A DNA stretch of 64,000 nucleotides from an uncultured Victivallales bacterium (lineage in GTDB: Bacteria > Verrucomicrobiota > Kiritimatiellia > UBA8416 > CAYRKB01). Location of the stretch: the NCBI GenBank assembly GCA_964424705.1, contig CAYRKB010000001.1, forward strand, positions 22,575 to 86,574. Reading direction: 5' to 3'. The notes under the pieces are model-generated. The model was given only the letters and a program-made list of their open reading frames with translations. It was not told the origin of the DNA and ran no database searches. Positions 1-64,000 of the stretch are shown here, one piece after another. Numbering within the stretch: the stretch's first letter is position 1; each line of letters opens with the position of its first letter. The translations under genes were made by a program, and so were the position numbers.

Positions 1-1
1 C

Positions 2-160
2 GTCATCGGCAGTCGCTGCAAGCAATCCGGCATGCACTGGAGCGTGCCCGGCGCCCAACACGTCCTCGCCTTGCGCTGCATCCACGCCAGCAATCGCTTG
101 GCTGACTTCTGGAAACATCGCCTCTATAACCACGCCATACCACTCGCCCGGGCCGCCTGA
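2..160 (+). CDS. 3' end of an upstream gene truncated by the window edge; product unknown (C-terminal fragment ...GMHWSVPGAQHVLALRCIHASNRLADFWKHRLYNHAIPLARAA*)
   Basis: Open frame 2 runs from the window edge to TGA at 158-160 with no in-window start. I recognise no family; a vague transposase-C-terminus impression is unsupported. Confidence 0.3.
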   Translation, partial: VIGSRCKQSGMHWSVPGAQHVLALRCIHASNRLADFWKHRLYNHAIPLARAA

Positions 161-376
161 CGGAAGAATCTTGTCTCGCACCCTACGTTCCTGGCAGAAC
201 AGGGGCGCTGCTTCGGCCGGTCCGTCAGATCGCGGACGCGGATTGGGTGGCGTAACGGAGGATTGTGCCTTGGCCGGTATTGGCCAAACCTCTTGACGGC
301 GCGGTTGTTTGTGCATCACTATGACTCCGACATCGCTGGTACGGGCTGTCAGAAAACACCACGGGAGGACGCAAGT

Positions 377-967
377 ATGAAACTGGCATGGGTTCGGGTT
401 TTGATTGCGGCGGCAGTGCTCTCTTGTTGCTTTGCAGCGCTTGCGGGGGAAGACGCGGAAAAGGGCATCAAGGGGAAGGTCCAGGAGGTGGGCTTCGGCA
501 AGTTCAAATTGGCGGAGAAGAGCGGCACCGGCTGGCTGTTTCACCTCTCGAAGGATGGCACGGTGTACAAGCCCGACGACTGGCGCCCGATGGTCGGGGA
601 CGAGGTATCGGTGGCGCACATGGAGGTGCTGCGAAAAGGAAATCCCATCTCCCAGGCAACCAGCGTCACGCTCCTCAAGGCCGGGCCCAACACGCCGAGG
701 ATCCAGAGCCCCGTGGAAGTCCAAATAGCGGAGGTTGGGCGCAGCGGGTACAACGCCAAGATTTCTTCATCGGGGCTGATTGTCAAGTTCGCCAGTCACC
801 GTGGCACCAAAGTCGTTCCGGCCGGCTGGGTCCCCGCTCCCGGCGAAAAGGCTATCATGACGTTCACCGTTAAGTCGGCAGGCGTCTTCTCGGTGGGTTC
901 CGCGGGGTTTGGCGGGATCGTGTATGCTGTGGACAAGGTGGAGAAGGCAGGCGCCGGAAGCAAGTGA
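377..967 (+). CDS. secreted hypothetical protein (N-terminal signal peptide)
   Basis: ATG at 377 is preceded by GGAGG. The N-terminus MKLAWVRVLIAAAVLSCCFAALAGE is a classic signal peptide. The mature part is beta-rich, Gly/Val/Lys-rich, with two similar halves. The track ORF 263..967 begins further upstream, but the internal Met is the likely start. Confidence 0.6.
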   Translation: MKLAWVRVLIAAAVLSCCFAALAGEDAEKGIKGKVQEVGFGKFKLAEKSGTGWLFHLSKDGTVYKPDDWRPMVGDEVSVAHMEVLRKGNPISQATSVTLLKAGPNTPRIQSPVEVQIAEVGRSGYNAKISSSGLIVKFASHRGTKVVPAGWVPAPGEKAIMTFTVKSAGVFSVGSAGFGGIVYAVDKVEKAGAGSK

Positions 968-1049
968 CGGAGCTAGCGAGCGGCACCCATCAGCAGGAGA
1001 CGAAAGGTTCTTTTTGCCTTTTCCGGCACGGTAGCAGAAAGGCCGTAGC

Positions 1050-2567
1050 GTGAGCTGTCACAAGCGGATCAGCGACTTTGAGTTCGAGGCCAGGGAGATC
1101 GGCGAGGCGGTACGGCAGGGCCGGCTGCTCTCCATGGAGATTGAGTTCAGCCAGAAGTGCAACTTCGAGTGCAAGTACTGCTATGTGCCGGGGCGCACCC
1201 ATGCGCGGCCCGAGCTGTCGGCGGAGGAGAGCAAGGATGCCATCCTCCAGGCGCGCGAGATGGGCGCAAAGAAGATCATCGTGCTCGGCGGCGAGCCGAT
1301 GATCTACCCGCTGATCCGGGAAATGATCGAGTACATCCGCAGCCTCGGCCTGGATGTCGAGGTGTTCACGAACGGAAGTCAGATCACCGCGGATATGGCG
1401 CGGTTCCTGGCAGGCCACCAGGTGCGCGTGGCGCTGAAGATGAACAGCCGCCAGCGGCACGTGCAGGACGTCTTGTGCGGGCGTGACGGCGCGCACGAGA
1501 TCATCTGGGACGCCTTTCGCAACCTGCAGGACGCCGGGTATCCTGCGCCTGACAAGTTCCTGGCCGTCAGCACGGTGATTTGCCGGGACAACGCGGACGA
1601 GCTGGTCGAGCTCTGGGCGTGGCTGCGCGAGCAGAATATTGAGCCATACTTCGAAATGATCACGCCGCAGGGGAATGCGGCGCGCAATGAAACGCTCGAC
1701 GTTCCCGTCGAGAAGGCGAGGGCGATCTTCCAGGCCATCGCGGAGATTGATCGGACCCGCTATGGCATCCACTGGGATCCGCAGCCGCCGCTGGTTGGCG
1801 GCCGTTGCCTGCGGCACTGCTTTTCCTGCCTGCTCAATGCGTATGGCGACGTGATGCCCTGCGTGGGCGTGACGATCCCGCTGGGCAACATTCGCGAGAA
1901 GAAGCTGAAGGCAATCCTGCGCGATAGCGAAGTGCTGCAGGACCTGCGGAACTACCAGAACATGATCAAGGGCCCCTGTGCGGCGTGTGACAAGGCGATG
2001 GAGTGCTACGGCTGCCGCGGCGCGGCGTACCAGATGACCGGGGACTACCTGGCGTCGGATCCGATGTGCTGGCACAATACGGACCGGGAGACCGATATCG
2101 TCCGGCTGCCGGCGCCGGTGGGCAGCATGATCCCGCACGCTGCGCCCATGCGCTTGGTGGATACGCTTCTCATGATGGGCGAACGGACCGCCGTGGTGGA
2201 AATGGTTGTGCCGTCACGCGGGCCGTTTGTGGCCGATGACGGCCGCCTTGATGAGACGGCCTATCTTGAGATCCTGGCGCAGGCGGCGGCCGTCATGAAT
2301 GGCTTTCGCACCCTTCGCAATGGCGCGCTCCGGCGGGGCTATCTGGTGGGCGCGCAAGGCCTGCAGATCCTTGGCGAGGCACGGGCCGGCGACCGCCTTC
2401 AGGCGACGGTCTTCAAGGAGACGCGGTACGGCGACTTCGGCGTGGTCCAGGGGACTATCACCCGCGGGTCGGAGCTTCTTGCGAAGGGCGAGATCAAGGT
2501 CTGGCATGAAGGAGGGGGCGTCACGCCTTCCCAGGGCGAGCCGCCTCGGGTCGCGTGCGCCGTTTGA
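1050..2567 (+). CDS. radical SAM / SPASM-domain enzyme fused to a C-terminal hotdog-fold (FabZ/MaoC-like) domain
   Basis: The CNFECKYCY motif (CxxxCxxC) lies near the N-terminus. A second Cys-rich region (CLRHCFSC...C, CAACDKAMECYGC) is typical of a SPASM twin auxiliary-cluster domain. The last ~130 aa (YLEILAQAAAVMNG...GEIKVWHE) resemble hotdog dehydratase/thioesterase folds. GTG start at 1050; an alternative ATG at 1134 is possible. Confidence 0.8.
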   Translation: MSCHKRISDFEFEAREIGEAVRQGRLLSMEIEFSQKCNFECKYCYVPGRTHARPELSAEESKDAILQAREMGAKKIIVLGGEPMIYPLIREMIEYIRSLGLDVEVFTNGSQITADMARFLAGHQVRVALKMNSRQRHVQDVLCGRDGAHEIIWDAFRNLQDAGYPAPDKFLAVSTVICRDNADELVELWAWLREQNIEPYFEMITPQGNAARNETLDVPVEKARAIFQAIAEIDRTRYGIHWDPQPPLVGGRCLRHCFSCLLNAYGDVMPCVGVTIPLGNIREKKLKAILRDSEVLQDLRNYQNMIKGPCAACDKAMECYGCRGAAYQMTGDYLASDPMCWHNTDRETDIVRLPAPVGSMIPHAAPMRLVDTLLMMGERTAVVEMVVPSRGPFVADDGRLDETAYLEILAQAAAVMNGFRTLRNGALRRGYLVGAQGLQILGEARAGDRLQATVFKETRYGDFGVVQGTITRGSELLAKGEIKVWHEGGGVTPSQGEPPRVACAV

Positions 2568-2572
2568 ACGAT

Positions 2573-3223
2573 ATGCGCAATGTACTTTGTCTTCTGCTGG
2601 CAGCCTCGCTGCTGATGCCGGCGGCCGCGCGATGCGCGGAAACGAACGCCGCGGCGGGAGCGAACGCGATGCGCGTCATCCAGGAGCGGCTTGGAACTGT
2701 GCGGACGGTACAGGCGGACTTTGAGCAGGAGAAGAACATTTCGCTCTTCAAGGAGAAGGTAGTGATTGTGGGACGGATCTACCTTGAGAACCCGGGGCGG
2801 TTCGCCTGGCACGCCGAGAAGCCGGTGCGCTATCGGCTTCTGATTAACGGGGATGACGTGCGGCAGTGGGATGAGGATACGCGCCAGGCGCAGCGCGTGC
2901 CAGTGGCGGGGAACCCTCTGTTCAAGATGGCGACCGGACAGATGCGCGACTGCTTTGCCGGGCGCTACGAGGGGATGCTGAAGGAATACGACATGACCGT
3001 ATCGGGCGATTCCACGCTGACGATCCGGTTTGTGCCCAAGCCCGCCGCCCTTACGGCGAAGGCGCTGCGGGCGTTGGAGGTGACGCTGCAGGAAAAGGAT
3101 CTCTACATTTCCAGCATTCGTTTTGAAGATCTCAATGGCGACGCCACGACAATCCGGTTCAAGAACGCAGTGTTGAACGAAGCCATCGACTCCCGGGACT
3201 GGGAGGTCGTGCCGCGTGAGTAG
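2573..3223 (+). CDS. LolA-like outer-membrane lipoprotein carrier family protein (periplasmic)
   Basis: ATG at 2573 lies 5 nt after the rSAM stop. The signal peptide is MRNVLCLLLAASLLMPAAA. The LolA-family signature region ...VRTVQADFEQEKNISLFKEKVVIVGRIYLENPGRFAW... is present. The track ORF starts at 2555 and overlaps the upstream gene. Confidence 0.7.
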   Translation: MRNVLCLLLAASLLMPAAARCAETNAAAGANAMRVIQERLGTVRTVQADFEQEKNISLFKEKVVIVGRIYLENPGRFAWHAEKPVRYRLLINGDDVRQWDEDTRQAQRVPVAGNPLFKMATGQMRDCFAGRYEGMLKEYDMTVSGDSTLTIRFVPKPAALTAKALRALEVTLQEKDLYISSIRFEDLNGDATTIRFKNAVLNEAIDSRDWEVVPRE

Positions 3224-5624
3224 ACATCCGTTTCTAGTCATCCACGGCTTCTGTCAACGCCGCCGGCGTCTACTCCTAGCCCTTTCCGCTGCCGCGACGC
3301 TGGCCGCTGGCGTCTCGCTGTGGTTCGTCCAATACGACAAGACGCTGGACGCCATGCTGCCGGCTCGCAGTTCGATTCCCCGCGTGATGGAGGTCCTCCG
3401 CGACGCCCACCTTTCGAACAAGATCGCCATCAGCGTCGGCTCTGCCGTGCCCGGAGCCTCAGTGCACGATATCATGGCCGCGGCCGACGGCCTGGCAGCG
3501 GCGCTTGGGCAATCGCCGCTGATCATCCAGGCCACGTCGGATTTTTCGCGCCTGGCGTCTATTGACGACATGGCCCTGTTCTTCCAGGCGGCGCCGGAAC
3601 TTCTGGGAGAGCAGGACCTCCTTGCGATGGCGGCCGATGTGACGCCGGATGGGGTCCGTAGCGTGCTAAGGCGGCGATATGTGCAGCTCATGAAGCCCGA
3701 GGGAAACTTCCTCGCGTCCTCGATACGTGCCGACCCTTTGGGGTTCCGCTGGCGGGCCGTGGAGCGGCTGCAGTCCGTGATGTCGTCCTTCGGGTACGAT
3801 GTCAACATGGTCGAGGGTCACCTCGTAAGCCGCGACGGACGGCGCTGCATGATTGTGGCCGAAACCCCGATTGCGCCAACCGACAATGTCGGCTCCCTGG
3901 CGTTGTCGAAGGTGCTGGCCGAGAAGGTCAAGATGCTGCCGAAAGGCTTCACGGCGGATACGATCTGCGGGCACATGCATACGGTGAGCAACGAGCGCAC
4001 GATCAAGCGGGACATTGCGTTGACCAACACGGTGGCGACCCTCGCATTCCTTGCGCTCTTCTTCGTGGTGTTCCGTGACAAGTGGGCGGTGTTCACGCTT
4101 CTTGCCATTCCTGTCTCGGCGTCGTTGATCGCGATTCCCCTGACGGCCTTGGTCTTTGGAAGGGTCGCCCTGATCGTGGTCGGCCTGGGTTCGGTGATTG
4201 CGGGCGTGTCCGTCGACTATGCCATGCATGTGTACGTCGCGTCGCGCCGAAGCGGGAACGCGGCGGAAGCCCTTATGCATGTCGCGCTGCCAGTTTCGGT
4301 GGGCGCCCTGACGACCTGCGGAATGTTCGTGGCGTTTATCTCGTCCAGCGTGCCCGGCTACCACCAGCTGGCGGTCTTCTCGATCCTGTCGATCGTCCTT
4401 GCGCTCGTCTTCGCGCTCGCGGTGTTTCCTCACTTTGTGAGGCGCGGGGAAGTCGGGCTGGCCAGCGGCGGGGAGAAGGGCGTCGTGGCGCCACGGCTAG
4501 CCCCTCGCGGCGTGGTTACGGCGTGGGTCGGGCTGTTCGCGCTCTGCCTCTGGGGGTGCCGCGGCCTCGGATTCGATTCCAATATCCTCCGGATGGACGG
4601 CACGGAGGAGAGTATTCTGGCCGGGGAAAACCGTTTCTACGCGGCGTGGGGACAGGGGGATACGAACCAGGCGATTGTCGTGTGTGAGGGCCCGACGGCC
4701 GAGGCCGCGCAGCGGGCGAGCGACGAGGTGTATCGGGCTGTGCGGGCTACGGGCGTTGAGGCGGGGGTCGCCACTTTGTCCGCGGTGTGGCCGTCGCAGC
4801 GTACGCGGGAGGAGAATCTCGCGCGGTGGCAGTCGTTCTGGGACGCTGAGCGCGTCGCGCAGCTGCGGCAGACGCTGATGCAGGAAGGCGAGGGGTTTGG
4901 TTTCGCCACAAATGCCTTCGATCCATTCTTCGAGGGCCTGGCTGGACCCGCTGGCGCGCATGCGGGAGACGTTACGAACGGGCTGCTCACCCGGCTGCGG
5001 GGGCAATTCTTGCAGCAAAAAGGCGGCGGCTGGCAATGTCTCTCGTTCTACCCGGATACCCCGGCCATGCAGGCGCTCGTAAAAGCCAGGGACGGCAACG
5101 GGCATCGGGTATTCATGGTTTCTCCGCAGGCGGTGGCGGGCGACCTGTCGCGTATCTACGCCTCGGAGATTCTCCGCATTTCGACCGTCGCCGTCACAAT
5201 TATCCTGCTCGTGACTTTTGCCCTCGTGCGGAATGTGCGAGTGGTAGCAATCTCTCTGATCCCGTCTCTAACCGCGGTGGTGGCCCTCCTCGCGGCTATG
5301 GCTGTGAGCGGACGGATGGTGAATATGGCGAACGTCTTCGCAGGGATTGTGGTCTTCGGCCTCAGCCTCGACTACGGGTTCATTATGATGCACTCGTACC
5401 GGCATCGCCTGACCGATTCTGCCAGGGTCTCCGTGCACGTTTCAGCGATCACCACGGTGATCGGCACGGCGGCCCTGCTTTTCGCGCACCACCCTGTGCT
5501 GTTCTCGCTTGGGATCACGCTGACGATCGGCATTCTGGCCGGTTACGTGACGGCGATGTGGGTGGTGCCGGCGCTCTACAGCCTGTGGGTGGAGCCGCGC
5601 GGCGGGGAGGGGGCCCCGTCGTGA
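3216..5624 (+). CDS. MMPL/RND-superfamily exporter (HpnN-like lipid transporter)
   Basis: 802 aa with two blocks of ~6 TM helices and two large periplasmic loops, the typical MMPL topology. The GTG start overlaps the LolA-like stop by 8 nt, indicating translational coupling. Confidence 0.85.
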   Translation: MSRHPFLVIHGFCQRRRRLLLALSAAATLAAGVSLWFVQYDKTLDAMLPARSSIPRVMEVLRDAHLSNKIAISVGSAVPGASVHDIMAAADGLAAALGQSPLIIQATSDFSRLASIDDMALFFQAAPELLGEQDLLAMAADVTPDGVRSVLRRRYVQLMKPEGNFLASSIRADPLGFRWRAVERLQSVMSSFGYDVNMVEGHLVSRDGRRCMIVAETPIAPTDNVGSLALSKVLAEKVKMLPKGFTADTICGHMHTVSNERTIKRDIALTNTVATLAFLALFFVVFRDKWAVFTLLAIPVSASLIAIPLTALVFGRVALIVVGLGSVIAGVSVDYAMHVYVASRRSGNAAEALMHVALPVSVGALTTCGMFVAFISSSVPGYHQLAVFSILSIVLALVFALAVFPHFVRRGEVGLASGGEKGVVAPRLAPRGVVTAWVGLFALCLWGCRGLGFDSNILRMDGTEESILAGENRFYAAWGQGDTNQAIVVCEGPTAEAAQRASDEVYRAVRATGVEAGVATLSAVWPSQRTREENLARWQSFWDAERVAQLRQTLMQEGEGFGFATNAFDPFFEGLAGPAGAHAGDVTNGLLTRLRGQFLQQKGGGWQCLSFYPDTPAMQALVKARDGNGHRVFMVSPQAVAGDLSRIYASEILRISTVAVTIILLVTFALVRNVRVVAISLIPSLTAVVALLAAMAVSGRMVNMANVFAGIVVFGLSLDYGFIMMHSYRHRLTDSARVSVHVSAITTVIGTAALLFAHHPVLFSLGITLTIGILAGYVTAMWVVPALYSLWVEPRGGEGAPS

Positions 5625-6316
5625 TGAATGCGCTAAGCGGAAAGATGTTGCGCCTTTGGGTGCCCGTCATCCTCGGTGCCTGCCTAGGGGCGGGCTGCGC
5701 GACGGTTCGCTGGGAGTCGCCGCAGCGTGCCGGGTCGGCCCCTGAGCCGGCGGCGGCCCTGCAGGCCATGTCCCGGGGTGCGCCGGTGCGGCTGCAGGTT
5801 GTCAACTCCGTCCTGTTCGAGTATCGCGGGCGGAAGATGTCGGGCCTCGGTTTTCTGGACGTTGACGTGGCGACTCGCTCCTTCGGATTGGCCTGCATGG
5901 CGCAGTCCGGCGTAACGCTGTTTGAAGTGACGGGCACCAATGGAGCCGTGCGGTGCCATTTCGCGATGCCGGCTCTGGCCGGGCGCGGAGAGGCTTTCGC
6001 CAAGGTTCTCGGGCGTGACGTGGAGCGCATGTTCTTCGATGTGCAGCCGCCGGCCGGCGCGGCGGTTGGATTCGAGCCAGGGGCCGCTGTGTTTTCCGAC
6101 GTCAGGGGCTCCGGGCGGGTGGAATGGATTGCGGGCTGTGACGGCGGCCTGTTGGAGAAGCGCTACTACGAAGGCAGGCGGCTGGTTTGCAGGGTAGGGT
6201 ACTACGCGACCGTCGGACACTCAGGGCGCAGGATACCGGGGCGGGTCTGCCTGCAGAATCTCAAGGATGGGTACGGTCTCACCATCACAATGCGGGAGAT
6301 CCGGCGATGCGACTGA
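5624..6316 (+). CDS. lipoprotein of unknown function (lipobox LGAGC)
   Basis: ATG overlaps the MMPL TGA (TGATGA). The N-terminus MNALSGKMLRLWVPVILGACLGAGCAT is a signal peptide ending in a lipobox Cys. This gene completes the LolA-like/MMPL/lipoprotein triad seen in lipid-export loci. The track ORF 5036..6316 is an upstream in-frame extension. Confidence 0.6.
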   Translation: MNALSGKMLRLWVPVILGACLGAGCATVRWESPQRAGSAPEPAAALQAMSRGAPVRLQVVNSVLFEYRGRKMSGLGFLDVDVATRSFGLACMAQSGVTLFEVTGTNGAVRCHFAMPALAGRGEAFAKVLGRDVERMFFDVQPPAGAAVGFEPGAAVFSDVRGSGRVEWIAGCDGGLLEKRYYEGRRLVCRVGYYATVGHSGRRIPGRVCLQNLKDGYGLTITMREIRRCD

Positions 6317-6687
6317 CGAAAGGAAGACGAAGAAAGCAGAGCCCTCCCTATCGCGCAGCGTGCCAATAACGGGATCATGATAGTTGCAGCATTCCTTCGG
6401 CTTCGCTTGCACTTTCCCCGGGGCGGAGTACCTATTGTGGAAAGCACCTGCTCGAGAGTCGGATCGTCATTTGCGATCTCAGAAAACGAGGAGATCTTCT
6501 GCTTTTCGCCAAGCCCGGAAAGAGCTGCTGAATTACGAAATGCGCGAAGGTCACGAAGACAGGGCGCTGATGACGAATCGGAGTGCGCCAACTGCGGTGA
6601 CTTGAACTGCTCCTTGTTGGCGGCAAGAAGGGCGTTGTATTGTGGCGCCATTTTCTGCGACACTGCGTTCGCGTTGTGGCTGCACTT

Positions 6688-7947
6688 ATGAAGACCGCGC
6701 AAAAGATTAGCTTTCCTCGGGAGTTCATCCGGCTGATCCCGAAGACGGATCTGCACGTGCACCTTGACGGCTCGCTGCGCCTGCAGACGCTGATCGACCT
6801 GGCGCGGACGGAACGTGTGAAGCTGCCTTCGTTCGAGCCTGGCGGCCTGCGGGAGCTGGTGTTCAAGGATAAGTACGCCAGCCTGCGCGAGTACCTTCTC
6901 GGGTTTCAGTATACCTGCGCGGTGCTGAACAAGGCCGACCACCTTGAGCGGGTGGCGTTCGAGCTGGCGGAGGACAACATCGCCGAGGGCGTACGCTACG
7001 TGGAGCCCCGCTTTGCCCCGCAGCTTCACGTGCAGCCGGGGCTGACGATGGAGCATGCCGTGAGCGCCGTGGCGCGGGGCCTCGACAGGGCGCGGCGCTC
7101 CCACAACGCAACGCGCGCGGTGACGCAGGGGAAGGACCTGCCGTTCGAGTTCGGCATCATCGTTTGCGCCATGCGAGCCTTCAACAGCCGGATGGGGCAC
7201 TACTTCCGGGAGCTGCTTTCCGTCATGCCGGGCGCGCCCCGTCGCGAAGTCTACGTGGCCGCCTCCCTCGAGCTGGTGCGGGAGGCGATTGACCTGCGGG
7301 ACCGGTGCGGGCTGCCGATTGTGGGATTCGACCTGGCGGGCGAGGAGGCTGGATATCCGGCTTGCGACCACGTCAAGGCGTACCAGCAAGCGCAGGATAA
7401 CTTCCTCAAGAAGACGGTGCATGCGGGCGAGGCGTACGGGCCGGAGTCCATCTTCCAGGCGATCACCTGCTGCCATACCAACCGGCTCGGACACGGAACG
7501 TTTCTTTTCGCGCAGGACATGCTGCAGGACAAGTCGATCGTGAACCCGTCCCGCTTCGTGGATCAGCTGGTCGAGTACATCGCCAGTGAACGGATTCCGG
7601 TCGAGGTGTGCCCGACGAGCAACCTGCAGACCAGCCCGCAGATTCTCCTGATGCAGGACCATCCTCTTCGGCACATGCTGAAGCATAACCTCTCGATCTG
7701 CATCTGCACGGACAACCGGCTGGTGTCGAACACGAGCGTTACGGGCGAGCTGGAGAAGGTGGCGGAGAATATGTCCGTCACGCGGCGCGACTTCCGCAAT
7801 CTTATCATCGCCGGGTTCAAGGGAAGCTTCTTTGCGGGGAGCTACAACGAGAAAAGGCAGTTCGTGCGCAAGGCCATTCGCAGGTACGACCTGCTGGCGA
7901 GGCGTTGGCTAGGGCCCGATCATTCCGTGTCGGACGAGATGGGGTAA
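6688..7947 (+). CDS. add: adenosine deaminase
   Basis: The metal-binding motifs DLHVHLDGS and HAGE and a C-terminal SNLQT-like region are present, with overall length and order as in Add. The ATG at 6688 (MKTAQKISFPREF) is preferred over the track start at 6640. Confidence 0.85.
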   Translation: MKTAQKISFPREFIRLIPKTDLHVHLDGSLRLQTLIDLARTERVKLPSFEPGGLRELVFKDKYASLREYLLGFQYTCAVLNKADHLERVAFELAEDNIAEGVRYVEPRFAPQLHVQPGLTMEHAVSAVARGLDRARRSHNATRAVTQGKDLPFEFGIIVCAMRAFNSRMGHYFRELLSVMPGAPRREVYVAASLELVREAIDLRDRCGLPIVGFDLAGEEAGYPACDHVKAYQQAQDNFLKKTVHAGEAYGPESIFQAITCCHTNRLGHGTFLFAQDMLQDKSIVNPSRFVDQLVEYIASERIPVEVCPTSNLQTSPQILLMQDHPLRHMLKHNLSICICTDNRLVSNTSVTGELEKVAENMSVTRRDFRNLIIAGFKGSFFAGSYNEKRQFVRKAIRRYDLLARRWLGPDHSVSDEMG

Positions 7948-7953
7948 GCTGCG

Positions 7954-8757
7954 ATGTGCCGACCTCTTATTCTGCTGACGAATGATGACGGCATCGAGTC
8001 GCCGGGCCTGCGCGCGGCCGCGGAAGCCGTCTTAGACCTCGGCGACCTGCTGATTGCGGCGCCGCGGCATCAGCAGTCTTCCATGGGCCGCAGCCTCTGG
8101 GGCAACCGCAATGACCGGCTGGAGCCCTGGGACTACGAGGTGCTGGGGCAGCGCGTGCCCGCCTACGCCTGTAACGCCGCGCCGGCGCTGACGGTGCTTC
8201 ACGCGCTGCACGTGCTCTGCACCGGGCGGCGTCCCGCGCTGGCGGTTGCCGGCATCAACTACGGAGAGAACCTCGGGCGCAACGTCACGCTCTCCGGCAC
8301 CGTGGGAGCCGGGCTGGAGGCGGCCAGCCTCGGCGTGCCGGCGCTGGCGATGTCGCTGCAGACGGACGTGGAGTCGCACTATTGCCACGGCGAGGAGGAC
8401 TGGACGGGGGCGAAGCACTTCACGCGCTGGTTTGCGCGCCGCATGCTGCGCGCCCGCATGCCGCACGACGTGGATGTGCTGAACGTCAACGTGCCCCGCG
8501 GGGCGTCGGCCGATACGCCCAGCCGGATCACCCGGCTCTCGCGGCACTCCTATTTCTCGATCCAGATGGATGCGCCCGGGCTTCACAGCCGCATCAGCGA
8601 CGGGCGCGTGGGAGTCTACCTTGACCGCGCGCTCATCGAGGTGGATTCCGATATCCACGCGCTGGCCGTCGAGCGGGTGGTGTCGGTCTCTGCGCTCAGC
8701 CTGGACCTGACGTCGCGGGTGGCGCTGGGCTCGCTGGACCACCTGCTGCAGGAGTGA
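7954..8757 (+). CDS. surE: 5'/3'-nucleotidase SurE
   Basis: The N-terminal ILLTNDDGI motif is present and the 267-aa length fits the SurE family. Confidence 0.9.
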   Translation: MCRPLILLTNDDGIESPGLRAAAEAVLDLGDLLIAAPRHQQSSMGRSLWGNRNDRLEPWDYEVLGQRVPAYACNAAPALTVLHALHVLCTGRRPALAVAGINYGENLGRNVTLSGTVGAGLEAASLGVPALAMSLQTDVESHYCHGEEDWTGAKHFTRWFARRMLRARMPHDVDVLNVNVPRGASADTPSRITRLSRHSYFSIQMDAPGLHSRISDGRVGVYLDRALIEVDSDIHALAVERVVSVSALSLDLTSRVALGSLDHLLQE

Positions 8758-8761
8758 TGCC

Positions 8762-9364
8762 GTGAATGTGCGACGCATGTTGCTGGCGGCTGTCGCTCTG
8801 GCGTTCCTGCTGCCCGGCGCCGCGCCGGCGCGCGAGGGACGTTGGACCGTCTACAAAGACTGCCAGCTTCAGGAGAACCCGTCGAACGACGGGGACAGCT
8901 TCCACGTCAAGACGGCGCGGTACAAGTACCTGTTCCGGCTCTATTTCGCGGATTGTCCTGAAACCAGCCGGCAGGTGCCCGAGCGCGTCAAGGAGCAGGC
9001 GGCGCACTTCGGCGTTCCGGAGGATACGGTGCTCAAGGCCGGGAAGCGGGCGCGGGAGTTCACGCGCCAGTTCCTGGCGCGGGGATTCACCGTTTCCACG
9101 AAGAAGGAGGACGCGCGCGGCGCGAGCCGGGTGAGACGCTACTATGCGGTGGTGGAGGCCGGGGGCAAGGATCTTGCCGAGGAGCTGGTGGCGCATGGGC
9201 TGGCGCGGGCCTACGGCGAGGGCACCAACCTGCCGGACGGCGGGGACGAGCATCGCTGGCGCGGAAAGCTGGCGCGCGCGGAGAAGAGCGCCAGGGCCCA
9301 GCACCTGGGGATCTGGCGCAACGATCGCGAGCCGGCTGAGCCGAAGGCCGGCGGGGAGCCGTGA
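8762..9364 (+). CDS. secreted thermonuclease (staphylococcal-nuclease/SNase-like) family protein
   Basis: The signal peptide is MLLAAVALAFLLPGAAPA. The SNase-like core includes ...KYLFRLYFADCPE...GLARAYGEG...HLGIWRN. Start is GTG at 8762 or ATG at 8777. Confidence 0.8.
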   Translation: MNVRRMLLAAVALAFLLPGAAPAREGRWTVYKDCQLQENPSNDGDSFHVKTARYKYLFRLYFADCPETSRQVPERVKEQAAHFGVPEDTVLKAGKRAREFTRQFLARGFTVSTKKEDARGASRVRRYYAVVEAGGKDLAEELVAHGLARAYGEGTNLPDGGDEHRWRGKLARAEKSARAQHLGIWRNDREPAEPKAGGEP

Positions 9365-9365
9365 C

Positions 9366-9968
9366 ATGGATCGACCGGGCATGGAGCTGCGGCTTCCGGC
9401 GTGGGTGGGCGAGGTGCTCTCCCGCTGCGGAGACACCTATTTCTCGCAGGAGGACCGCATGGGGCTGGTCCTCCGCCTGGCGGAGGAGAACGCGCGGCGG
9501 GCGACCGGCGGGCCTTTTGCCGCCGCCGTGTTTGAGGTGGAGAGCGGGCGACTCGTGGCGCCCGGGGTGAACATGGTTGTGCCCGCGCGCTGCTCAAGCG
9601 CGCACGCGGAGATTGTCGCGCTGTCGGCTGCGCAGCAGCGTCTCGGCACGTTCGACCTGGGCGCGGCAGGCCTGCCGGCGCACGAGCTGGTCGCCAGCGC
9701 CGAGCCCTGCGCCATGTGCATGGGGGCGGTGCCGTGGTCGGGCGTGCGGCGGCTGGTGTGCGGCGCGCGGGGCGACGATGTCTGCTGCATCGGCTTTGAC
9801 GAGGGCGCGAAGCCGGCCGACTGGGTCCGGGCTCTGAAATCGCGCGGCATCGAGGTGCGGCGCGACGTCCTTCGCGCGGAGGCCGCCGCCATCCTGCAGC
9901 GCTACGCGGCGGCGGGCGGGCAGATCTACAATGGCAGCCGGGCCGGGGCTGCGGGCGCGCCCGAGTAG
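9366..9968 (+). CDS. CMP/dCMP-deaminase-fold nucleoside deaminase (TadA/GuaD-like)
   Basis: The zinc-ligand motifs HAE(IVAL) ... PCAMCMGA are present. ATG at 9366 lies 2 nt after the thermonuclease stop. The first part of track ORF 9144..9968 is an out-of-frame overlap with the upstream gene. Confidence 0.75.
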   Translation: MDRPGMELRLPAWVGEVLSRCGDTYFSQEDRMGLVLRLAEENARRATGGPFAAAVFEVESGRLVAPGVNMVVPARCSSAHAEIVALSAAQQRLGTFDLGAAGLPAHELVASAEPCAMCMGAVPWSGVRRLVCGARGDDVCCIGFDEGAKPADWVRALKSRGIEVRRDVLRAEAAAILQRYAAAGGQIYNGSRAGAAGAPE

Positions 9969-10056
9969 CGCCGTCCTCGAATGATAGACAGTTTCCTGGA
10001 AGTCCTCTATCATTCGCCTGCGTGGGAATATGCCGCAAGCTGCCTGAAAGGATGCC

Positions 10057-11235
10057 ATGCTGTATCGCCGATTCGGAAAGACCGGGCTGAACATGCCTGT
10101 GCTCACGTGCGGGGGAATGCGCTACCAGCAGTCCTGGCAGGACATCGATCCGAAGGATCTTGACGCGAAGGTGCAGGACAACGTCGCCGCCACCGTGCGG
10201 GCCGCGTACGCCGCCGGCATCAACCACATTGAAACGGCGCGCGGCTACGGCTCCAGCGAGTACCACCTCGGGTTCGTGCTCCCCGAGCTGCCCCGCGACA
10301 AGATCATCGTGCAGACAAAAGTCGGCCCGAAGGCCAGCGAGTCGGAATTCCGGGCGACGTTCGAGACGTCGCTGCGGCACCTGCGCCTGGCGCGGGTCGA
10401 CCTGCTCAGCGTGCACGGCCTCAACACGCGCGAGTTGCTGGCGGAGACGCTGACGAAGGGGACGCTCAAGGCCTGCCGCAAGCTTCAGGACGAGGGGCTT
10501 GTCGGCCACGTGGGCTTCTCCTCGCACGGCCCGCTCGACGCGGTGCGCGCCGCCGTTGAGACGGGCGAGTTCAGCTATGTCAACCTGCACTGGTACTATT
10601 TCGACCAGCAGAACGGGCCTGCGATCGAGGCCGCGCGCGCCCGTGACATGGGCGTGTTCGTGATCAGCCCCTCGGACAAAGGCGGCAAGCTCTATGCGCC
10701 GCCGGCGAAGCTGGCGCGCTTGTGCGCCCCGCTGGCGCCGATGACGTTCAACGACCTCTTCTGTCTTTCGCGGCCCGAGGTGCACACCCTGAGCATCGGC
10801 GCCGCGCGCCCTTCCGACTTTGACGCGCACCTCGCCGCCCTGCCGCACCTCGCCGACCCCGGGAGCGCCCTGCGCCCGGTGCTGCAGCGGCTGCAGGAGG
10901 AGGGGCGCCGCTGCCTCGGCGCGGAGTGGTATGATCACTGGTCCGAGGGCCTGCCGCCGGTCGTGAACATCCCGCAGCCCGTGCCGCTCTATCACATCCT
11001 GCGCCTGTTCAACCTCGTCAAGGCGTTCGACATGCTGGAGTTCGGGCAGATGCGCTACAACCTGCTCGGCGGCGCCGACCACTGGTTTCCGGGCCACAAG
11101 GCCGCGGAGTTCGACAAGGCCATGCTGCTCGCCGCCCTGAAGGGCTATCGCTTTGCCGACCAGGTTCCGGACCGCCTGCGGGAGGCCCACAGCCTTCTTA
11201 ACGGCGAAGACAAACAGCGCCTGAGCAAATCATGA
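10057..11235 (+). CDS. aldo/keto reductase family oxidoreductase
   Basis: The AKR N-terminal signature MLYRRFGKTGLNMPVLTCGGMRY, a GINHIETARGYG-type motif and a (beta/alpha)8 layout are present. At 392 aa it carries a C-terminal extension. Confidence 0.85.
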   Translation: MLYRRFGKTGLNMPVLTCGGMRYQQSWQDIDPKDLDAKVQDNVAATVRAAYAAGINHIETARGYGSSEYHLGFVLPELPRDKIIVQTKVGPKASESEFRATFETSLRHLRLARVDLLSVHGLNTRELLAETLTKGTLKACRKLQDEGLVGHVGFSSHGPLDAVRAAVETGEFSYVNLHWYYFDQQNGPAIEAARARDMGVFVISPSDKGGKLYAPPAKLARLCAPLAPMTFNDLFCLSRPEVHTLSIGAARPSDFDAHLAALPHLADPGSALRPVLQRLQEEGRRCLGAEWYDHWSEGLPPVVNIPQPVPLYHILRLFNLVKAFDMLEFGQMRYNLLGGADHWFPGHKAAEFDKAMLLAALKGYRFADQVPDRLREAHSLLNGEDKQRLSKS

Positions 11236-12449
11236 AACGGGGCTTTCTCGATAAACTGATTGAGCGGCTGGACCGGCTGGATCCAGCCAGCCTGCAGACG
11301 CACTTCCTTCGCCTTGCCCAGGAGCGCGGGCTGCTGGAGACTATCTTCCAGTCGATCCAGGAAGGGGTGGTGGTGATCGATGCCGGGGGGCGCCTGAGCT
11401 ACGCCAACCGCGCCGCGGAGCATCTGCTGGGATTCTCTTTCGAGTCCGCGCAGGGCCGCCCGGTGGCCGGCTACATCCGCGATATTGACTGGGATCGCAT
11501 CCTCAAGCTCGATGCCGGCGAATGGTCGAAGCTCATCACGCACGAAATCGAGATTACCTATCCGCAGCACCGCTATGTCAGCTTCTACGTCGTGCCCCTG
11601 CTGACCACCGAGCCCGTCTCGGAGGAGGGCGCGGTCGTGATCCTGCGCGATGTCACGCACGACCGCATTCACGAGGCGAGCCTGCTGGAGTCCGAGCGGC
11701 TCAACGCCATCAAGCTGCTGGCGGCGGGCGTCGCGCACGAGATCGGCAATCCGCTCAACGCGCTGCACATTCACCTTCAGCTGCTTGAGCGCGAGCTGCA
11801 GGTGCTCAAGAAGCCCGCGCGGGAGCCGCTGGCCGAGCTGGTGCGGGTGGCCCGCAACGAGGTCTCGCGGCTCGACCTGATCATTGCGCAGTTCCTGCGT
11901 GCGATCCGCCCCTCGAAGCCCAAGTTCGCCCTGGCGCAGATCGAGACCATCCTGCGCGAGGTCCTGGTGCTGATGCAGCAGGAGATCAAGGACCGCGGCG
12001 TCACGGTCGAGGTGGGCGCGCAGGCCCCGCTGCCCAAGACCCGCGTGGACAGGAATCAGATCAAGCAGGTCTTCTTCAACCTCATCAAGAATGCCTCGCA
12101 GGCCATGCCCGGCGGCGGCATCTTGCGAATCACCCTTTCCGCCACGGATCAGTTCTACGGGATTTCGTTTCAGGATACGGGGTGCGGCATCAAGCCGGAG
12201 GATTTCGGGCACATTTTTGACGCGTACTACACGACGAAGGCGGAGGGCTCGGGCCTCGGGCTGATGATCGTTCAGCGGATCGTGCAGGAGCACGGCGGGC
12301 AGATCAAAGTGGTGAGCCTGCCGGAGAAGGGGACGAACTTCACGATCCTGCTGCCGCTGGCCGAGCGGCGAATCCGCCTCCTGAAGGCGCCCTTGGCGGC
12401 ATCGGGCGCCTACGATTTCGAGCCCCCGGGCGGGCAGGCCGGGGAGTGA
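11232..12449 (+). CDS. sensor histidine kinase (PAS - HisKA - HATPase_c; NtrB/AtoS-like)
   Basis: The H-box is HEIGNPLNALHIHLQLLE. The N/G boxes NLIKNASQAM...GGG and GSGLGL are present, with a PAS-like N-terminus. The start overlaps the AKR stop (ATGA). Confidence 0.85.
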   Translation: MKRGFLDKLIERLDRLDPASLQTHFLRLAQERGLLETIFQSIQEGVVVIDAGGRLSYANRAAEHLLGFSFESAQGRPVAGYIRDIDWDRILKLDAGEWSKLITHEIEITYPQHRYVSFYVVPLLTTEPVSEEGAVVILRDVTHDRIHEASLLESERLNAIKLLAAGVAHEIGNPLNALHIHLQLLERELQVLKKPAREPLAELVRVARNEVSRLDLIIAQFLRAIRPSKPKFALAQIETILREVLVLMQQEIKDRGVTVEVGAQAPLPKTRVDRNQIKQVFFNLIKNASQAMPGGGILRITLSATDQFYGISFQDTGCGIKPEDFGHIFDAYYTTKAEGSGLGLMIVQRIVQEHGGQIKVVSLPEKGTNFTILLPLAERRIRLLKAPLAASGAYDFEPPGGQAGE

Positions 12450-12486
12450 GCCGGAGCGCACAGCGGATCTCAATATCTAAGTCCAG

Positions 12487-13899
12487 GTGTTTGCCATGAA
12501 AGAGCCGAAGAAGAAGCCGGTTGTTCTGATTGTCGATGACGACAAGAACACGCGCGAGGGGCTGTCGCGCGCGCTGCGCGACGCCTACAACGTCCTGGCG
12601 GCGGACAACGGCGCTGCGGCGCTGGAGCTGCTGGGCGAACACCCCGTCGAGATTCTCCTGAGCGATGTCAGGATGCCCGGGATGGATGGCATTACGCTGC
12701 TGCAGCGCGCCCTGGCGCGCTGCCCCGGGCTGCTGTGCATTCTTCTGACGGCGTACGGTAACGTCGAGACGGCCGTGGAAGCGATGAAGCTGGGCGCGTA
12801 CGATTTTCTCATGAAGCCGGTGAATCTCGACCACCTCGATCTGCTGCTGAAGCGCTCTCTGCGGTCGCGGGACGTGGAGGCGGAGAACGCCACGCTGCGC
12901 GAGGAGCTCGATTCACGGTACGGGCTGGAGAGCATCCTGGGCGAGTCGCCGGTCATGCGTCAGCTCTTCGATGTGATCCGCCAGGCGGCCCCGACGCAGG
13001 CCACCGTGCTCATCCAGGGCGAAAGCGGGACCGGCAAGGAGTTGGTGGCGCATGCGATCCACCGCCTGAGCACGCGAAGCAAGGGGCCGTTCGTCGCGGT
13101 GCACTGCGCCGCGCTGGCGCCCAGCCTGCTGGAAAGCGAGCTGTTCGGCCACGAGAAGGGCGCGTTCACGAATGCGCTCGGGCGCCGCCGTGGCCGCTTT
13201 GAACTGGCGGACGGCGGGACGCTGTTCCTGGACGAAATCTCGGAGATTGAGCTCTCCGCGCAGGTGAAGCTGCTGCGCGTCCTCGAGGAGCGCCAGTTTG
13301 AGCGCGTGGGCGGCGACGAGACCGTGGAGGTGGATATCCGGCTCATTGCCGCCACGAATCGCAACCTGAAGAAGCGCGTGGAGGAAGGCAAGTTCCGCGA
13401 GGATCTGTTCTTCCGCCTCGACGTGGTGGACATCACCTTGCCCCCGCTGCGCGAGCGGAGCGAGGACATTCCGATCCTTTGCGACAGCTTTGTCCGGGAG
13501 TTTGCGGAGAAGAACCAGAAGCATCTGGAAGGCATCACGCCCGATGCGGTGCAGGTGCTCGCGGCGCATCCGTGGCCCGGCAACGTGCGGGAGCTGCGCA
13601 ACACGGTGGAGAAGATGGTGGTGCTCGGGCGTGGCCCGCGCCTGACCGCGCGCGATATTCCCGCCAGCATCCGCGACACGGTGCGGGACGCGGCGCCGGG
13701 CCTGCTGCCCCAGCGGCGCACGGTGGTGGCGGTGGGCGAGTCGCTCGCCGCCACGGAGAAGGCGATGATCATGGCCGCGCTCCTGAAGCATGGCGACAAC
13801 AAGACCAAGGCCGCGCAGGAGCTCGGGCTCAGCCGCCGCACGCTGCACCGCAAAATCAGGGAGTACAAGGCGGAACTCTCCGCCGGCCCATCGGCCTGA
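12487..13899 (+). CDS. sigma-54-dependent response regulator (NtrC family)
   Basis: The receiver domain is VLIVDDDKNTREGL...D. Walker A GESGTGKE, an intact GAFTNA/GAFTGA-type segment (EKGAFTNALGRRRGRFELADGGTLFLDEI), an arginine finger and a C-terminal Fis-type HTH (LGLSRRTLHRKIREY) are all present. Confidence 0.9.
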   Translation: MFAMKEPKKKPVVLIVDDDKNTREGLSRALRDAYNVLAADNGAAALELLGEHPVEILLSDVRMPGMDGITLLQRALARCPGLLCILLTAYGNVETAVEAMKLGAYDFLMKPVNLDHLDLLLKRSLRSRDVEAENATLREELDSRYGLESILGESPVMRQLFDVIRQAAPTQATVLIQGESGTGKELVAHAIHRLSTRSKGPFVAVHCAALAPSLLESELFGHEKGAFTNALGRRRGRFELADGGTLFLDEISEIELSAQVKLLRVLEERQFERVGGDETVEVDIRLIAATNRNLKKRVEEGKFREDLFFRLDVVDITLPPLRERSEDIPILCDSFVREFAEKNQKHLEGITPDAVQVLAAHPWPGNVRELRNTVEKMVVLGRGPRLTARDIPASIRDTVRDAAPGLLPQRRTVVAVGESLAATEKAMIMAALLKHGDNKTKAAQELGLSRRTLHRKIREYKAELSAGPSA

Positions 13900-13922
13900 G
13901 GGTCTGGCGGGGATGCATCGCA

Positions 13923-13941
13923 GGGCGCGCGCCGCGCGCCC
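13923..13941. terminator. GC-rich perfect palindrome gggcgcgcg-ccg-cgcgcgccc between convergent genes; candidate bidirectional terminator
   Basis: A 9-bp perfect inverted repeat with a 1-nt loop lies in the 53-nt gap between the NtrC-family gene (+) and cmk (-). There is no clear U-tract, which is common in high-GC genomes. Confidence 0.35.
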
Positions 13942-13952
13942 GGATCGCGGGC

Positions 13953-14618
13953 TCAGGATGCCCGCACGCGCTCAAGGATAAGGGCCACGACCTGGTCGAT
14001 ACCCAGCGCCGTGGAATCGATGACCACGGCGCCCGGGGCAACGCGCAGCGGCGCGGCCGCGCGGGAGCTGTCCATCCGATCGCGCCGCTGCAGCGACTGC
14101 GCGACCGTGTCCACGTTCGAGGCGGGCGCGGCGGCGGAGACTTCCTGGTGCCTGCGGCGTGCGCGTTCCTCGGGCGATGCGTCGAGGTAGAACTTGTGCG
14201 GGGCGTCGGGGAAAACGACGGTGCCGATGTCGCGCCCCTCGATCACCAGCGGCCCGAACTGCGTTGCGCGGTGAAGGAGCTGCCCGACCCGGGCGCGGAT
14301 CTCCGGAACGGCCGAAACCGGGCTGACGGCCTCGGTCACATCCTGGCCCCGGAGTTCCAGGCCCGGATCCTTCGCGCCGATCGTGAACCGCACCGCGCCC
14401 TCTTCCAGGCGCAGTGCGATTTCCAGGCCGTTGAGCATCTGCACGAGCGCCGCAGGCTGCCGCACATCCACGCCCTGCCTCAGGGCATGCCAGGTGATTC
14501 CGCGGTACAGGGAGCCGGAATCGACGTATACTCGTCGCAGCGCCGAGGCAACGCGGCGCGCCACGGTGGATTTTCCGGATGCGGAGGGCCCGTCGACGGC
14601 AATGACAGAGTGGTTCAT
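13953..14618 (-). CDS. cmk: cytidylate kinase
   Basis: The P-loop is IAVDGPSASGKST and the length is 221 aa. The ATG is 2 nt downstream of the aroA stop. The track ORF 13953..15500 is an in-frame run-through into aroA antisense. Confidence 0.9.
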   Translation of the reverse strand: MNHSVIAVDGPSASGKSTVARRVASALRRVYVDSGSLYRGITWHALRQGVDVRQPAALVQMLNGLEIALRLEEGAVRFTIGAKDPGLELRGQDVTEAVSPVSAVPEIRARVGQLLHRATQFGPLVIEGRDIGTVVFPDAPHKFYLDASPEERARRRHQEVSAAAPASNVDTVAQSLQRRDRMDSSRAAAPLRVAPGAVVIDSTALGIDQVVALILERVRAS

Positions 14619-14620
14619 CG

Positions 14621-15940
14621 TCAGCCGCCCCGCGTCAGATTTTGCAGGTCCTGCCAGAAGGCCGGGTAGGACGTGGCAATGCAATCCACGTGAAGGATTC
14701 GCACCGGCGCGTCGGCGCTGAGGGCCAGCAGCGCGGCGCACATTGCGATGCGGTGGTCGCCGAGGCTGTCGATTTCCGCGCCGCCCCGCATGTGGCGGGC
14801 GCCGCGGATAATCATGCCGTCGGGGGTCTCTTCCACGGGCACCCCGAAGGCGCGCAGCGCAGCCGCCATCGCGGCGATGCGATCCGATTCCTTGTGGCGC
14901 AGTTCGGAGGCATCGCGGATGACCGTCACCCCTTCGGCCATGGCGGCGGCCACGGCGGCGCAGGGCAGCTCGTCGATCAGGTTTGAAATCTCGTCGCCGG
15001 CGATCACGGTGCCCGCCAGGTGCCGTCCGCGCACGCTGATGGTTCCCACCGGCTCGCCGCCCTCTCCGGAGGAGGCCTGCGCGCTTACTTCTACATCGGC
15101 GCCCATGCGCCGCAGAACATCGAGAAAGGCCGTTCGCCGCGGGTTCAGTCCGACTCCTTCGATGACAACGCGCGCGCCTTCGCGGCAGGCGGCGGCTGTC
15201 AGCCAGAATGCGGCGGATGAGAAATCGCCCGGCACCACCCAGTTCCGGGCGCGCAGCGCCGGGGCGCCGCCCCCGCAGCCGTCCACGGAGATCGTGTTTC
15301 CCTGCGCGGCGACAGGAATGCCGGCCGCGCGGAGCATGCGCTCCGTGTGGTCCCGCGTGGGAGAGGGCTCGATCACGGTCGTTCGCCCGTCGGCGAACAG
15401 GCCGGCGAGCAAGACGCAGGATTTTACCTGGGCCGAGGCCATCGGCATGGCATATTCGATGCCGTGCAGGCGCCCGCCGGTGATGCGGACCGGCGCGCAC
15501 CCGTTGGCTCCGAGCAGTTCCACCCGGGCGCCCATGGTTTGGAGCGGGTCCTGAATGCGGCGCATCGGGCGCGAGCGCAGCGACGCGTCACCGGTCAGCG
15601 TGGCACCGAACGGCTGGCCGGCGAGAATGCCGGCGAGAAGACGCATGCTGGTGCCGGAATTGCCCATGTCCAGGACCGCCGCGGGGGCGCGGAGTCCTTG
15701 CGTGGCGCCGCGGATGTACAGCACGGAGCCCGCGCGGCGCGCCGTGGCGCCCATGGCCTCCATGGCCCGGAGGGTGTTCAGGCAGTCTTCGCCGTCGAGG
15801 AACCCCTCGACCGTGGATTCGCCTGCGGCAAGCGCGGAGAGCATCACGGCGCGATGCGATATGCTCTTGTCGCCGGGCACGCGGAGCGTGCCGGCTAATG
15901 GGGGCGCCGGTTCAACGACGCGCTGGTCCCCGTTGTTCAT
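14621..15940 (-). CDS. aroA: 3-phosphoshikimate 1-carboxyvinyltransferase (EPSP synthase)
   Basis: The N-terminus ...LRVPGDKSISHRAVMLSALAAGESTVEGFL... is the EPSP-synthase signature, and the length is 439 aa. Confidence 0.9.
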   Translation of the reverse strand: MNNGDQRVVEPAPPLAGTLRVPGDKSISHRAVMLSALAAGESTVEGFLDGEDCLNTLRAMEAMGATARRAGSVLYIRGATQGLRAPAAVLDMGNSGTSMRLLAGILAGQPFGATLTGDASLRSRPMRRIQDPLQTMGARVELLGANGCAPVRITGGRLHGIEYAMPMASAQVKSCVLLAGLFADGRTTVIEPSPTRDHTERMLRAAGIPVAAQGNTISVDGCGGGAPALRARNWVVPGDFSSAAFWLTAAACREGARVVIEGVGLNPRRTAFLDVLRRMGADVEVSAQASSGEGGEPVGTISVRGRHLAGTVIAGDEISNLIDELPCAAVAAAMAEGVTVIRDASELRHKESDRIAAMAAALRAFGVPVEETPDGMIIRGARHMRGGAEIDSLGDHRIAMCAALLALSADAPVRILHVDCIATSYPAFWQDLQNLTRGG

Positions 15941-16806
15941 GGCTCGTTTCCTTTCGCGCGCGGGCCGACGGCGGAGCGCTTGGCTCGCGCTGCGGCCAGG
16001 AACTCGCGCAGCGAGTCGAACTCGCCTCGCTGCACCATTTCCTGCACGCGATGCAGCGCCTTCTCAAAATCCTCCAGGGCCTGGCCCACTGCGGCGCGGT
16101 TGGTCTTGACGATGTCGTGCCAGATCTCTTCCGAGCCTGCGGCGATGCGCGTCGTATCCCTGAATCCGGTGCCGCAGAAATCCGCCCCGAAATCGCCCTC
16201 CGCCGCGTGGATGCTTTCTACGAGCATCGCGGCGACGAGATGCGGAAGGTGGCTGGTGCGCGCGATGATGCGGTCGTGCCGGGCGGGATCCATGACCGAT
16301 ACGCGCGCCCCGAGATCGCGCCAGAAGGCGGCGACGGCTTCGACCGACGTGCCCGAGGTGCGGCCCGGGGCGACGACCACCATGGCGCCGTGGTAGAGGT
16401 CCGAACGCGCCGATTCCAACCCCGTCTGCTCCGAGCCACAGATGGGATGACTTCCCACGAAGTGGACCGGCAGGCCGCTGAATATGCTGTCAAGGGCGGC
16501 CACGAGCTCTTTTTTGGTGCTGGCCACGTCGGTCACGACGGCGCCGGCCTTGAGATGGTCGCGGCATTGCATGGCGGCGGCGGGTATGGCCAGCACGGGC
16601 AGGCAGAATATAACGAGGTCCGCGTCGCGCACGGCGTCCTCCGGCGTGGCGAAGACTTCATCCGCCGCAGCCAGGCGCAAGGCCAGCGCGCGGGTTTCCG
16701 GGCGGCGCGCGCACGCGGCGATGGTCCACGGCAGCCGGCGCTGCCGCACGGCCATGCCGAGCGCCCCTCCCATCAGTCCCAAACCAACAATGGCCAGCCG
16801 CTTCAC
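15937..16806 (-). CDS. tyrA: prephenate/arogenate dehydrogenase
   Basis: The Rossmann motif is IVGLGLMGGALG. The PDH catalytic region ...GSHPICG... is present. The gene overlaps the aroA start by 4 nt. Confidence 0.85.
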   Translation of the reverse strand: MKRLAIVGLGLMGGALGMAVRQRRLPWTIAACARRPETRALALRLAAADEVFATPEDAVRDADLVIFCLPVLAIPAAAMQCRDHLKAGAVVTDVASTKKELVAALDSIFSGLPVHFVGSHPICGSEQTGLESARSDLYHGAMVVVAPGRTSGTSVEAVAAFWRDLGARVSVMDPARHDRIIARTSHLPHLVAAMLVESIHAAEGDFGADFCGTGFRDTTRIAAGSEEIWHDIVKTNRAAVGQALEDFEKALHRVQEMVQRGEFDSLREFLAAARAKRSAVGPRAKGNEP

Positions 16807-16822
16807 GCCCCCGTCCTCCTCG

Positions 16823-17938
16823 TCAGGTCTGCTTCACCGTCAACACGAGGCGCAGCGCCTCGACGAATTTCCTGTTCTCGGCTGCGGCGCCCACGGTGAT
16901 TCGCAGGTACTCGGGCAGCCCGTACGGGTCCATCGGCCGCACGATGATCCCCTCGCGCAGGAGAAGATCGAAGATTTCGCGGCCTTTCCCGACTTTGACG
17001 AGAATGAAGTTGGCCACGGCCGGCACATAGTCCAATCCCATGGTGTCGAACGCGCCCTGCAGATAGGCGAGGCCCTCCTGCACCATGAGGCGCGTGCGCT
17101 CGACATGTTCGTCGTCGGCGAGGGCTGCCTCTGCCGCGGCGAGCGCCATGGCGTTGACGTTGAACGGCTGCCGTACGCGGTTGAGAAGCTCCAGGCAGGG
17201 CGGGGGGGCGATAGCGTAGCCTATGCGCAAGCCGGCGAGGCCGTAGGTCTTGGAGAAGGTGCGCAGCACAATGACGTTGCGCTGCCCGCGCACGTAGCGC
17301 AGGCAGTCGGGCTGCGCAGCGGGTGGGATCAGCTCGATGTACGCCTCGTCAAAGCACACGATCACGTCCTCCGGCACGCGCGCCATGAACCGCTCAATTG
17401 CCCCGGCGTCCACCATGGTGCTGGTGGGGTTGTTCGGGTTGCCGATGAACACGATCTTCGTGTCCGGGCGGATGGCGGCGAGCATGGCGTCAAGGTCATG
17501 CGCGAAGTTGCGCATGGGCACCGCCACGACGTGCGCGCCGAAGCTCATGGCCACAAGCCGGTAGACCACAAACGCGCGGTCCGCCATGACGATGCTGCTG
17601 GATGGATTCAGGAACGCGTGCCCGAGGAGCTCGATCAATTCGTTGCTGCCGTGGCCCGGAAGGATCTGGTCCGTCTGGAGCCGCAATTTGTCGGCGAGGG
17701 CACGCCGAAGGTAGAACGCACCCCCGTCGGGATAAAGGTGCATGCGGCTCGCGCATTTGCGCATGGCCTTCAGGGCGAGTGGCGAGGGGCCCAGCGCATT
17801 CTCGTTCGAGGCCAGCTTGGTCACGTCCTCGGCGCCGTCGAACCCCATTTCCCGCGCCACTTCCTCGATGGGCCGCCCCGGCTCGTAGATGGCGAGGTTC
17901 TTCACATTCGGATTGGCAAGGTCGGCGAACGTTTTCAT
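16823..17938 (-). CDS. hisC: histidinol-phosphate/aromatic aminotransferase (class II PLP aminotransferase)
   Basis: The HisC-family layout is present, with a PLP lysine region ...FSKTYGLAGLRIGY. ATG at 17938 (MKTFADLANPN) is preferred over the track start at 18001, and it overlaps the chorismate-mutase stop by 4 nt. Confidence 0.85.
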   Translation of the reverse strand: MKTFADLANPNVKNLAIYEPGRPIEEVAREMGFDGAEDVTKLASNENALGPSPLALKAMRKCASRMHLYPDGGAFYLRRALADKLRLQTDQILPGHGSNELIELLGHAFLNPSSSIVMADRAFVVYRLVAMSFGAHVVAVPMRNFAHDLDAMLAAIRPDTKIVFIGNPNNPTSTMVDAGAIERFMARVPEDVIVCFDEAYIELIPPAAQPDCLRYVRGQRNVIVLRTFSKTYGLAGLRIGYAIAPPPCLELLNRVRQPFNVNAMALAAAEAALADDEHVERTRLMVQEGLAYLQGAFDTMGLDYVPAVANFILVKVGKGREIFDLLLREGIIVRPMDPYGLPEYLRITVGAAAENRKFVEALRLVLTVKQT

Positions 17939-18234
17939 GCCGGCTTCCTCTTGTGCGCGCGCTTTTCGCCGAATGCCGTTCGCGCCTGGACCTGCGTGCA
18001 CTTGTTGATGATCACCTCGTAGACGGCCTCGAGATGCTCGGGCGCCAGGGGGCCCTTGCCGGACTTGCGAATGCGCGCCAGAACCTGGCGCTCCCGGGTC
18101 GGGTCGAGGAGCGGCGCGCCGCAGCGGCGCTTTTCGGCTCCGATCTTCAGCGCGAGGGCCGCGCGCTGGTTGAGGATGCGCACCAGCCGCGTGTCGAGCA
18201 GGTCAATCTTTTGCCTGAGCTGGTCCAGCGTCAT
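17935..18234 (-). CDS. chorismate mutase (AroQ class)
   Basis: The 99-aa all-helical protein shows the AroQ pattern MTLDQLRQKIDLLDTRLVRILNQRAALALKIGAEKRR. Confidence 0.75.
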   Translation of the reverse strand: MTLDQLRQKIDLLDTRLVRILNQRAALALKIGAEKRRCGAPLLDPTRERQVLARIRKSGKGPLAPEHLEAVYEVIINKCTQVQARTAFGEKRAHKRKPA

Positions 18235-18940
18235 GGGCCTGTTCTCCTTCCGCAGCCTCCGCTATTTCCGGCGGGGCTTCCGCCCCGGGCGTTGCGCCGG
18301 GCGGTTCCGCCGCGGCCGCCGCCGGCCCGGTCGCGTGCTCGTTCTTGTCGGCTTCAATCATCTCGCGGCGCAGCATGGGCTCGAGATCCCCGAGTTCGTC
18401 GAGGCTGCGCAGTCCGAACTGTTCAAGAAACGTCTGCGTTGTGCCGTAGAGGAACGGCCGGCCCGGGAGATCGCTTCGTCCCACGATGCGCACGAGCTGC
18501 ATTTCCATGAGAAGCTTGAGGATGTGATCGATCGTTACGCCGCGGATGCCTTCAATCGTGATTTTCGTCACCGGCTGGCGGTAGGCGATGATCGCGAGCG
18601 TCTCCAGCGCCGGGCGAGACAGGCGGCTGGGCTTGCCGAGGTCAAGCAGATGCCGCAGCCAGGCGCCGCAGGCCGGGTCGCTCTCAAGGCGGAATCCGCC
18701 CGCCACTTCGCGCAGCACGAACCCCGCCCGCACCCGCTGCAAGTCGACGGCGAGCTCCTGCACGGCGGCCGCGACGTCCGCTTCGCGCACTTCGGCGAAA
18801 GGCGCCAGCGGCCCCTTCTGTTCTTCGGCCACGGCCACCACGCATTTTCGCATTTCGGCGATCTTTAGAGGGCGCTCCGCCCCGAAAATGATCGCGCCCA
18901 GGATCGTTTTCAACTCAGGAACCACGGAGACCTCTTCCAT
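18203..18940 (-). CDS. scpB: segregation and condensation protein B
   Basis: Two winged-helix ScpB repeats (...LETLAIIAYRQPVTKITIEGIRG...) are followed by an acidic Ala/Pro-rich tail. Confidence 0.85.
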   Translation of the reverse strand: MEEVSVVPELKTILGAIIFGAERPLKIAEMRKCVVAVAEEQKGPLAPFAEVREADVAAAVQELAVDLQRVRAGFVLREVAGGFRLESDPACGAWLRHLLDLGKPSRLSRPALETLAIIAYRQPVTKITIEGIRGVTIDHILKLLMEMQLVRIVGRSDLPGRPFLYGTTQTFLEQFGLRSLDELGDLEPMLRREMIEADKNEHATGPAAAAAEPPGATPGAEAPPEIAEAAEGEQAHDAGPAQAKD

Positions 18941-18956
18941 AGCGAGTGCCCTTCCT

Positions 18957-19700
18957 CTACCGCGCTGCTTCCGCCTCCACTGCTGCCTCGATCGTGATTT
19001 CGCCGAACCGCTCTTTTTGCTTCACGTCCACCTGCCGGAGGCGGATAAGCTCCAGCAGCGCAAGGAACGTGCAAATGACCTCATGGCGGCTCGCCTGGGG
19101 GTGGAACATGTCCGCAAAGCGGACGGCCCGCTCCGCGGCGACGCGCCTCAGAATCTTTTCCAGCTGGTCGGCCACGGTGAAGTTTTCGCCGTAGATTTCA
19201 CGGATCTCTTCGGGCCGGGCGCTCTTGAGCACCTCGCGGAACGCGGTGATCAGATCGAACAGGCTCACGTCCTGCATGCCGACGTCGGGCTCCAATTCGA
19301 GCACGACGTTCGGGCCGCCCAGCGCGAATACGTTTTCACGCTCGTAGGCAATCTCTTCCAGCCGTCCGGCGGCATCCTTGAACTTCTTGTATTCGATTAG
19401 CTGGCGCACCAGGTCCCAGCGCGGGTCCTCGCCTTCCTCCTCCTCCAGCTCGGGGCGCTCCTCCACCGGGAGCAGCATGCGGCTCTTGATCATCATCAGC
19501 GTGGCGGCCATGACGATGAATTCCCCGGCGATGTTCAGGTCGAGCATTCGCATCAGGCTCAGGTATTCCATGTACTGGGTGGTGATGCGCTCGATGGGGA
19601 TGTTGTAGATGTCCACCTCTTCCTTCTTGATCAGGTAGAGGAGGAGATCGAGCGGCCCCTCGAACACTTCAAGCTGCACTTTGTAGTCGTCAATTGCCAT
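18957..19700 (-). CDS. scpA: segregation and condensation protein A
   Basis: The ScpA N-terminal signature is FEGPLDLLLYLIKKEEVDIYNIPIERITTQY, and the gene lies immediately upstream of scpB. Confidence 0.85.
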   Translation of the reverse strand: MAIDDYKVQLEVFEGPLDLLLYLIKKEEVDIYNIPIERITTQYMEYLSLMRMLDLNIAGEFIVMAATLMMIKSRMLLPVEERPELEEEEGEDPRWDLVRQLIEYKKFKDAAGRLEEIAYERENVFALGGPNVVLELEPDVGMQDVSLFDLITAFREVLKSARPEEIREIYGENFTVADQLEKILRRVAAERAVRFADMFHPQASRHEVICTFLALLELIRLRQVDVKQKERFGEITIEAAVEAEAAR

Positions 19701-19721
19701 GGTGGTGCCGTGTGAAAACTG

Positions 19722-20687
19722 TTATTCGAGGCCAACGGATTGCCGGGCGTTCTTTAGGGTCTTGGCGGCTTCCGCGCGGGCGCGCTCCGCGCCCTGGCTG
19801 AGCACGGACTCGACATACCCGAGATTGTTGGCAAGTTCGGTCCGACGGCGGCGGAACTCTGCAAAGTAAGCTTGGATCGCCGCGAGCAGCGCCTTCTTGG
19901 CGTCGCCGTAGCCGGTGCCCCCGCGGCGGTAGCGCTCTTCCATGTCGCGGAGGTCGGCCTCGCCGGCGACAAGCCGGTAAAGCGCCATGATGTTGCACTT
20001 GGCCGGATCCTTCGGGGACTCCATCGGCGTGCTGTCCGTGACGATCCGCATCACGCGTGCCTTCGTTTCCTTTTCGTCGCCGAAGATCTCGATGTGGTTG
20101 TTGTAAGACTTCGACATCTTCTGCCCGTCGATCCCCGGCACGACCGCCACGGCGTCGCGGATCGAGGGCTCCGGCACCGTGAAGATGCCGGGGCCGTACT
20201 GGTTATTGAACTTGATCGCCAGGTCGCGCGCCACTTCGACATGCTGCTTCTGGTCGCGGCCGACGGGCACTACGTTGGACTGGTAGGCCAGGATATCCGC
20301 CGCCATCAGGACGGGATAGGCAAACAGCCCGTGGCTTGCCCCCAGGCCGCGCGCGGTCTTGTCCTTGTACGAATGGCAGCGCTCCAGAAGTCCCATGGGC
20401 GTGATGGTCGAGAGAATCCAGGTCAGTTCCGTGACCTCCGGGACGTCGCTTTGCCGGAAGAAAACCGTCCGCTTCGGGTCCAGGCCGCAGGCCAGAAAGT
20501 CCAGTGCGACGTCGAGCGTCGCCGCGCGCAGCGCAGCCGCATCCGTGACTGTGGTCAGCGCGTGATAGTTCGCGATGAAGAGGTAGGCGTCGCCCTGCAT
20601 TTGCAGTTCGAGGGCCGGCTTCATCATGCCGAAATAGTTTCCGAGGTGCAACTTGCCCGAGGGCTGTATACCCGATAGGATTCGCAT
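19722..20687 (-). CDS. trpS: tryptophan--tRNA ligase
   Basis: HIGH-type (GKLHLGNY) and KMSKS motifs are present; length is 321 aa. The ATG at 20687 was verified by frame counting. The track ORF continues upstream into the repeat element. Confidence 0.9.
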   Translation of the reverse strand: MRILSGIQPSGKLHLGNYFGMMKPALELQMQGDAYLFIANYHALTTVTDAAALRAATLDVALDFLACGLDPKRTVFFRQSDVPEVTELTWILSTITPMGLLERCHSYKDKTARGLGASHGLFAYPVLMAADILAYQSNVVPVGRDQKQHVEVARDLAIKFNNQYGPGIFTVPEPSIRDAVAVVPGIDGQKMSKSYNNHIEIFGDEKETKARVMRIVTDSTPMESPKDPAKCNIMALYRLVAGEADLRDMEERYRRGGTGYGDAKKALLAAIQAYFAEFRRRRTELANNLGYVESVLSQGAERARAEAAKTLKNARQSVGLE

Positions 20688-20775
20688 AGCTGTTGACTCC
20701 ACTCCGCTTAGGTGGGGTAACATAGCCAAGACAGTGGGTTTTACAAAGAAAAAGTTCTGCGTGAGATGGCGGGGG

Positions 20776-21070
20776 GCGTATGTGAGTTCCGGAGACCGCC
20801 GCCCGGGGGAGATGCGGCGAAGCTCGGAGCGAACGCGGTGGGGGCACCGCGACTCCAGCGGAACGTCTGATTTCGCTCGTTTCCGTGCTCCTGGAGACGC
20901 GACGCCCTCGTCGCGGGGTGCAAGAGGAGGAGCGAGAGAACGCGGCGGGGTCGCCGCATCTCCAGTCGGAGTTGCCCGTTGTCGCTCCCGGCTTGCTCCT
21001 GGAGATGCCCTCGTCGCGGAGATAAAGAAACGCGCCTGAACGGACACCTCCCCGGAACTCACATGCGCCC
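20776..21070. repeat. MITE-like palindromic repeat element, copy 1 (long variant, ~295 bp) with 20-bp terminal inverted repeats
   Basis: The termini are gcgtATGTGAGTTCCGGag ... ctCCCCGGAACTCACATgcgccc. Internal nested palindromes include ggagatgcggcgac/gtcgccgcatctcc and cgcgacgccctcgtcgcg. A second copy at 59259-59451 is >90% identical. Copy 1 carries a ~110-bp internal duplication or insertion. Confidence 0.7.
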
Positions 21071-21091
21071 GATGGCGGGCGTGTTGAAACG

Positions 21092-24000
21092 GTGTTGAAA
21101 GCTCTTGAAGAGAAGTCCGGTAATAAGTACAAGGGCGCAGGGTACTTCGGAGGCCAACAGGGTCGCATGTTCAAACTCCACGAGTCTCAGGTGAGAAACG
21201 AAGGCGCGGGCCAGCGGTGGCACGTCAAGTTTTCCGAGGACTGTGTTTTCGGCCCCGTCGGCCTTCCGGAGCTGCGCGACTGGGCGGAGCAGGGCCGCAT
21301 CGTAGCGGGCAACCTTTTGTCGCGAGACCGCGAGAGCTGGATGCCTGCCGAGAGTTTGCCTGAGCTCGATATGATGTGGGTCGCCGAACTGGGCGGCCGC
21401 CGTCGGTTCGGGCCGTTCAACCTGGCAACGGTGCCCCTGCTTGTCAAACGAGGCAAAATCAACAGAGCTACGCCGCTGCAGCACTGCAGCACGGGCGAGG
21501 TCCGGTTGGTTTCGTCAGTCCTGGAGAGCGGGGCCAAGCAATTGACGTATTCAATCCCCGCTCCCGTCACCGTGAGAACGGCGGATGTCAAAACGGACGG
21601 TGAGCCACGCTCGAGTGGAGCTGAGAAGGGCGGGCCTGCTGCGCCCGTTGCCGTGAAGAGGATTCAAGACGAAGGATTGCCTGACAGGAATGACCAGGCA
21701 CACAAGGCCCTGCGCAGTGAGCTGTCGGCGTTGCAGGAAAGTGTAGCCCGGGCGAAACAAGAACTTGAGATGGAGCGTGTCCGGGCTGTTGCGCTGGAGT
21801 CCGCCGCCAACCAGAAGCAAGGCCACGCTGCTGACGTCGAGAAGAAGCTAGCCGCGGAGAAAAATCTGCGTGAGGAACAAGCTGACCGCTTGAAGAAGAC
21901 TCAGGCTGAAGCCGCTGCTTTCGCTGCGAAGGCCACGAAGGTTGAAGCCGAGCTGAATCGTGAGCTGAGCGCTGCAACGGAACGCGCGGCTGTCGCAGCG
22001 CGCGAGGTTGCGGCTGAGCGGAGCCGGGCTGCGGCGCTGGAGTCCGCCGCCAACCAGAAGCAAGGCCAAGCTGCTGACATCGAGAAGAAGCTAGCCGCCG
22101 AGAAGAAACAGCGCGAAGAACAAGCTGAGCGCTTGAAGCAGGCGCAGTTTGAAGCCGCTGCTTTTGCTGCGAAGGCCACGAAGGTTGAAGCCGAACTGAA
22201 GCGTGAACTGAGCGCTGCAACGGAACGCGCGGCTGTCGCAGCGCGCGAGGTTGAGGCTGAGCGGAGCCGGGCTGCGGCGCTGGAGGCAGCCGCCAACCAG
22301 AAGCAAGCACATGCCGTAGAGATCGAGAAAAGGCTTGCCGCGGAGATGAAGCTGCGGGAGGACCAGGCTGGCAGAATTGACAAGCTTGAGCGCGAGCTCA
22401 AAGCCCGCGCGGAGGAAGTCGGTCTTGCAGCCGGGCAATTGGATGAGCAGCGGAAAGCACGCGCCGGGCTGGAAGCTCAGATGCGCCGCAGTGAAAGGGA
22501 CCAGGCCGAACGCTCGAAGCAGTCGCAGGCAGAGGCCGTTTCTCTCTCTACAAAGGCCGCGACGCTTGAAGCTGAACTGAAACAAGCGCGGAGCGACGCG
22601 GCGGAGAGTGCTGCTGCTGCCGTCCGTGAAGGTGAAGAACGAATCAGGGCCCACGAAGCCCTGCAGCGCGAGCTGGCGGCCCTGCAGGAGCGTGCAGTCC
22701 AGGCGCGACGAGAGGTTGAGGCTGAGCGGAGCCGGTCCGTTACGTTGGAATACACGGCCAGCCAGAAGGAAGGGCATGCAGCAGAGATTGAGAGTAAACT
22801 CGCCGCCGAGAAGCAGCAGCGCGAAGGGCAGTCTGCGCTATTGAAGGAGGCGCGGGCCAAGGTCAGCGCCGTCGGCGCGAAGGTCGCAGCGCTGGAGAAA
22901 GCATTCGCGGAGGAGAGGCATCTGCACGAAGAGGTAGTCAGAAAATGGCTCGCGAAAGAAGCGGATCTCTCCGGCAGGATCGGCAAACTCGAGCAAGCGC
23001 TCAAGAATAAGGCGGAGGAAGCGGTCCGGGCCGTCGCGCAACTGGTCGAGCAGAAGAATGCGCATGCCGGGCTGGAGGAGCGCGGCCAGAGGCGTGAATT
23101 GGATCTGACGGGGCAGATTGGCCGCCTGACGGCAGAGAACGTGGAGCTACAGGCTGGTGTGCGCCAGAGCGCGGATGAACTGGCGCGAGCCCGGGCCGGT
23201 CTGGCGAGGGCTGCCGAGGCGAGCGTGGAACTTATGCAGCAATACCTTGGCCCGCAGGGAAGCGGCAAACCGACCTGGTACTTGCAGGGCGATGATAAGT
23301 CCGTGTACGGACCGGTTGATCTGTCTGAGCTTTGGGCCTGGGCCTGCCAGAGCCGCATTGGCCCGAAGCATAGCGTGTCGCAGGACAAGAAAAACTGGGT
23401 GATGGCCGAGACGATTCCCGAACTTCACATGGAGTGGATCTGTAAACTCCCGGACGGAGTAGACATCGGCCCGCTCAATCCGTTCGCTTACAGGGATCTC
23501 GTTGCTGATGGATCCGTAGATCCCGGGCAAGTGGTCCAGAGCCGCCTGAGCGGCGAGACGATTGCGGCCGGGGCGCTCGTTAAGGCCACGGAAGGCGGCA
23601 CATTCCTGCGGCGTACGTCAACTGATGCTGACAGGCAGAAGATGAAGGATTTGGAGGCCTGTCTAGCCCAGGCACGACGTGAGCTTGAGGAGGCGAGCGG
23701 CCGTTCCCGTACGCTGGAGGGTGCTATTGGCCAGAAGGAAGGGCAGGTCGCGGGGCTGGAGAAGAATCTCGCGGCGGAGAAGAAGCTGCGCGAGGATTTG
23801 GCAGGCAGGATCGATAAGCTTGAGCGGGCTCTAAAGGACAAGACAGACGAAGCGGGCAGGGCAGCCGCACAGCTGGGCGAGCAGAAGAAGGAGCATGCCG
23901 GACTGGAGATGCGCAGCCAGGTTCAAGAGCTGGAGCTGAAGGGACAGATCGGCCGCCTGACTGATGAGAGTTCCAGGAGAGCCCTGCAACTGGAGACGGA

Positions 24001-24718
24001 GAAGGCCCGGGCTGTTCAGGCGAGCGTGGAACTTATGCAACAATGCCTTGGCCCGCAAGGAAGCGGCACTCCGAGCTGGTATTTGCAGGGCGATGATATG
24101 TCCGTGTATGGCCCGGTTGACTTGCCTCAGCTTTGGGCCTGGGCCTGCCAGAGCCGCATTGGTCCGAAGCACAGCGTGTCGCAGGACAAGAAGAACTGGG
24201 TATTGGCCGAGACCGTTCCCGAACTTCGCATGGAATGGATCTGTAAGCTGCCTGACGGAGCAGACCTGGGCCCGCTCAACCCCTTTGCATTCAGGGATCT
24301 GGTTGCAGATGGGTTCGTAGATCCCGGGCAAGCTGTCCAGAACCACCTGAGTGGCGAGACGATTGCGGCCGGGGAGCTGGTTAAGGCCACTGAGGGCGGA
24401 GCGCTTTTGCGACATTTGGGACCGGGTCCTGACGGACGGGAATGGAAGCAGCGATGTTCCGCAGCTGAAGAACGAGGCAGGCTTGTTGACGAGGAGTTGG
24501 CCAGAGTGGGTAGCCTTTTCGAAGCTGAGAAGGCCCGGCGGCTTCAACTTGAGCATGATCTATTGAGGGCGCTTGAAGAGCTGGCTGGTGCGACGGCCCG
24601 GTTCCAGCTTTCCGTTGAAGCTCAGGGGCAGGGCGGAGCCGTGCCGCCACGGCGTCTGAGTGAGAAGCTTCTTGCCGCAGATCGGGCGGCGCGGGCCCTC
24701 AAGGGAACAAAGGGATAA
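21092..24718 (+). CDS. giant coiled-coil protein with N-terminal and twice-duplicated internal GYF-like (DUF4339) domain pairs
   Basis: The W-x-Y-x-GP-V...EL...W...ELxMEW pattern (WHVKFSEDCVFGPVGLPEL...; WYLQGDDKSVYGPVDLSELWAWA...ELHMEW) recurs three times. Long heptad-rich Ala/Glu/Lys/Arg segments lie between them. The track start is GTG at 21092; an ATG at 21167 (MFKLHES) with an upstream GGAGG is an alternative. Confidence 0.75.
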   Translation: MLKALEEKSGNKYKGAGYFGGQQGRMFKLHESQVRNEGAGQRWHVKFSEDCVFGPVGLPELRDWAEQGRIVAGNLLSRDRESWMPAESLPELDMMWVAELGGRRRFGPFNLATVPLLVKRGKINRATPLQHCSTGEVRLVSSVLESGAKQLTYSIPAPVTVRTADVKTDGEPRSSGAEKGGPAAPVAVKRIQDEGLPDRNDQAHKALRSELSALQESVARAKQELEMERVRAVALESAANQKQGHAADVEKKLAAEKNLREEQADRLKKTQAEAAAFAAKATKVEAELNRELSAATERAAVAAREVAAERSRAAALESAANQKQGQAADIEKKLAAEKKQREEQAERLKQAQFEAAAFAAKATKVEAELKRELSAATERAAVAAREVEAERSRAAALEAAANQKQAHAVEIEKRLAAEMKLREDQAGRIDKLERELKARAEEVGLAAGQLDEQRKARAGLEAQMRRSERDQAERSKQSQAEAVSLSTKAATLEAELKQARSDAAESAAAAVREGEERIRAHEALQRELAALQERAVQARREVEAERSRSVTLEYTASQKEGHAAEIESKLAAEKQQREGQSALLKEARAKVSAVGAKVAALEKAFAEERHLHEEVVRKWLAKEADLSGRIGKLEQALKNKAEEAVRAVAQLVEQKNAHAGLEERGQRRELDLTGQIGRLTAENVELQAGVRQSADELARARAGLARAAEASVELMQQYLGPQGSGKPTWYLQGDDKSVYGPVDLSELWAWACQSRIGPKHSVSQDKKNWVMAETIPELHMEWICKLPDGVDIGPLNPFAYRDLVADGSVDPGQVVQSRLSGETIAAGALVKATEGGTFLRRTSTDADRQKMKDLEACLAQARRELEEASGRSRTLEGAIGQKEGQVAGLEKNLAAEKKLREDLAGRIDKLERALKDKTDEAGRAAAQLGEQKKEHAGLEMRSQVQELELKGQIGRLTDESSRRALQLETEKARAVQASVELMQQCLGPQGSGTPSWYLQGDDMSVYGPVDLPQLWAWACQSRIGPKHSVSQDKKNWVLAETVPELRMEWICKLPDGADLGPLNPFAFRDLVADGFVDPGQAVQNHLSGETIAAGELVKATEGGALLRHLGPGPDGREWKQRCSAAEERGRLVDEELARVGSLFEAEKARRLQLEHDLLRALEELAGATARFQLSVEAQGQGGAVPPRRLSEKLLAADRAARALKGTKG
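21791..22400. repeat. intragenic 243-bp (81-codon) tandem repeat, ~2.5 copies, first two copies near-identical
   Basis: The unit gcgctggagtccgccgccaaccagaagcaagg... restarts at 21791, 22034 and 22277. It encodes LESAANQKQGxAADxEKKLAAEK...AAFAAKATKVEAELxRELSAATERAAVAAREVxAERSRAAA. Confidence 0.8.
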
Positions 24719-24770
24719 GCGCGGCCGATCCTTCGGCAGCGGAGCCCCATTCATCCGCCCGTTTCATGTT

Positions 24771-26081
24771 TCAGGCCCGCTTGGCGATGGCGGGTTCTGT
24801 CACGGTGCTGTCGGGCTTGACGCTGGAGTCTGTTCTCTTCTGCAGCTTGTCATGCAGGAATCTCGTCAGGGAATCGCCGCGCTGGGTGGCGGAGAGGCCC
24901 AGCGGCTCTCTCGCGTCCTTTGCCCCGAGCGCCGCAATATGTGCGGGGAGGATATCCTTCGTGATCGTGCCATTCTTCACCAGGGGCAAGATGTCGTTCG
25001 CGAGGTCGGCCACTTCCGTGTGGTTGCCCGGCCACGAGTAGCGCAACAGCAGCGAATGGGCTTCCGGAGAGATGACCGGGAGTTTGCTCCAATCTCCGGT
25101 GTGCTCATGGAAGAAGTGGGATAACAGGGGGAGCAGGTCCGCGGTCCTCTCCCGCAGCGGTTTCAAATCGATGGCCACGCCGCTCATCTTGGTGAGAAGG
25201 TCTCTCGATTCGCCAGCTTGTGACAGGCTGACCAACGATGCATCTGCCGACAGGATCAGGCTGGCCTTTCGGGCCAGCGCGCGGCCGCGATGAGCGTCTC
25301 CGGTGCCTGCCAGATGAAGGCGCAGCGTCTCAAGGAGACCGGGAGGCATCATCATTACCTCGTCCAGCAGGATGGTGCAGGGCTTTCTGCCCGCCTTTGT
25401 GTCGTCGGCCTGCGGCGCAGCGCTGGCGCCCCTCTTCGTTGTTTCAAAGAGCTGTTGATCCAGCACCGGCTCGGGCATCTCCGCGCAATTCAGGACAATG
25501 AACTCGCCGTTCTTTCTCGGGCTGCACTCATGAATGGCGCGCGCCAGCTGTGCCTTGCCGGTGCCTGCCTCCCCGCACAGAAGCACCGGCGATGATGTAA
25601 TCGCGGCGACCTCGATGGACTCGCAGACCTTCTGCATTTCTGGGCTCTCCGCGACGATCCCGGGAAACCGGTACGACACAGGGGCTGGGAGCGGAATGTT
25701 CTTGTCCGCGATGCGGGCGCTGACGCTGCCGAGAGCATTCCTGATGACGCTGACCAGCTCTTCGACACGGATCGGCTTGGTAACGTAGTCAAACGCGCCG
25801 GCGGCTATGGCTGATACGGCGGCCGTTTCCGTTCCCTGGCCTGACATCAGCACGACCGGCAGCCGCGGGCTCTGTATCTTCACAAGCGAAAGAAGCCGAA
25901 GGCCGTCCATGGGGTGCATACCCACGTCGGCGAGTATCAGATCAACGTGTTTGGCCTTGAGGCATTCCAGCGCTTCCAGGCCGCTTTGCGCTAACGTGAC
26001 CTCGTATTCCCGCTGGCTGAATACAGCTGAGAGGACGTTGAGAACCAGCCTGTTGTCATCCACAATCAGAATCGATGCCAT
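24771..26081 (-). CDS. response-regulator receiver + AAA+ (sigma-54-activator-like) protein lacking GAFTGA motif and DNA-binding HTH
   Basis: A receiver domain (MASILIVDD...ILADVGMHPMDG) and a Walker A (GEAGTGKAQLARAIH) are present. Where NtrC has GAFTGA the sequence reads LFETTKRGASAAPQ. The C-terminus has no Fis-type HTH. The track start is GTG at 26114; Met-12 at 26081 is the likely start. Confidence 0.7.
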   Translation of the reverse strand: MASILIVDDNRLVLNVLSAVFSQREYEVTLAQSGLEALECLKAKHVDLILADVGMHPMDGLRLLSLVKIQSPRLPVVLMSGQGTETAAVSAIAAGAFDYVTKPIRVEELVSVIRNALGSVSARIADKNIPLPAPVSYRFPGIVAESPEMQKVCESIEVAAITSSPVLLCGEAGTGKAQLARAIHECSPRKNGEFIVLNCAEMPEPVLDQQLFETTKRGASAAPQADDTKAGRKPCTILLDEVMMMPPGLLETLRLHLAGTGDAHRGRALARKASLILSADASLVSLSQAGESRDLLTKMSGVAIDLKPLRERTADLLPLLSHFFHEHTGDWSKLPVISPEAHSLLLRYSWPGNHTEVADLANDILPLVKNGTITKDILPAHIAALGAKDAREPLGLSATQRGDSLTRFLHDKLQKRTDSSVKPDSTVTEPAIAKRA

Positions 26082-26136
26082 GCAACACTCCCAGAGTTGG
26101 AGTGAGATAACCACGGTGGATTCGGACCGTCAAGGC

Positions 26137-26883
26137 TTATACTGCGGCGTAGAATTCAAGAGGCCTGATCCAGATGTTCCGGTAGCGCACCAGGTCGCCA
26201 TGATCCTGGAGCCGCAGCGGCGCCTCGGGCGGATGAGGCACATAACTCGACAGGGTGCGGTGGCAGGTTAGGCCGTGGAGCGCGCGGTGATGCTGCACCA
26301 CCACGCCATTTTGCAGGATGGTCAGGTAGGCTGGCGAGACGGTGCTCGTACCTTCGAAACGCGGTGCCACAAAGAGGATGTCGTAGGTCTGCCATTCGCC
26401 GGGCCTTCGGCAGGCGTTGACCAGCGGGGAAAACTGCCCGTAGATCGAGCCGGCGCTTCCGTCCGGATAGGTCGGATTCTGAAAACAATCCAACACCTGG
26501 ATCTCGTACCGGTCCATCAGGAAGACCCCGCTGTTGCCGCGCCCCTGGCCGTCGCCTTTGACGACGGACGGCGCGGACCACTCTACGTGAAGCTGGCAGT
26601 CCCCGAAGCCCTGCTTTGTGCTGATGTCGCCTGCGCCCGGGACGACTTCCATACATCCGCTGTGCAGCTTCCATCGCGCCGCGCCGCCGCCCTCCGCACT
26701 GCTTCTCCATCCGTCGATGCTACTCCCGTCGAACAGAATGACCGCGTCCGACGGCGGCTGCCCCGGCGCCTCCGCAGAAGAGGGCGTGCCGGGGCTGACT
26801 ATGCGCGGTTGGGGGCGACGTCCGTCGTGAACGGTCCACTTTCCTCCAGGAAGCAGGGGCGTATCTTCGTATCCGAGCGACAT
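26137..26883 (-). CDS. DUF1080 (3-keto-disaccharide hydrolase / LamG-like) domain protein
   Basis: The motifs ...WKLHSGCMEV...GNSGVFLMDRYEIQVLD...PLRLQDHGDLVRYRNIWIRPL match the DUF1080 family. ATG at 26883 (MSLGYEDT) was chosen. Confidence 0.75.
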   Translation of the reverse strand: MSLGYEDTPLLPGGKWTVHDGRRPQPRIVSPGTPSSAEAPGQPPSDAVILFDGSSIDGWRSSAEGGGAARWKLHSGCMEVVPGAGDISTKQGFGDCQLHVEWSAPSVVKGDGQGRGNSGVFLMDRYEIQVLDCFQNPTYPDGSAGSIYGQFSPLVNACRRPGEWQTYDILFVAPRFEGTSTVSPAYLTILQNGVVVQHHRALHGLTCHRTLSSYVPHPPEAPLRLQDHGDLVRYRNIWIRPLEFYAAV

Positions 26884-27069
26884 GGGCGATTCCTTTCTAA
26901 AGAATTTGTACGCATGGTAAGTGGCTCGGCACGGGAATACAATCTGAAAGGGCCTTGTGAAACGGCATTCCGGGATCACCGGGTGTTTCTTCATGGCGCT
27001 ACCGGGTTGAAGGATTGCTTACTGATGGTTGTGCGGGGGCCAACAGCGCGGTCAATTCGACTTACTAAT

Positions 27070-27205
27070 CCGGCCATTGAATAGTAGGCGATCCCTGAGA
27101 ATGGGGCTCCCTGAGCCGTTGCGGCGCAGGAGCCGAAATTCAGGCTCCTGCCGCGCAAGGCGGCAGGGAGCCGTTCCTTCGTCAACGAAACTATTCAATG
27201 GCCGG
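27070..27205. repeat. 136-bp triple-nested inverted-repeat element (candidate structured RNA or MITE-like element)
   Basis: The outer perfect 16-bp inverted repeat is ccggccattgaatagt ... actattcaatggccgg. Inside lie ggctccctg...cagggagcc and a central hairpin gcaggagcc-gaaattca-ggctcctgc. It sits in a ~700-bp non-coding gap upstream of pdxJ. Confidence 0.5.
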
Positions 27206-27594
27206 GGTAATAAGGCGGGTCGACTACGCGTAACCGGTGAAGTGCGGGACCAAGCCGGAACGATGCAGTCTTGGAATTGGAGAAGCCACGCCCGCCTGCA
27301 GCGCTGTACGGGCGCGCAGCGACAGCACTGCGGGCAGAGTGTCGCGGATAGACGCGGCTCAAAGAGGCCTGCTGCAGCGCGCAGGGCCTCGCCCTCGGGC
27401 GAGATGCAAACGGTATTGATCGTTGTCTTGGACCCGCGTCTCCCGCTGCGCATCCGTGGCGCCGTGCAATCGAAAGGCCGCCTTTCTTCTGGATATTGAA
27501 TTGCGGCCTGCCTAGTATTGCTCATCGACGGCGTCCAACGGGTCTGCCGGAGGGTGTGCGGCCCGAGGCTGCAAAACGCTGAAGAGGGGCGAGT

Positions 27595-28335
27595 ATGAGC
27601 ACGGTGCGGCTGGGTGTAAACATCGACCACGTGGCGACGATTCGCCAGGCGCGGAGGACCGTTTATCCCGATATTGTCGAGGCGGCGCGGGCCGTCAAGG
27701 CTGCGGGAGCGCACGGCATTACGGTGCATTTGCGTGAGGACCGGAGGCATATCCAGGACGCGGATGTGTATGTGCTGCGCAAGATGCCTGGCATCCGGAT
27801 GAATCTTGAAATGGCGAACAGCCCCGAGATTGTCGGGATCGCGTTGAAGGTGCGCCCGGACGAGGTCTGCCTTGTGCCGGAGCGACGCCAGGAACTGACG
27901 ACCGAGGGCGGGCTCAACGCGGCTGGCCAGAAAGGCGAGCTGGCCGGCCCGGTGCAGCAGCTCCGCGCGGCGGGCATCGCGGTGAGCCTCTTCATCGATC
28001 CGGATGCCGTGCAGGTGGAGGCGGCCGCGGAGCTTGGCGCGCCCTATGTTGAGCTGCACACCGGAACCTACTGTGACGCAGCCGCGCGTGACGCGGGGCG
28101 CGAGCTGGACCGGCTGGTCGCGGCGGCCGCGCGGGCACATGCCCTGGGGCTGAAGGTGAACGCGGGGCACGGAATCAATTTGCAGAACATCGTGGGCATT
28201 CTCGAAATCCCGCATCTTGATACGCTCAACATCGGGCATAGCCTGGTGGCCCGCGCGGTGTTCGTCGGCCTGACGGCGGCCACGCGCGAGATGATGGCGG
28301 CCATGGCCGAGTATCGCGGGGGGCGCCATGGTTGA
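27595..28335 (+). CDS. pdxJ: pyridoxine 5'-phosphate synthase
   Basis: The PdxJ signature is MSTVRLGVNIDHVATIRQAR...ITVHLREDRRHI...; length is 246 aa. Confidence 0.9.
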   Translation: MSTVRLGVNIDHVATIRQARRTVYPDIVEAARAVKAAGAHGITVHLREDRRHIQDADVYVLRKMPGIRMNLEMANSPEIVGIALKVRPDEVCLVPERRQELTTEGGLNAAGQKGELAGPVQQLRAAGIAVSLFIDPDAVQVEAAAELGAPYVELHTGTYCDAAARDAGRELDRLVAAAARAHALGLKVNAGHGINLQNIVGILEIPHLDTLNIGHSLVARAVFVGLTAATREMMAAMAEYRGGRHG

Positions 28336-28723
28336 AGGGCGCGTACTTGGGACCGGCGTGGACCTGGTTGAGAACGAACGCATCGCGGATGTGATGCAGC
28401 GCTGGGACAGGCGCTTTGCCGACCGCGTGTTTCTGCCCGAGGAGCAGCGTTACTGCAGGGGGAAGGCTTTTCCTTTCATGCATCTTGCGGCCCGTTTTGC
28501 GGTGAAGGAAGCGGTTTCGAAGGCTTTCGGAACAGGTTTTGGACCCAGTATCGGATGGCTCGATATCGAAGTGGTGCGCAATGAGGAGACCGGCGCGCCC
28601 TCGGTGCGACTGCGGGGCAAGGCTGAAGAATTGGCCCGGGCCAACGGCGTGGGGCAGGTGCTGGTGAGCCTTGCGCACACCCGGAAATACTCCGTGGCGA
28701 CCGCGCTCCTGATTGCGCAGTGA
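28328..28723 (+). CDS. acpS: holo-[acyl-carrier-protein] synthase
   Basis: The motifs GTGVDLVENERI...FAVKEAVSKAFG match 4'-phosphopantetheinyl transferase AcpS. The gene overlaps the pdxJ end, a conserved pdxJ-acpS linkage. Confidence 0.85.
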   Translation: MVEGRVLGTGVDLVENERIADVMQRWDRRFADRVFLPEEQRYCRGKAFPFMHLAARFAVKEAVSKAFGTGFGPSIGWLDIEVVRNEETGAPSVRLRGKAEELARANGVGQVLVSLAHTRKYSVATALLIAQ

Positions 28724-28727
28724 TCTT

Positions 28728-30290
28728 ATGAAGACCGTGACAACCACCCAGATGCGCGAACTGGACCGGCGCATGATCGAGGAGCTTCACGTCCCGGGCG
28801 AAGTACTCATGGAGCGCGCCGGAGAGGGCGTGGCTCGCCATGTCCGTGCGCTGGCGCAGGAGTCCGGCCGCGGCGCGTGCCTCATCACCCTCGTCGCAGG
28901 AAAGGGGAACAACGGCGGCGATGCGCTGGTCGCGGCGCGGCTGCTTGCGGCGTGGGGCTTCCCTGTGCGCGTATGGCTTGCAGCGCGCCTCGGCGACCTG
29001 GCGGGGGATGCGCTTCGCAATGCGCGGCGGCTCGTCGATGCGGGGCACGCGATTGAGGAGCGGTCCGCGGAGGCCGCGTGGGACGCGGGCGCCCACGAGT
29101 TGATCGAAGGCATCGTGGTGGATGGCGTCTTCGGGACGGGGTTCGGCGGGCCGGCGCGAGGGGTGGGCGCCGCCGCAATCCGCTGCGTAAACCGGATGTC
29201 GGCGCGTAGCCCGGTTGTGGCCATCGATGTCCCGTCCGGGCTTGATGCGGATACAGGCCGGGCGGAGGGCGATGTCGTCAAAGCAGACGTTACGGTTACG
29301 CTGGCCTTCCCCAAGGCGGGGCTGCTTGTGCCACAGGCGGTGGATTGTGTGGGGAGCCTGAGCGTTGTCGATATCGGGATCCCCGCGCATCTCACCGCAG
29401 AATGGGCTCCGGACGTTGCTCTGATCACCGCTGAGGATTTGCGCCCGCTCTTTGCCCGGCGGCACCGCGCTTCCCACAAGGGCAGCTACGGCCATGCGCT
29501 GATTATTGGCGGCTCGGCCGGCTATTCCGGCGCCGTCTCGATGGCGGCGGCCGCAGCGGTGCGCTCGGGCGTGGGGCTGGTGAGCGTGCTGGTTCCGCAG
29601 CGCCTGGCGCAGGCCGTGGCGGCCGTTGTGCCGGAGGCCATGGTGCACCCGGGCGAGGAAACGCCGTCGGGTGAACTTGCGCCGGATGCCCTGTCCAGAT
29701 TGAAGCGCGGCCTCTCGGATTTCGACGCGGTCCTGATGGGGCCGGGCATGACGGCGGAGCCCTCCACTCGGCTGATTTTGGACAAGGCGCTCGCCAGCGG
29801 CTGCGGTTGCCTCGTGCTCGATGCGGATGCGCTCAGCGTAATCGCCGGGCAGATGGATCTGACACGGCGCTGTACCGTTCCGCTGGCTCTCACGCCGCAT
29901 CCCGGCGAAATGGCGCGTATGATGCGTACCACGGCGGAGGAGATCCAGTCCGACCGGTTCGGCTTTACCCGGCGCGCTGCGGAGTTGACGCGCGGCGTTG
30001 TTGTGCTGAAGGGCGCGGGCACCGTGGTGGGCGAGCGCGAGGGGCCTCTGCGGGTGAATCTCACGGGAAACCCCGGCATGGCCCGTGGTGGCTCGGGCGA
30101 CGTGCTTGCGGGGCTGCTCTGCGGACTCGCGGCGCAAGGGATTTACCTCGGCGCTGCTGCGGCCGCCGCCGTCTACTTACACGGTCGGGCGGGGGACCTC
30201 GCGGCGCGGCACGGCACGCAGGCCGGGATGGCGGCGATGGACATTGTTCGATGCTTGCCGGAGGCGTTTCGCGACGTCACGTTCCGGTAA
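28728..30290 (+). CDS. nnr: bifunctional NAD(P)H-hydrate epimerase/dehydratase (YjeF-N/YjeF-C)
   Basis: The N-terminal YjeF_N region is AGKGNNGGDALVAARLL. The C-terminal carbohydrate-kinase-like region is GPG...GSGDVLAG. ATG at 28728 lies 5 nt after the acpS stop. Confidence 0.85.
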   Translation: MKTVTTTQMRELDRRMIEELHVPGEVLMERAGEGVARHVRALAQESGRGACLITLVAGKGNNGGDALVAARLLAAWGFPVRVWLAARLGDLAGDALRNARRLVDAGHAIEERSAEAAWDAGAHELIEGIVVDGVFGTGFGGPARGVGAAAIRCVNRMSARSPVVAIDVPSGLDADTGRAEGDVVKADVTVTLAFPKAGLLVPQAVDCVGSLSVVDIGIPAHLTAEWAPDVALITAEDLRPLFARRHRASHKGSYGHALIIGGSAGYSGAVSMAAAAAVRSGVGLVSVLVPQRLAQAVAAVVPEAMVHPGEETPSGELAPDALSRLKRGLSDFDAVLMGPGMTAEPSTRLILDKALASGCGCLVLDADALSVIAGQMDLTRRCTVPLALTPHPGEMARMMRTTAEEIQSDRFGFTRRAAELTRGVVVLKGAGTVVGEREGPLRVNLTGNPGMARGGSGDVLAGLLCGLAAQGIYLGAAAAAAVYLHGRAGDLAARHGTQAGMAAMDIVRCLPEAFRDVTFR

Positions 30291-30408
30291 GCGTTGAGGT
30301 GCGCGGGGCTTCACGCGTTGGCTGGCACGATTGGATCGAATCGCAGCTCGCCGGGCATTCCAAAGACGGCGAAGAGAGGGCGCTTTTGCGATACCTCGAA
30401 ACGCCGGA

Positions 30409-30437
30409 TTGACGCGTACGGCGCTTACGGCTAAACT
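30409..30437 (+). promoter_or_regulatory. candidate sigma-70-type promoter (TTGACG - 17 nt - TAAACT) upstream of the HAD-like/mazG genes
   Basis: This is the only good -35/-10 pair in the 200-bp gap and lies ~55 nt upstream of the 30494 start. Applying the E. coli-like consensus to this organism is an assumption. Confidence 0.3.
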
Positions 30438-30493
30438 CACAGCTCGCGTTGTTTCAGAGGAGGTTTGCAGTGGCATTCAAGAAAGAGGAGATC

Positions 30494-31186
30494 ATGGTAA
30501 AAACGACCAAAAGGCGTCCGTCGGCCGTTGTGTTTGAGCTGGAATACGTTGGAGCGAGCGGCCGTCAGGTTGTTTTCGATGCGCTGCGAAGCGTGTTGGA
30601 CAAGAAGGGGATCACTCTGACCGCGGAGCAGTTCGCTCACCTGTGTACGGAGAAGTATCCTCAGGATTACGTCGGCGCGCTGCTGAAGAATGCCGGGAAG
30701 GAGCGGTTCTCCGACGAGAAGGCCATTGAAGAGGTGAAGGCTGCGATTGCGGCAGGCTTCGCGAAGCCAGGCTTGAAGGCCGCTCCAGGGCTCAAGAAGA
30801 TACTTACGGCGGCGGCTGCGCAGGGAATGGCCGTTGGATGCGTAGGTTCGCTTGAGAAGGACGCGATGCAGGAGTTGGTCGTGGCCCTGGGACTAGGCGA
30901 GCCAGGCGTAACGATGTTGTCAAACGCCGGCGGCCGGTTGAGCGTACCGGGCGTTGAGTCGTGGATGAAGATCGCGCGAATGACGGGCGCGCACCCGTCA
31001 CGCTGCCTCGCTCTGGCGTCGTCTTCCTCATCGTGCCGGGCGGCGGTAAGGACCCACATGCACTGCGTGGCTGTGACGGACCGCTTCACGGAATGCGCGG
31101 ACTTCAGCGGCGTCGATTTCTGCGTCAAGTCCCTCGACGACCTGGTGCCTGCAGAAGCCTTTGCGTCGATAGAGACGGGTCTGTGA
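30494..31186 (+). CDS. HAD-superfamily-like protein with non-canonical nucleophile motif (FELEY instead of DxDGT)
   Basis: ATG at 30494 has an AGGAGA RBS. HAD motif II/IV-like segments (VGCVGSLEKD; ...HMHCVAVTD) are present, but the Asp nucleophile position is Glu-Leu-Glu. Confidence 0.5.
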   Translation: MVKTTKRRPSAVVFELEYVGASGRQVVFDALRSVLDKKGITLTAEQFAHLCTEKYPQDYVGALLKNAGKERFSDEKAIEEVKAAIAAGFAKPGLKAAPGLKKILTAAAAQGMAVGCVGSLEKDAMQELVVALGLGEPGVTMLSNAGGRLSVPGVESWMKIARMTGAHPSRCLALASSSSSCRAAVRTHMHCVAVTDRFTECADFSGVDFCVKSLDDLVPAEAFASIETGL

Positions 31187-32061
31187 CCGTACGGCGCGCG
31201 AAAGCGGCCGGCGGGCGGAAGCGAAGGCCGGGCCTCGATCGCCTGCTCAAGGTGGTGGCCACTCTGCGCGGGCAGGGGGGCTGCCCGTGGGACCGCGAGC
31301 AGACTCTGGAATCCCTCAAGCGTTACGTCATCGAGGAAAGCTACGAGCTTGTCGATGCCGTTGAGTCAGGCGACCCGGCCCGCCACTTGGAAGAGCTGGG
31401 AGACGTGCTGCTGCAGGTCGCGCTGCACGCCCAGATTCGCAGCGAGGAAGGGCGGTTCGCCTTCGACGACGTGGCGGCCGCGCTTGCCGACAAGCTGATC
31501 CGCCGCCATCCCCACGTCTACGGGCAGGCCAAGGCCCGTGACTCCGCGGCCGTCTTGAAGAACTGGGAAGTCATCAAGGCGGGCGAGAAGGCGTCCGGCC
31601 CGCGCTCGGTGGTGGAGGGTATTCCGCGCCACCTTCCCGCGCTGCACCGGGCGCAGCGCATCCAATCGCGCGTTGCGCGCGTCGGGTTCGACTGGAAGCG
31701 CGTCGACGCCGTGCTTGAAAAGGTGGAAGAGGAGATCGGCGAGCTGCGCGCCGCGATGAAGCGCAAGAACGCACGCATGGTGCGCGAGGAGATCGGCGAC
31801 CTTCTCTTCACGATTGTCAATTTCTGCCGCTTCCAGAACGTTGACGCTGAAGAGGCCCTTGAGCTGACGATCAACAAGTTCCTCGCCCGATTCCGGATTG
31901 TGGAGGCGCGCGTGTTTGCGTCGGGACGCAAGCTGACCGACTGCACGCTGAAGGAACTCGACGGCTACTGGGATGACGCCAAGCGGGAGCTGCGCGCCCC
32001 GGCGCGCAGGAGGAAGCGCAGCGGGCCCGCGCAGAAGCGTGGGGCGAAGACGGGGAAATGA
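31183..32061 (+). CDS. mazG: nucleoside triphosphate pyrophosphohydrolase MazG
   Basis: Two MazG repeats with EExxE/ELGDxL motifs are present (...ESYELVDAVESGD...ELGDVLLQV...; ...EEEIGELRAAM...EIGDLLFTIVN). The GTG start overlaps the upstream TGA. The track ORF 30961..32061 includes an out-of-frame upstream extension. Confidence 0.85.
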   Translation: MTVRRAKAAGGRKRRPGLDRLLKVVATLRGQGGCPWDREQTLESLKRYVIEESYELVDAVESGDPARHLEELGDVLLQVALHAQIRSEEGRFAFDDVAAALADKLIRRHPHVYGQAKARDSAAVLKNWEVIKAGEKASGPRSVVEGIPRHLPALHRAQRIQSRVARVGFDWKRVDAVLEKVEEEIGELRAAMKRKNARMVREEIGDLLFTIVNFCRFQNVDAEEALELTINKFLARFRIVEARVFASGRKLTDCTLKELDGYWDDAKRELRAPARRRKRSGPAQKRGAKTGK

Positions 32062-32197
32062 CAAAGAGGGCATCGGCGGCTGTCTCTGGCGATTCCCCCC
32101 GCACGTAGGGTTGCGGATTCGCTCCGCCGTTCCTTCTTCTCTCTTGCATCATGAAATCCGTGCCAGGGGACATCCGGGCCAAGGTGATCGGGACGCC

Positions 32198-34039
32198 ATG
32201 ACAGAATATCGGGCACTGATGGACCGGATGGGGAGCGGCTGGAATACGTGGTATGTGAAGAGCATGCTTGCGCACGTGCTCATGCCGGAGGGCCTGGTGA
32301 TCAACCTTGGCCTGAAGGAGTATCGCGGCGGACAGCATCTGCGAGAGATCTTGAAGGGCCCCATTAACGTCGTTCCGGGATTGCGTTCCTATGACGGCGC
32401 CTATACGGACCTGACGCTCACCTGGGAAGACATCGGGCTGCGGGTGCAAACCGGGTTGGACGGCGACGATTGGGTCGCGCTGGTGACCCCGCTTGCCATG
32501 CAGAAGTGCCCGGCGCTGCTTGTGGCGGAATGCGGCTTGCTCTGGAACCGACCCGGCTCGTGGCGATGGGAAGGCGGCATCCTGCGCGGCGAAGCAGGCG
32601 CGCGGCGCGTCGATCTCTTCACCACAGCGGCCCCGGTCCCGGAGGGATGTCTATGGGCGCTGTCGCCCTACCTGGCCGTGTCCCTCGCGGGGACTGTGGG
32701 GTTGAGCACGGGGCGGGCGAGAAGCCTGGCGGACATCGAGACGATTCTGGCAAGGCAGCGGGGCATTGAGGAGCAGCGCATGGCCCGGTACGGCGAGCTG
32801 GCCGAGGTGGCGCGCGCCACCCGCGCGGTGCTCGCCTGGAACACCATCTATGACCCTGTCCGGCGCCGCGTGATCACGCCCGTGGCGCGCACCTGGTGCA
32901 GCACCCACGGATGGGTCCTGTTCGAGTGGGATACGTTTTTTGCGGCGTACATGCTGTCGCTGGACAATCCGGATCTGGCCATGGCGAACGCGATCGCCAT
33001 TACCAGCGAGATCACGCCGGAGGGGCTGGTTCCCAATTTCGTCAACGCCACCGGCTTTTCCAGCCGGGATCGATCCGAGCCGCCGGTCGGCGCGTGGGTG
33101 TGCCGGGAGATCTATCGTGGCCATCGCGTTCGCTGGTTCCTGGAGGAAGTCTACCCGAACCTGCTGACCTGGAACCGCTGGTGGTGGCGGGCGCGCCGCA
33201 ACAACGGCGACCTGCTGTCCTGGGGATCCACACCCTACGAGTCTGTCTACGATGCCTACTGGGAGAAGAACGGCGTAAATGAGCGGTTCGGCGCGTCGCT
33301 GGAGTCGGGCCTCGACAATTCGCCCATGTATGACGATGTGCCTTTCGACAGCAGCCGGCACGTCCTGCAAATGTGGGACGTGGGGCTGAACGGGCTGTAC
33401 GTCGCGGACTGCGAGGCGCTCGCCGACATCGCCGATGTCCTGGGCCGCACCGCGGAGGGCGCGGAACTTCGGACGCGAGCCGAGGCCGTGCGCGCTGGCA
33501 TGTCCGCGGAGCTGTGGGACGGGCCGTTTGGCCTCTTCCTGAACAAGCGCGTGGATACGGGCGAATTGAGCCGGCGCATTTCTCCGACGAATTTCTATGC
33601 CCTCCTCGCGCAGGCGGCGACGCCCGGGCAGGCGGAGCGAATGATTCGCGAGCACTTCTACAATCCGGCTGAGTTTTGGGGCGAGTGGGTTCTGCCCTCG
33701 ATTGCGCGCAACGACCCTGCCTACCCGGAGCAGAGCTACTGGCGCGGAAGGATCTGGGGCCCCATGAACTTCCTGGTCTACGTGAGTCTACGCCGCTGCG
33801 GACAGGCCCAGGCGCGCCTGGACCTTGTGGAGAAGTCCATGGCGCTGCTGCTGAAGAGCTGGCGCTCGCACGGTCATGTGCTCGAGAACTACAACGCCGA
33901 GACCGGCGACAACAGCGTCGCGCAAGGCAAAGCCGGCGGGGACTCATTCTACTACTGGGGCGGCTTGCTGGGCACCATTGCGCTCATGGAGGCGGGCTAC
34001 TACCCTTCGCCCGAGGCGCCGCTCGGCGGGGAAAGGTGA
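32198..34039 (+). CDS. GH63-like six-hairpin (alpha/alpha)6 glycoside hydrolase with N-terminal beta-sandwich domain (YgjK-like)
   Basis: Aromatic-rich toroid signatures are present (...WGPMNFLVYVSL..., ENYNAETG, YYWGGL). ATG at 32198 (MTEYRALMDRMGSGW) is chosen; the track start is at 31973. Confidence 0.7.
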   Translation: MTEYRALMDRMGSGWNTWYVKSMLAHVLMPEGLVINLGLKEYRGGQHLREILKGPINVVPGLRSYDGAYTDLTLTWEDIGLRVQTGLDGDDWVALVTPLAMQKCPALLVAECGLLWNRPGSWRWEGGILRGEAGARRVDLFTTAAPVPEGCLWALSPYLAVSLAGTVGLSTGRARSLADIETILARQRGIEEQRMARYGELAEVARATRAVLAWNTIYDPVRRRVITPVARTWCSTHGWVLFEWDTFFAAYMLSLDNPDLAMANAIAITSEITPEGLVPNFVNATGFSSRDRSEPPVGAWVCREIYRGHRVRWFLEEVYPNLLTWNRWWWRARRNNGDLLSWGSTPYESVYDAYWEKNGVNERFGASLESGLDNSPMYDDVPFDSSRHVLQMWDVGLNGLYVADCEALADIADVLGRTAEGAELRTRAEAVRAGMSAELWDGPFGLFLNKRVDTGELSRRISPTNFYALLAQAATPGQAERMIREHFYNPAEFWGEWVLPSIARNDPAYPEQSYWRGRIWGPMNFLVYVSLRRCGQAQARLDLVEKSMALLLKSWRSHGHVLENYNAETGDNSVAQGKAGGDSFYYWGGLLGTIALMEAGYYPSPEAPLGGER

Positions 34040-34153
34040 TCGGGCGGTGCGTTCGCCCCATCGGCCACGGATGTCGGGATTGCGGCGCCGCGATCTTTTG
34101 AGTAATCTCCGGCCCCGTGGACCGAATCGTCCGCGAGAAGGAGCTGAGTTCGC

Positions 34154-35359
34154 ATGCAATCAGACGCTGATATCCTGCTTCGCCATTTCGAGCGCTTGCG
34201 CCCCCTGGTCGTCAAGCCGGCCAACGGCTTCATCCGGTATCCGTACTGCATTCCGGGCGGATTCTACCAGCAGCAATGGGACTGGGATGGATTCTTCATT
34301 GCGACCCACCTGGCGGGGCGTACGCCCGCCCAGCCGGAGTACCTCAAGTACTGGGCGTTGAACTTCCTGGGGGCCGCCCTGCCAGGCGGCGAGATGTCCG
34401 CGTGCGTCAGCCCCGGGGGGCCAACGCCGGGACACGCATCGCTGCATATGAAGCCGTTTCTGGCGCAGGGCGCTGAGCTGGGCGCCCGGCTGCTTGGCGA
34501 CCGTTCCTGGCTGGCGGAGCATTACGAGTCCGTCGTGCGCATTGCCACGCGGCGGGAGACCACGCACTTTCACCCCGGGTGCGGGCTGTTTGCCTGGGAC
34601 GACGCGATGCAGTCGGGGGCGGACAACAACCCCGCGGTCGGCAACGATCCCGCCTCGGCGCGCCGGATCGCATCCTGCGACGTGAACGCCTTCCAGTGGC
34701 GCGAATACCTTGCCCTGGCGCGCATCGCGGCGGATCTCGGAAAGCCCGGGGACGCAGAGAAATTCAACCAGAAGGCCGCCGCGCTTGCGGCCGCGGTCAA
34801 CGCCCGCCTGTGGGACGCGGCGGCAGAGTCGTACTGGAATGTTGACACGCGATCGGGCGAGATGGTTCGCCGCGTCTCGTACTCCAATTTCGTGCCGCTG
34901 TGGGCCTGCATGGTTCCGGCCGACCGGGCGCGGGCCATGATCCGGCGCTATCTGTGGACCGAGGCGCACCTGCTGACGCCGTTCGGGCTGCGCTCGCTGT
35001 CGAAGGCGGATCCCGAGTACAACAACGAGAACATCATTATCCCGTACTCGAACTGGCAGGGCCCGGTCTGGCCGATTGCCAACTACTTCTACTTCGCGGC
35101 GCTGACGAGCTATGGCTTCGCGTCCGAGGCGCAGGAGCTGGTCCGGCGGCTTGTGGCGCTCTATTTGCGCGACATCGAATTCTGCGGCTCGCTGCATGAG
35201 AACTACGACGCCGAGACCGGCGCGCCGCTGGCGCCATCCGCTTCGCAGTCCAAGTCGGGCCTCGAGGGCGGCTTTATCGGGTGGAACCTGCTTCTTCAGG
35301 ACATGATGGAGATGGCCGACGGCCGGGCTTCTCTGCTTGCTCTTCAGCCGCAGGGGTGA
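34154..35359 (+). CDS. GH63-family hydrolase, short bacterial form (mannosylglycerate/glucosylglycerate hydrolase-like)
   Basis: It has 401 aa and a catalytic toroid only (...WQGPVWPIANYFYF..., HENYDAETG). It is a paralogue of the preceding gene. Confidence 0.7.
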   Translation: MQSDADILLRHFERLRPLVVKPANGFIRYPYCIPGGFYQQQWDWDGFFIATHLAGRTPAQPEYLKYWALNFLGAALPGGEMSACVSPGGPTPGHASLHMKPFLAQGAELGARLLGDRSWLAEHYESVVRIATRRETTHFHPGCGLFAWDDAMQSGADNNPAVGNDPASARRIASCDVNAFQWREYLALARIAADLGKPGDAEKFNQKAAALAAAVNARLWDAAAESYWNVDTRSGEMVRRVSYSNFVPLWACMVPADRARAMIRRYLWTEAHLLTPFGLRSLSKADPEYNNENIIIPYSNWQGPVWPIANYFYFAALTSYGFASEAQELVRRLVALYLRDIEFCGSLHENYDAETGAPLAPSASQSKSGLEGGFIGWNLLLQDMMEMADGRASLLALQPQG

Positions 35360-35451
35360 GGGGGGAGCGGGCCCGGCATTCCCTGGCAACCACGACGCCC
35401 GGCGTAACGCGAGCTGCTTGCAGAGACGTGATGCGCGGCCCGATCGCCCGC

Positions 35452-37353
35452 CTATTCTTCCGCCGCTCTCCGTGCGCGGGCTCGCACTGTGCCGATGACA
35501 ATGCGCGGGGGCGGCGGCGCCTCCTGCGGCGAGGACGAGGGAGCGCCCGGGATCATGTGCCGATCGATGGCCGCCGCGGCGTGGTCCTTGATGGTCAGCG
35601 CCCGCCGGAACTCCGCGAGTTCCTTCTCCAGCCGCAGAATCGTGTTGCGGAGCTCAAGGGCCAGGGGGTGCGCGAGCTCCGCGGCCGTAAGCTTTGTCCC
35701 CGTGCGGCAGTTCGTGACGGCTGCGCCCGGCTGCGCGGAGCCGTCCTTCACGAGATGGGAAACGGCGAGCAGGTTTACGGGGCCATACCCGGTGCCGTCG
35801 ACGAGCTGGATGCTCCACTCCATGCAAAGCTCCGGGACCTCGCGCGCCTTGCGCCACGGCGCCCCGTCCCGCGCAACCTCGGTGTCGGGCGCGATGCGAC
35901 AGTCAGCGGCCCACGCATACATCTCGGTGGTTGAGACCGGGCCATAGACAGATTCGCCGAACTTGGCTGTCCATCGCGCGGGCTCGGCAATCGCGCGCAG
36001 AGACGAGAGGTCCCGCGCGAAATCGGCGGCGGCGCGCTCCTGAGCGGCGCGCACTTCACGGACTTCAGCGCGCAGCGCGCCGTTTTCCCGCTGCCGTGCG
36101 GCGGCATCCCGGTCGGACTCGTCTGCCCGGTGTCTTGCCGCCCGCAGAGCCTTCTCCGTTTCGGCGCGCTGCTGCTCCGCAGCCTCAAGATTCAGGGACA
36201 GACGCTCGCCCTGCGCGGCGCCCGCAGCCTGCTCCTGCCGCAGCGCTTCGGCGGCGCGTTGTGCCCCGGCGAGTTCGCTTTGCAGGGCGGCCGCGCGGGA
36301 CAGCGAGTCTGTCTGCCGGGCTTCGAACTCCGCGCCGGCCTGGCGCAGCTGGCGGATTTCCGCAGCGCCCTTCTGCGCCTGGATGGCAAACTCGTCTTTC
36401 GCCTGGATCAGGCACTTCTTGAGATTCTCGACGTCCTGCCGCAGCGCTTCAGAGGCGCGCTGCGTCCCGGCGAATTCGCTCTGCAGGGCTGCCATGCGGG
36501 CCTGCATGTCCGCATGCCGGGTTTCAAGGCTCTCGTTGAGAAGCTGAAGCGCGCGCGCCTCCGCAGCGCCTTTTTGGGCCTGTTCAGCGGCATGGCCATT
36601 CGCCTGATCCATGCTCCTTTTATGATTTGTCGCCGCCTTCTTGAGCTCCTCGTTCTCGCGGCGGAGGTTGGCGAGCGCCTTGGTGGCCTTGGCATTCGCA
36701 TCCGTGGCGACTTCGCTGTCGGCCGTATTCTTTTTCTGGCGCTGCAGTTCGATGCGGGCGGCTTCAAGGAGCAGGTTGGCGGTGTGCAGGTCGTCCTGCG
36801 CTTTGTCGAGGCGCCCGGCGGATAGGGCGAGCTCGTCCGCGTGGCGGGCCTGCGCTCGCTCCAGTTCGCTGAGGCGCGCGTGCAGGGCCTTGACTTCCTC
36901 CTGCGCAGCGGCGGGTTGGCCGGTCGCAGTGGCCGGGTCGGACGGCGGCAGCGCGAAACTCCCCTGGGAAGAAGACGCTTCGAGACCGGCCGGGTTGACG
37001 AACGACGCGACCGCCACCGTGCGGCCGGTCAACCGATGCGTCAGCGTGCAGGCGGGATCGAGGAGACCGTGCTGGATAAGGTGCGGCACGGCGAGCAGAT
37101 TGAATGGTCCGAATTCCTTGCCGTCGACCCGGCGGCCGAGCCACTCCATTTTCAGGTCCGGCAGGTTTGTGGCCGGCATCCACAGCTTGCGGTCGTGCGA
37201 CACCTCGTCGCCCCCGGCCACGCGCCCGGCCTCGGCCCATTGCGCGAGGACGAGGTAGGAGACCGGCCCGTACACGTTGGCGCCCGGCGTGCGAAGGTAG
37301 AACTGAAGCTCGTTCAGGACCGCCGCGCTAGGTCTGTAATCCTTCTCTGACAT
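35452..37353 (-). CDS. coiled-coil protein with N- and C-terminal GYF-like (DUF4339) domain pairs; paralogue of 21092..24718
   Basis: The N-terminus is ...VYGPVSYLVLAQWAEAGRV...LPDLKMEW...GPFNLLAVPHLIQHG. The C-terminus is ...VYGPVSTTEMYAWAADCRIAP...ELCMEW...GPVNLLAVSHLVKDG. The middle contains ~60-aa degenerate coiled-coil repeats (KGAAEARALQ...). An ATG at 37353 was verified. Confidence 0.75.
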   Translation of the reverse strand: MSEKDYRPSAAVLNELQFYLRTPGANVYGPVSYLVLAQWAEAGRVAGGDEVSHDRKLWMPATNLPDLKMEWLGRRVDGKEFGPFNLLAVPHLIQHGLLDPACTLTHRLTGRTVAVASFVNPAGLEASSSQGSFALPPSDPATATGQPAAAQEEVKALHARLSELERAQARHADELALSAGRLDKAQDDLHTANLLLEAARIELQRQKKNTADSEVATDANAKATKALANLRRENEELKKAATNHKRSMDQANGHAAEQAQKGAAEARALQLLNESLETRHADMQARMAALQSEFAGTQRASEALRQDVENLKKCLIQAKDEFAIQAQKGAAEIRQLRQAGAEFEARQTDSLSRAAALQSELAGAQRAAEALRQEQAAGAAQGERLSLNLEAAEQQRAETEKALRAARHRADESDRDAAARQRENGALRAEVREVRAAQERAAADFARDLSSLRAIAEPARWTAKFGESVYGPVSTTEMYAWAADCRIAPDTEVARDGAPWRKAREVPELCMEWSIQLVDGTGYGPVNLLAVSHLVKDGSAQPGAAVTNCRTGTKLTAAELAHPLALELRNTILRLEKELAEFRRALTIKDHAAAAIDRHMIPGAPSSSPQEAPPPPRIVIGTVRARARRAAEE

Positions 37354-37531
37354 GATCGTGGGTGCCCCGCGGGTTATGCGCAGTGGCGGGGATCATGCAG
37401 GGGAAACGACAAAAGGTCAAGAATGTGACCTTCCGGCTAGAATACCATTGCGGCCTGCGCGCCGCTCCTGTATAAGAAGCGGCTCTAAAAAAAGACCCCG
37501 TCTGTTTTGTGTTGGCAGAGCCCATGCGTAA

Positions 37532-38281
37532 ATGAGCGAGGACGTTAAACATATTGTTCTGCGAGCCGTTGACGTGAAGCGCTACTATCACGGTGAGGAC
37601 GGCTCGGTCACGAAGGCGCTGGACGGCGTGACCCTCGACGTGGTCCGCGGCGAGTATCTTTCCATCATGGGCCCGTCGGGATCCGGGAAGTCCACCCTGT
37701 TCAACATGATCGGCGGAATCGACTGTCCGACCGAGGGCATGGTGTTTATCGACGAGATCGACATGGCCCAACTCGACGCCTACGAGCTGGCTTGGATGCG
37801 ATGCTACAAGATCGGCTATATATTCCAGAGCTACAACATTCTGCCCACCCTGAGCGCGCTGGAAAACACCACGCTGCCGATGCTTTTTGCGGGGCTCAGC
37901 CCGGGCGACGCCCGGGACAAGGCGGCGGAGATCCTGAAGATGGTGGGGCTGGGCGAGCGGCTGTTTCACCGGCCCTACGAGCTTTCCGGCGGCCAGCAGC
38001 AGCGCGTGGCCGTCGCGCGCGCGATCGCCAATGACCCGGTCATCATCCTTGCAGACGAGCCTACGGCCAACCTTGACACCAAGACCGGCGCGGAGATTAT
38101 CGACCTGCTCAACCGCCTGCGCAAGGAGCGCAACATCACGATCATTTCCGCGACGCATGACATGAAGATGCTCGACGTGTCCGACCGGATCCTGTGGATT
38201 CGCGACGGGCGGGTCGACCGGCTGGAGAAGCGGAAGGATTTGAATATCACGGTGGGCACCATCGGCGCGGCGGATCACTAG
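37532..38281 (+). CDS. ABC transporter ATP-binding protein (LolD/MacB-ATPase/FtsE-like), ATPase 1
   Basis: Walker A GPSGSGKST, the Q-loop, the signature LSGGQQQRVAVARA, Walker B ILADEPT and an H-loop are present. Confidence 0.9.
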   Translation: MSEDVKHIVLRAVDVKRYYHGEDGSVTKALDGVTLDVVRGEYLSIMGPSGSGKSTLFNMIGGIDCPTEGMVFIDEIDMAQLDAYELAWMRCYKIGYIFQSYNILPTLSALENTTLPMLFAGLSPGDARDKAAEILKMVGLGERLFHRPYELSGGQQQRVAVARAIANDPVIILADEPTANLDTKTGAEIIDLLNRLRKERNITIISATHDMKMLDVSDRILWIRDGRVDRLEKRKDLNITVGTIGAADH

Positions 38282-38299
38282 CGGCGACCGGGGCGTAAT

Positions 38300-38974
38300 T
38301 TGCAGGAAAGGGCGGACGTGGAAGCAGGCAACATACCCGAACAGATACGGCTGAGCTGGGCGATCGCCTTCCAGGTGAGCCTGGCTGGCCTGCGCCGGCG
38401 CTTCGGGCGGTCGATGATCACGATGTCGGGCGTGGTCCTTGCCATTGCCTTCCTGGCCTACATGCTTTCTTCGGAGAGCATCATCAAATCCCTGATTCAG
38501 CTCGATGACGATCAGCTCAACATCCGGCTCCAGGAGATGGGTGTAAACATTTTCCGCGGCGGCGGCACGGATCCCATGACCTACCTGCTGCTGGGGCTGA
38601 CGCTTCTGACCTGCACCGTCGGCATCACGAATTCCATGCTCATGGCCGTCACGGAGCGAACCCGAGAGATCGGGACGCTGAAGTGCCTGGGCGCCAGCGA
38701 TGACTTCATTCTCAAGACCTACTTCATCGAGTCCTCGCTCCACGGGGTCTGCGGGGCCGTGTTGGGCATGGTCATCGGGCTGCTCGTTGCCATCGGGGTG
38801 AACTGGATCAACTATGGCCACCAGGCGCTGTTCGCGCTGCCCCTGGTCGGCCTGCTCAGAGCCCTGGTCATATCCCTTGTCATGGGCGGCCTGATGACGG
38901 TCACCGCATCGCTGTTCCCCGCCTATGTGGCGGCGCGGAAGCAGCCCGTGGAAGCCTTGAGGGTGGAGGAATAG
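38300..38974 (+). CDS. minimal FtsX-domain ABC permease (4 TM, no large periplasmic domain)
   Basis: TM1 is MITMSGVVLAIAFLAYML and only ~45 aa lie before TM2. The C-terminal FtsX 3-TM bundle ends ...FPAYVAARKQPVEALRVEE. The track start is TTG at 38300; GTG at 38318 with a GGAAAGGG RBS is likely. Confidence 0.75.
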   Translation: MQERADVEAGNIPEQIRLSWAIAFQVSLAGLRRRFGRSMITMSGVVLAIAFLAYMLSSESIIKSLIQLDDDQLNIRLQEMGVNIFRGGGTDPMTYLLLGLTLLTCTVGITNSMLMAVTERTREIGTLKCLGASDDFILKTYFIESSLHGVCGAVLGMVIGLLVAIGVNWINYGHQALFALPLVGLLRALVISLVMGGLMTVTASLFPAYVAARKQPVEALRVEE

Positions 38975-39711
38975 TGAGCGACGCCATCATTACCATTCGC
39001 GGGGTCTCGAAGGTGTACCGGAAGGGCGAGGAGGAGGTCCACGCGCTCCGCGGGGTGACCCTCGACATCCAGAAGGGCCAGTACGTGTCGATCATGGGGC
39101 CGTCCGGGTCGGGGAAGTCCACGCTCTTCAATATCATCGGCGGGCTCGACACCCCGACTTCGGGGGACGTGCTGGTGGAAGGCCACAAGCTCGACCAGCT
39201 GAACTCGTCGCAGCTCTCGTGGTTCCGCTGTCACAAGATTGGCTTCATCTTCCAGTCGTTCAACCTCGTCCCCACGATGACCGCGCTGGAGAACGTTGCC
39301 ATCGCGCGCACCTTTGCGGGCGCGTCGCCGTCCGAGGCCCGGCGCGATGCGGCCGCGGTGCTCGAGAGCGTCGGCCTGGGCCATCGGCTGGACCACCTTC
39401 CGTCGCAGGTGTCGGGCGGGCAGCAGCAGCGCATTGCCATCGCGCGGGCCCTGGTGAACAAGCCTCTCATCATTCTGGCGGACGAGCCGACCGGGAACCT
39501 GGATCTCAAGACGGGCGAGGAAATCATCAACCTGCTGTCCGCGATGAAGAAGGACCTGGGGATCACGATCGTGACGGCCACGCACGATATGAAGATGCTG
39601 TCCCGCTCTGATTTTGTCATCCGGATCGACAGCGGCGCGATTGAGAGCATCACGGCGAAGAAGGACCTGAAGATCGTTGTGGGGTCGATTGACGGCAAGA
39701 CGGTGCTCTGA
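38974..39711 (+). CDS. ABC transporter ATP-binding protein (LolD/MacB-ATPase-like), ATPase 2
   Basis: Walker A GPSGSGKST and the signature LSGGQQQRIAIARA are present. It is ~55% identical to ATPase 1. Its start overlaps the permease stop. Confidence 0.9.
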   Translation: MSDAIITIRGVSKVYRKGEEEVHALRGVTLDIQKGQYVSIMGPSGSGKSTLFNIIGGLDTPTSGDVLVEGHKLDQLNSSQLSWFRCHKIGFIFQSFNLVPTMTALENVAIARTFAGASPSEARRDAAAVLESVGLGHRLDHLPSQVSGGQQQRIAIARALVNKPLIILADEPTGNLDLKTGEEIINLLSAMKKDLGITIVTATHDMKMLSRSDFVIRIDSGAIESITAKKDLKIVVGSIDGKTVL

Positions 39712-39718
39712 GGCCGGG

Positions 39719-40066
39719 ATGAATAAAATTGATCGGAGAAGCTCCCTCGCGGGAGTTCCGGTGATGCTGGATGGCGTTGCGGCGGAGCATAAGCCGGATG
39801 GGGCGATGGCCCTGCGGGTGAGGATCGGGCGCGGCGCGGGTTTTCTTGAGCGGTTCCGGCCTGCGGTGACGGAGCGGACGTACGAGCTGGACCGGTTCGG
39901 CGGGTTCGTGGTGGACGAGATTGACGGCAAAAGGAATGTGCTGAGCATCATTGACGCGTTTCAGGAGAGATTCAGGATGTCGCGCCGTGAGTCGGAGCTT
40001 GGCGTGGTGGCGTTTCTGAAGATTCTCTTAAAGAGAAACCTGATCGCGATTGTGGCGAAAGATTGA
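39719..40066 (+). CDS. PqqD-like protein (RiPP-recognition-element / peptide-chaperone fold)
   Basis: The segment ...RTYELDRFGGFVVDEIDGKRNVLSIIDAFQERFRMSRRESELGVVAFLKILLKRNLI fits the PqqD family pattern (YxLD..G..vW..iDG.rtv.eI...l...f.....a..dv..Fl..L...gLI). The ATG at 39719 follows the ATPase 2 stop. The track ORF starts at 39677. Confidence 0.6.
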   Translation: MNKIDRRSSLAGVPVMLDGVAAEHKPDGAMALRVRIGRGAGFLERFRPAVTERTYELDRFGGFVVDEIDGKRNVLSIIDAFQERFRMSRRESELGVVAFLKILLKRNLIAIVAKD

Positions 40067-40096
40067 CGCAGCGCGGGCTGTGCTGAAACAAGCGAG

Positions 40097-43000
40097 TTGT
40101 CCGTGACGATTATGAATGTGATGCGGTCTGAGGCCGGAAAGCGAGCGGGGCGGGGTCTGTCGAGGCCCGCGCTGAACATGGCCTGCGCTGTGGTGCTGGC
40201 TCTAACGGCGTTGGTTTCCCTCGGCCAGGAGGTCCCTGCGGCGCCTTCCGCGGAGGCCCGCGCCATGATTTCCGAGATGCGCGAGCTCTTCGGGTCGGCC
40301 GGGTCGATGGCGCCGGGGCAGCCGGGCAACATGGCTCTGGAGGCCGAGGTGGCCCGTCGCTTCGCAAAGAGCGGCTTCGCCACGGGATCGATTCCCTTCA
40401 GCGCGCCGGTCTTTGTGCCGGGCCGGACCGTTCTCACGCGGACCAACGAAGCCCCGGTGACTCTGTACACGATGCATCCCACGATGTACCGGCCGGGCAA
40501 TTTCGCCGAATCCGAGTTTGCGGCCGACCTGGTGTATCTAGGGAAGGGCGAGTATGAGGACCTGGCGCGGGTCAAGGGCTCGCAGCTGGAGGGCGCCATC
40601 GCGTTGATGGACTTCAACTGCGGCGCCCGGTGGCGGGACCTGCTGCGGTTCGGCGTGAGCGGCTTTGTCTTCATCGGCGCGCCGTCCTACGAGTATGCCG
40701 ATTCCTACTCGAAGGTGTACAACACCGAGGTCTCCGTGCCGCGCTTCTTCGCTGAGGCGGAGTCCGGCGGGAAGCTGAAGGCCGCCTGCCTTGCCGCCGA
40801 AAAGGACGCGTTCGCAATCCGGGTCGACGTCCAGTCCGAGCCGTCGCGATTCCAGCCGGGAGAGCTGAAGGACCTCTGGGTTCTTGTCCCCGGAAGCGAT
40901 CCTGAGCTGGGCAAGGAGATCGTGCTGTTCACGGCGCGGATGGACGCCAATAGCGTGGTGCCGGAGCTGGCGACCGGCGGCCAGGCCGCGATCAACCCGT
41001 ACCTCATGCTCAAGATGCTGGAAGATTTCACGGCGAAGCCGCCGAAGCGATCCGTGCTGCTCGTTGCGGTGAACGCGCACACGCAGGCGCACTTGGGCGA
41101 GCGCATCCTCGCGTGGCACCTGCTGGCGGATAGCAATGATGCCGCGAAGCTCCGCGGCGAGATGGCCCGCGAAATGAGGGTCGCGCGCCTGTACAGCGAG
41201 AACTACGGGCTGCTCAAGCTGGCCCCGGTGTCGCTCGACCAGGGCAGGCTTTTTGCCGCGGTCGAAATCCTTACCCAGCTTGACCTCAAGCGGCAGGCGC
41301 AGCGCAAGGCGCAGCGGGACGCGGCGAAAGACGGGGTGCCAGCGCTTGAAGCGACGCCAGCCGCCACGAACGCAAATGCCGAGATTTCCGAGGTCGATAC
41401 GAACGACGTGCTCGACCTCGCGGTCTTTGAGGAGCGGGACTATCGCGAAGCCATCGAGCGGGGCGTCAAGGCCGCGCGGGAGGAGGAGAAAGGCAGCTTT
41501 TTCTCGCGGCGCATGCGCGATGAGAAGATGGACCTGGCGCTCGCGCAGGAGCGGCAATGGCTCGAAAGCATGGAAGGCATGCCCTACGCCGAGATCCTGG
41601 AGATGGCGCAGCTGGCCAAGCCGGTGTTTGACGACGAAAAACTGTTCGAAAGCTGGCGGATTGACCTCGATTCATCGAGCGGGCAGCGCCTTTCCGTCAA
41701 GAAGGAAATTCAAACTGCGGCAATGAAGACCAAGAACGCGCTGCTGCAGGAGCGGATCCGCGCGACCCGGGACAAGCAGCTGAGCGAGGCCGAGCGAAGC
41801 GCGCGCCTGGCCGACGTGGAGCAGCGGAGGGTGGACGCAACCCGCGTGCTCGTGATGTTCAACAAGATCGACTTCGGCATCGGCCGGCGGAAAGTGCGCT
41901 ACAGGGACATTGCGGCGAACGAGGCGCAGCGCACGCTGCTCAAGCGGTACCGGGACGAGCTCACGGAGAAGTTCTCCTTCTGGCAGCGCCACCATCGGGG
42001 CCGGCTGGAGGCCGATGCCGCCGGGGATTCGGTCCGCGATCAGCTCGGGGGCGGGAAGGTTGTCCTCGCGCTGACCTTGGAGATGACAGCCAACAGCGGG
42101 AAGCTTGCTTTTTCCGCGAGCTGCCCGGGCTTCGAGCCGTCGTGGCAGAAGAACTTCGGCCAATTTGTCTCCGGGATTGTTGGCAATCTCTCCTCCAACC
42201 GTGCAGACCGGTGGACCCCCTACGTGGATTCGCTGAACCCCGTGCCGGGTCTGCAGCAGGTGGACCTGCTCTATTCAACGGACTCGGCCGTGCGGTACTT
42301 TGTCGCGGCGAAGAACGGAGTCCAGGGCTGCGGCACCCCGGCCCTGGCCCTCAAGAATGCGCTGGCCGGCAAGGGGCGGGTCTTCAGCCCGGGGGACACG
42401 CTGGAAGCGCTTGATGCGCAGCAGATCTTCGACCAGCAGGCGTGGCTGCGCGAGTTCCTGCCGGCGCTTCTGAACGATCCGAAGATGACCGCCCGCGAGA
42501 ACCTGGACGTTACGCTGGTGGGGCATGGCGCCACGTTCGACACGAGCCGGGGCCTGTGGTCCACGCTTCTCGGGACGTTCGCCATGGAGGAGATGACCGC
42601 GAACATTGTGCCGGAGAAGGCCCTGCCGGGCTGCATGGTCGTGCTTTACAGCAAAGCGGATCCTACGGCCGCGGCGAACTTCCTGTTGGATGGCGACGTC
42701 GTCAACTGCTATGCGGCGATGAGCGATATTACCGGGAAGGCTGTGGTCTACGGAATCGCCGAGGGCGGCGGCATGGCGCCGCTGGCCTACCAGATGGATA
42801 AGAACTGGCGCCAGGTGGTGGAAGCGCTGGACAAGGGCCGCATCCAGACCACCATGCAAATGGACAGCAACATCGCCCGCGACCCCGCCAAGACGCTGCC
42901 CATGTTCCCGTGCCGCGAGTTCCCGATCTTGGACAGGGTGGACCCGACGCTGGTGGGAACTGAACCGATTACCGTCGCGACCATCTGGCCGAAGATAGGA

Positions 43001-45625
43001 AGCAGCAAGTCGGATCCCGCGAAGTACGGGGTGCACGGCTTCTTCCTGCCGAACAGCGTCTGGTCGCACGCTGCGTCCGGCCCCGGCGCGGTCTACCTGA
43101 ACCGGAAAGACGGTGCGGCGGCTCAGGAATCCCTGATGGTCATCACGGAAAAGAAGCGCTGTTCGATCAATGCCACCCCTGAGAAGCCGGAGGGCACCGG
43201 CTACGCCACCGCCGGGGAGCTTGGGTCCGACCTTTTCGCGCACACGGCGGAGGACATGGATTCGCTGAACGGGTTCCGGAGAAATCGGCTCAAGGGCGTT
43301 GCCAACTCGCTTGTCGAGCGGTTCATCGGGGAGGGGAAGAAATCGCTCCAGGCCATGGATGTTGCGCGGCGAGCCAAGGACCACGGGGCGTTTCTGCAGG
43401 CGAACTACCGGGCGCTGGGAAGCGAGATCAAGGCGTACCTGCAACTCAGCGCCATGAATGCCGACATGCTGAAGGCCATCATCCTGTACATGGCCCTGAT
43501 GCTGCCTTTCTGCTTCTTCATCCAGAAGCTGCTTTTCGATTTCGACCTGCTGCAGCATGAGCTGCTCGCGTTCTCGGGATGCTTCGTCGCGATGTACAGC
43601 CTTTTCCGCGTGATCCACCCCGCCTTCACCGTTGCGGAAACGCCGGAGGCGATCTTCATTGCGTTCGTTCTAGGGGCGATCGGGCTCTTCGTCACCATGA
43701 TCATGCATTCCCGGTTCAAGTCGGACATGCAGATGATTTTCGGGAAGGTCGGCGGCATAGGTGACGACGCGGCCTATGGCACGGTCGGCACGACGGCCAT
43801 GATGGTGGGAATTCACAACATGCGGCGCAGGCGGGTGCGCACGGTGCTGACCACCTCGACCGTGATGCTCGTGATCTTCACGATGCTGACGTTCTCCAGC
43901 GTTTCGCAGCGGCTGGACCCCACGCTGATCAGGAAGGCGTCGGATGCGCCGTATACCGGGCTCTTCTTCCACTGGCCCGGCGGGAAGAATATGGACCAGG
44001 ATACGGTCAACGTCCTGCGAAACATCTTCTCGGACCGGGCGGATGTTGTTGTGAGGCGGACGATGGCGCTCACGGGCGCTTGGCCGATCGAGCCGGTGGG
44101 CGGCGGGCGGAGCGAGAGCGCCACGAATCTTATTCACGGCATCAAGAGCCTTGTCGGGCTGCCGTCGAACGATAGGGTGTTTGCCATGTCGCGACCCCTG
44201 GTTGCGGGCCGCCATTTCTCCGCCGATGATGCGAGCGAGATCATTCTGCCGGCGAAGGCCGCGGAGGCCATGAATTTGTCCGTGGCGGACGTGGGCCGGA
44301 CCACGCTGCGCTTTCATGGCGCGGACCTTGCGCTGGTGGGCATTGCGGACGACCAGCGCCTGCGCCTCGTCCGCGACATGAATCCCAATCTGCCGTTTCT
44401 GCCGTTTCTTGCGAATCAGGCGATGGGCGGTCCGAAGAAGGATCCCGAGTCGCTCGAGATCGCGGAGGATGACGTGAGCGCGATCGTGGCCGACACGGCC
44501 TCGCTGGTGCTGCTCCCCGCGACGGTGGCGAAGAACTGCGGCGCGCTCCCGCACAGCGTTTCCGTCCGCTTCCTTGATGAAGTGGTGGCGGGCCCCGGCT
44601 TTCACCTGTGGGAGGAGATGGACCGCCTGCTGACGATTACGCACGCCCGGTTCTACATCGGCAGCGAGAGCGCGTTCAAGGCCAACTCGGAGGCCGAGCG
44701 TGTCACGCAGGCGGGCATCTATTTCGTGAACAGTAACTACCGGACGTCCATCGGCGGGCTTGCGCGGCTTATCATTCCGCTGCTGATTGCCGGCCTGATC
44801 ATTCTCAACACGATGCTGGGCACGGTCTACGAGCGCAAGTCCGAGATCGCCATTTACAACGCCATCGGCCTGAACCCGACGCACATCTTCATGTTCTTTC
44901 TGGCGGAGGCGTTCGTGTACAGCTTCATCGGGTCCGTGGGCGGGTATCTCATCGGGCAGAGCCTGGCGATGACGCTGCAGCATTTTCACCTGATCCGGGA
45001 CATCGGCGTCAACTTCTCGTCGCTGATGGTGGTGTATGCCATCCTGTTCACCATTGGCCTGGTGCTTCTCTCCACGATCTACCCGGCCTACGTGGCGACG
45101 CGCACGGCGGTGCCCTCCGGAAAGCGGCGCTGGTCCATGCCGGCGCATGACGGCCACACGATGGACGTGGCGTTCCCCTTCATTTACGAGGGCAGCCTTT
45201 CTTCCGGCGTGATGTACTACATTTACGAGGACTTCCTCGCGTGCACGGAGAAGTCGCTCGGCAGCGTGATCGCCACGTTCGAGAGCAAGGCCGTTACCAC
45301 GGACGCCGAGGGAATGCCGGTGTACGCGCTGACGTATTCGATCGGGCTTGCGCCCTTTGACCTGGGCGTTACCCAGCGGGTGAAGTTCGTGGCGCGCTAT
45401 GAGAAGCGCGTGAGCAGTTACCGCCTGTCCGTCTCCATCGAGCACCTGTCCGGGCTGGACTCGAACTGGGTGAGCTTGAACCGCACGTTCCTGGAGCGCA
45501 TGCGGAAGTTTCTCATGGTGTGGCGCAATATGCCGCCGGCGATGTACGGGTGGTATTCGGATTGTGGAAAGAAGTTGTATCTGGACCAGCCGCTGCCGAC
45601 AAAGCCGGAGAGGGCTGTTCAGTAG
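40097..45625 (+). CDS. 1842-aa fusion: signal anchor + PA/M28-peptidase-like ectodomain + long charged/coiled linker + MacB/FtsX-type ABC permease
   Basis: The N-terminus ...MACAVVLALTALVSLG leads into M28/PA-like blocks (EGAIALMDFNCG...; LFTARMDANSVVPELATGGQAAIN; VAVNAHTQAHLGER). A MacB-like TM1 (RVRTVLTTSTVMLVIFTMLTFSSVSQRLDP) is followed by a ~300-aa periplasmic domain, then FtsX TM2-4 (...IAIYNAIGLNPTHIFMFFLAEAFVYSFIGS...). The start codon is uncertain: TTG 40097, GTG 40103 or ATG 40112. Confidence 0.75.
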   Translation: MSVTIMNVMRSEAGKRAGRGLSRPALNMACAVVLALTALVSLGQEVPAAPSAEARAMISEMRELFGSAGSMAPGQPGNMALEAEVARRFAKSGFATGSIPFSAPVFVPGRTVLTRTNEAPVTLYTMHPTMYRPGNFAESEFAADLVYLGKGEYEDLARVKGSQLEGAIALMDFNCGARWRDLLRFGVSGFVFIGAPSYEYADSYSKVYNTEVSVPRFFAEAESGGKLKAACLAAEKDAFAIRVDVQSEPSRFQPGELKDLWVLVPGSDPELGKEIVLFTARMDANSVVPELATGGQAAINPYLMLKMLEDFTAKPPKRSVLLVAVNAHTQAHLGERILAWHLLADSNDAAKLRGEMAREMRVARLYSENYGLLKLAPVSLDQGRLFAAVEILTQLDLKRQAQRKAQRDAAKDGVPALEATPAATNANAEISEVDTNDVLDLAVFEERDYREAIERGVKAAREEEKGSFFSRRMRDEKMDLALAQERQWLESMEGMPYAEILEMAQLAKPVFDDEKLFESWRIDLDSSSGQRLSVKKEIQTAAMKTKNALLQERIRATRDKQLSEAERSARLADVEQRRVDATRVLVMFNKIDFGIGRRKVRYRDIAANEAQRTLLKRYRDELTEKFSFWQRHHRGRLEADAAGDSVRDQLGGGKVVLALTLEMTANSGKLAFSASCPGFEPSWQKNFGQFVSGIVGNLSSNRADRWTPYVDSLNPVPGLQQVDLLYSTDSAVRYFVAAKNGVQGCGTPALALKNALAGKGRVFSPGDTLEALDAQQIFDQQAWLREFLPALLNDPKMTARENLDVTLVGHGATFDTSRGLWSTLLGTFAMEEMTANIVPEKALPGCMVVLYSKADPTAAANFLLDGDVVNCYAAMSDITGKAVVYGIAEGGGMAPLAYQMDKNWRQVVEALDKGRIQTTMQMDSNIARDPAKTLPMFPCREFPILDRVDPTLVGTEPITVATIWPKIGSSKSDPAKYGVHGFFLPNSVWSHAASGPGAVYLNRKDGAAAQESLMVITEKKRCSINATPEKPEGTGYATAGELGSDLFAHTAEDMDSLNGFRRNRLKGVANSLVERFIGEGKKSLQAMDVARRAKDHGAFLQANYRALGSEIKAYLQLSAMNADMLKAIILYMALMLPFCFFIQKLLFDFDLLQHELLAFSGCFVAMYSLFRVIHPAFTVAETPEAIFIAFVLGAIGLFVTMIMHSRFKSDMQMIFGKVGGIGDDAAYGTVGTTAMMVGIHNMRRRRVRTVLTTSTVMLVIFTMLTFSSVSQRLDPTLIRKASDAPYTGLFFHWPGGKNMDQDTVNVLRNIFSDRADVVVRRTMALTGAWPIEPVGGGRSESATNLIHGIKSLVGLPSNDRVFAMSRPLVAGRHFSADDASEIILPAKAAEAMNLSVADVGRTTLRFHGADLALVGIADDQRLRLVRDMNPNLPFLPFLANQAMGGPKKDPESLEIAEDDVSAIVADTASLVLLPATVAKNCGALPHSVSVRFLDEVVAGPGFHLWEEMDRLLTITHARFYIGSESAFKANSEAERVTQAGIYFVNSNYRTSIGGLARLIIPLLIAGLIILNTMLGTVYERKSEIAIYNAIGLNPTHIFMFFLAEAFVYSFIGSVGGYLIGQSLAMTLQHFHLIRDIGVNFSSLMVVYAILFTIGLVLLSTIYPAYVATRTAVPSGKRRWSMPAHDGHTMDVAFPFIYEGSLSSGVMYYIYEDFLACTEKSLGSVIATFESKAVTTDAEGMPVYALTYSIGLAPFDLGVTQRVKFVARYEKRVSSYRLSVSIEHLSGLDSNWVSLNRTFLERMRKFLMVWRNMPPAMYGWYSDCGKKLYLDQPLPTKPERAVQ

Positions 45626-45764
45626 TCGGTGATCCGTGGCCGGTGATCAGTAACGAGTGGCGGAAGATTGGGAGTCAGGATGAAGAGGACAGGGGTATAT
45701 TCGAGGTCCATTCTGGATACTGACTACTGGATTCTGTCTTCTGCTTACGTAAGAGGAGGTCTCT

Positions 45765-47774
45765 GTGTCGTTCACTGACGACAAAGAACTGAACGAATAT
45801 CGGCAGATCATGGCGCCGCCCGAAGTGTCAGGCTTCGAGGATGGCTTCAACTGGAAAGCCATCGCCGGCGCTATTTTCCTGGGCTTCATCGTGATGCCCG
45901 CGTCGGACTATCTCAGCCTTGTCATCGGCGGCGACGCCGGGCTTGGCAACACCATGAAGTGGATTCTGGTGATCCTCTTCGCCGAAATCGCGCGCCGCTC
46001 GTTCACCAGTCTGAAATGTCAGGAGCTGTACGTTCTGCAGTTCATGGTCGGCTATGCGATGGCCGACCAGTTCACCGGATACCTGTGGACCCAGTACGTG
46101 GCGCAGTCGGACTATATCAAGGGGCTGGGGCTCGACCTCCCCAAATGGGCGTTTCCCGCCGCCGAGGAATTGGAGCGGAGCGGCCGCACGTTCCTGGCTA
46201 AGCCGTGGCTGCCCATCATTGCCCTTACCATGTTCGGGGTCTTCATCAGCCGCATCCACAACTACGGCCTCGGCTACGTGCTTTACAGGGTTGTCAACGA
46301 CGTTGAGAAATTACCCTTCCCGTTCGCGCCCGTTGCGGCGGCAGGCATTGTGGCCCTGTCCACCGACCGCGGCGACGAGGCGAAGTGGCGCCGGCGCTGT
46401 TTCAGCATCGGCGGCATCGTTGGGATTACGTGGGGCATGATCTACATTTGCGTGCCCGTGATCACGGAGGCCATTCTTCCCAAGCGCGTCGAGCTCGTCC
46501 CCCTGATCTTTCTCGATTTCACGACGCAGTTCGGCAAGCTGCTGCCGGCCGTCCCTTTCAACCTCGTGCTGGACGTTGGCGCGTTTCTGGCCGGTATGAT
46601 CGTGCCGTGGTGGGGGGTGATCGGAGGAGCGGTCGCGCTGCTCATGACCTGGATTCTGAACCCGTTCCTCCAGCATATCGGCGTCCTCTCCCAGTGGCGG
46701 CCGGACATGGGCTACATCAATACGACGTTCGTCAACAGCATTGATTTCTATCTGTCGTTCGGAATCGGGGTGTCCCTGGCCATTACGTTCAGCCAGATGT
46801 TCATCACGGTCGGGGAGCGGATCAGGGAAAAGATGAAGCCCGGCGCGCAGCGCGTGATCACCCACAGAAAGACCATGGGGCAGGGGTTTCGTGAGAATTG
46901 GAAGATCCTGTTCACTAACAACCGTGCCCGCGGCGATTTCTCGATTTGGGTCGCCATCGGCATTTACCTCTTTGAGACGTTCGCATGGATCGGGCTAGGC
47001 CTGTACCTGATCGGGCCGCGCTATCCGTGGATGCTGCTGACCTTCTTTGCGCTGGTCTACACGCCGCTCTTCTCGTATGCGACGGCCAAGATGGAAGGGC
47101 TGATCGGCCGCGGGCTGAACCTGCCGATGCTCAGGGAAGTGACGATTCTCGCCACGGGGTACCAGGGCTCGGCCATCTGGTTCGCGCCCATGCCGATCGC
47201 GAACGTGGGGAGCGAGACGTCCGGCTTCCGGGTGCTCGAATTGACGGGCACGAAGATCCAGAGCCAGATCAAAACCATCGTGCTCACTCTGCCTATTGTC
47301 GTCATTGCGTCATTCTTCACGGCGGAGATTCTCTGGCGCATGGCGCCTGTGCCGTCGGCCGCGTACCCATGGACCGAGCGCATGTGGGAGATGAATATCC
47401 GGAACTGGGGCGTAATCTACACCTCGACGCTGGAGGGCGGATCCCAGTTCCTGGAGGCCCTGAACGGCAATTACGTGGTCTGGGGCCTCGTGGCCGGGTC
47501 TACGCTGCTTGGCTCGTTGACCATGCTGGGGCTGCCGGTCATGTTTATTTTCGGCGCGCTGGGCGGCCTGTCGCAGGTGTCCCCCGGCGCGATGTTCTGC
47601 GGCCTGGTCGGCGCCATTGTGGGACGGTTCTATTTCAGGAAACGTTACAAGGACATGTGGCTGAAGTATATGACGGTCGTGCTGGCAGGCTTCGGTTGCG
47701 GGATGGGCATTATCGCCATGGTCGGGATGGCCTTTACTGTGATCACGCGAATGTTAAGCCCCACGTTGTGGTGA
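45765..47774 (+). CDS. large polytopic integral membrane protein (>=14 predicted TM helices), family unknown
   Basis: GTG at 45765 is preceded by AAGAGGAGG. Hydrophobic helices run throughout (AIFLGFIVMP..., ILVILFAEIA..., WLPIIALTMFGVFI..., etc.). It has no ABC or MFS signatures. Confidence 0.7.
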   Translation: MSFTDDKELNEYRQIMAPPEVSGFEDGFNWKAIAGAIFLGFIVMPASDYLSLVIGGDAGLGNTMKWILVILFAEIARRSFTSLKCQELYVLQFMVGYAMADQFTGYLWTQYVAQSDYIKGLGLDLPKWAFPAAEELERSGRTFLAKPWLPIIALTMFGVFISRIHNYGLGYVLYRVVNDVEKLPFPFAPVAAAGIVALSTDRGDEAKWRRRCFSIGGIVGITWGMIYICVPVITEAILPKRVELVPLIFLDFTTQFGKLLPAVPFNLVLDVGAFLAGMIVPWWGVIGGAVALLMTWILNPFLQHIGVLSQWRPDMGYINTTFVNSIDFYLSFGIGVSLAITFSQMFITVGERIREKMKPGAQRVITHRKTMGQGFRENWKILFTNNRARGDFSIWVAIGIYLFETFAWIGLGLYLIGPRYPWMLLTFFALVYTPLFSYATAKMEGLIGRGLNLPMLREVTILATGYQGSAIWFAPMPIANVGSETSGFRVLELTGTKIQSQIKTIVLTLPIVVIASFFTAEILWRMAPVPSAAYPWTERMWEMNIRNWGVIYTSTLEGGSQFLEALNGNYVVWGLVAGSTLLGSLTMLGLPVMFIFGALGGLSQVSPGAMFCGLVGAIVGRFYFRKRYKDMWLKYMTVVLAGFGCGMGIIAMVGMAFTVITRMLSPTLW

Positions 47775-47795
47775 CAAGGGGAGTACGGGAATTTC

Positions 47796-50735
47796 ATGAG
47801 CGAAAAGACTGAAGGTTTAGGAAGAATGACGGGGCGGGCGTTTGTCCTCGGCCTCTTCTTTGCGGCGGTTTTTGCCTGGTTTACGGTCCTGCGCGAAAAC
47901 CGTCCTCCCTATGAGGCTTTGACGGCGACCAACATTCCCGTCCTCCCGTATGCCCTGCTCGTGGTCTCCGTGCTCGTTATCAACCCGCTGGTCAAGTTTC
48001 TGCGGCTGGCGCGGGTTTTTTCGCGCGTTGAGCTGCTCGTGATCTTCTTGATGGGAATGGTGTCGAACGGCATCGTTTCCTACGGTCTGCAGGCGCAGCT
48101 CGTGCCGCTTGTAGCGGGCCCGTCGAGCCGCTTCAACCACCCCGGGGTCAGGTGGAACGTGTATGTCGAGCCGTACCTCAATGAGGATTTCTATCTCGTC
48201 TCGAAGGGTTCCAGCAAGGCCGCCGCCAGCTACAGGGACGCGGACGCGGCCGCGGAGAAGGCAAAGTCCGTGCTCAAAGCGGCGCAGGACCTGACGGTGT
48301 GCAGGGAGGACCAGCAACGGGCCCAGGAGGCGCTGGACGGGCTTGTCGCGCCGCAGGGCCAGCCGCAGGTGCCTGAGACCGTGCGGCAGGGCTACGAACG
48401 CAAGCTGCGCATTGCCCAGCGCCAGTACCAGCAGGCTGAGAAGGCTTGGCAGGTGTATGCCGCCGCGAACGTGGAGCGTGAGGTCATTGCCACATTTGGC
48501 GAGAAGATCAAGCTGCTGGATGTCGAAAAGGCGGCGCGGAAGGAAGCCCTGGCGGCCATCAAGAAGCCGGCGACCGATTTCGTCAGCGAGTTTGAGAAGG
48601 GATTTGCGCCGGAGAAGCGGGCGATCCCCGGGTTTATCTATATCACGGGCGAAGGCTGGGAGAGCTACTCGTCCCGCTTCGAGCGCATGGTAAAGGGCCG
48701 GAAGGCCTTCGCCGAGCTGTATGAGGCAGATTGCCTGCTGGCCAGAGCCCGGCAGGGCGAAGGCCTCGACGTGGCAGCCGTGGACGCGGCTCTGGGAAGA
48801 GCGATTGTCCTGCTGGAACACATCGGCGACATGTCGCAGCTTGCTGAGCGGAAAGCTGCGTTCTCGGCCAAGCAGGCGGAGCTCGATGCCATCCGCGCGA
48901 AGGAGCAGTCAGGGCTGAAGGACCTCCAGGAGCGCGGCTACTATGCTAAGGACCGCGACATCGCATCGATCGAGAAGCAGACCAAAGCTACGACGAAGCG
49001 GATCGAGCTGCTGGACAAGCAGATTCTCAAGCTGACGGAGGCCGTGAAGGCGAAGATCGACCCGGAGGCGACAGTGCGCGGGCGCGCCGTCGCCGTGCTG
49101 GAGACCGCGCGCTCGATCCGCGCTGAATTCGGCACGGCGAAGGATATCCCGGCGCTGCGCGGCCGGCTGGCGGCAAGCCTTGCGACGTTCCGCTCGTTCG
49201 ACGCGTCCCTGCGCCGGTTCCTTGTGGGGGATATCCAGTGGAGCGTCTGGGCGAAGCCTCTCTTCAACTGGAGCCTGATCGTCTTTGCGACGTACATCGT
49301 CCTGATGTCGCTTAACGTCCTTATCTTCAGGCAGTGGGCCCATAATGAGAAGCTCATCTACCCGCTGGCAGAGCTTCCGCTGATCATGGCTGGCGCGGAT
49401 GACGTGGAACAGAAGGGCGTGCTGCCCCTGGTGTTCAAGAGCGGACTTTTCTGGACCGGGTTCTGCATATCCGCGGTCATCCTCGGGTGGAACCATCTGG
49501 CGGACGCCAGGATCATTGCCAACATCAGCCCGATCTCGCTCGACTACAAGTGGGGATCCTATGTGGACGGCAGCGTATTCAACGCGCTCAAGGAGACCCG
49601 CTTCAAGATTATCTTCTCCGTGATCGGCCTGACATTCCTCGTTCCGGCGGGAGTTTCTTACTCCATGTGGTTTTGGCAGGTGCTATGCATGGTGGAACTG
49701 CTCGTCATGGTCTGGCTTGGCATGGGGCAGAGCCGCGACTCATTCCAGTACCACTTCACGTATCTCATGAACTACCAGACGGCGCAGGGCGGCGGCGCCC
49801 TCATCGTCTTCGCCTCGGTCATTCTCTGGAAGTGCCGGAAGTACCTCTTGTCCGCCTTCTCGGCGCAGTCCGTTGCGGGCCTGGATCCGTCCGAGCGCAG
49901 CGAGCTGCGGGTGTCGTCCGCGCTATTCCTTGCGGGGTCCGTTGCGCTCGTGGCCATGTTCACGCTACGGCTCAACGTGAACATCTTTTACTCTGTCATC
50001 ATGTACCTGCTTTTGCTCGTCCTGACGATCGGCCTGGTGCGCGCGGTCGCAGAAGGCGGCGTCCTTGGCACCCAGGCGTTCTTCAACCCCTTCCACTTTA
50101 TCCGGCATGTGTTCGGCATGGACAAGGCCTGGAACTCGCCCGTGCTGATGGCGCCGCTGTGGATCTTTGTGGCGATGATGTACGTCGACATCAAGTCCTT
50201 CATCGCGCCCGCGATGGCCAACGCGATGAAGCTCCGCGACGACATGCGCATCAACCGCCTCAAGTTCCACGGTGCCGTGTGGGCCAGCATTCTGGCCGCG
50301 ATGGCCGTCGGGTTTGCGGTGCACCTGATCCTCGCCTACTCGGGCGGCACCGGCAAGATGAGCGGGTGGCATTACTCGGGCGGCGTGCAGGACCAGATGG
50401 GCTTTGGCTTCATCCAGCGCATGATGGAAGAGAAGCCCGTGGACGTGGCGGGGGTGCGGTGGTGGATGCTCGCCGGCGCGTCGATCATGGTGATGGTGAT
50501 CCTGCTGCGCCAGCAGTTCAACTGGATTACGCATCCGATCGGCCTGATCATGTGCATCAACCCGATGATGTTCCTGTTCTGGGGATCCATGTTTATCGGA
50601 TGGTGTTTCAAGTCGCTCGTGAGCAAATACGGGAATCGGGAAACCTACCAGCGCCTCCGCTATCTGGCCGTCGGCCTGATCGTTGGCGAGCTTTTTGTTG
50701 CGGTCCTCGGGTGGCACCGGTTTGACTTCTGGTGA
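47796..50735 (+). CDS. 979-aa integral membrane protein: N-terminal TM cluster, ~300-aa cytoplasmic/periplasmic coiled-coil insert, C-terminal multi-TM domain; family unknown
   Basis: TMs lie at residues ~15-110. Residues ~150-470 are charged and helical (AAEKAKSVLKAAQDL...QERGYYAKDRDIASIEKQTKATTKRIELLDKQILKLTEAVKAK). About 11 further TMs follow to the C-terminus. Confidence 0.7.
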   Translation: MSEKTEGLGRMTGRAFVLGLFFAAVFAWFTVLRENRPPYEALTATNIPVLPYALLVVSVLVINPLVKFLRLARVFSRVELLVIFLMGMVSNGIVSYGLQAQLVPLVAGPSSRFNHPGVRWNVYVEPYLNEDFYLVSKGSSKAAASYRDADAAAEKAKSVLKAAQDLTVCREDQQRAQEALDGLVAPQGQPQVPETVRQGYERKLRIAQRQYQQAEKAWQVYAAANVEREVIATFGEKIKLLDVEKAARKEALAAIKKPATDFVSEFEKGFAPEKRAIPGFIYITGEGWESYSSRFERMVKGRKAFAELYEADCLLARARQGEGLDVAAVDAALGRAIVLLEHIGDMSQLAERKAAFSAKQAELDAIRAKEQSGLKDLQERGYYAKDRDIASIEKQTKATTKRIELLDKQILKLTEAVKAKIDPEATVRGRAVAVLETARSIRAEFGTAKDIPALRGRLAASLATFRSFDASLRRFLVGDIQWSVWAKPLFNWSLIVFATYIVLMSLNVLIFRQWAHNEKLIYPLAELPLIMAGADDVEQKGVLPLVFKSGLFWTGFCISAVILGWNHLADARIIANISPISLDYKWGSYVDGSVFNALKETRFKIIFSVIGLTFLVPAGVSYSMWFWQVLCMVELLVMVWLGMGQSRDSFQYHFTYLMNYQTAQGGGALIVFASVILWKCRKYLLSAFSAQSVAGLDPSERSELRVSSALFLAGSVALVAMFTLRLNVNIFYSVIMYLLLLVLTIGLVRAVAEGGVLGTQAFFNPFHFIRHVFGMDKAWNSPVLMAPLWIFVAMMYVDIKSFIAPAMANAMKLRDDMRINRLKFHGAVWASILAAMAVGFAVHLILAYSGGTGKMSGWHYSGGVQDQMGFGFIQRMMEEKPVDVAGVRWWMLAGASIMVMVILLRQQFNWITHPIGLIMCINPMMFLFWGSMFIGWCFKSLVSKYGNRETYQRLRYLAVGLIVGELFVAVLGWHRFDFW

Positions 50736-50742
50736 TGCTCCC

Positions 50743-51681
50743 GTGAAGAAACCCGACCGCCAGCCGCGCGAGTTCGCCTGGGACGGCGTCGAGTTCCAGA
50801 TCCCCTGGAACTGGGAGCTCGGGCTCTATGAGTTCATGCGCAAGGGGGTTTCCCGTATCGAGGTGGAAGACGAATACGTCGTCCGGCTCGAAGCGGAATG
50901 GATCCGGCCGACGAAGCGGGCGCTGAGGCCGGCTGCCATCCTTGAAAAATACAAGGATGCAGCGGGCGCCCTCACGCGCATGGCGCATGAAACGATCGAA
51001 ATTCATGGCCTGCCGCCCGGCTGGGCGGCCACGCGTGCCCTGCAGAGGACCACGGGCAGCTCCCGGAAGAAGCGCGGGCTGGCGGTGTCGGAGCGCGAGA
51101 GCATTTGCGCGATCTACGTGTGCCCCCAGTCGAAGCTCCTCCTCTTCGTCCTGCTGCACTTTTCATCCGAAGACAAGGAAAACCCGGAAGAGGTGATGCG
51201 CATGATCGCGGGCAGCTTCCGGGATCACGCTGAGGCCCCGCTCATCCCCTGGAAGCTGTTCGATATCGCGTTTGAATTGCCGCGCGAATTCAAGCTCGCC
51301 CGCGCGTCGTTCGATGTCGGCGCCAAGCATATGGTGTTTCGCTGGAAGACGCGCCGGCTCCATCTGTGGCATTTCGCGTGCGCCGACATGTTCCTCAAGG
51401 GCGGGGAAGGCATGGAGGAGTGGGTCACCGGCTACCTGAACGCCTATTCGCAGATTCGCGGAATTGTCTTCATGCCCGGAAAGAACGGGGAAATCCTCTG
51501 GCGGCGGCGCGCGCGGCATCTCTTTGGGCACCGCAACGAGATTGCCAGCTGGTGTTTCCAGTACAAGGCCGGGTGCCGCCTGGACGCTGGAAGAAACCAG
51601 CTCCTGGCCTGGGTCTATCACTACCGCGAGGCGGGCGACCTGCACGTAATCCCCGCGTCCTGCCTGCCGCTCGGGAGTTGA
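50743..51681 (+). CDS. soluble hypothetical protein (312 aa), last gene of the plus-strand operon
   Basis: A GTG start lies 7 nt after the preceding stop. The protein is Trp/aromatic-rich with two similar halves (...FAWDGVEFQIPWNWELGLYEF... / ...PLIPWKLFDIAFELPREFKL...). The track ORF 50683..51681 extends upstream in-frame across the previous stop region. Confidence 0.55.
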   Translation: MKKPDRQPREFAWDGVEFQIPWNWELGLYEFMRKGVSRIEVEDEYVVRLEAEWIRPTKRALRPAAILEKYKDAAGALTRMAHETIEIHGLPPGWAATRALQRTTGSSRKKRGLAVSERESICAIYVCPQSKLLLFVLLHFSSEDKENPEEVMRMIAGSFRDHAEAPLIPWKLFDIAFELPREFKLARASFDVGAKHMVFRWKTRRLHLWHFACADMFLKGGEGMEEWVTGYLNAYSQIRGIVFMPGKNGEILWRRRARHLFGHRNEIASWCFQYKAGCRLDAGRNQLLAWVYHYREAGDLHVIPASCLPLGS

Positions 51682-51729
51682 CGGGGCCGGGGCCCGTGAT
51701 TCCCCGGTCTGCCAGCGGCGACGATTCGC

Positions 51730-52824
51730 CTATTTCACGTCCGCCATGTCGTAGCGCGTCGTGCCCAGCCCGAGTTTCTCCAGCCACTGGACCTGCACGT
51801 AGGGATCCTTGCCGTGCAGCTTTTCAAAGAGGTGTTTTCCGTCGCGCAGCATGTACGGCGGCGTGATGGAGCCCGGAATCACCTCCTCGGACTTGATCAT
51901 GTCGAGGCACGCCTGCTCGACGGCCACGATGTCCTGGCCCGCAGCGATGCCGATGTCGGGGACGAGCGCCGGGGTGGTGAAGCCCCAGCAGTCGCAGTAG
52001 ATCGTGATGTGCATGAGCGTATTGATGAAGAAGACGTCTTCCGGCTTGAACGTGTCCAGCACCAGCTTGGCGACCCGCGCCAGGCCTTCCTGGAAGAGGT
52101 TGAACTGCGGCGCTTGGATGCGGATTGCCTTGGTAGGGCAGGCGAGCATGCAGTGCATGCACCGCCGGCAGTGGTGCCAGAAGATGTTGTAGTCGCCCTG
52201 TTCGTTGAACGTGTTGGCCTGGGTCGAGCACTCCTCGAGGCACTTGTTGCAGTGCGTGCACTTGCTCTTATCCCATACCAGCTCCCCTTCAAGCCCGTGC
52301 ATGGCCCCTCGGGTCTCGCCGGGCGTGCAGCCCATGGCGAGGTTCTTGCACGCACCCCCGAACCCGCACGCGCCATGCCCTTTGATATGCGAGAAATCGA
52401 TCAACACGTCCGCTTCCACAATGGGCCGTCCAAGCCAGGCCACGGGCAGGCTGGGCCACCCGGTTTCCAGGCGCACGAGGTCCTTGCCGTCCGCGCCCAG
52501 GGCCGGCACGAGCTCAGCGCCGATGGTCTCCTTCGCGTAGCCGCGGTCGGAGGCCCCCGTGATGCTGCCGTCCGTCACGAATACGCGCTTGGGGTTGCCG
52601 GTCTTGATGTGGTCCACGAGGAGCTTCACGAAGAGCGGATGAATGGTCGAGTAGCCGATGCCGCCGCCCAGGTGCATTTTGATGGCCACGGTCTTCCCGG
52701 CGACGCGCTCCTGGATGGGAAGCAGCGCGAGCAGGCGGCTGAACTTGGCGGGCAGCGTGCGGTCGCGGTCGAGCTTCTCCGGACGGGCCGATGCGAACAG
52801 AACTTTGGACGCGGTCGTAGCCAT
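51730..52824 (-). CDS. DUF362-domain protein with 4Fe-4S ferredoxin-type cluster motifs
   Basis: The motifs CTHCNKCLEEC and CRRCMHCMLACP are present. DUF362 family blocks include GKTVAIKMHLGG and DFSHIKGHGACGFGGACKN. The ATG at 52824 has a GGAGAGG RBS. Confidence 0.75.
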   Translation of the reverse strand: MATTASKVLFASARPEKLDRDRTLPAKFSRLLALLPIQERVAGKTVAIKMHLGGGIGYSTIHPLFVKLLVDHIKTGNPKRVFVTDGSITGASDRGYAKETIGAELVPALGADGKDLVRLETGWPSLPVAWLGRPIVEADVLIDFSHIKGHGACGFGGACKNLAMGCTPGETRGAMHGLEGELVWDKSKCTHCNKCLEECSTQANTFNEQGDYNIFWHHCRRCMHCMLACPTKAIRIQAPQFNLFQEGLARVAKLVLDTFKPEDVFFINTLMHITIYCDCWGFTTPALVPDIGIAAGQDIVAVEQACLDMIKSEEVIPGSITPPYMLRDGKHLFEKLHGKDPYVQVQWLEKLGLGTTRYDMADVK

Positions 52825-53019
52825 GATTCCTCTCCCCGGGTTGTCGCTCTTAATGCGTCCCATATTGACCATATCGGCCGCATGGTTGGCAAGCCTGCAG
52901 ATTGCGTTAGCCGGGGTCCGCGCGGGTCCTCCATGGGACCGCGGGAGCACACGCGTGCCCTGTCCCGCCCAATGCCCAAGGGCGCGCAGGCCGGATGTCT
53001 GAAGCGACCCCTAAGCATT

Positions 53020-53970
53020 CTACTTGATGGGGGATATCTTCCTGATCGTTTCGAGCGCAACGGGCTCGCCTACGTCGGTCATTTTCCCGTTGATGTCGGC
53101 TTCGAGGTAATAGATGCGACCGGCCTTGAAATCGAATCGCGTGGCGCTCATAGAGAGCCCGAGATGCGAGGAGAAGACGTGAGGTCCCGGCGTCGTAAAG
53201 AAGTGTCCGAACCGGCCGTTGCCGAGCGACAGGATGCTGGTGTTCTCCTCCTTTAGGCCGAAGCTTACGGCGGCGGAGACGAAGCGCTTCTTCCTGAATA
53301 CGCACACCGTGGCCTTGTCGGCAGGCAGTTGGGCGAGAAAGAAAGGTGGGGTGCTCGCTCCGAGATCGTCCTCGGATGTTCCCGAACGCACAGTTCGACT
53401 GCTTGGCGAGGCTGCTGTCCCGGCTGCGGGCGCGGCATTCGTCCCGTAGGGGGAAGCGCCTGCGACGACCGTTCCATCGGCGTCGGTCATCCAGAAGATC
53501 GCCGACTCTTTTCCGTACCTGCTGGTGCGCAGGAAGCACAGCGAATACTGTGCGCCCGGCGTCGCATGGAGAACGAGATCCTCATTGTTGTTTAACGTCA
53601 GCATGTGATCAACTGCGGAAAGCATGGACCCGCCGGAGACGCTATCGCCCGCCGCAGAGCGGCAGTGCAGGACATGCTTGCCCGGCAAGACATAGCAGGC
53701 TCCATTTCGCGCGGCGGCCGGGGGGAGTGGCTGGCCATCCAGTTGCGTGATGGTAGCCGTCTCCACAAAGCTCTTCTTCATTCCCAAAGAGGAGAAGGTA
53801 TTGGTCTTGGCCGCCATGCAGAACACCAGGGCAAGCTCTGATGGCTGCCTCATGGGGCCCTCATAGGCGTGGTAGCGACCCGGTGTTGCGCAACCCGCAA
53901 GCATGCACGCAATCATCGCCAATATTCCTGAAGTTCCGAATCCGACCCGTCGGTGTCCTGCGAAGGTCAT
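53020..53970 (-). CDS. lipoprotein of unknown function (lipobox LAGC)
   Basis: ATG at 53970 has a GGGAGA RBS. The signal peptide is MTFAGHRRVGFGTSGILAMIACMLAGCAT. The remainder of track ORF 53020..55131 is antisense to the 54256 gene and is rejected. Confidence 0.65.
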   Translation of the reverse strand: MTFAGHRRVGFGTSGILAMIACMLAGCATPGRYHAYEGPMRQPSELALVFCMAAKTNTFSSLGMKKSFVETATITQLDGQPLPPAAARNGACYVLPGKHVLHCRSAAGDSVSGGSMLSAVDHMLTLNNNEDLVLHATPGAQYSLCFLRTSRYGKESAIFWMTDADGTVVAGASPYGTNAAPAAGTAASPSSRTVRSGTSEDDLGASTPPFFLAQLPADKATVCVFRKKRFVSAAVSFGLKEENTSILSLGNGRFGHFFTTPGPHVFSSHLGLSMSATRFDFKAGRIYYLEADINGKMTDVGEPVALETIRKISPIK

Positions 53971-54255
53971 GCAATATTCTCCCTGTGGCGTTCTGCTCCG
54001 ACAATGCCTGATGAAGACTGTATAGAAATCAATTGCCGCTGCAAACCCGAATAGTCCGCCGGCGTGTACCACCTCTTCCGTATCCGCAGCGCATCCTCCC
54101 CCCCGGCCCCGCTGTCGCTGTGTCCATCGGCTCTGTGGTTGTGGTCGCGCGTCGGGGAGCTGGCTTGACTCGACTGCGGCATTGGCCATACTTCGGGCTT
54201 TTCCGAGTGCGGGGGCGCGCGGGCGGCGTGCAGAGCGAAAGGGGATGGCAGCATC

Positions 54256-55533
54256 ATGCGAAGACAGGAACTGCTGAAGAAAATCGCGTCGTTCGGCCTG
54301 GACAAGTTTCCGATCAGCTTCTGGAACTACACCAGCCTCGCGCTGCACGGCGAGCATATGACAGAGGCGGAGGTCGCGTCGTGGGCGGATGCGGGTTTTA
54401 GCGTGCCGCAGGGCTCGATCTGTGACCCCGGGAACCCCGGCGAGATAGAGCACACGTTGAAGATGCTCGACTGGGCGCTGAAGTGCGGGATGAAGCTGAT
54501 CCCCTGGGACGTCCGCTGTATGGCGGGGAGCGACCCGACCGGCCGCTTCCCCCGGGAGGGTTTCCGCCGCGGAGCCGAGGCCGCTGTCCGGGACCTGGGC
54601 GCCCATCCGGGCCTGTTTGGTTTCTACGTGGCCGACGAAGCAACAAACGACGGCCTGTACGAGTGCCAGCGAATCCAGAAGGAACTCGCCCCGCATCTGA
54701 AGCCTTACTACAACCACCTGCCGGTTTGCGGCAGGACCGACGAAGCCATGGCGAAGGACCTCGATGACTACGTTGCGAAAACAAACGCCGACCTTTTTAG
54801 CTACGACTGCTATACGCAGATGACCATGACGGGGCCGCTGCTGGACGACTACTTCCGGAACCTGCGCCTCTACCGGGAGGCCTCCCTGCGACACGGCCTG
54901 CCGTTCTGGAACACGCCCATGTGTGTCGGGCACAACCAGTACCGCTGCCCGAACTTCGACGACATCCGCTGGCAGTTCAATACGTCCATCGCCTCGGGTG
55001 CCAACGGGATTGTGTGGTTCTTCTACTACATGCGCCATCCGCACGCCAACTATCGGTTCTCTCCCGTCAATGAGCTTTGGGAGAGGACGCAGACGTACCA
55101 CGATATCCGCCTCGTGCAGAGGAGCTTTCATCGCCGCTACGGCGATTTGTTCAACCGGCTGGCTTCAACGCGCGTCAGCTTCTACCCTACGGCCTTTGGC
55201 GGCGGCGAGACCTGGGCCCCGAATGAGCTGCTCAGCACGGTGTGGCCGGCATACGACAACAGCACGCCGATCCTGGTCGGCGAATTTGTTGACGCTCAGG
55301 GCCGGCGCTACGTCATGATCGTCAACAACAGCATGACCAAGACGGACCGGGTGTTGCTGAAGTTCCCCAAGAAGGCCCGGATCTACTCATGGGACTGGAG
55401 CGGGCTCCAGCGCGAGGGCGCGGCGTATTGCTCGGATGACATTGCGCGGACCGACAAGGAGGACGGCACGACCGTGACGTGGTGCTGGCTTGCGCCCGGC
55501 CAGGAGGCCGTCTTCCGGGTGGAGTTGGCATAG
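54256..55533 (+). CDS. putative TIM-barrel glycoside hydrolase-like protein (family uncertain)
   Basis: Trp/Tyr-rich barrel-like segments are present (FGFYVADEATNDGLYE..., NGIVWFFYYMRHPH...) and it has 425 aa. The family assignment is weak. Confidence 0.45.
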   Translation: MRRQELLKKIASFGLDKFPISFWNYTSLALHGEHMTEAEVASWADAGFSVPQGSICDPGNPGEIEHTLKMLDWALKCGMKLIPWDVRCMAGSDPTGRFPREGFRRGAEAAVRDLGAHPGLFGFYVADEATNDGLYECQRIQKELAPHLKPYYNHLPVCGRTDEAMAKDLDDYVAKTNADLFSYDCYTQMTMTGPLLDDYFRNLRLYREASLRHGLPFWNTPMCVGHNQYRCPNFDDIRWQFNTSIASGANGIVWFFYYMRHPHANYRFSPVNELWERTQTYHDIRLVQRSFHRRYGDLFNRLASTRVSFYPTAFGGGETWAPNELLSTVWPAYDNSTPILVGEFVDAQGRRYVMIVNNSMTKTDRVLLKFPKKARIYSWDWSGLQREGAAYCSDDIARTDKEDGTTVTWCWLAPGQEAVFRVELA

Positions 55534-55553
55534 CGCCTGACGATAGAGCCCAA

Positions 55554-56828
55554 CTATGCCGGTTCGGTCACTCCCTCGGGGCCGGGAGGAAGCGTGTCGC
55601 CGCGCAGGCCGTCCTGCTCAAGGGACAGTCGGCGGCCCAGACTGAGAAAGCCCAGCGAAGCCACCCCTGCCGTGGCTGCCACGATGAACCACGGGCCCTG
55701 CTGGAAGAACGGAGAGATCGCGCCGATTGCGTTCGATCCCATCAGAATGCCCGTGGCGCTGCCGATCTGTTGGAACAGGCCCTGCACGCCGAGGTAGCGC
55801 CCCTTTTCGCCCTGCGGGGCCATATTCGCCCCAAGCGCCTGGAGCCCAGGCGAAACCGCCAGTTCGCCCAGCGTCACTACCGCGACAGCCAACGCGGCGG
55901 CGAAGAAGACCGTGGAGTATCCGAACAAGAGGTAGCCCACTCCATAGAGAAACGCCCCGGCGGCCAGTCCGGATGTTATGCGGCGGCGCTCGAGCACGCG
56001 CGTCATGAAGTACTGCGCCAGAACCACCATACCGCCGTTAATGGAAAAAAGGAGGCCGACCTGGGCCGCGGAGAACCCCAGGTACTTCGAGGAGTAGAGG
56101 GATGTGGAAACTACAAGCTGGCTCATTACGGCGCAGATGATCAGGGTAAAGAGGCAAAAGCGCAGGAAATGAGCATTCTTAAGGGTCGTGTAACCCGCGC
56201 TGAGAGTGGGCGCGACAAATCTGCCGCTGGCCGCGCCCGGGGCGTCCTTGATCGCGAGGGCGATGACCACGGTGCAGCCGGCGAACAGGGCGGCCGTCAC
56301 AACGAACAGCGATGCATACGAAGTCTTCGCCAGAAACCCGCCCAGCGCGGGCCCAAGCGCCCAGCCGGCATTGCTGCCCATGCGCAGGAACCCGTAAGCC
56401 TTCATTCTTTGCGAGGGCCCGACATAGTCCGCCACCCAGGATCTGGCGGCGGGATGGAAGAAGGATCCGATGAAAGTTCCCATCGGATGGAACACGAGAA
56501 TGGCCCACAATCCGGCATCGCTGTATACAATCCATGCCAGGATCGCTGTGAGAATCGACCGCAGCGCCAGGGAGGCGACCATGACCTTGCGCCGCCCTAT
56601 GGCGTCGGAGATCTCTCCGCCGACAAATTGTGCGAGAGAGCCTGCCAACATGGAGCACGACAGGAATACGCCGACCCAAGCCGTGGGCACGCCGCGCTGG
56701 GTGCTGAGGTAGATGGCCAGGAAGGGGAAGGAGATCGCGTAGCCCGCGGTCATGAAACCTTCCGTCACGGTCAATATCCAGAAACCGGGTTGATACTTCA
56801 TGTCAGGCAAACGGACTCTCAAGGCCAC
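55554..56828 (-). CDS. MFS transporter
   Basis: There are twelve TM helices. The MFS motif A-like segment is GEISDAIGRRKVM. Start is at 56828 or at Met-10 (56801). Confidence 0.8.
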   Translation of the reverse strand: MALRVRLPDMKYQPGFWILTVTEGFMTAGYAISFPFLAIYLSTQRGVPTAWVGVFLSCSMLAGSLAQFVGGEISDAIGRRKVMVASLALRSILTAILAWIVYSDAGLWAILVFHPMGTFIGSFFHPAARSWVADYVGPSQRMKAYGFLRMGSNAGWALGPALGGFLAKTSYASLFVVTAALFAGCTVVIALAIKDAPGAASGRFVAPTLSAGYTTLKNAHFLRFCLFTLIICAVMSQLVVSTSLYSSKYLGFSAAQVGLLFSINGGMVVLAQYFMTRVLERRRITSGLAAGAFLYGVGYLLFGYSTVFFAAALAVAVVTLGELAVSPGLQALGANMAPQGEKGRYLGVQGLFQQIGSATGILMGSNAIGAISPFFQQGPWFIVAATAGVASLGFLSLGRRLSLEQDGLRGDTLPPGPEGVTEPA

Positions 56829-57004
56829 GAGTTCTCGTCAATGAGCGAACAGTAATCGGTGGAGAGTAATCAGTCATCAGTAATCAGTCATCGGCTCCTG
56901 ACTCCTGACTGAAGGCTGCCAACCGTTCTTGAATTCCTGAGCAGGCGTCTGGTACAGTCGCGTCCTCTTTTTTTTGCCGCGGCACGCTGAAGGTTGGGGA
57001 GTCC

Positions 57005-59110
57005 ATGATCGATTTCACAGCGGGGTTGAATCCCGAACAACGCAGGGCGGTGCTGACGACCGATGGCCCCCTGTTGGTGCTCGCGGGCGCCGGGACCGGG
57101 AAGACGCGCGTCATTACCCACCGCATCGCCCACATGCTGGCGAACGGCGTCCCGGCGCGCTCGATTCTGGCCATGACCTTCACCAATCGGGCCGCCGGCG
57201 AAATGAAGGAGCGCATTGCCAAGCTGGCGTCGAAGGCGCACGTCGAGGAGCTGACCGTCGGTACGTTTCACTCGTTTTGCGTGAAAGCCCTGCGCCAGTT
57301 CGGAGAAACGGTCGGCATTCGGAAAAACTTCGCAATCTGTGATGCCGACGACCAGCTGACGGCGATGAAGAAGGCCCTTCGGGAGTTGCAGATTCCGGAA
57401 AAGGCGATCCCCCCCAGGCTGGTGCTCAGCCGCGTGTCGCTGCTCAAGAATCGGCTCGCCGGCCCCGAGGCGGGCCTCGGCTCGAGCGACCCGCAGGAGG
57501 CCGAGCTCAGCCGCGTGTACCAGAAGTATGATGCCGGCCTGCGGGCCAGCGGCGTGCTGGACTTCGACGACCTGCTCCTGTTCATGGTCAAACTGCTCCA
57601 GGAGAAGGCGCCCCTGGCCCAGTTTCAGAAGCGCTACCGGTACCTGCTGATTGATGAGTATCAGGATACCAACGGCCCGCAGTACGAGATTGTCAAGCAG
57701 ATCGGCGGGGCGCATCGCAACGTGTGCGTGGTGGGGGATGACGATCAATCGATCTACGGCTGGCGCGGGGCGGACATCAGCAAGATCCTCAACTTCGAAA
57801 AGGACTTTCCCGGCGCCGCGGTCGTCCGCCTGGAGACCAACTATCGTTCCACGGCGCAGATTATCGCCGGCGCCAACGCGGTCATCCGCAATAACACGGC
57901 GCGGCATGAGAAGGCGCTTCGTTCGGCCCTGGGCGACGGGCAGGCGATCGTCGTCAGGCGGCTGCCCGATGAAGAGACCGAGGCGCTGTACGTCGTGGAG
58001 GACATCCTTCAGCGCGCGCGGGAGAACCGGCTGCCGCTGGGCACTTTTGCGGTACTCTTTCGAACCGCCATGCAGCCGCGGATGTTTGAAATGCGGCTGC
58101 GGGAGAAAGGCGTGCCCTACAACCTGGTGGGCGGCATGTCCTTCTTCGACCGCAAAGAGGTGCGCGACGTGCTGTCGTACCTCAAGCTCGTGGCGAACCC
58201 CGAGGATGAGCTTTCGCTGCTGCGGGTCATCAACACTCCTCCCCGGGGGATCGGGGACACGACGGTGCAGAAGATGCTGGCCGTCGCGGCCGAGCGGAGT
58301 ATGTCGTTGGCCGAGGTGATCCGGCGCGGCGACGAGTTTCCGGCGCTGCCGGCGCCGGCGCCGGCGCTGTCGGCGGCGCGGAAGTTTCTCGGCGCGCTGG
58401 CCGCGCTGAGCGGCCTCCAGGCCGGTCCGGAGCTCGTGAAGCTCGTCAGGCAGGTGGTCAGCGCGGTGGACTACCAGGAGGAAATCAAGCGCAACTATCC
58501 TGATCCTGCCGTGCGTGCCAAGCGCTGGGACGCCGTTAACGAGATCATGAACATGGCGGAGGTGCACGCGCGCTACCGGCCGCAGGCCACGCTGAACAGC
58601 TTCCTTGAGGACTTGACCCTCAACGCCAACGACGACAGCGATAAGGAGCCGTCGGGCGACGACAAGCTGACTCTCATGACGCTGCATTCCGCCAAGGGGC
58701 TGGAGTTTGGCGAGGTGTACCTCGTGGGCATGGAGGAGGGCCTTCTGCCGCACGCGAGATCGATCGAGGACGGGAATGTTGCGGAGGAGCGGCGGCTGGC
58801 CTATGTCGGCATTACGCGCGCCAGACAGCGGCTGACCGTCACCTACGTCGCCAGCCGGGCGCGCTATGGTCAGCGCGAGGCCGTGATGCCGTCGCGCTTC
58901 CTGTACGAGATGCTCGGCCGGCCGCCCCCGCCCGAGATCCGTGAAAGCGCTTTCCGGCCGGCCGCCGCGCCACCGGTCGTCGCCGGCAAGAAGAAACAGG
59001 CCAAGCGCAAGCGCGCCAAGAAGAGCTCGCCACGCCCTACGGCGACGGCCTCAAGCAGGTCCTGCGCGTCTGCCCGTTCAATGCTGAGCACCGCAACAGC
59101 TCCGCCGTAA
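57005..59110 (+). CDS. pcrA: ATP-dependent DNA helicase, UvrD/PcrA/Rep family
   Basis: Helicase motif I is AGAGTGKTRVITHRIAHML. Motifs II (DEYQDTN), III and the C-terminal LTLMTLHSAKGLEF...VGITRA are present. Confidence 0.9.
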   Translation: MIDFTAGLNPEQRRAVLTTDGPLLVLAGAGTGKTRVITHRIAHMLANGVPARSILAMTFTNRAAGEMKERIAKLASKAHVEELTVGTFHSFCVKALRQFGETVGIRKNFAICDADDQLTAMKKALRELQIPEKAIPPRLVLSRVSLLKNRLAGPEAGLGSSDPQEAELSRVYQKYDAGLRASGVLDFDDLLLFMVKLLQEKAPLAQFQKRYRYLLIDEYQDTNGPQYEIVKQIGGAHRNVCVVGDDDQSIYGWRGADISKILNFEKDFPGAAVVRLETNYRSTAQIIAGANAVIRNNTARHEKALRSALGDGQAIVVRRLPDEETEALYVVEDILQRARENRLPLGTFAVLFRTAMQPRMFEMRLREKGVPYNLVGGMSFFDRKEVRDVLSYLKLVANPEDELSLLRVINTPPRGIGDTTVQKMLAVAAERSMSLAEVIRRGDEFPALPAPAPALSAARKFLGALAALSGLQAGPELVKLVRQVVSAVDYQEEIKRNYPDPAVRAKRWDAVNEIMNMAEVHARYRPQATLNSFLEDLTLNANDDSDKEPSGDDKLTLMTLHSAKGLEFGEVYLVGMEEGLLPHARSIEDGNVAEERRLAYVGITRARQRLTVTYVASRARYGQREAVMPSRFLYEMLGRPPPPEIRESAFRPAAAPPVVAGKKKQAKRKRAKKSSPRPTATASSRSCASARSMLSTATAPP

Positions 59111-59258
59111 TCATCATGCGCGCCAGCCTTCGGTCGATGGACAAAGTAAGTTAGCCTTTGGCTGAGTTACTGCGCCTGGGGGGCGCGCTTACTAGTTCCG
59201 AAGTATCCGCGGACAGCGGTCGCTGTCCAGTTGTCCTGGGGACATGAGATATTGTTGG

Positions 59259-59451
59259 GCGCATGTGAGTTCCGGGGATCGCCGCCCGGGGGAGATGCGG
59301 CGAAGCTCGGAGAGAACGCGGCGGGGTCGCCGCATCTCCAGTCGGAGTTGCCCGTTGTCGCTCCCGGCTTGCTTCTGGAGTCGCGACGCCCTCGTCGCGG
59401 AGATGAAGAAACGCGCCTGAACGGACAACTCCCCGGAACTCACATGCGCCC
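59259..59451. repeat. MITE-like palindromic repeat element, copy 2 (short variant, 193 bp)
   Basis: It has the same 20-bp terminal inverted repeats (GCGCATGTGAGTTCCGGGGA ... TCCCCGGAACTCACATGCGC) and internal palindromes as the copy at 20776-21070. Track ORFs 59192..59455(-) and 59231..59503(+) over it are artefacts. Confidence 0.7.
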
Positions 59452-59914
59452 TCAACTTTTCACTGCTCGCCCAAATCTACGGATAAGGAACGAAAGTGGG
59501 TGAGACGGCGGCGGAGTGGGCTCGGGGCTCCGAATTAAGGCGCGAAGGCGACGTTGATGGTGCGGGAGAGGGGAAAGAGCGAATGCGGGCAAAGGGACGA
59601 CATTCAATGTTCATTTTCCCCGCGTCGCATCCGCCGCCAGGCCGGCGGCTTCAGCGGGAGGGGCCCTGGAAATAGAAGATAAACAATCCGGGGAGACTGG
59701 TTGCGTGCAGTAAAGGAAGCGCTGACGTGTAACTCAAGGGCTGGCGCTATGCCATCTCAGCAACATGGCGCCTGTGAACCACGACGGGCGCGCCCTGCTG
59801 TTGGTATTGGAGCCTATATATGCCAACGACTCATCGATGAGTAACTTTGGATTTCGCGTATACATAGTTCCCGCTGATCTGAAAGAACGTGTGTCAGCGC
59901 GCAGCCTTCGGGAT

Positions 59915-60820
59915 CTACCCGGCTTCGTTCACGACGCGGACTCCAAGATCGCGCAATGTGCGAATCCATGAAGTCACTGTGGCGGGCGAGGGGGAAATGA
60001 TGGTGCCCAGCGCGTCTTTCGTGCCGAACCTCTGGTGCTTGCCAGTACCCAGCGGGTGATAGGGCATGACCTCAAACCCGAGAAGCTGTGGCAGGCCGGC
60101 GGACAGGCGCGCAATGGCCTGGAAATGATCCTCCCGATCGTTGAGCCCCGGGATGATGGGGAGGCGGACCAAAACGGCGGCGCCTGCATCGTGGAGGAAC
60201 CGGAGGTTGTTCAGGATCTGTTCGTTGGGGGCGCCTGTCAGCTCCCGGTGGCGTTCCGGGTCGCAGTCCTTGATATCGTAGAGGAAGCGGTCCACGTCGG
60301 GCAGGATGCGCCGGATCGCGTCCTGGGAGACCTGGCCGCAGGTCTCGACGGCGCAATCGAGGCCCGCCTGCTTTGCCGCGCGGAGCAGCGCGGCCGCGAA
60401 CTCCGGCTGCATCAGCGGCTCGCCGCCGGACAGCGTCATCCCCCCGCCCGAGGTGTCGTAGAAAGGCTTATCCCGCAGGACTTCGGTAAGCACTTCGGGC
60501 ACGGTCGCGTCCCTGCCGACCAGATCCAGTGCGCGGGCGTAGCACTCCGCGGTGCATGAGCCGCACACGACGCAGGCCTCGCGGTCCAGCGCGTGGTGTT
60601 CGCCGTCCATCCGGTGGGCGTTGCGCTTGCAGACGCGAAAGCAGTAGCCGCAGCCGATGCACCGGTCGGGCAGAAAGGCGAGCGCGGGCCCCGCGTCAAG
60701 TCCTTCCGGGTTGTGGCACCAGAGGCAGCGCAGCGTGCAGCCTTTCAGGAATACCGTCGTACGGATGCCGGGCCCGTCGTGCACGCTGAATCGCTGGATT
60801 TCGAAGATCCGTCCGGTCAT
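59915..60820 (-). CDS. glycyl-radical enzyme activating protein (radical SAM, PflA family)
   Basis: The motif CTLRCLWCHNPE (CxxxCxxC) and a ferredoxin-like insert (CIGCGYC...CVVCGSC) are typical of GRE activases other than PflA itself. Confidence 0.85.
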   Translation of the reverse strand: MTGRIFEIQRFSVHDGPGIRTTVFLKGCTLRCLWCHNPEGLDAGPALAFLPDRCIGCGYCFRVCKRNAHRMDGEHHALDREACVVCGSCTAECYARALDLVGRDATVPEVLTEVLRDKPFYDTSGGGMTLSGGEPLMQPEFAAALLRAAKQAGLDCAVETCGQVSQDAIRRILPDVDRFLYDIKDCDPERHRELTGAPNEQILNNLRFLHDAGAAVLVRLPIIPGLNDREDHFQAIARLSAGLPQLLGFEVMPYHPLGTGKHQRFGTKDALGTIISPSPATVTSWIRTLRDLGVRVVNEAG

Positions 60821-60840
60821 TGTGTCTCCTTCATTGCTGC

Positions 60841-63081
60841 CTAGACGCCATGTTCCGTCCGTGCAATGACATCATCCTGGTATCCCTTGCACAGTTCGAC
60901 GAAGCGTGCGCTCATGCCCCAGACCCGGACGACCAGGTCCCGGTGTTTGTGCGGCTCGCGCTGGGCCTCCCTCAGCGTGGCGGCATCCACCACGTTGAGC
61001 TCGAGCTGCATGCCGCCCATGGCGAAGAACGTTCTAAGCATGGCGATGAACTTCTGCAGCCCTGCCTCGCCGCGTATAGCCATGGGGTGAAAGCTCAGAA
61101 GCAGCGCGCTGTTCCACTGGGATAGCAGGGGATCAATCTTTGCAGCCGACTTCATGGCGGCGGTCGGCCCGTGCCGATCCGTGCCGTTGGCCGGGCTTAG
61201 CGTCACTGGAATGGGGTCCTGGCTGTGCCGCCCGTCCGGGGTGGCGGTGTAGTTGCGCCCCGCGCCATAGGAATGCGGCTGGTGGACGCCCGCCAGCACC
61301 CGGGCCCCGTTGGACGTGAGGTGCTTCATGATTTCGCGGCAGGCGCACTCGATCAGCTCCTTGCCGAGCAGGTCCGCGGAATCGTCGTCATTGCCCCACT
61401 TCGGGGCCTGGATGCACTTCTGCCGGAGCGGCTCCTGGCCTTCCCAGTTGGATGCCAGGGCGGCCTTGATCGCGCTCAGCGACACCTCGCGGCGCTCGAA
61501 CACCACTTCGCGCAGGGCCGCAAGGCTGTTGATGGCCGTCACCGGGGAGCACACCATCATTCCCTTATTGGGAAAGCGCAGGCCGCCTTGCGTCATGTCG
61601 AGCCCTCTTTCCACGCAGTCGTCCATGGTGCCCGAAAGGAACGGCAGGATCACCGCCTGGCGGCCGGGGATGAGCTGGGCGTTCCAGTTGTCGACGTCCC
61701 TGCGGACCACCTCGGCGGTTCGTTCCTTGCATCGCTCCAGGAATCGGGCGAAGGTCCAGCTGTCGTCGGCCTCCGCGAGCGTGTCCAGCACGATGCCCGT
61801 CAACGAGACGCCGGAAAGGAGGAAGAAGCTGCTCTTGCCGTCGATCAACACGTCCTGGCATGCGTCCAGGACGTAGTCCCGCGCGGCGGCGGGCGGGAAC
61901 CCCACGCCCTGCAGCGCGGGGACAAACGCGTCGTCGTTGAAGTAGGCCAGCTGGCCGAAGTGGCTCGTGGACAGCCTCGCCAGCCGCTCGATGTATTGGG
62001 GGAGGCTGTCCCGGTGAACGCGGGCCGCAACCTGCGGATTGGGGAGCCGCACGTCGTCGAGCGCGTCGAGCAGCGCATAGGTCAACGCGTTGACGCCGTC
62101 CCCGCCATCAGGAAGCAGCCCGCCCAGGACCACGTTGTCCATGCCGTCGTACGCGACGTCGCCCAGGTTCACGTCGCCCTGGTCGTTCAGTTTTATGAGC
62201 AGACACCGGAGCAGGAGCGCCGCCTCGCCCGGTTCGCACGTCTGGTACGTCGGCAGGAGATACTGATCCATGCGCCCCTGGGACATGAGCGCGTGGTTTT
62301 CCATGATGGCCAGCAGATGCACGAAGAAGGTGAGCTGGCAGGCCTCATGGAACGTTCGCGGCGGGTTGGCGGCAATATTGCGGCAAGCCGCGGCGATCGC
62401 CATCAGTTCCCCGGCGCGTGCCGGCGGCTGCCCGGGCGCCATGGATTCGGCGAGCGCGGCGTAGCGTCGCGCCAGGGCGCCGGCGCTCTCGAAGGCGACG
62501 CACACGGCGCGCAGAAAATCCTGCCGGACCGGGTCGGCCTCAACGGCCAGCCGCGCCTCGGCCTGGTCGCGAATGCCGCCAAATCCAAGACGCATGACCT
62601 TCGGGTAGTTAGGCACATAGTGGCCCTGTGAAACGCCTTCCAGATGCCCCGGGTGCATGGTCTCTTCGGCCCTGGCGTAAGACGGGAAGGCGCAGAGATC
62701 GACATCGTCGACCGGCCGTGGCGGCCGGTCAAGGTGTTCGAGGTCCCCGCCGCGTCGCCCGAAGACGGTTCGCGCGCCGACGATGAGCTCATCATCCTCG
62801 ATAAAGACAGGCATGCGTTCGAGCATCAGGCCCATCGCGCGGGCCTTGCGCTCGGCCAGGCCGTACGGGAGGTCGCGCACCGACCAGTCTTTCGGGAGGA
62901 AGATGCGGTGGCGCGCGTGCTCCGCGTCGAGCATGCGCTGGCGCAGGCGCGCCACGCGGCGGGCCATATCATCTGTCATTTCCATTGGATGGGCTGCACG
63001 CTGCTTTCGTCGACCTGTTCCACGTATCGCGGCGTTGAGAATAGTCATCTCTTCCGCGATGGCAAGCCATCGTTTGTTCAT
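60841..63081 (-). CDS. glycyl radical enzyme (PFL-fold; substrate unknown)
   Basis: The C-terminal glycyl-radical motif is ...VVRVWGMSARFVEL... (RVxG). The N-terminus resembles GRE families (choline lyase/glycerol dehydratase/HPA decarboxylase-like). At 746 aa it is on the short side, and it lies adjacent to the activase. Confidence 0.8.
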   Translation of the reverse strand: MNKRWLAIAEEMTILNAAIRGTGRRKQRAAHPMEMTDDMARRVARLRQRMLDAEHARHRIFLPKDWSVRDLPYGLAERKARAMGLMLERMPVFIEDDELIVGARTVFGRRGGDLEHLDRPPRPVDDVDLCAFPSYARAEETMHPGHLEGVSQGHYVPNYPKVMRLGFGGIRDQAEARLAVEADPVRQDFLRAVCVAFESAGALARRYAALAESMAPGQPPARAGELMAIAAACRNIAANPPRTFHEACQLTFFVHLLAIMENHALMSQGRMDQYLLPTYQTCEPGEAALLLRCLLIKLNDQGDVNLGDVAYDGMDNVVLGGLLPDGGDGVNALTYALLDALDDVRLPNPQVAARVHRDSLPQYIERLARLSTSHFGQLAYFNDDAFVPALQGVGFPPAAARDYVLDACQDVLIDGKSSFFLLSGVSLTGIVLDTLAEADDSWTFARFLERCKERTAEVVRRDVDNWNAQLIPGRQAVILPFLSGTMDDCVERGLDMTQGGLRFPNKGMMVCSPVTAINSLAALREVVFERREVSLSAIKAALASNWEGQEPLRQKCIQAPKWGNDDDSADLLGKELIECACREIMKHLTSNGARVLAGVHQPHSYGAGRNYTATPDGRHSQDPIPVTLSPANGTDRHGPTAAMKSAAKIDPLLSQWNSALLLSFHPMAIRGEAGLQKFIAMLRTFFAMGGMQLELNVVDAATLREAQREPHKHRDLVVRVWGMSARFVELCKGYQDDVIARTEHGV

Positions 63082-63252
63082 GGGCGAGTAGTCTTACGGA
63101 GCATGGGTTCCACTGCGCAAGACGCGAAAGTTGCAAAGACTGTCCAGAGTGCCCGTGCTGGGAGAAGTGTGCGCATCTGCCTTTTTCTTGTGGATGATGC
63201 GGCAGCATGGCATATAGTCACCTCTTTCGAGAAACACGCAACGGAGGCAGCA

Positions 63253-64000
63253 ATGGACATCGCAAAACCGAATACCTTGTATCACGAAGTGCACAGGCCC
63301 CAGTTCCACTTCACTCCGCGGGTAAATTGGACGAACGATCCCAACGGGCTGGTGTTCTACAAGGGCGAGTACCACATGTTCTTCCAGCTGAACGCGAAAA
63401 GCATCAACTGGGGGCCCAACACGTGGGGCCACGCCATCAGCCGTGATCTCGTGCATTGGGAGCAGATCGCAGACGCGATCAAGCCCGACACATACGGGTG
63501 GATCTGGTCGGGTTCGGCCGTGGTGGACTGGGAGAACACCGCAGGGCTCCAGAAGGGGCGCGAGAAGACGCTCGTGGCCATCTATACGACAGGCGGCACG
63601 ATCGGCACGGCCGGGTGGGAACACCCGTCGACTCCGGCGGTGCAGGCGATTGCCTACAGCAATGACCGCGGCCGGACCTGGAAGAAGTACAAGGGAAACC
63701 CGGTGCTTGGTCACATCCGTGGGAGCAATCGCGATCCGAAGGTCATCTGGCATGCGCCGACGCGGACCTGGATCATGGCCTTGTACGTTGATGAGAACGA
63801 CTTCGCCTTGTTCAGCTCCAAGAATCTAATCAAGTGGGAGCACCTTCAGGACCTTCACCTGTGCGGGTCGAGCGAGTGCCCGGACTTCTTTGAGATTCCC
63901 GTTGATCCGCCTTCGCCTGGAGGCTCCGGCGCGGCACGCGGCCGCAAGACGGATACACGCTGGGTCTTTTGGGGTGGGGACAGCCGGTACCTGATCGGCC
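63253..64000 (+). CDS. glycoside hydrolase family 32 (beta-fructofuranosidase/levanase-like), 3'-truncated by window end
   Basis: ATG at 63253 has a GGAGG RBS. The motifs WTNDPNG (WMNDPNG block), RDP and ECPDFF (EC) are present. There is no stop before position 64000. Confidence 0.8.
   Translation, partial: MDIAKPNTLYHEVHRPQFHFTPRVNWTNDPNGLVFYKGEYHMFFQLNAKSINWGPNTWGHAISRDLVHWEQIADAIKPDTYGWIWSGSAVVDWENTAGLQKGREKTLVAIYTTGGTIGTAGWEHPSTPAVQAIAYSNDRGRTWKKYKGNPVLGHIRGSNRDPKVIWHAPTRTWIMALYVDENDFALFSSKNLIKWEHLQDLHLCGSSECPDFFEIPVDPPSPGGSGAARGRKTDTRWVFWGGDSRYLIG

Follow-up and report, generated by a model that had tools for sequence, protein, structure and literature searches.

An eight-gene cluster encoding a type VII ABC system, a giant pseudo-peptidase permease and two OPT/YSL-fold carriers is conserved across little-studied bacterial phyla

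Closest described systems

Type VII ABC systems serve in lipoprotein sorting, efflux, cell-wall hydrolase control and lipid extraction, and it is the periplasmic partner that defines the job. The described systems (MacAB-TolC, LolCDE, FtsEX-EnvC, YbbAP-TesA and YtrEF) have in common an FtsX-fold permease of four transmembrane (TM) helices with a periplasmic domain between TM1 and TM2. The cluster reported here, eight genes (g1 to g8) within a 64,000-nt stretch of DNA from an uncultured Victivallales bacterium (the whole of which is called the window), shares this permease fold and has ATPases of the LolD/MacB/FtsE kind with intact motifs. Its g2 and g5 permeases are an asymmetric pair, as are LolC and LolE, and by analogy the mechanotransmission mechanism of these systems is presumed to operate here as well. 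However, the cluster differs from them in having two different ATPases, in a g2 that is reduced to the TM core, and in a g5 that adds ~1080 ectodomain residues, three TM helices and a cytoplasmic C-terminal domain. The sizeable TM1-TM2 periplasmic domain is 284 aa long in g5 and is lacking from g2. No MacA/TolC, LolA, EnvC or TesA-type partner is encoded in the cluster; two OPT/YSL carriers are conserved there, along with a PqqD-like protein and an orphan.

An earlier sequence-only reading of the window had held that the cluster is not Lol, MacAB, FtsEX, DevCA or BceAB, and this is borne out by the NCBIfam scores, all of which fall far under the curated cutoffs. With respect to MacAB-TolC, the ATPases are separate genes, no membrane-fusion protein or outer-membrane factor was found as a conserved neighbour in 83 loci, and with the MacB equivalog (cutoff 966) the ATPases reach 196-214 bits and g5 reaches 27. 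The lolCE model reaches 55.3 bits on g2 and 25.4 bits on g5 (cutoff 362), while LolD gives 212-238 bits, with g1 at 212, under its cutoff of 308. FtsX models score 21-32 bits against cutoffs of 225-255, and FtsE 183-213 bits against 265. The further claim that no characterised system has this gene content also stands, as nothing comparable appeared in the literature or in curated families. Literature searches on DUF6785/DUF6784, FtsX with OPT and PqqD, MacB in PVC phyla, and nicastrin/nicalin with FtsX gave nothing relevant; the combination of an ABC motor, a dead-peptidase ectodomain and two OPT/YSL carriers was described nowhere that we found.

The carriers belong with the OPT/YSL family (TC 2.A.67), represented by barley Yellow Stripe 1 (YS1; PDB 7wsr), yet they are only 12-14% identical to YS1. 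Pfam assigns g7 to separate DUFs, and the protein contains a helical insert of ~340 aa that is probably periplasmic. The known members of the family work alone, whereas those of the cluster come as two paralogs that are tied genetically to an ABC system. The sole solved OPT/YSL structure is a homodimer, and characterised carriers such as HvYS1 are, as is also generally known, proton-coupled and need no ATPase (PMC9691689).

The g5 ectodomain resembles a group of eukaryotic proteins, nicastrin (gamma-secretase), nicalin (BOS complex), GPAA1 and the transferrin receptor (TfR), in which an M28 fold, with or without a PA domain, has lost its metal ligands. Ectodomains of the nicastrin/nicalin type sit extracytoplasmically atop a polytopic membrane machine, as does that of g5. 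In contrast to them, g5 is bacterial, forms one chain with an ABC permease, carries ~700 residues of interruption and extension, and has transporters rather than a protease or an insertase as partners. The likeness is one of fold, for which common descent and parallel loss of catalysis are both possible.

Organization and reality of the cluster

Eight co-directional ORFs occupy 37532-51681 on the + strand, to which all gene and domain coordinates below refer. The sequence-only reading had described a tightly packed unit centred on an ABC system of type VII (MacB/FtsX-like) whose giant ectodomain resembles PA/M28; every ORF was recovered where that reading had placed it, and the gene call that JGI made independently for the identical contig has the same eight genes. 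The gaps from g1 to g8 are, in order, 18, -1, 7, 30 to 111 (set by the g5 start), 139, 21 to 51, and 7 nt. The cluster is flanked by a divergent gene (35452-37353, - strand) and a convergent DUF362/Fer4 gene (51730-52950, - strand).

That the ORFs are chance frames of a GC-rich genome was ruled out, because dozens of independent loci hold orthologs of each, at 30-89% identity. The cluster is genuine and is conserved over many little-studied bacterial phyla. Promoter-like and terminator-like sites within it show no excess over shuffled expectation. A sigma-54-like -24/-12 element 20 nt 5' of g1 was rejected as chance, being present upstream of 4 of 58 orthologs with 4.5 expected. Neither Rfam families nor tRNAs were found within the window.

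The ATPases and the short permease

The genes g1 (37532-38281, 249 aa) and g3 (38974-39711, 245 aa) encode paralogous ABC ATPases that are 55.7% identical to each other and match ABC_tran in Pfam at 7.6e-32 and 2.4e-36, respectively. Walker A, Q-loop, signature, Walker B and H-loop are intact in both, and the best NCBIfam matches are LolD, MacB, YbbA, DevA and FtsE. Orthologs of g1 are 76-89% identical. The minimal permease g2 (38300-38974, 224 aa) matches FtsX at 8e-18 (65.1 bits, cutoff 25.5), and a TM scan found four helices with a periplasmic loop of just ~40 aa; identity between g2 and the FtsX module of g5 is 26%. The domain calls made from sequence alone (ABC_tran in g1 and g3, FtsX in g2 and g5, PqqD in g4) were recovered when each ORF was searched against Pfam.

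The giant permease

Depending on its start, which is uncertain, g5 runs to 45625 from a TTG at 40097 (1842 aa) or from an ATG at 40178 (1815 aa). Its parts follow in the order signal-anchor, ~1080-aa ectodomain, three extra TM helices, MacB-like module and cytoplasmic C-terminal domain. The structural models used for these assignments and for g7 were predicted with AlphaFold, the alignments having 19 to 33 sequences. The N-terminal part of the ectodomain (40235..41134) has the M28 aminopeptidase alpha/beta fold with an inserted PA domain. It is followed by an all-helical insertion of ~300 aa made of long hairpins (41135..42043, boundary inferred; model helices 300-603), without a Pfam match. 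To judge by the order of secondary-structure elements in the model, the remainder of the M28 fold probably resumes past this insertion. A beta-rich domain (model residues 775-971) and then a three-helix stalk (1000-1076) lead into the membrane (42557..43462). In all, ~700 aa of the ectodomain have no assigned fold, and cutting g5 into five pieces gave no Pfam matches.

The metal ligands and the catalytic Glu of M28 peptidases are gone from g5: in every one of the 35 family members aligned (P0039 among them) other residues stand in place of the HxD, GAxDD and EE motifs, HHDS having become ARMDANS, GANDDASG ATGGQAA, and AEELGLLGS NAHTQAHLGER. On these alignments the ectodomain is a pseudo-peptidase, and it should not be filed as a peptidase because the zinc-ligand and catalytic motifs are replaced in all 35 homologs. 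Proteolytic processing at the outer leaflet, one of the roles suggested earlier, is contradicted by the same replacements. A profile of the ectodomain family matches nicastrin (1.3e-4) and nicalin (1.2e-3), and also TfR.

The three extra TM helices (43466..43705, TM scan) are highly conserved, with LPFCFF and HPAF motifs and invariant columns. The MacB/LolC-type module (43841..45079) consists of TM1, the 284-aa periplasmic core domain and TM2-TM4 (FtsX domain); FtsX matches residues 1560-1670 at 6.6e-14 (52.4 bits, cutoff 25.5). PDB profile matches are led by MacB (5lil, 2.5e-13) and include YtrF, LolC and LolF, and MacB_PCD (PF12704) is found in g5 homologs. The cytoplasmic C-terminal domain (45080..45622, ~180 aa) is conserved, with many invariant W/R/P/D columns, and its 181 aa gave no Pfam or PADLOC match; it has no recognisable family and no assigned fold.

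The best-scoring HMMs for the permease half of g5 are the PADLOC families 'CARF_m8--CARF_LolE_TM' and 'CARF_Beta-galactosidase_LolE_TM', the former a candidate CRISPR-ancillary family and the latter itself a giant of ~1800 aa. Model PDLC01991 matches this half at 9.2e-41 (137.8 bits) and is colinear with it over the three extra TM helices (model positions 78-203), TM1, the periplasmic domain and TM2-4. The ectodomain and C-terminal domain of g5 are unmatched and the cluster lacks a CRISPR context, with no cas genes in the window or the examined loci.

The OPT/YSL-fold carriers

The sequence-only reading had left g6 and g7 as unknown membrane partners. They can now be placed among the carriers of the OPT/YSL superfamily, g6 with probability from homologs bearing PF03169 and g7 from its fold. 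The polytopic g6 (45765-47774, 669 aa) matches OPT in Pfam with a sub-threshold 13.8 bits (cutoff 25.8), over model positions 119-621 of 623. Twelve of 33 g6 orthologs match OPT (best 1.1e-7), and PF03169 is present in many of the homologs in databases, for which NCBI uses the names 'peptide transporter' or 'OPT/YSL family transporter'. The g7 gene ends at 50735 and starts at 47796 (979 aa) or 47826 (969 aa); its product comprises DUF6785 and DUF6784 and shows the YS1-type fold with core and scaffold domains. It is an OPT/YSL-fold protein and a distant paralog of g6, a relationship that emerged only via the short DUF6785 family, direct BLASTP of g6 against g7 giving an E of 0.23 and hhalign with the long g7 family an E of 0.05. 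Profile searches of the PDB returned no matches for g6 and only coiled-coil noise for g7.

After TM3, g7 contains an insertion of ~340 aa (48210..49235) modelled as a helical bundle or coiled coil (model helices 129-470), which the short DUF6785 proteins (~660-700 aa) found in other phyla lack. It is probably periplasmic by the positive-inside rule, since the TM2-TM3 loop, KFLRLARVFSR, is strongly positive. With g6 and g7 recognised as OPT/YSL carriers, the likely function shifts from the polymer extrusion, motility or adhesion considered earlier to transport of a small peptide-like substrate.

The PqqD-like protein and the orphan

The small, cytoplasmic, RRE-type g4 (39719-40066, 115 aa; a TTG at 39677 is the alternative start) scores 31.7 bits with Pfam PqqD, above the cutoff of 23.4, while every NCBIfam PqqD, lasso and SCM equivalog score is under its cutoff. 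It differs from PqqD/RRE proteins in being fused to a transporter in some genomes: in P0007, P0010, L008, L011 and L056 it forms an N-terminal extension of the giant permease, and these fusions proved genuine on checking. Long 'fusion' ORFs of g1, g3 and g7 were discarded as artefacts of upstream ORF extension or of a longer insert. In contrast to the usual setting of PqqD domains, ORF clustering over 83 loci found no conserved RiPP precursor peptide or maturation enzyme among the neighbours of g4.

The soluble orphan g8 (50743-51681, 312 aa) is specific to this system. It has no Pfam, NCBIfam or PDB match, family profile included, and a Pfam scan of 26 orthologs gave nothing meaningful. Its relatives number only 322 representatives in 1.84 billion, all of them ~300 aa long and unfused.

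Conservation across genomes

A search for conserved gene order across genomes, which the sequence-only reading had called for, showed that Lentisphaerota, Kiritimatiellia, Verrucomicrobiota and Planctomycetota share the gene set, arranged in at least 12 different orders. Among 30 PVC-type loci with enough flanking DNA, g7 is present in all, g6 in 29, g1 in 28, each of g2, g3 and g4 in 26, and g8 in 19. The adjacency of g2 and g3 is invariant across all gene orders; g1, (g4) and g5 are usually adjacent, g1 lying mostly beside g4-g5. The giant has relatives in the genomes of at least 534 species. The hosts of the cluster are mostly uncultured anaerobes of guts, digesters and sediments, together with the cultured Oligosphaera ethanolica (DSM 24202, locus L021).

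The core extends to distant phyla (Latescibacterota, Armatimonadota and others), where the giant permease stands beside a g6-like or g7-like OPT carrier, and this adjacency persists across phyla at 25-30% identity. One Latescibacterota locus (L067) has two tandem pairs of DUF6785 protein and giant. A minimal system contains a single copy each of the ATPase, the short FtsX, the giant and the OPT-like gene, so that the eight-gene form looks, from gene content, to be a version of it that duplicated and diverged layer by layer. All-against-all clustering of every ORF in the 83 loci yielded no other conserved neighbours but shadow ORFs. Membrane-fusion proteins, outer-membrane factors, precursor peptides and maturases were sought there as conserved partners and not found, and the intergenic gaps are too short and too variable for a hidden conserved small ORF.

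A possible mechanism and its alternatives

The reading that we prefer, and advance tentatively, is that the eight genes encode one inner-membrane complex in which a receptor ectodomain, driven by ATP, passes a peptide-like substrate on to a heterodimer of OPT/YSL carriers. In the pairings that we infer, g1 and g3 would form a heterodimeric ATPase motor, the minimal g2 and giant g5 a heterodimeric type VII (MacB/FtsX-fold) transducer, and g6 and g7 an OPT/YSL-fold heterodimer that would be the actual translocation path. The pseudo-peptidase of g5 would act as a non-catalytic receptor or lid that catches a peptide-like ligand, either an oligopeptide or an amino-acid-derived chelate as moved by OPT/YSL carriers. 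ATP binding and hydrolysis would be relayed via the MacB-type stalk, as in other type VII systems, and the motion would shift the g5 ectodomain and the g7 periplasmic helical insert so as to load or gate the OPT/YSL pair. The substrate would then be carried by g6/g7 across the cytoplasmic membrane, most likely inwards, though substrate and direction are guesses. On the cytoplasmic face, the peptide-binding PqqD-like g4 and the orphan g8 would be accessory or regulatory subunits. TRAP and TTT systems offer an analogy, in that an extracytoplasmic ligand-binding module would feed a secondary-carrier fold, but there is no homology and the receptor here would be ATP-driven and membrane-integral.

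Fusion of g4 to the cytoplasmic N-terminus of g5 in some genomes (a Rosetta-stone argument) favours a physical complex, and the independent, putatively peptide-related modules, an aminopeptidase-derived ectodomain and a PqqD/RRE domain, would fit it. The persistent linkage of the genes and the adjacency of g2 with g3 and, usually, of g1 with (g4) and g5 speak for it too, as do the full set of catalytic motifs in both ATPases and the loss of the M28 ligands, which recalls the receptor-type pseudo-peptidases nicastrin, nicalin and TfR. The contact between ABC system and OPT carriers is a prediction; co-conservation might also reflect tight co-regulation. One DUF6785/DUF6784 protein (L084) stands alone with no ABC genes nearby, which counts against the complex, as stand-alone proteins of this kind indicate that the carrier can work alone. 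The proton coupling of characterised OPT/YSL carriers and the score of the window's g6, under the Pfam OPT cutoff, count against it as well. To our knowledge, characterised type VII ABC systems all export, extract or activate and none aids import, which weighs against the inward direction. A rather unlikely alternative, built on outward movement, is an export or extraction machine in which the type VII module, as in LolCDE, MacB, HrtBA and YbbAP-TesA, pulls a substrate from the outer leaflet or periplasm and passes it to the giant ectodomain, which would deliver it outwards. Lipoproteins, lipopeptides, envelope precursors and secreted peptides are candidate substrates. The OPT/YSL pair would then run in reverse, moving to the periplasm a cytoplasmic peptide-like precursor presented by g4. 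The permease half of g5 does resemble MacB, LolC and LolF, every characterised type VII system that we know of acts outwards or inside the envelope, and PqqD/RRE domains typically present peptides to downstream machinery. Nevertheless, a conserved membrane-fusion protein, outer-membrane factor, LolA-like carrier, precursor-peptide gene or modifying enzyme was found neither in nor beside the cluster, the gaps between genes leave no room for a conserved small ORF, and we know of no OPT/YSL member that is an exporter.

Physical separation with a functional link is less probable still. Here the peptide carriers would merely be co-expressed with an independent MacB-like ABC system, for example nutrient peptide uptake alongside a pump for resistance to antimicrobial peptides or detergents. 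Besides the lone carriers, several Latescibacterota loci have no cognate ATPase within 10 kb of the giant and carrier pair, and JGI labels one homolog 'ABC-type antimicrobial peptide transport system permease'. Against this, the adjacency of giant and OPT-like gene outlasts at least 12 rearrangements and divergence to 25-30% identity, the tandem duplication in L067 is hard to explain without direct partnership, every layer seems to have gone from one to two copies in parallel, and the clade whose ectodomain is largest is the only one in which g7 has acquired its large periplasmic insert. An active surface protease, whose M28/PA ectodomain would cleave proteins or peptides on the outer side of the membrane while the OPT carriers import the products, is highly improbable given the replaced metal-ligand and catalytic Glu-Glu motifs. 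We give similarly little credence to a RiPP/bacteriocin export-and-immunity cassette or a CRISPR-ancillary/defence effector, despite the PqqD domain in g4, the export of some peptides by MacB-type pumps, the darobactin and lactococcin-972 ATPase models among the sub-threshold NCBIfam matches, and the colinear PDLC01991 match. A conserved precursor, radical-SAM or other maturation gene is absent from the 83 loci, as is any CRISPR or cas context; PADLOC leaves the g5 cytoplasmic C-terminal domain unmatched, g4, g6, g7 and g8 have no PADLOC match, and the ATPase matches are those of a generic P-loop. The defence reading that the PADLOC match had prompted was rejected, only the permease half being matched and CRISPR context being absent.

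It is possible, if doubtful, that the preferred complex exemplifies a new hybrid transporter class, of ancient origin and spread widely through PVC, Latescibacterota, Armatimonadota and related phyla, in which an ATP-driven type VII mechanotransducer with a dead-peptidase receptor akin to nicastrin and the transferrin receptor physically loads or gates an OPT/YSL heterodimer. If so, it would be a new type VII functional class, with two OPT/YSL carriers and a built-in pseudo-peptidase receptor as partners. Import by a MacB-fold system and primary-active control of an OPT/YSL carrier would then both be firsts, and the complex could be the first link of a primary ABC motor to an OPT-fold secondary carrier. 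DUF6785 and DUF6784 acquire a first functional context and an OPT/YSL fold, and context is also provided for bacterial OPT/YSL proteins, which are almost uncharacterised. Non-catalytic M28 ectodomains placed on membrane machines, in the style of nicastrin and nicalin, occur in bacteria as well. The cluster is open to experiment because O. ethanolica, a cultured organism, carries it.

Locus and co-conservation of the cluster

The eight-gene cluster is real; its genes are widespread and show strong co-conservation. It consists of eight plus-strand ORFs (g1 to g8) at 37532-51681 of the window, which has a GC content of ~63%. The flanking genes are both on the minus strand; one with a GYF_2 domain (35452-37353) is divergent from g1, and a DUF362/ferredoxin gene (51730-52950) is convergent with the block. 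Intergenic spacing from g1 to g8 is 18, -1, 7, 30 to 111, 139, 21 to 51 and 7 nt. The window sequence is identical to a stretch of a 297-kb JGI metagenome contig, where independent gene calling recovered all eight genes but placed the starts of g4, g5, g7 and g8 slightly later. In our ORF check the eight ORFs had the lengths given in the sequence-only reading. Promoter-like and terminator-like sites within the block were in no excess over the shuffled expectation, and no RNA families or tRNAs were found in the window. Co-transcription of the eight genes is plausible.

Other genomes were surveyed using one genome per GTDB species, with taxon labels as given by the MAG depositors. Relatives of g5, the giant permease, occur in at least 534 genomes, and of the loci, numbering at least 534, the analysis covered the 80 best. 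The labels of these 80 loci (36-67% identity) are Lentisphaerota/Victivallales/Oligosphaera, Kiritimatiellia, Verrucomicrobiota, Planctomycetota and 'PVC group', and just one of the 80 loci listed, L021, comes from a cultured strain, Oligosphaera ethanolica DSM 24202 (NZ_JAUSVL010000001.1, about 3.33-3.35 Mb). Relatives at 26-29% identity were found in Latescibacterota, Armatimonadota, Omnitrophota, TA06 and Brocadiia. In a tblastn search with the eight proteins, most PVC loci held the complete set, and at least 12 gene orders were seen. Among 30 well-flanked loci g7 was present in all, g6 in 29, g1 in 28, each of g2, g3 and g4 in 26, and g8 in 19. The most frequent arrangement is g1-g4-g5-g6-g7-g2-g3-g8, and the window has a minority order; g2 and g3 are never apart, and g1-(g4)-g5 usually adjoin. 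All-against-all clustering of every ORF of at least 70 aa from 83 loci revealed no conserved neighbors beyond the eight genes, all further clusters being shadow ORFs of these.

The cluster is built of layers that each contain a pair of proteins: ATPases, FtsX permeases and OPT-like carriers. In minimal systems each layer has a single gene. A reduced system in distant phyla (loci L003, L071 and L072) comprises a short FtsX protein, one ATPase, the giant and one OPT-like gene, and the smallest form there is the giant with an OPT-like gene alone. The Latescibacterota locus L067 (OZ244937.1, 8141-20879) carries two tandem pairs of a short DUF6785/DUF6784 carrier and a giant M28-FtsX permease; for 10 kb around them there is no cognate ATPase. 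At locus L084 a DUF6785/DUF6784 protein stands alone, without ABC genes nearby. A variant cluster, L085, in Logan assembly SRR27730043 (2094-14445) encodes a 1538-aa giant (Peptidase_M28 + FtsX), a 654-aa protein, a second large FtsX protein of 1005 aa, a DUF6785 protein of 657 aa and a 223-aa protein; it adjoins a NurA gene, and no ATPase was called nearby.

ATPases, small permease and cytoplasmic proteins

The products of g1 and g3 are ABC ATPases sharing 55.7% identity, and both retain Walker A, Q-loop, signature, Walker B and H-loop. Their top curated matches are LolD, MacB, YbbA, DevA and FtsE, all below equivalog cutoffs. A common C-terminal tail motif, (K/R)xx(L/V)x(I/V)x(I/V)Gx(I/V)(D/G/E)G, was noted in g1 (38207-38278) and g3 (39640-39708). 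The motif also occurs in their orthologs, including the single-ATPase systems of distant phyla, and is absent from unrelated ABC ATPases within the same loci. It resembles a docking peptide in beta-strand form, and its partner may be g4, the PqqD-like protein, or the g5 tail domain. The g2 product is an FtsX-type permease of 224 aa with four TM helices and an outer loop of only ~40 aa. The g4 product scores above the Pfam PqqD threshold and in several genomes is fused onto the N-terminus of g5. No Pfam, NCBIfam or PDB match was obtained for g8, including with a 26-sequence profile. Its family is rare, with 322 representatives in 1.84 billion proteins by exhaustive HMMER search, all ~300 aa and none fused.

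The giant permease carries a pseudo-peptidase

The sole Pfam match of g5 is FtsX, near the C-terminus, and with a profile of 35 homologs this permease half matches MacB (2.5e-13), YtrF, LolC and LolF. By hydropathy, g5 comprises a signal-anchor, an ectodomain of ~1080 aa, three extra TM helices, a MacB-type TM1, a 284-aa periplasmic domain, TM2-4 and a cytoplasmic tail domain of ~180 aa. In profile searches the N-terminal ~310 residues match the M28-type entries 2ek8 (4.5e-9) and YwaD (9.6e-6), as well as nicastrin (1.3e-4 to 5e-3) and nicalin (1.2e-3). In the alignment the enzyme motifs HHDS, GANDDASG and AEELGLLGS are replaced in g5 by ARMDANS, ATGGQAA and NAHTQAHLGER, respectively. None of the 35 aligned homologs keeps catalytic residues at these positions, and this holds even for the most distant one, which still matches Pfam Peptidase_M28. 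The PA/M28 assignment made from the sequence alone is therefore right for the fold, but the domain is a dead enzyme, and the proteolytic role suggested for the ectodomain is unlikely. For the other ~700 ectodomain residues the model predicts a helical insertion of ~300 aa, a domain rich in beta-strands and a stalk of three helices, and no fold could be assigned to them with the tools applied.

Assignment of the membrane partners to OPT/YSL carriers

The g6 and g7 products, previously described as unknown membrane partners, can now be assigned to a family. Although g6 itself has a full-length match to OPT that is sub-threshold, 12 of 33 g6 orthologs match Pfam OPT nearly end to end (best 1.1e-7). 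Over 1000 homologous clusters for g6 are found in a large protein database, many with PF03169, and several homologs are named 'peptide transporter' or 'OPT/YSL family transporter' by NCBI. The g7 product consists of DUF6785 and DUF6784. A Foldseek search with predicted structure agreed, its sole match at E<=1e-3 being 7wsr, barley YS1, whose fold was described by its authors as homodimeric and without structural homologs (PMC9691689). In profile-profile comparison, a colinear alignment of 437 columns joined the g6 family to that of the short DUF6785/DUF6784 proteins (89.9% probability, E 1.7e-6). On these matches, names and alignments, g6 and g7 are classed as distant paralogs of the OPT/YSL superfamily. 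An extra helical insertion of ~340 aa follows TM3 in g7, and the strongly positive TM2-TM3 loop suggests that it is periplasmic. This family assignment and the recognition of the ectodomain as a pseudo-peptidase are both new.

Relation to known systems

By fold and ATPase type the cluster belongs to the type VII ABC superfamily, yet neither the curated models nor the expected partner genes place it with MacAB, LolCDE or FtsEX. The core idea of an uncharacterized type VII ABC assembly stands. The best HMM for the g5 permease half (43466-45079) is PADLOC PDLC01991 'CARF_m8--CARF_LolE_TM', with 137.8 bits versus 52 bits for Pfam FtsX. The match is colinear and takes in the three extra TM helices, while the ectodomain and tail domain of g5 are without a match. 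A second PADLOC model, 'CARF_Beta-galactosidase_LolE_TM', is also a giant of ~1800 aa, and such matches imply that a related sister family of giant LolE-like permeases exists. The literature search returned nothing on DUF6785 or DUF6784, and no combination of FtsX with OPT, PqqD or a nicastrin-like protein. As far as these tools can tell, within the literature and databases searched, the system is undescribed.

Proposed mechanism and alternatives

With OPT/YSL partners and a pseudo-peptidase ectodomain, the functional hypothesis shifts to receptor-assisted transport of a peptide-like substrate, and the extrusion, proteolysis or motility roles first put forward are less favored. What is directly established is the gene content, the folds, the lost catalysis, the linkage and the g4-g5 fusion; from these we infer contacts, substrate and direction, and the resulting model of receptor-fed OPT/YSL transport is our tentative preference. 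ATP hydrolysis would move the dead-peptidase domain of g5, acting as a periplasmic receptor or lid, via the MacB-type stalk, and the moved domain would load or gate an OPT/YSL heterodimer that moves the substrate through the membrane, probably into the cell, since every characterized OPT/YSL member is, to our knowledge, an importer; g4 and g8 would act at the cytoplasmic face. The paired layers, their collapse to single genes in minimal systems, the giant and carrier pair invariant across phyla, and the fused PqqD-like protein and giant, a Rosetta-stone case, together argue for one complex. A peptide-like ligand is suggested by three unrelated modules, the OPT/YSL carriers, the aminopeptidase-derived binding domain and the PqqD/RRE peptide-binding domain. 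There is a realistic, though less than even, chance that this is a new hybrid transporter class.

An outward extraction or export machine is a weaker but serious contender. That the genes encode co-regulated but separate transporters is less likely again. An active protease is very improbable given the replaced catalytic motifs. Equally remote is a RiPP-export or defense-associated cassette; the g4 and PADLOC matches touch on this reading, and no CRISPR context was found for the cluster.

Other features of the window

A sigma-54-like -24/-12 element, TGGCAGAGCCCATGC (37513-37527), precedes the g1 ATG by 20 nt, and the window encodes two sigma-54 response regulators (12487-13899, plus strand; 24771-26114, minus strand). 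As a g1 promoter the element was rejected as probably a chance occurrence, being found upstream of 4 of 58 orthologs versus 4.5 expected. The g5-g6 gap (45626-45764, 139 nt) holds a 32-codon ORF overlapping the g6 start; a conserved small gene there is unlikely because gap length is not conserved, ranging over 15-106 nt in orthologous loci.

GYF_2 is the sole recognizable domain of two large proteins, at 21092-24718 (+) and 35452-37353 (-). The latter has a counterpart upstream of the cluster on the JGI contig and is not conserved beside the cluster in other loci. Just upstream of the cluster is a tandem of MGH1-like/GH63-like glycoside hydrolase genes (31973-34039 and 34154-35359, +). The window also encodes a UvrD-type helicase (57005-59110, +) and a glycyl-radical enzyme (PFL-like + Gly_radical; 60841-63081, -), which fit an anaerobic host and are unrelated to the cluster.

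Follow-up and report, generated by a model that had tools for sequence, protein, structure and literature searches.

An eight-gene operon of PVC-group bacteria with two ATPases and two FtsX units: a candidate asymmetric type VII ABC motor

Organization of the locus

The window (the whole stretch of 64,000 nucleotides that was analyzed) contains an operon of eight genes, A1, sX, A2, a PqqD-like gene, Giant, an OPT-like permease gene, a DUF6785/6784 gene and the gene of a ~300-aa protein, with the following coordinates:

37532..38281, plus strand: A1, MacB/LolD-type ABC ATPase, 249 aa (Pfam ABC_tran, E=7.6e-32)
38300..38974, plus strand: sX, minimal 4-TM FtsX-fold permease (Pfam FtsX, 65.1 bits against a 25.5-bit cut-off)
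38974..39711, plus strand: A2, second MacB/LolD-type ABC ATPase, 245 aa (Pfam ABC_tran, E=2.4e-36)
39720..40066, plus strand: PqqD-like (RRE-type peptide-binding fold) protein, ~115 aa (Pfam PqqD, 31.7 against a 23.4-bit cut-off)
40097/40112-45625, plus strand: Giant, 1842 aa, or 1837 aa from ATG 40112
45765..47774, plus strand: OPT-like polytopic membrane protein, 669 aa (Pfam OPT, E=0.022, below threshold)
47796..50735, plus strand: DUF6785 + DUF6784 polytopic membrane protein, 979 aa (Pfam, E=8.9e-75 and 5.6e-17)
50683..51681, plus strand: p332, ~300-330 aa, last conserved operon member (no family match)

The region 37532-39711 is filled by three plus-strand ORFs, A1, sX and A2. The first-pass annotation had described them as two non-identical ATPases bracketing an FtsX permease, and this holds: A1 and A2 are 56% identical across 237 aa, and the three ORFs have Pfam ABC_tran and FtsX matches. 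The three genes had also been presented as the core of the system, a description that is incomplete, since they belong to the larger operon, a conserved set of PVC-group bacteria. The stop codon of sX (TAG, 38972-38974) overlaps the start codon of A2 (GTG, 38974-38976), and GGAGG sits five bases 5' of the latter. A scan of positions 37000-52500 for promoters and terminators yielded sites no more numerous than in shuffled sequence.

Two ATPase clades with intact catalytic motifs

Walker A (GPSGSGKST), the Q-loop, the signature (SGGQQQR), Walker B (ILADEPT), the D-loop (NLD) and the H-loop (ATHD) are present in both A1 and A2. All catalytic motifs are kept in 20 orthologues of A1 and, more generally, throughout both the A1 and the A2 clade; a degenerate ATP site was sought in the two clades and none was found, which agrees with the earlier statement that both sites are intact. 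Because neither site is degenerate, the usual signature of obligate-heterodimer ABC ATPases is missing. The best NCBIfam models for A1 and A2 are LolD, MacB, YbbA, DevA and FtsE, every one below its equivalog cut-off, and the solved structures that match A2 best include YbbA. By these comparisons, A1, A2 and their orthologues can be placed in the MacB/LolD/FtsE/YbbA subfamily, with complete motifs.

In a neighbor-joining bootstrap tree built on a subsample of the sequences, the A1 clade had a bootstrap value of 100% and the A2 clade 95%, and A1, A2 and the ATPases of the single-ATPase type were together split from a canonical MacB-type ATPase (bootstrap 88). A1 and A2 are separate orthologous clades, A1 being the conserved operon-head paralogue, near the ancestral type, and A2 the divergent one; identity across loci is ~77-81% for A1 and ~64-74% for A2, and the best 120 homologues of A2 are all 243-248 aa long. 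The clades differ just past the Q-loop (TALENvTLPM in A1 vs TALENVaiaR in A2), in the part facing the coupling helix. A2-clade genes lie directly 3' of sX (74 of 74, save one A1-A2-sX locus).

Two FtsX units, one without and one with a periplasmic domain

The sX protein has 224 aa if translated from TTG 38300 and 218 aa from GTG 38318, the start called in public databases. Its four hydrophobic segments (aa 44-62, 96-114, 149-167 and 177-195, by hydropathy) are so placed that the TM1-TM2 loop has only ~33 residues. This conserved loop stands in for a periplasmic domain, and its motif LN.LLQ..GV.I is invariant or near-invariant among homologues. Homologues of 215-231 aa number more than 1396, and sX matches overall are all 197-231 aa long; the closest (81%) comes from an uncultured Victivallales MAG. 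Sequence matches in PDB (LolF, YtrF, MacB and LolC/E) cover TM2-TM4 only.

The second unit is part of Giant, which consists of a signal anchor, a ~1080-aa ectodomain, three TM helices, an FtsX unit and a ~155-aa C-terminal cytoplasmic domain (1 + 3 + 4 TM helices in total); its homologues span 1636-1958 aa. The following parts were distinguished:

40244..41131, plus strand: N-terminal part of the ectodomain, PA/M28 aminopeptidase fold (AF2 pLDDT 88.7)
43466..43726, plus strand: three extra TM helices before the FtsX unit (hydropathy; AF2)
43841..45079, plus strand: FtsX unit with TM1, periplasmic domain, TM2, coupling helix YERKSEIAIYNAIGL, TM3 and TM4
43898-44749, plus strand: MacB-like periplasmic domain, ~284 aa, between TM 1249-1267 and TM 1552-1570
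45149..45622, plus strand: C-terminal cytoplasmic alpha/beta domain (AF2 strands and helices, model residues 588-728)

Pfam FtsX matches Giant at aa 1560-1670 with 52.4 bits (cut-off 25.5 bits), so that both sX and Giant have the 4-TM FtsX fold with PF02687 scores above the gathering score. The large TM1-TM2 extracytoplasmic domain, a type VII trait, is present in Giant and missing from sX, as it is, by precedent, from the N-terminal unit of BceB. In Giant it folds like that of MacB (AF2 pLDDT 80.8; Foldseek match to MacB 5gko, E=1e-10; TM-score 0.57 to the MacB periplasmic domain 5c59), and Pfam MacB_PCD was found in the Giant homologues P0133, P0135, P0136 and P0143. The AF2 model of aa 1101-1842, in which the extra TM helices occupy residues 2-46, 52-79 and 83-116, was matched by Foldseek to MacB, LolC/E, HrtB, YtrF and YbbP, MacB being best for the FtsX unit with its periplasmic domain. 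These results agree with the first-pass annotation both in a 4-TM sX devoid of a periplasmic domain and in a second, domain-bearing FtsX unit within the downstream protein. The C-terminal domain gave weak SRPBCC/START-like Foldseek matches alone (E ~0.01-0.03).

The coupling-helix segment of the Giant FtsX unit, ERKxEIAxYNAIGL, is well conserved across the family, which suggests that this unit still docks an ATPase. Comparison of the sX and Giant coupling helices between the single- and double-ATPase types showed modest changes in both and revealed no assignment of ATPases to permeases.

For the N-terminal part of the ectodomain Foldseek matched 2ek8 (E=1.4e-14), with PaAP, BSAP, TfR and GCPII also found, and a family profile matched 2ek8 (E=6e-6), nicalin (E=0.005) and nicastrin (E=0.21). 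The M28 motifs are replaced family-wide: HxD by (P/R)xD, GADD by GAQ/GGQ and EE by HT. An active M28 peptidase was rejected: the fold is present, but the zinc ligands (His/Asp/Glu/Asp/His) and the catalytic Glu are replaced throughout the family. Motifs and model together point to a pseudo-peptidase.

Accessory proteins of the operon

The mechanical ORF of the PqqD-like gene begins at 39677, and the NCBIfam PqqD and lasso-PqqD matches of its product are below cut-off. The gene precedes Giant in nine loci (L001, L007-L009, L086-L088, L092 and L093), and its product is fused to the N-terminus of Giant in P0127 and P0130; no fusions tying A1, sX or A2 to other parts were found among the homologues, the PqqD-Giant fusions being the only ones.

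The 669-aa OPT-like protein has at least eight hydrophobic segments and was found by tblastn in 58 of 85 loci; no sequence relatives were found in PDB. The DUF6785/6784 protein (61 of 85 loci) has ~14 hydrophobic segments and a ~400-aa soluble insert; its eight PDB matches, all weak and all to cereblon (E 0.02-0.08), were judged irrelevant. Pairwise comparison of the two proteins was not significant (E=0.23), with only a short motif in common. For p332 there was no match in Pfam, NCBIfam or PDB; in the majority order its gene comes after A2, and tblastn located it there in 29 loci.

Distribution and gene order

The sample comprised 77 distinct genome loci and eight metagenome look-ups. The operon set was found in MAGs of Lentisphaerota, Kiritimatiellota and Planctomycetota/Verrucomicrobiota; a cultured carrier is Oligosphaera ethanolica DSM 24202 (locus L013). 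The 77 genome loci fell into 15 with the order A1-sX-A2, one with A1-A2-sX, 48 in which sX-A2 follows the DUF6785 or the OPT-like gene, four undetermined and nine distant ones with sX and a single ATPase. In the majority order A1 heads the operon beside PqqD-Giant, ~10 kb from sX-A2. All five type II Giant-centred look-ups read ATPase-PqqD-Giant-~670 aa-DUF6785-sX-ATPase-~300 aa; their two ATPases, taken with the set of loci, indicate that both ATPases are universal in the operon. Wherever the coverage of a type I/II locus sufficed, A1 and A2 were found together. Together with the single-ATPase relatives described below, this co-occurrence of the clades supports the core of the earlier proposal, namely that the two ATPases and the two FtsX units are parts of a single conserved system.

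Several loci have reduced or rearranged sets: in L045 the set is reduced to A1-sX-A2, L031 shows the order A1-A2-sX, and at L040 and L063 A1, A2 and sX are present without Giant. In type IV loci the genes run sX-A-Giant; in L089 and L091 sX is followed in turn by one A1-like ATPase, by Giant and by DUF6785, the Giant homologues being distant (25-28% identity). The nine distant loci (type III; Latescibacterota and Planctomycetota) combine an sX-like permease with one ATPase and show no Giant closer than 10 kb, and therefore bare sX may work as a homodimer.

One asymmetric motor or separate complexes

By genes alone, two FtsX units and two ATPases are compatible with a type VII assembly. We consider it somewhat more probable than the sum of the alternatives (roughly 55%) that A1, sX, A2 and Giant form one asymmetric type VII (MacB/FtsX-fold) ABC motor of an eight-gene envelope machine, for which we infer a physical heteromer, a pairing of each ATPase with a permease, and mechanotransmission. 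One half would be the bare 4-TM unit sX docked to its dedicated ATPase A2; the other would be the C-terminal FtsX unit of Giant with its MacB-like periplasmic domain, docked to A1. The A1-A2 heterodimer would close on two ATP, both sites looking catalytically competent, and closure would pass via TM1/TM2 of the Giant unit to the periplasmic domain and the ~1080-residue ectodomain, a transmission modelled on MacB, LolCDE, FtsEX and BceAB. In this scheme sX would be a silent partner, akin to the N-terminal FtsX half of BceB, and the presence of two ATPase paralogues would be explained by the specialisation of each for its own membrane partner, the two partners having diverged.

The co-occurrence of both ATPases and both FtsX units in the conserved set favours one motor. 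The clade-specific difference past the Q-loop, facing the coupling helix, may be counted for it, as may the overlap of the sX stop with the A2 start. The most serious competitor, which we nevertheless regard as rather improbable, is two independent homodimeric type VII transporters of one operon, acting in the same pathway as separate complexes: (A2)2(sX)2, minimal and without a periplasmic domain, and (A1)2(Giant)2, MacB-like with the giant ectodomain. The invariant, translationally coupled sX-A2 pair and the adjacency of A1 to PqqD-Giant, ~10 kb away in the majority order, fit two half-systems equally well and so count against one motor, as do the lack of fusions joining parts other than PqqD-Giant and the intact sites of both ATPases, which homodimers would have. 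Type III loci, with their sX-like permease, single ATPase and no Giant nearby, also fit separate transporters, and a single operon can carry two ATPases for separate transporters: the ytr operon of B. subtilis is an example, and a structure of YtrEF shows it as a type VII complex in its own right (PDB 9o9x).

Against two transporters, the two permease genes of L089 and L091 share a single ATPase gene, which they flank as in LolCDE, and this counts for one motor. A1 also stays with sX-A2 in the Giant-less L040 and L063 and in the free-standing L045 and L031, which is not predicted if A1 serves only a separate Giant transporter. Moreover, an sX homodimer would lack the periplasmic domain, the output element of every characterised type VII system (PMC5985334). 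On the other hand, L040 and L063 would speak against an obligate sX:Giant pairing, should their genomes really lack Giant.

It is unlikely that an A1-A2 heterodimer on an sX homodimer, A1·A2·(sX)2, forms the complete unit, with Giant serving as substrate receptor or as partner in the membrane, its FtsX unit binding no ATPase or borrowing the same ATPases only transiently. The A1-sX-A2 and A1-A2-sX blocks do move as a unit, Giant-less in the four loci just named, and known type VII systems recruit membrane partners, such as BceS with BceAB (PMC12646458). However, it is hard to see why a symmetric sX dimer would need two specialised ATPases, and both the conserved coupling-helix segment of Giant, which suggests ATPase docking, and the type IV order sX-A-Giant argue otherwise. 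That one of the two ATPases is a spare copy of the other, redundant or used under particular conditions, from a recent duplication and with no structural meaning, is very improbable: the two are 56% identical with the same motifs, but the duplication is old, both clades were kept in all covered type I/II loci of several phyla, where each has a fixed place with regard to sX and the operon head, and each is highly conserved within itself.

A broader reading, which we put forward tentatively and would not bet on, is that the operon encodes an undescribed PVC envelope machine, in which the two-ATPase/two-FtsX motor mechanically drives the nicastrin/transferrin-receptor-like pseudo-peptidase ectodomain, together with two OPT-superfamily-like permeases and the cytoplasmic, peptide-binding PqqD-like protein; its task could be, for example, the capture and hand-over of peptides or proteins at the cell surface. 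Our literature search found no paper describing this gene arrangement, none mentioning DUF6785 and none combining FtsX and PqqD in these phyla. According to reviews and structure papers, MacB, FtsEX, LolCDE, BceAB, YbbAP, HrtBA and YtrEF each use one ATPase in two copies, and asymmetry, where present, is confined to the membrane part. If the broader reading is true, no earlier type VII ABC system would have had ATPases that pair as an obligate heterodimer. A conserved system in which two specialised, fully active ATPases go with a split pair of permeases, one bare and one domain-bearing, would lend itself naturally to the study of mechanotransmission, and could show the share of each ATP site and each coupling helix. 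Judging by the sX homologues (>1396), the operon is widespread in the poorly studied Lentisphaerota, Kiritimatiellota and Planctomycetota.

Comparison with known systems

The first-pass annotation started from homodimers as the norm for FtsX/MacB-type systems, a premise that is incomplete, since LolCDE, BceAB and YbbAP were already known as asymmetric type VII systems. MacB and FtsEX share with the proposed motor ATP-driven mechanotransmission to a periplasmic element, but they are homodimers with one ATPase sequence each. A MacAB-TolC-type pump was ruled out by sub-cut-off NCBIfam scores and the missing adaptor gene (no HlyD-family membrane-fusion adaptor gene in the window operon or related loci). 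FtsEX was rejected on its scores (FtsE 183-213 vs a cut-off of 264.85; FtsX 27-32 vs 225-255), and the operon holds no EnvC-type partner gene.

LolCDE, to which the arrangement had been likened, has two different FtsX-fold permease genes beside an ATPase gene, although the hetero-oligomer is only proposed here, and the permease-ATPase-permease gene logic of L089/L091 is the same. There are also differences: LolC and LolE are similar paralogues, both with a periplasmic domain, which sX is without; LolD is a homodimer, whereas this operon has two ATPase genes; and the NCBIfam scores for LolD, LolC and LolE (212-238 vs 307.75, and 55 vs 362) exclude membership. BceAB and YbbAP are better analogues, because BceB joins a domain-less and a domain-bearing FtsX unit.

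The Giant ectodomain resembles nicastrin, nicalin and the transferrin receptor, which have the PA/M28 fold with metal and catalytic residues replaced; none of them is fused to an ABC permease, and their sequence similarity to Giant is marginal. In membrane complexes, inactive PA/M28 domains of this kind serve for binding or as gates.

YbbAP-TesA of E. coli, like the operon, combines a pseudo-symmetric FtsX pair with a MacB-type ATPase, and YbbAP works with a periplasmic partner (PMC12646458). Unlike in the operon, a single YbbP chain carries both periplasmic domains and binds two identical YbbA.

Of the two FtsX units in BceB, only one has a periplasmic domain, and asymmetry is also found in YbbP and LolCE (PMC5985334; PMC12646458); these systems give the one-motor reading a precedent. 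BceAB of Bacillus subtilis (PDB 7TCG/8G4C) is a type VII system with a MacB/LolD-type ATPase (PMC5985334; PMC12646458), and shares with the operon asymmetric FtsX units and extra TM helices beside the domain-bearing one. It differs in that BceB is one 10-TM polypeptide of two units and two linker helices, the counterparts here being two genes, sX and Giant, and in that BceA is a single gene used twice, the counterparts being two conserved paralogues. Giant, unlike BceB, also carries a pseudo-peptidase ectodomain of ~1080 aa and a cytoplasmic domain at its C-terminus, and no BceRS-type two-component genes (histidine kinase or response regulator) were found among the operon genes, the examined window neighbours or the related loci. 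Membership in the BceAB type, with its single 10-TM permease and large domain between TM7 and TM8, was therefore rejected, the units lying on two genes; the combination of one bare and one domain-bearing FtsX unit is shared, a likeness in design and not membership. By analogy, the closest counterpart of the proposed motor would be a split BceB with two ATPase paralogues.

Gene content of the operon

Three plus-strand ORFs lie within 37532-39711 and are followed by further genes of the same operon:

37532-38281, +, A1, ABC ATPase, 249 aa (Pfam ABC_tran E=7.6e-32)
38300-38974, +, sX, short FtsX-family permease (Pfam FtsX 65 bits vs 25.5-bit cut-off)
38974-39711, +, A2, ABC ATPase, 245 aa (Pfam ABC_tran E=2.4e-36)
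39720-40066, PqqD-like gene, 8 nt after A2 (Pfam 31.7 bits vs 23.4)
40097/40112-45625, Giant, 1837-1842 aa (Pfam FtsX match aa 1560-1670)
40244-41131, PA/M28 aminopeptidase fold at the start of the Giant ectodomain (aa ~50-345)
45149-45622, conserved C-terminal cytoplasmic alpha/beta domain of Giant, ~155 aa, following TM4 of its FtsX unit
45765-47774, faintly OPT-like polytopic protein, 669 aa, after Giant
47796-50735, DUF6785+DUF6784 membrane protein, 979 aa
50683-51681, ~330-aa protein with no family match, last operon gene

The first-pass annotation had described two paralogous ATPases, both with intact sites, bracketing a four-TM FtsX permease devoid of a periplasmic domain, and a second FtsX permease at the C-terminus of a giant downstream protein. 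The ORFs, family matches, motifs and TM spacing of A1, sX, A2 and Giant bear this out in every particular.

The stop codon of sX overlaps the start codon of A2, with GGAGG just upstream; the sX start in public databases is GTG 38318. The permease has four hydrophobic segments with only ~33 residues between TM1 and TM2, and this short loop (motif LN.LLQ..GV.I) is conserved. More than 1396 homologues of sX, nearly fixed in length, were found; the few named ones are from Kiritimatiellae, Lentisphaeria and Planctomycetota.

The small PqqD-like gene (peptide-chaperone fold) always precedes Giant; in two homologues (P0127 and P0130) its product is fused to the Giant N-terminus, a cytoplasmic link between the two. 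The OPT-like and DUF6785/6784 proteins have a short motif in common (EKLPFPFA and EKLIYPLA, respectively) and align weakly at their C-termini (E=0.23). Each may belong, remotely, to the OPT superfamily. In a Kiritimatiellae MAG (L001 1-743) the DUF6785 homologue has 1342 aa; its inserts, Laminin_G_3 and DUF2341, point to a lectin-like domain that is exposed.

Upstream of the operon, the window carries two MGH1-like (GH63/trehalase-type) glycoside hydrolase genes (31973-35359) and a divergent gene for a 633-aa GYF_2-domain protein (35452-37353, minus strand); at locus L093 a related hydrolase sits after the operon.

Two ancient ATPase paralogues

A1 and A2 are 56% identical and each has the full set of catalytic motifs. 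Top NCBIfam models for both are LolD, MacB, YbbA, DevA and FtsE, every score being below the equivalog cut-off, and the closest solved structures are MJ0796, Spr0694, YbbA, MacB and LolD. Asymmetric degeneration of one site was looked for in 20 A1 and 64 A2 sequences; all catalytic motifs are kept, and thus neither clade contains a degenerate ATP site. The 120 top A2 homologues are 243-248 aa long throughout, none being fused to another protein.

Neighbour-joining trees group the genes directly 3' of sX into an A2 clade (bootstrap 95) and the genes at the operon head, upstream of either sX or PqqD, into an A1 clade (bootstrap 100). Single ATPases of distant loci cluster with A1 (bootstrap 81), and the whole set splits from a canonical MacB-type ATPase of one locus (bootstrap 88). 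Judged by motifs and trees, A1 and A2 are distinct, old paralogues with both sites complete.

The most conspicuous non-conservative difference between the clades lies just past the Q-loop (TALENvTLPM.FAG in A1 vs TALENVaiaRiFaG in A2). The corresponding stretch of the helical subdomain is turned towards the coupling helix of the permease in LolD and MacB; by analogy, the difference would map to the coupling-helix-facing stretch. Both ATPases also carry a conserved ~20-residue C-terminal extension (KDL.I.VG.I; 38230-38281 and 39660-39711), which continues beyond the point where MacB-type ATPase domains normally stop and is found in the single-ATPase relatives as well.

Structure of the giant protein

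An AlphaFold2 model of Giant aa 1101-1842 (35-sequence alignment, pLDDT 80.8) comprises three TM helices, the FtsX unit, whose periplasmic domain is mixed alpha/beta, and the C-terminal domain, which has only weak SRPBCC/START-like fold matches. In the sequence, ~284 residues separate TM1 and TM2 of the FtsX unit. Foldseek matches to this model are MacB (5gko, E=1e-10), Spr0695, LolE/LolC, YtrF, HrtB and YbbP, and the periplasmic domain, compared by itself, resembles that of MacB as solved in isolation (5c59, TM-score 0.57).

The model of the N-terminal 1125 residues (AlphaFold2, pLDDT 88.7, pTM 0.86) begins with a PA/M28 aminopeptidase fold, continues as a long helical region and then as alpha/beta and beta-rich parts, and ends in a helical stalk to the membrane. 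Foldseek matches it to bacterial M28 aminopeptidases (2ek8 E=1.4e-14, PaAP, BSAP), transferrin receptor and GCPII, and the family profile reaches nicalin (E=0.005). Throughout the family, other residues stand in place of the zinc-ligand and catalytic motifs ((P/R)xD for HxD, GAQ/GGQ for GADD, HT for EE); the domain is thus a pseudo-peptidase and more probably serves for binding. In this it resembles transferrin receptor, nicastrin and nicalin, whose M28-type folds are likewise inactive.

At L090 (2094-14445) a Giant homologue still scores as Peptidase_M28; the genes after it encode an OPT-like protein, a 1005-aa second FtsX protein in the place of sX, and DUF6785, with no ATPase gene in view in this interval.

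Conservation and gene order

Scanning a single genome for each species yielded 80 loci, and 77 distinct loci were classed by tblastn synteny with 10-kb flanks.

Gene-order classes of the 77 loci
Type I, as in the window: A1-sX-A2, then or divergent from PqqD-Giant-OPT-like-DUF6785; 15 loci
Type I variant: A1-A2-sX; 1 locus (L031)
Type II, majority: (DUF6785 or OPT-like)-sX-A2, usually then a ~300-aa gene; 48 loci, including cultured Oligosphaera ethanolica DSM 24202
Type III, distant, sX 40-45% identical: sX and one ATPase, no further system gene within 10 kb; 9 loci
Class left open at contig ends; 4 loci

As type II operon heads lie beyond the 10-kb flank, five type II Giant homologues were looked up directly. 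All five show the order ATPase-PqqD-Giant-~670 aa-DUF6785-sX-ATPase-~300 aa, so that two ATPases are universal in types I and II, and the window order differs from that of the majority in having sX-A2 shifted to between A1 and PqqD. At L092 (18003-18471) an inserted small ParE-toxin gene pair separates A2 from the final ~300-aa gene.

One complex or two transporters

We consider a single asymmetric type VII motor of A1, A2, sX and Giant the better explanation (probability about 0.55). Its main rival, two separate homodimeric transporters, is favoured by the intact ATP sites of both ATPases, by the invariant coupling of sX to A2 and by the majority order, where A1 adjoins PqqD-Giant; we hold it to be less likely. 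It is also favoured by type III loci, in which just one ATPase is encoded along with an sX-like permease. Among Latescibacterota and some Planctomycetota (L079 8116-11484, L078, L080-L085) this short FtsX permease has 237-245 aa and a loop of up to ~55 residues; together with its single A1-like ATPase it neighbours an S41 CtpB-like peptidase, the other operon genes being absent. Comparison of coupling helices across types does not separate the ATPase-permease partners.

Against two transporters, A1 remains beside sX-A2 even at loci with no Giant close by. At L045 the only genes of the set are A1-sX-A2, L031 shows the variant order, and two MAG contigs (L040 185-4950, L063 842-5875) carry A1, sX, A2 and PqqD-like and OPT-like genes, neither Giant nor DUF6785 being found on these contigs. 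Moreover, in two distant loci (L089 8494-16881, L091 8486-18918) one ATPase gene lies between both permease genes, the order being short FtsX, ATPase, Giant (25-28% identity) and a DUF6785 protein of 670 aa that lacks the large insert, with an additional OPT-like protein at L091; no PqqD-like gene or second ATPase was seen in these intervals. This ATPase is A1-like (62-65% identical to A1, 53% to A2). Finally, a homodimer of bare sX would have no periplasmic output element, a part that every characterised type VII system possesses, and the pairing of one unit with and one without a periplasmic domain already exists in BceB.

In the single motor, ATP-driven closure of an A1:A2 dimer would be passed on by the sX and Giant coupling helices and, as in MacB-type mechanotransmission, would shift TM1/TM2 of the Giant unit; the periplasmic domain of that unit, and the ectodomain joined to it, would move along. 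sX would complete the transmembrane pair as its silent half. Peptide-related folds recur in several parts, namely the pseudo-aminopeptidase, the PqqD-like protein and the OPT-like permeases; speculatively, the operon may serve to handle peptides or proteins at the envelope.

Comparison with known systems

ATPase subfamily and FtsX fold place the system in the type VII ABC superfamily. Judged by the features that define LolCDE, FtsEX, MacAB and BceAB, it is none of these. A search of open-access papers and preprints turned up no account of DUF6785, of the operon as such or of any type VII system whose two ATPases differ; the operon is real, widespread and uncharacterised.

Known type VII permeases are homodimers (MacB, FtsX), a heterodimer (LolCE) or fused (BceB, YbbP), and the stoichiometry of BceA:BceB and YbbA:YbbP is given as 2:1 (PMC5985334; PMC12646458). 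The layout of LolCDE, an ATPase gene between two permease genes, is matched by L089 and L091. In its working the window system would be nearest to BceB, resembling a BceB split into two genes, to which it adds a giant ectodomain and two ATPase paralogues.

Follow-up and report, generated by a model that had tools for sequence, protein, structure and literature searches.

The small gene at 39719-40066 of the window, i.e., of the whole 64,000-nucleotide stretch of DNA that was analysed, encodes a genuine PqqD-fold protein, a RiPP recognition element (RRE), which is probably a dedicated cytoplasmic peptide-binding subunit of an eight-gene envelope machine of the PVC superphylum and not the chaperone of a maturase. 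What is established is that the protein has an RRE fold, that it belongs to the module, and that natural gene fusions imply a physical linkage. In the window the module consists of eight genes on one strand, with the RRE gene in fourth place:

37532-38281 (+), ABC ATPase 1 (249 aa) of the MacB/LolD/FtsE type; Pfam ABC_tran, E=7.6e-32
38300-38974 (+), short FtsX-type permease of about 218-224 aa, with uncertain start; Pfam FtsX, E=8e-18
38974-39711 (+), ABC ATPase 2 (245 aa) of the MacB/LolD type; Pfam ABC_tran, E=2.4e-36
39719-40066 (+), RRE gene, 115 codons and stop, encoding the 115-aa stand-alone PqqD/RRE-fold protein
40097-45625 (+), "giant" FtsX protein of about 1,842 aa, with start at TTG 40097 or ATG 40112; Pfam FtsX at aa 1560-1670
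45765-47774 (+), 669-aa polytopic membrane protein, a putative divergent OPT relative, with GTG start at 45765 and an AGGAGG ribosome-binding site (RBS)
47796-50735 (+), 979-aa membrane protein; Pfam DUF6785, E=8.9e-75, and DUF6784, E=5.6e-17
50743-51681 (+), 312-aa cytoplasmic protein, with true start at GTG 50743, identical to JGI call P0023

The siting of a PqqD-like gene between ATPase 2 (38974-39711) and the 1,842-aa FtsX protein (40097-45625), as given in a preliminary description of this DNA, was borne out; that description had also recognised the transporter operon, but had missed the conserved 312-aa partner and the wider eight-gene module. A scan of the operon for promoters and terminators gave counts no better than those of shuffled sequences, and in a PADLOC check for anti-phage defence generic FtsX-like TM models were the sole matches within the module. 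The genes that flank it in the window (a GYF coiled-coil protein, DUF362/Fer4, GH63-like hydrolases, MFS and a 425-aa ORF, with UvrD flanking as well) were rejected as members, none of them being conserved in related loci. Two large GYF_2 proteins are encoded at 35452-37353 (-) and 21092-24718 (+); the 633-aa one, whose gene is divergent from the transporter operon and is not conserved beside the module elsewhere, has a long Ala/Gln/Glu-rich middle that is probably a coiled-coil. The DUF362 protein (51730-52950, -), which carries a 4Fe-4S dicluster insert, is convergent to the end of the operon, and the 425-aa ORF (54256-55533, +) has a coding-like GC3 and no Pfam match.

The GC content of the RRE reading frame by codon position is 0.62/0.41/0.73, as in the true genes of this window of 64% GC, and its ATG lies 7 nt past the stop codon of ATPase 2, with a GAGG just 5' that overlaps that stop. 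The start calls differ among records: those of NCBI and Logan begin at Met16 and give 100 aa, with loss of a conserved N-terminal motif (window 39719-39763; P0001 versus P0141), and the JGI call P0141 corresponds to the 115-aa form. Because this motif, DRRxSLAGVPV, is kept in homologues, the start at 39719 is the better one. The protein, of pI 10.1, is predicted to be cytoplasmic, with neither signal peptide nor TM segment. Pfam PqqD (PF05402) matches it with 32.0 bits (gathering cut-off 23.4; E=1.6e-7), residues 53-109 being aligned with positions 11-67 of the 67 of the profile. With NCBIfam only sub-threshold matches were obtained, to PqqD proper (TIGR03859, 29.4 against a cut-off of 46 bits; NF002535, 18.2 against 101 bits), to the lasso B1 chaperone (NF033536 lasso_PqqD_Bac, 25.3 against 80 bits) and to ScmD. 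Since the Pfam threshold is passed and those of NCBIfam are not, the protein is a member of the PqqD superfamily that falls in no curated functional subfamily.

An AlphaFold2 model of the RRE, built on 22 homologues, reached a pLDDT of 87.6 and a pTM of 0.77. Strands are predicted at residues 13-16, 20-24, 30-37 and 50-57, helices at 59-67, 74-85 and 89-105, and a terminal strand at 109-112, and the modelled topology is that of the winged-helix RRE fold, with a three-stranded sheet followed by three helices. In fold comparisons the model scored 12.9 with the RRE-like domain of the methyltransferase Rv2067c, 11.4 and 11.3 with the leader-bound lasso chaperones TbiB1 and TfuB1, and 10.0 with PqqD, while the RRE domains of ThcOx, LynD, TigE, TglI, MibB/NisB, PbtF and SuiB gave lower scores and winged-helix DNA binders gave 5.5-6.5. 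A winged-helix DNA-binding regulator of the operon, to which a basic protein often placed first in the operon beside a divergent promoter region would be suited, and to which RREs in general are thought to trace their origin, is a highly improbable identity for this protein.

By sequence, the family profile matches the solved lasso PqqD-family chaperone 9x90_B (E=6.7e-4), in an alignment that spans from the strand before helix 1 to helix 3. From the fold matches and this sequence match it follows that the PqqD likeness is not spurious. The preliminary description had allowed that it might be, a doubt that is overturned by these two results together with the Pfam score above gathering, and the comparison with RRE structures that it had proposed returned RRE-fold matches both by profile and by model. 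Chance similarity, or an ORF that is not coding, could account for a modest Pfam score and for the NCBIfam equivalog cut-offs left unmet, but it has already been refuted by the number of homologues (at least 161 at 90% clustering), the coding GC pattern, the confident model and the strong fold matches. Two features are specific to the family, namely an additional N-terminal strand and a 12-residue near-invariant insert, RGxGFLERFRP, placed between the second and third canonical strands, before the strand that matches RRE beta3. Conservation peaks in helix 3 (RRESELGVVAFLKxL) and in the strand before helix 1 (YELD); the most conserved parts are, as judged from the alignment, the elements that form the RRE groove.

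A word-indexed search retrieved 22 RRE homologues; the family profile recovered at least 161 of them after clustering at 90% identity, all of about 111-136 aa, with E-values down to 1e-54; an exhaustive profile search gave 928 representatives at E<=1e-3, 173 at <=1e-10 and 17 at <=1e-30. Where the homologues are named at all, it is as "PqqD family protein" in MAGs of Planctomycetota, Kiritimatiellae and Lentisphaerae, and the eight-gene module is, by the sequences recovered, restricted to the PVC superphylum. Its gene order was followed through 46 loci with 35 distinct RRE sequences, which were collected from genome and metagenome scans and contig look-ups. Directly 3' of the RRE stands the giant in 28 cases (35 distinct RREs, 46 loci); the 312-aa protein takes this place three times and the 669-aa OPT-like gene once. 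The 5' neighbour in the same set is an ABC ATPase in 26: in 16 of these it is ATPase 1 read from the other strand, and in the rest it is a co-directional gene, which is that of ATPase 2 in 7 and that of ATPase 1 in 3. Where the ABC block is inverted, therefore, the RRE remains with the giant, the 669-aa gene and the DUF6785 gene. A complete module can also be found rearranged, in the order ATPase, RRE, giant, 669-aa, DUF6785, FtsX, ATPase, 312-aa. Among distant RRE variants (profile E about 1e-13 to 1e-19) the position directly 5' of the RRE is taken by a homologue of the 312-aa protein, with hhalign probabilities of 98.4% and 96.7% for these neighbours. Two loci of uncultured Planctomycetota (L008 and L021) hold a reduced module, in which a divergent ABC1-FtsX-ABC2 block is followed by the RRE, 669-aa and 312-aa genes, with no giant or DUF6785 gene between these three; because of this reduced form, ABC1, FtsX, ABC2, the RRE, the 669-aa and the 312-aa proteins are hinted at as a core of six.

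The physical link between the RRE and the transporter comes from gene fusions. By exhaustive profile search, two long proteins were found to begin with this RRE in their first 121 residues. In P0144 (1,923 aa) the RRE is followed, in frame, by a linker of ~10 residues, TM1 of the giant and then the whole giant, and the gene 5' of it ends in the ATPase-2 tail; P0143 (676 aa) has the same junction of RRE to giant TM1. Because the two proteins come from separate sequencing runs and are 57.8% identical, the fusion is an evolved one and not an assembly error. As read from the predicted topology, it sets the RRE on the cytoplasmic side of the membrane, next to the giant. In a third case, P0290, an RRE is fused to a fragment that resembles the 312-aa protein (hhalign 91%); it was counted only as weak evidence of adjacency because its contig is an error-prone long-read one with many split genes, and this fusion may be an artefact. 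The preliminary description had suggested a chaperone for the transporter, and the part of this suggestion that concerns work with the transporter stands, by synteny, by the two in-frame fusions to the giant and by the putative OPT relationship of the 669-aa neighbour. Fusion and synteny support association with the machine, not peptide binding as such.

If the RRE were a classical RiPP chaperone, its precursor and maturase would have to be encoded in trans, with the ABC/OPT genes exporting the product. The only small-peptide candidate put forward earlier was the following:

45680-45778 (+), 32-codon ORF, judged a non-gene, inside the 139-nt spacer from the giant to the 669-aa gene

Its frame is open, its GC3 is 0.48 versus ~0.84 in the neighbouring genes, and the spacer has 51% GC. 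The AGGAGG that it overlaps is the RBS of the GTG start of the 669-aa gene. By tblastn the ORF has no counterpart at the corresponding place of any locus. The spacer measures only 12-23 nt in L014 and L011, and in the window its RNA folds no better than shuffled sequence (z = -0.05). The ORF was rejected as a precursor for its lack of conservation, its low GC3, the missing spacer elsewhere and an RBS that belongs to another gene. The search for short conserved ORFs in syntenic loci, also proposed at that stage, gave low-complexity chance matches only when 175 intergenic ORFs of 11 loci were compared all against all; in compact operons the intergenic gaps are of 3-80 nt.

Enzymes were equally absent. 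No maturase (rSAM/SPASM, YcaO, LanB, lasso B2/C or lanthipeptide) lies beside the module in the 46 loci, up to 10 kb, no transglutaminase-like or asparagine-synthetase-like gene occurs in any locus, and Pfam/NCBIfam scans of the window found no pqqA, pqqB, pqqC or pqqE. The features by which a functional RRE is recognised, a precursor gene and an adjoining or fused peptide-modifying enzyme, are thus lacking from the window and from the 46 loci. The earlier remark that no rSAM, cyclodehydratase or lasso gene is nearby holds for the operon and for the 46 loci, and the two rSAM genes of the window are unrelated to the RRE. One of them (59915-60820, -) is a glycyl-radical-enzyme activase (TIGR02494, 339.7 bits) that adjoins a PFL-like enzyme, the 746-aa glycyl-radical enzyme (PFL-like and Gly_radical) of the 59915-63081 (-) region. 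The other (1050-2567, +) is an rSAM/SPASM protein of 505 aa that reaches no NCBIfam cut-off and lies 37 kb from the RRE; its C-terminal part appears hot-dog-like, and the next genes encode a flexirubin-type LolA2 homologue and an HAE3/HpnN-like RND transporter, and the whole group (1050-5624) looks, from the gene content, like a lipid or pigment export cluster. No homologue of this protein was found in 49 related loci (442 kb), and it was rejected as a partner of the RRE for its LolA2/RND context and its lack of co-occurrence.

In favour of the RiPP chaperone one can count the PqqD-family membership, the frequency of ABC exporters in RiPP clusters (PMC7470986), and the fact that the rSAM/SPASM protein at 1050-2567 has no N-terminal RRE of its own (94.9 bits with the PqqE model, whose cut-off is 381). 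Nevertheless, this reading is improbable: neither maturase nor precursor accompanies the module on the contigs covered, which are of limited length, the one rSAM/SPASM gene at hand sits in a lipid-type cluster, and the fusion partner of the RRE is a membrane transporter subunit and not an enzyme. MacB-type systems with an 1,800-aa permease are, in addition, not typical RiPP exporters.

The partner proteins describe the machine that the RRE belongs to. In both ATPases the Walker A, signature, Walker B and H-loop motifs are intact, and an FtsX domain is present in the 224-aa as well as in the 1,842-aa protein, a combination that places the system in the type VII ABC class. The best NCBIfam matches of ATPase 1 are LolD and MacB, under their equivalog cut-offs; since these cut-offs are unmet, the surrounding system is none of the LolD, MacB or FtsE systems proper. 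The presence of two unlike permeases and two ATPase genes suggests a LolCDE-like heteromer. Both ATPases end in strand-like C-terminal extensions with an I-x-V-G-x-I motif (tails ..LNITVGTIG.. and ..LKIVVGSIDGKTVL). The tail of ATPase 1, LEERxxLxIxVGGIG (window 38230-38281), is kept in 19 orthologues, and the C-terminus of ATPase 2 (window 39650-39711) is conserved to its last residue, ..NITVGTIDGxTVM-COOH. To our knowledge, LolD and MacB of E. coli are without such tails, which may be docking peptides for a partner.

The short FtsX permease, called as 218 aa by gene callers in L001, has by hydropathy four predicted TM segments and an extracytoplasmic loop of ~33 aa only. For the giant, a crude hydropathy analysis predicts an N-terminus inside, TM1, an extracytoplasmic region of ~1,080 aa and a TM cluster, followed by a MacB-like extracytoplasmic domain, FtsX TM2-4 and a 181-aa cytoplasmic C-terminal domain; the parts predicted to be cytoplasmic are aa 1-24, 1204-1248 and 1662-1842. 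When its profile was compared with the PDB, MacB, LolC, YtrF and LolF were matched over the FtsX part only. Residues 205-371 of the giant share homology with an ORF, annotated Peptidase_M28, from a distant variant (hhalign 97.9%), and the window copy itself has no Pfam match to M28. The consensus FTAPMDANSVVPELAxGAQSAGN suggests that the zinc ligands of this segment are degenerate, and it may be a pseudo-peptidase.

The 669-aa protein is the best conserved member apart from the ATPases, with 57-68% identity among close loci, 45% in the distant L016 and a length of 667-670 aa across loci. PF03169 (OPT) matches 5 of 9 orthologues, with a best E of 1.1e-7. For the window copy the score is 13.8 bits (cut-off 25.8; E=0.022), in an alignment that runs over profile positions 119-621 of 623; by these matches the 669-aa protein is a putative divergent relative of the OPT (oligopeptide transporter) superfamily. 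Its invariant N-terminal tail (..KELNEYRQIMAPP..) carries a YxxI motif, and motifs of the W/Y/LxxP/L/I type have been reported as bound by PqqD-like RREs (PMC12710340). Homology between the 669-aa and DUF6785 proteins was considered and rejected (BLASTP E=0.23; hhalign probability 0.3%), and the DUF6785 proteins have no OPT match. The 979-aa DUF6785 protein of the window bears, between predicted TM 3 and 4, a charged insert of ~400 aa (aa 90-493; 63 K+R, 54 D+E), which has weak matches to coiled-coil families and is probably a coiled-coil. The 312-aa protein falls in no Pfam family and has a tandem Mog1/PsbP-like fold, which is a binding-module fold. Sequence-profile searches of the PDB with the 669-aa and 312-aa families gave nothing significant, and no mention of DUF6785 or DUF6784 was found in the literature searched.

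Taken together as a peptide-binding subunit of this machine, the RRE could work as follows. The machine would be a heteromeric type VII ABC system (MacB/LolCDE-like) joined by an OPT-like permease, a DUF6785/DUF6784 protein and two soluble proteins. The RRE would be held on the cytoplasmic side of the membrane, next to TM1 of the giant and accompanied by the 312-aa protein, and a linear stretch of peptide would bind in its groove (strand 50-57 and helix 89-105) as an added beta-strand. This stretch might belong to the cargo, as a leader-like portion of the peptide or protein that the transporter handles, or to a partner subunit, as one of its conserved cytoplasmic tails; among such tails the C-tails of the ATPases and the invariant N-terminus of the 669-aa protein, with its YxxI motif, are candidates. 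Such capture would couple recognition to the ATPase/permease cycle. Three of the partners suggest peptides or proteins as the substrate class, namely the permease by its OPT likeness, the giant by its M28-like ectodomain and the 312-aa protein by its chaperone-like character; which way transport runs, and what kind of cargo is carried, can only be guessed.

A more specific role is possible, if doubtful: the RRE could be the substrate receptor of an unrecognised PVC peptide/protein translocation machine, in which leader-like recognition by the RRE would be combined with a co-chaperone of Mog1/PsbP fold, an OPT-like channel and power from MacB-type mechanotransmission. If this were true, RiPP-style leader recognition would be tied to transport rather than to chemical modification. 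Conversely, the fold could serve as a structural or regulatory adaptor that has no peptide cargo, an interaction module that assembles or gates the ABC/FtsX complex through contacts with, for example, an ATPase or the C-terminal cytoplasmic domain of the giant; the ancestral groove would then lie unused or be filled in cis, perhaps by strand 13-16 or the RGxGFLERFRP insert. This is rather unlikely, since helix 3 and the strand of the groove are the most conserved parts, with the same hydrophobic pattern as the lasso B1 chaperone in the profile alignment, and all characterised proteins of this fold, at this level of similarity, bind a linear peptide (PMC12710340, PMC7470986). A subunit that binds peptides therefore stays the preferred reading, and it would mean that the peptide-strand-capture mechanism of the RREs has been reused for transport or assembly.

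These results have a bearing on genome mining. RRE/PqqD domains serve as a class-independent marker of RiPP clusters, and orphan matches tend to be written off as false positives or put down to undiscovered classes. The family described here is a counter-example, a true RRE fold that is a constant and sometimes fused part of a transport machine, in which no modifying enzyme takes part; genome miners should not count this subfamily as a RiPP cluster. In addition, the PVC-restricted eight-gene envelope system is hereby flagged as an uncharacterised machine. In the literature searched, papers on RREs mention orphan discrete RREs and not this transporter system, and no top-ranked match linked PqqD to the PVC phyla.

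In comparison with known systems, the machine resembles the type VII ABC systems (MacB, LolCDE, FtsEX, YtrEF) in its FtsX-type permease domains and MacB/LolD-type ATPases, and we know of no characterised member of that type with an RRE subunit, an OPT-like partner, a DUF6785 protein or an 1,800-aa permease with M28-like ectodomain. As for the RRE itself, the lasso B1 proteins (TbiB1, TfuB1; NF033536) are, along with PqqD, the nearest by structure and sequence. Unlike the lasso B1 systems, however, the module is in none of the loci accompanied by a B2 protease, a C cyclase or a precursor, its RRE carries the additional N-terminal strand and the RGxGFLERFRP insert, and the fusion partner in some lineages is a membrane permease and not a protease. 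PqqD (PF05402, TIGR03859; PDB 5SXY, 3G2B) has the radical-SAM PqqE as its partner, whereas the partner here is a transporter. The RRE-like domains of the lysine methyltransferases Rv2067c (8HKR) and Rickettsia PKMT2 (5DOO) are enzyme domains outside any transporter context, with which the RRE shares 13% identity only. A precedent is found in RRE-Finder, where orphan discrete PqqD-like proteins were classed as "false positives" of the lasso RRE model, not accompanied by lasso machinery, and their role was left open between DNA binders and unknown RiPP classes (PMC7470986). The RRE of this module is likewise a discrete one that stands apart from lasso machinery, yet it goes beyond those orphans in having a defined and conserved set of non-RiPP partners and natural fusions to one of them. 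The domain itself is one already known, and what is new is its recruitment into a transporter.
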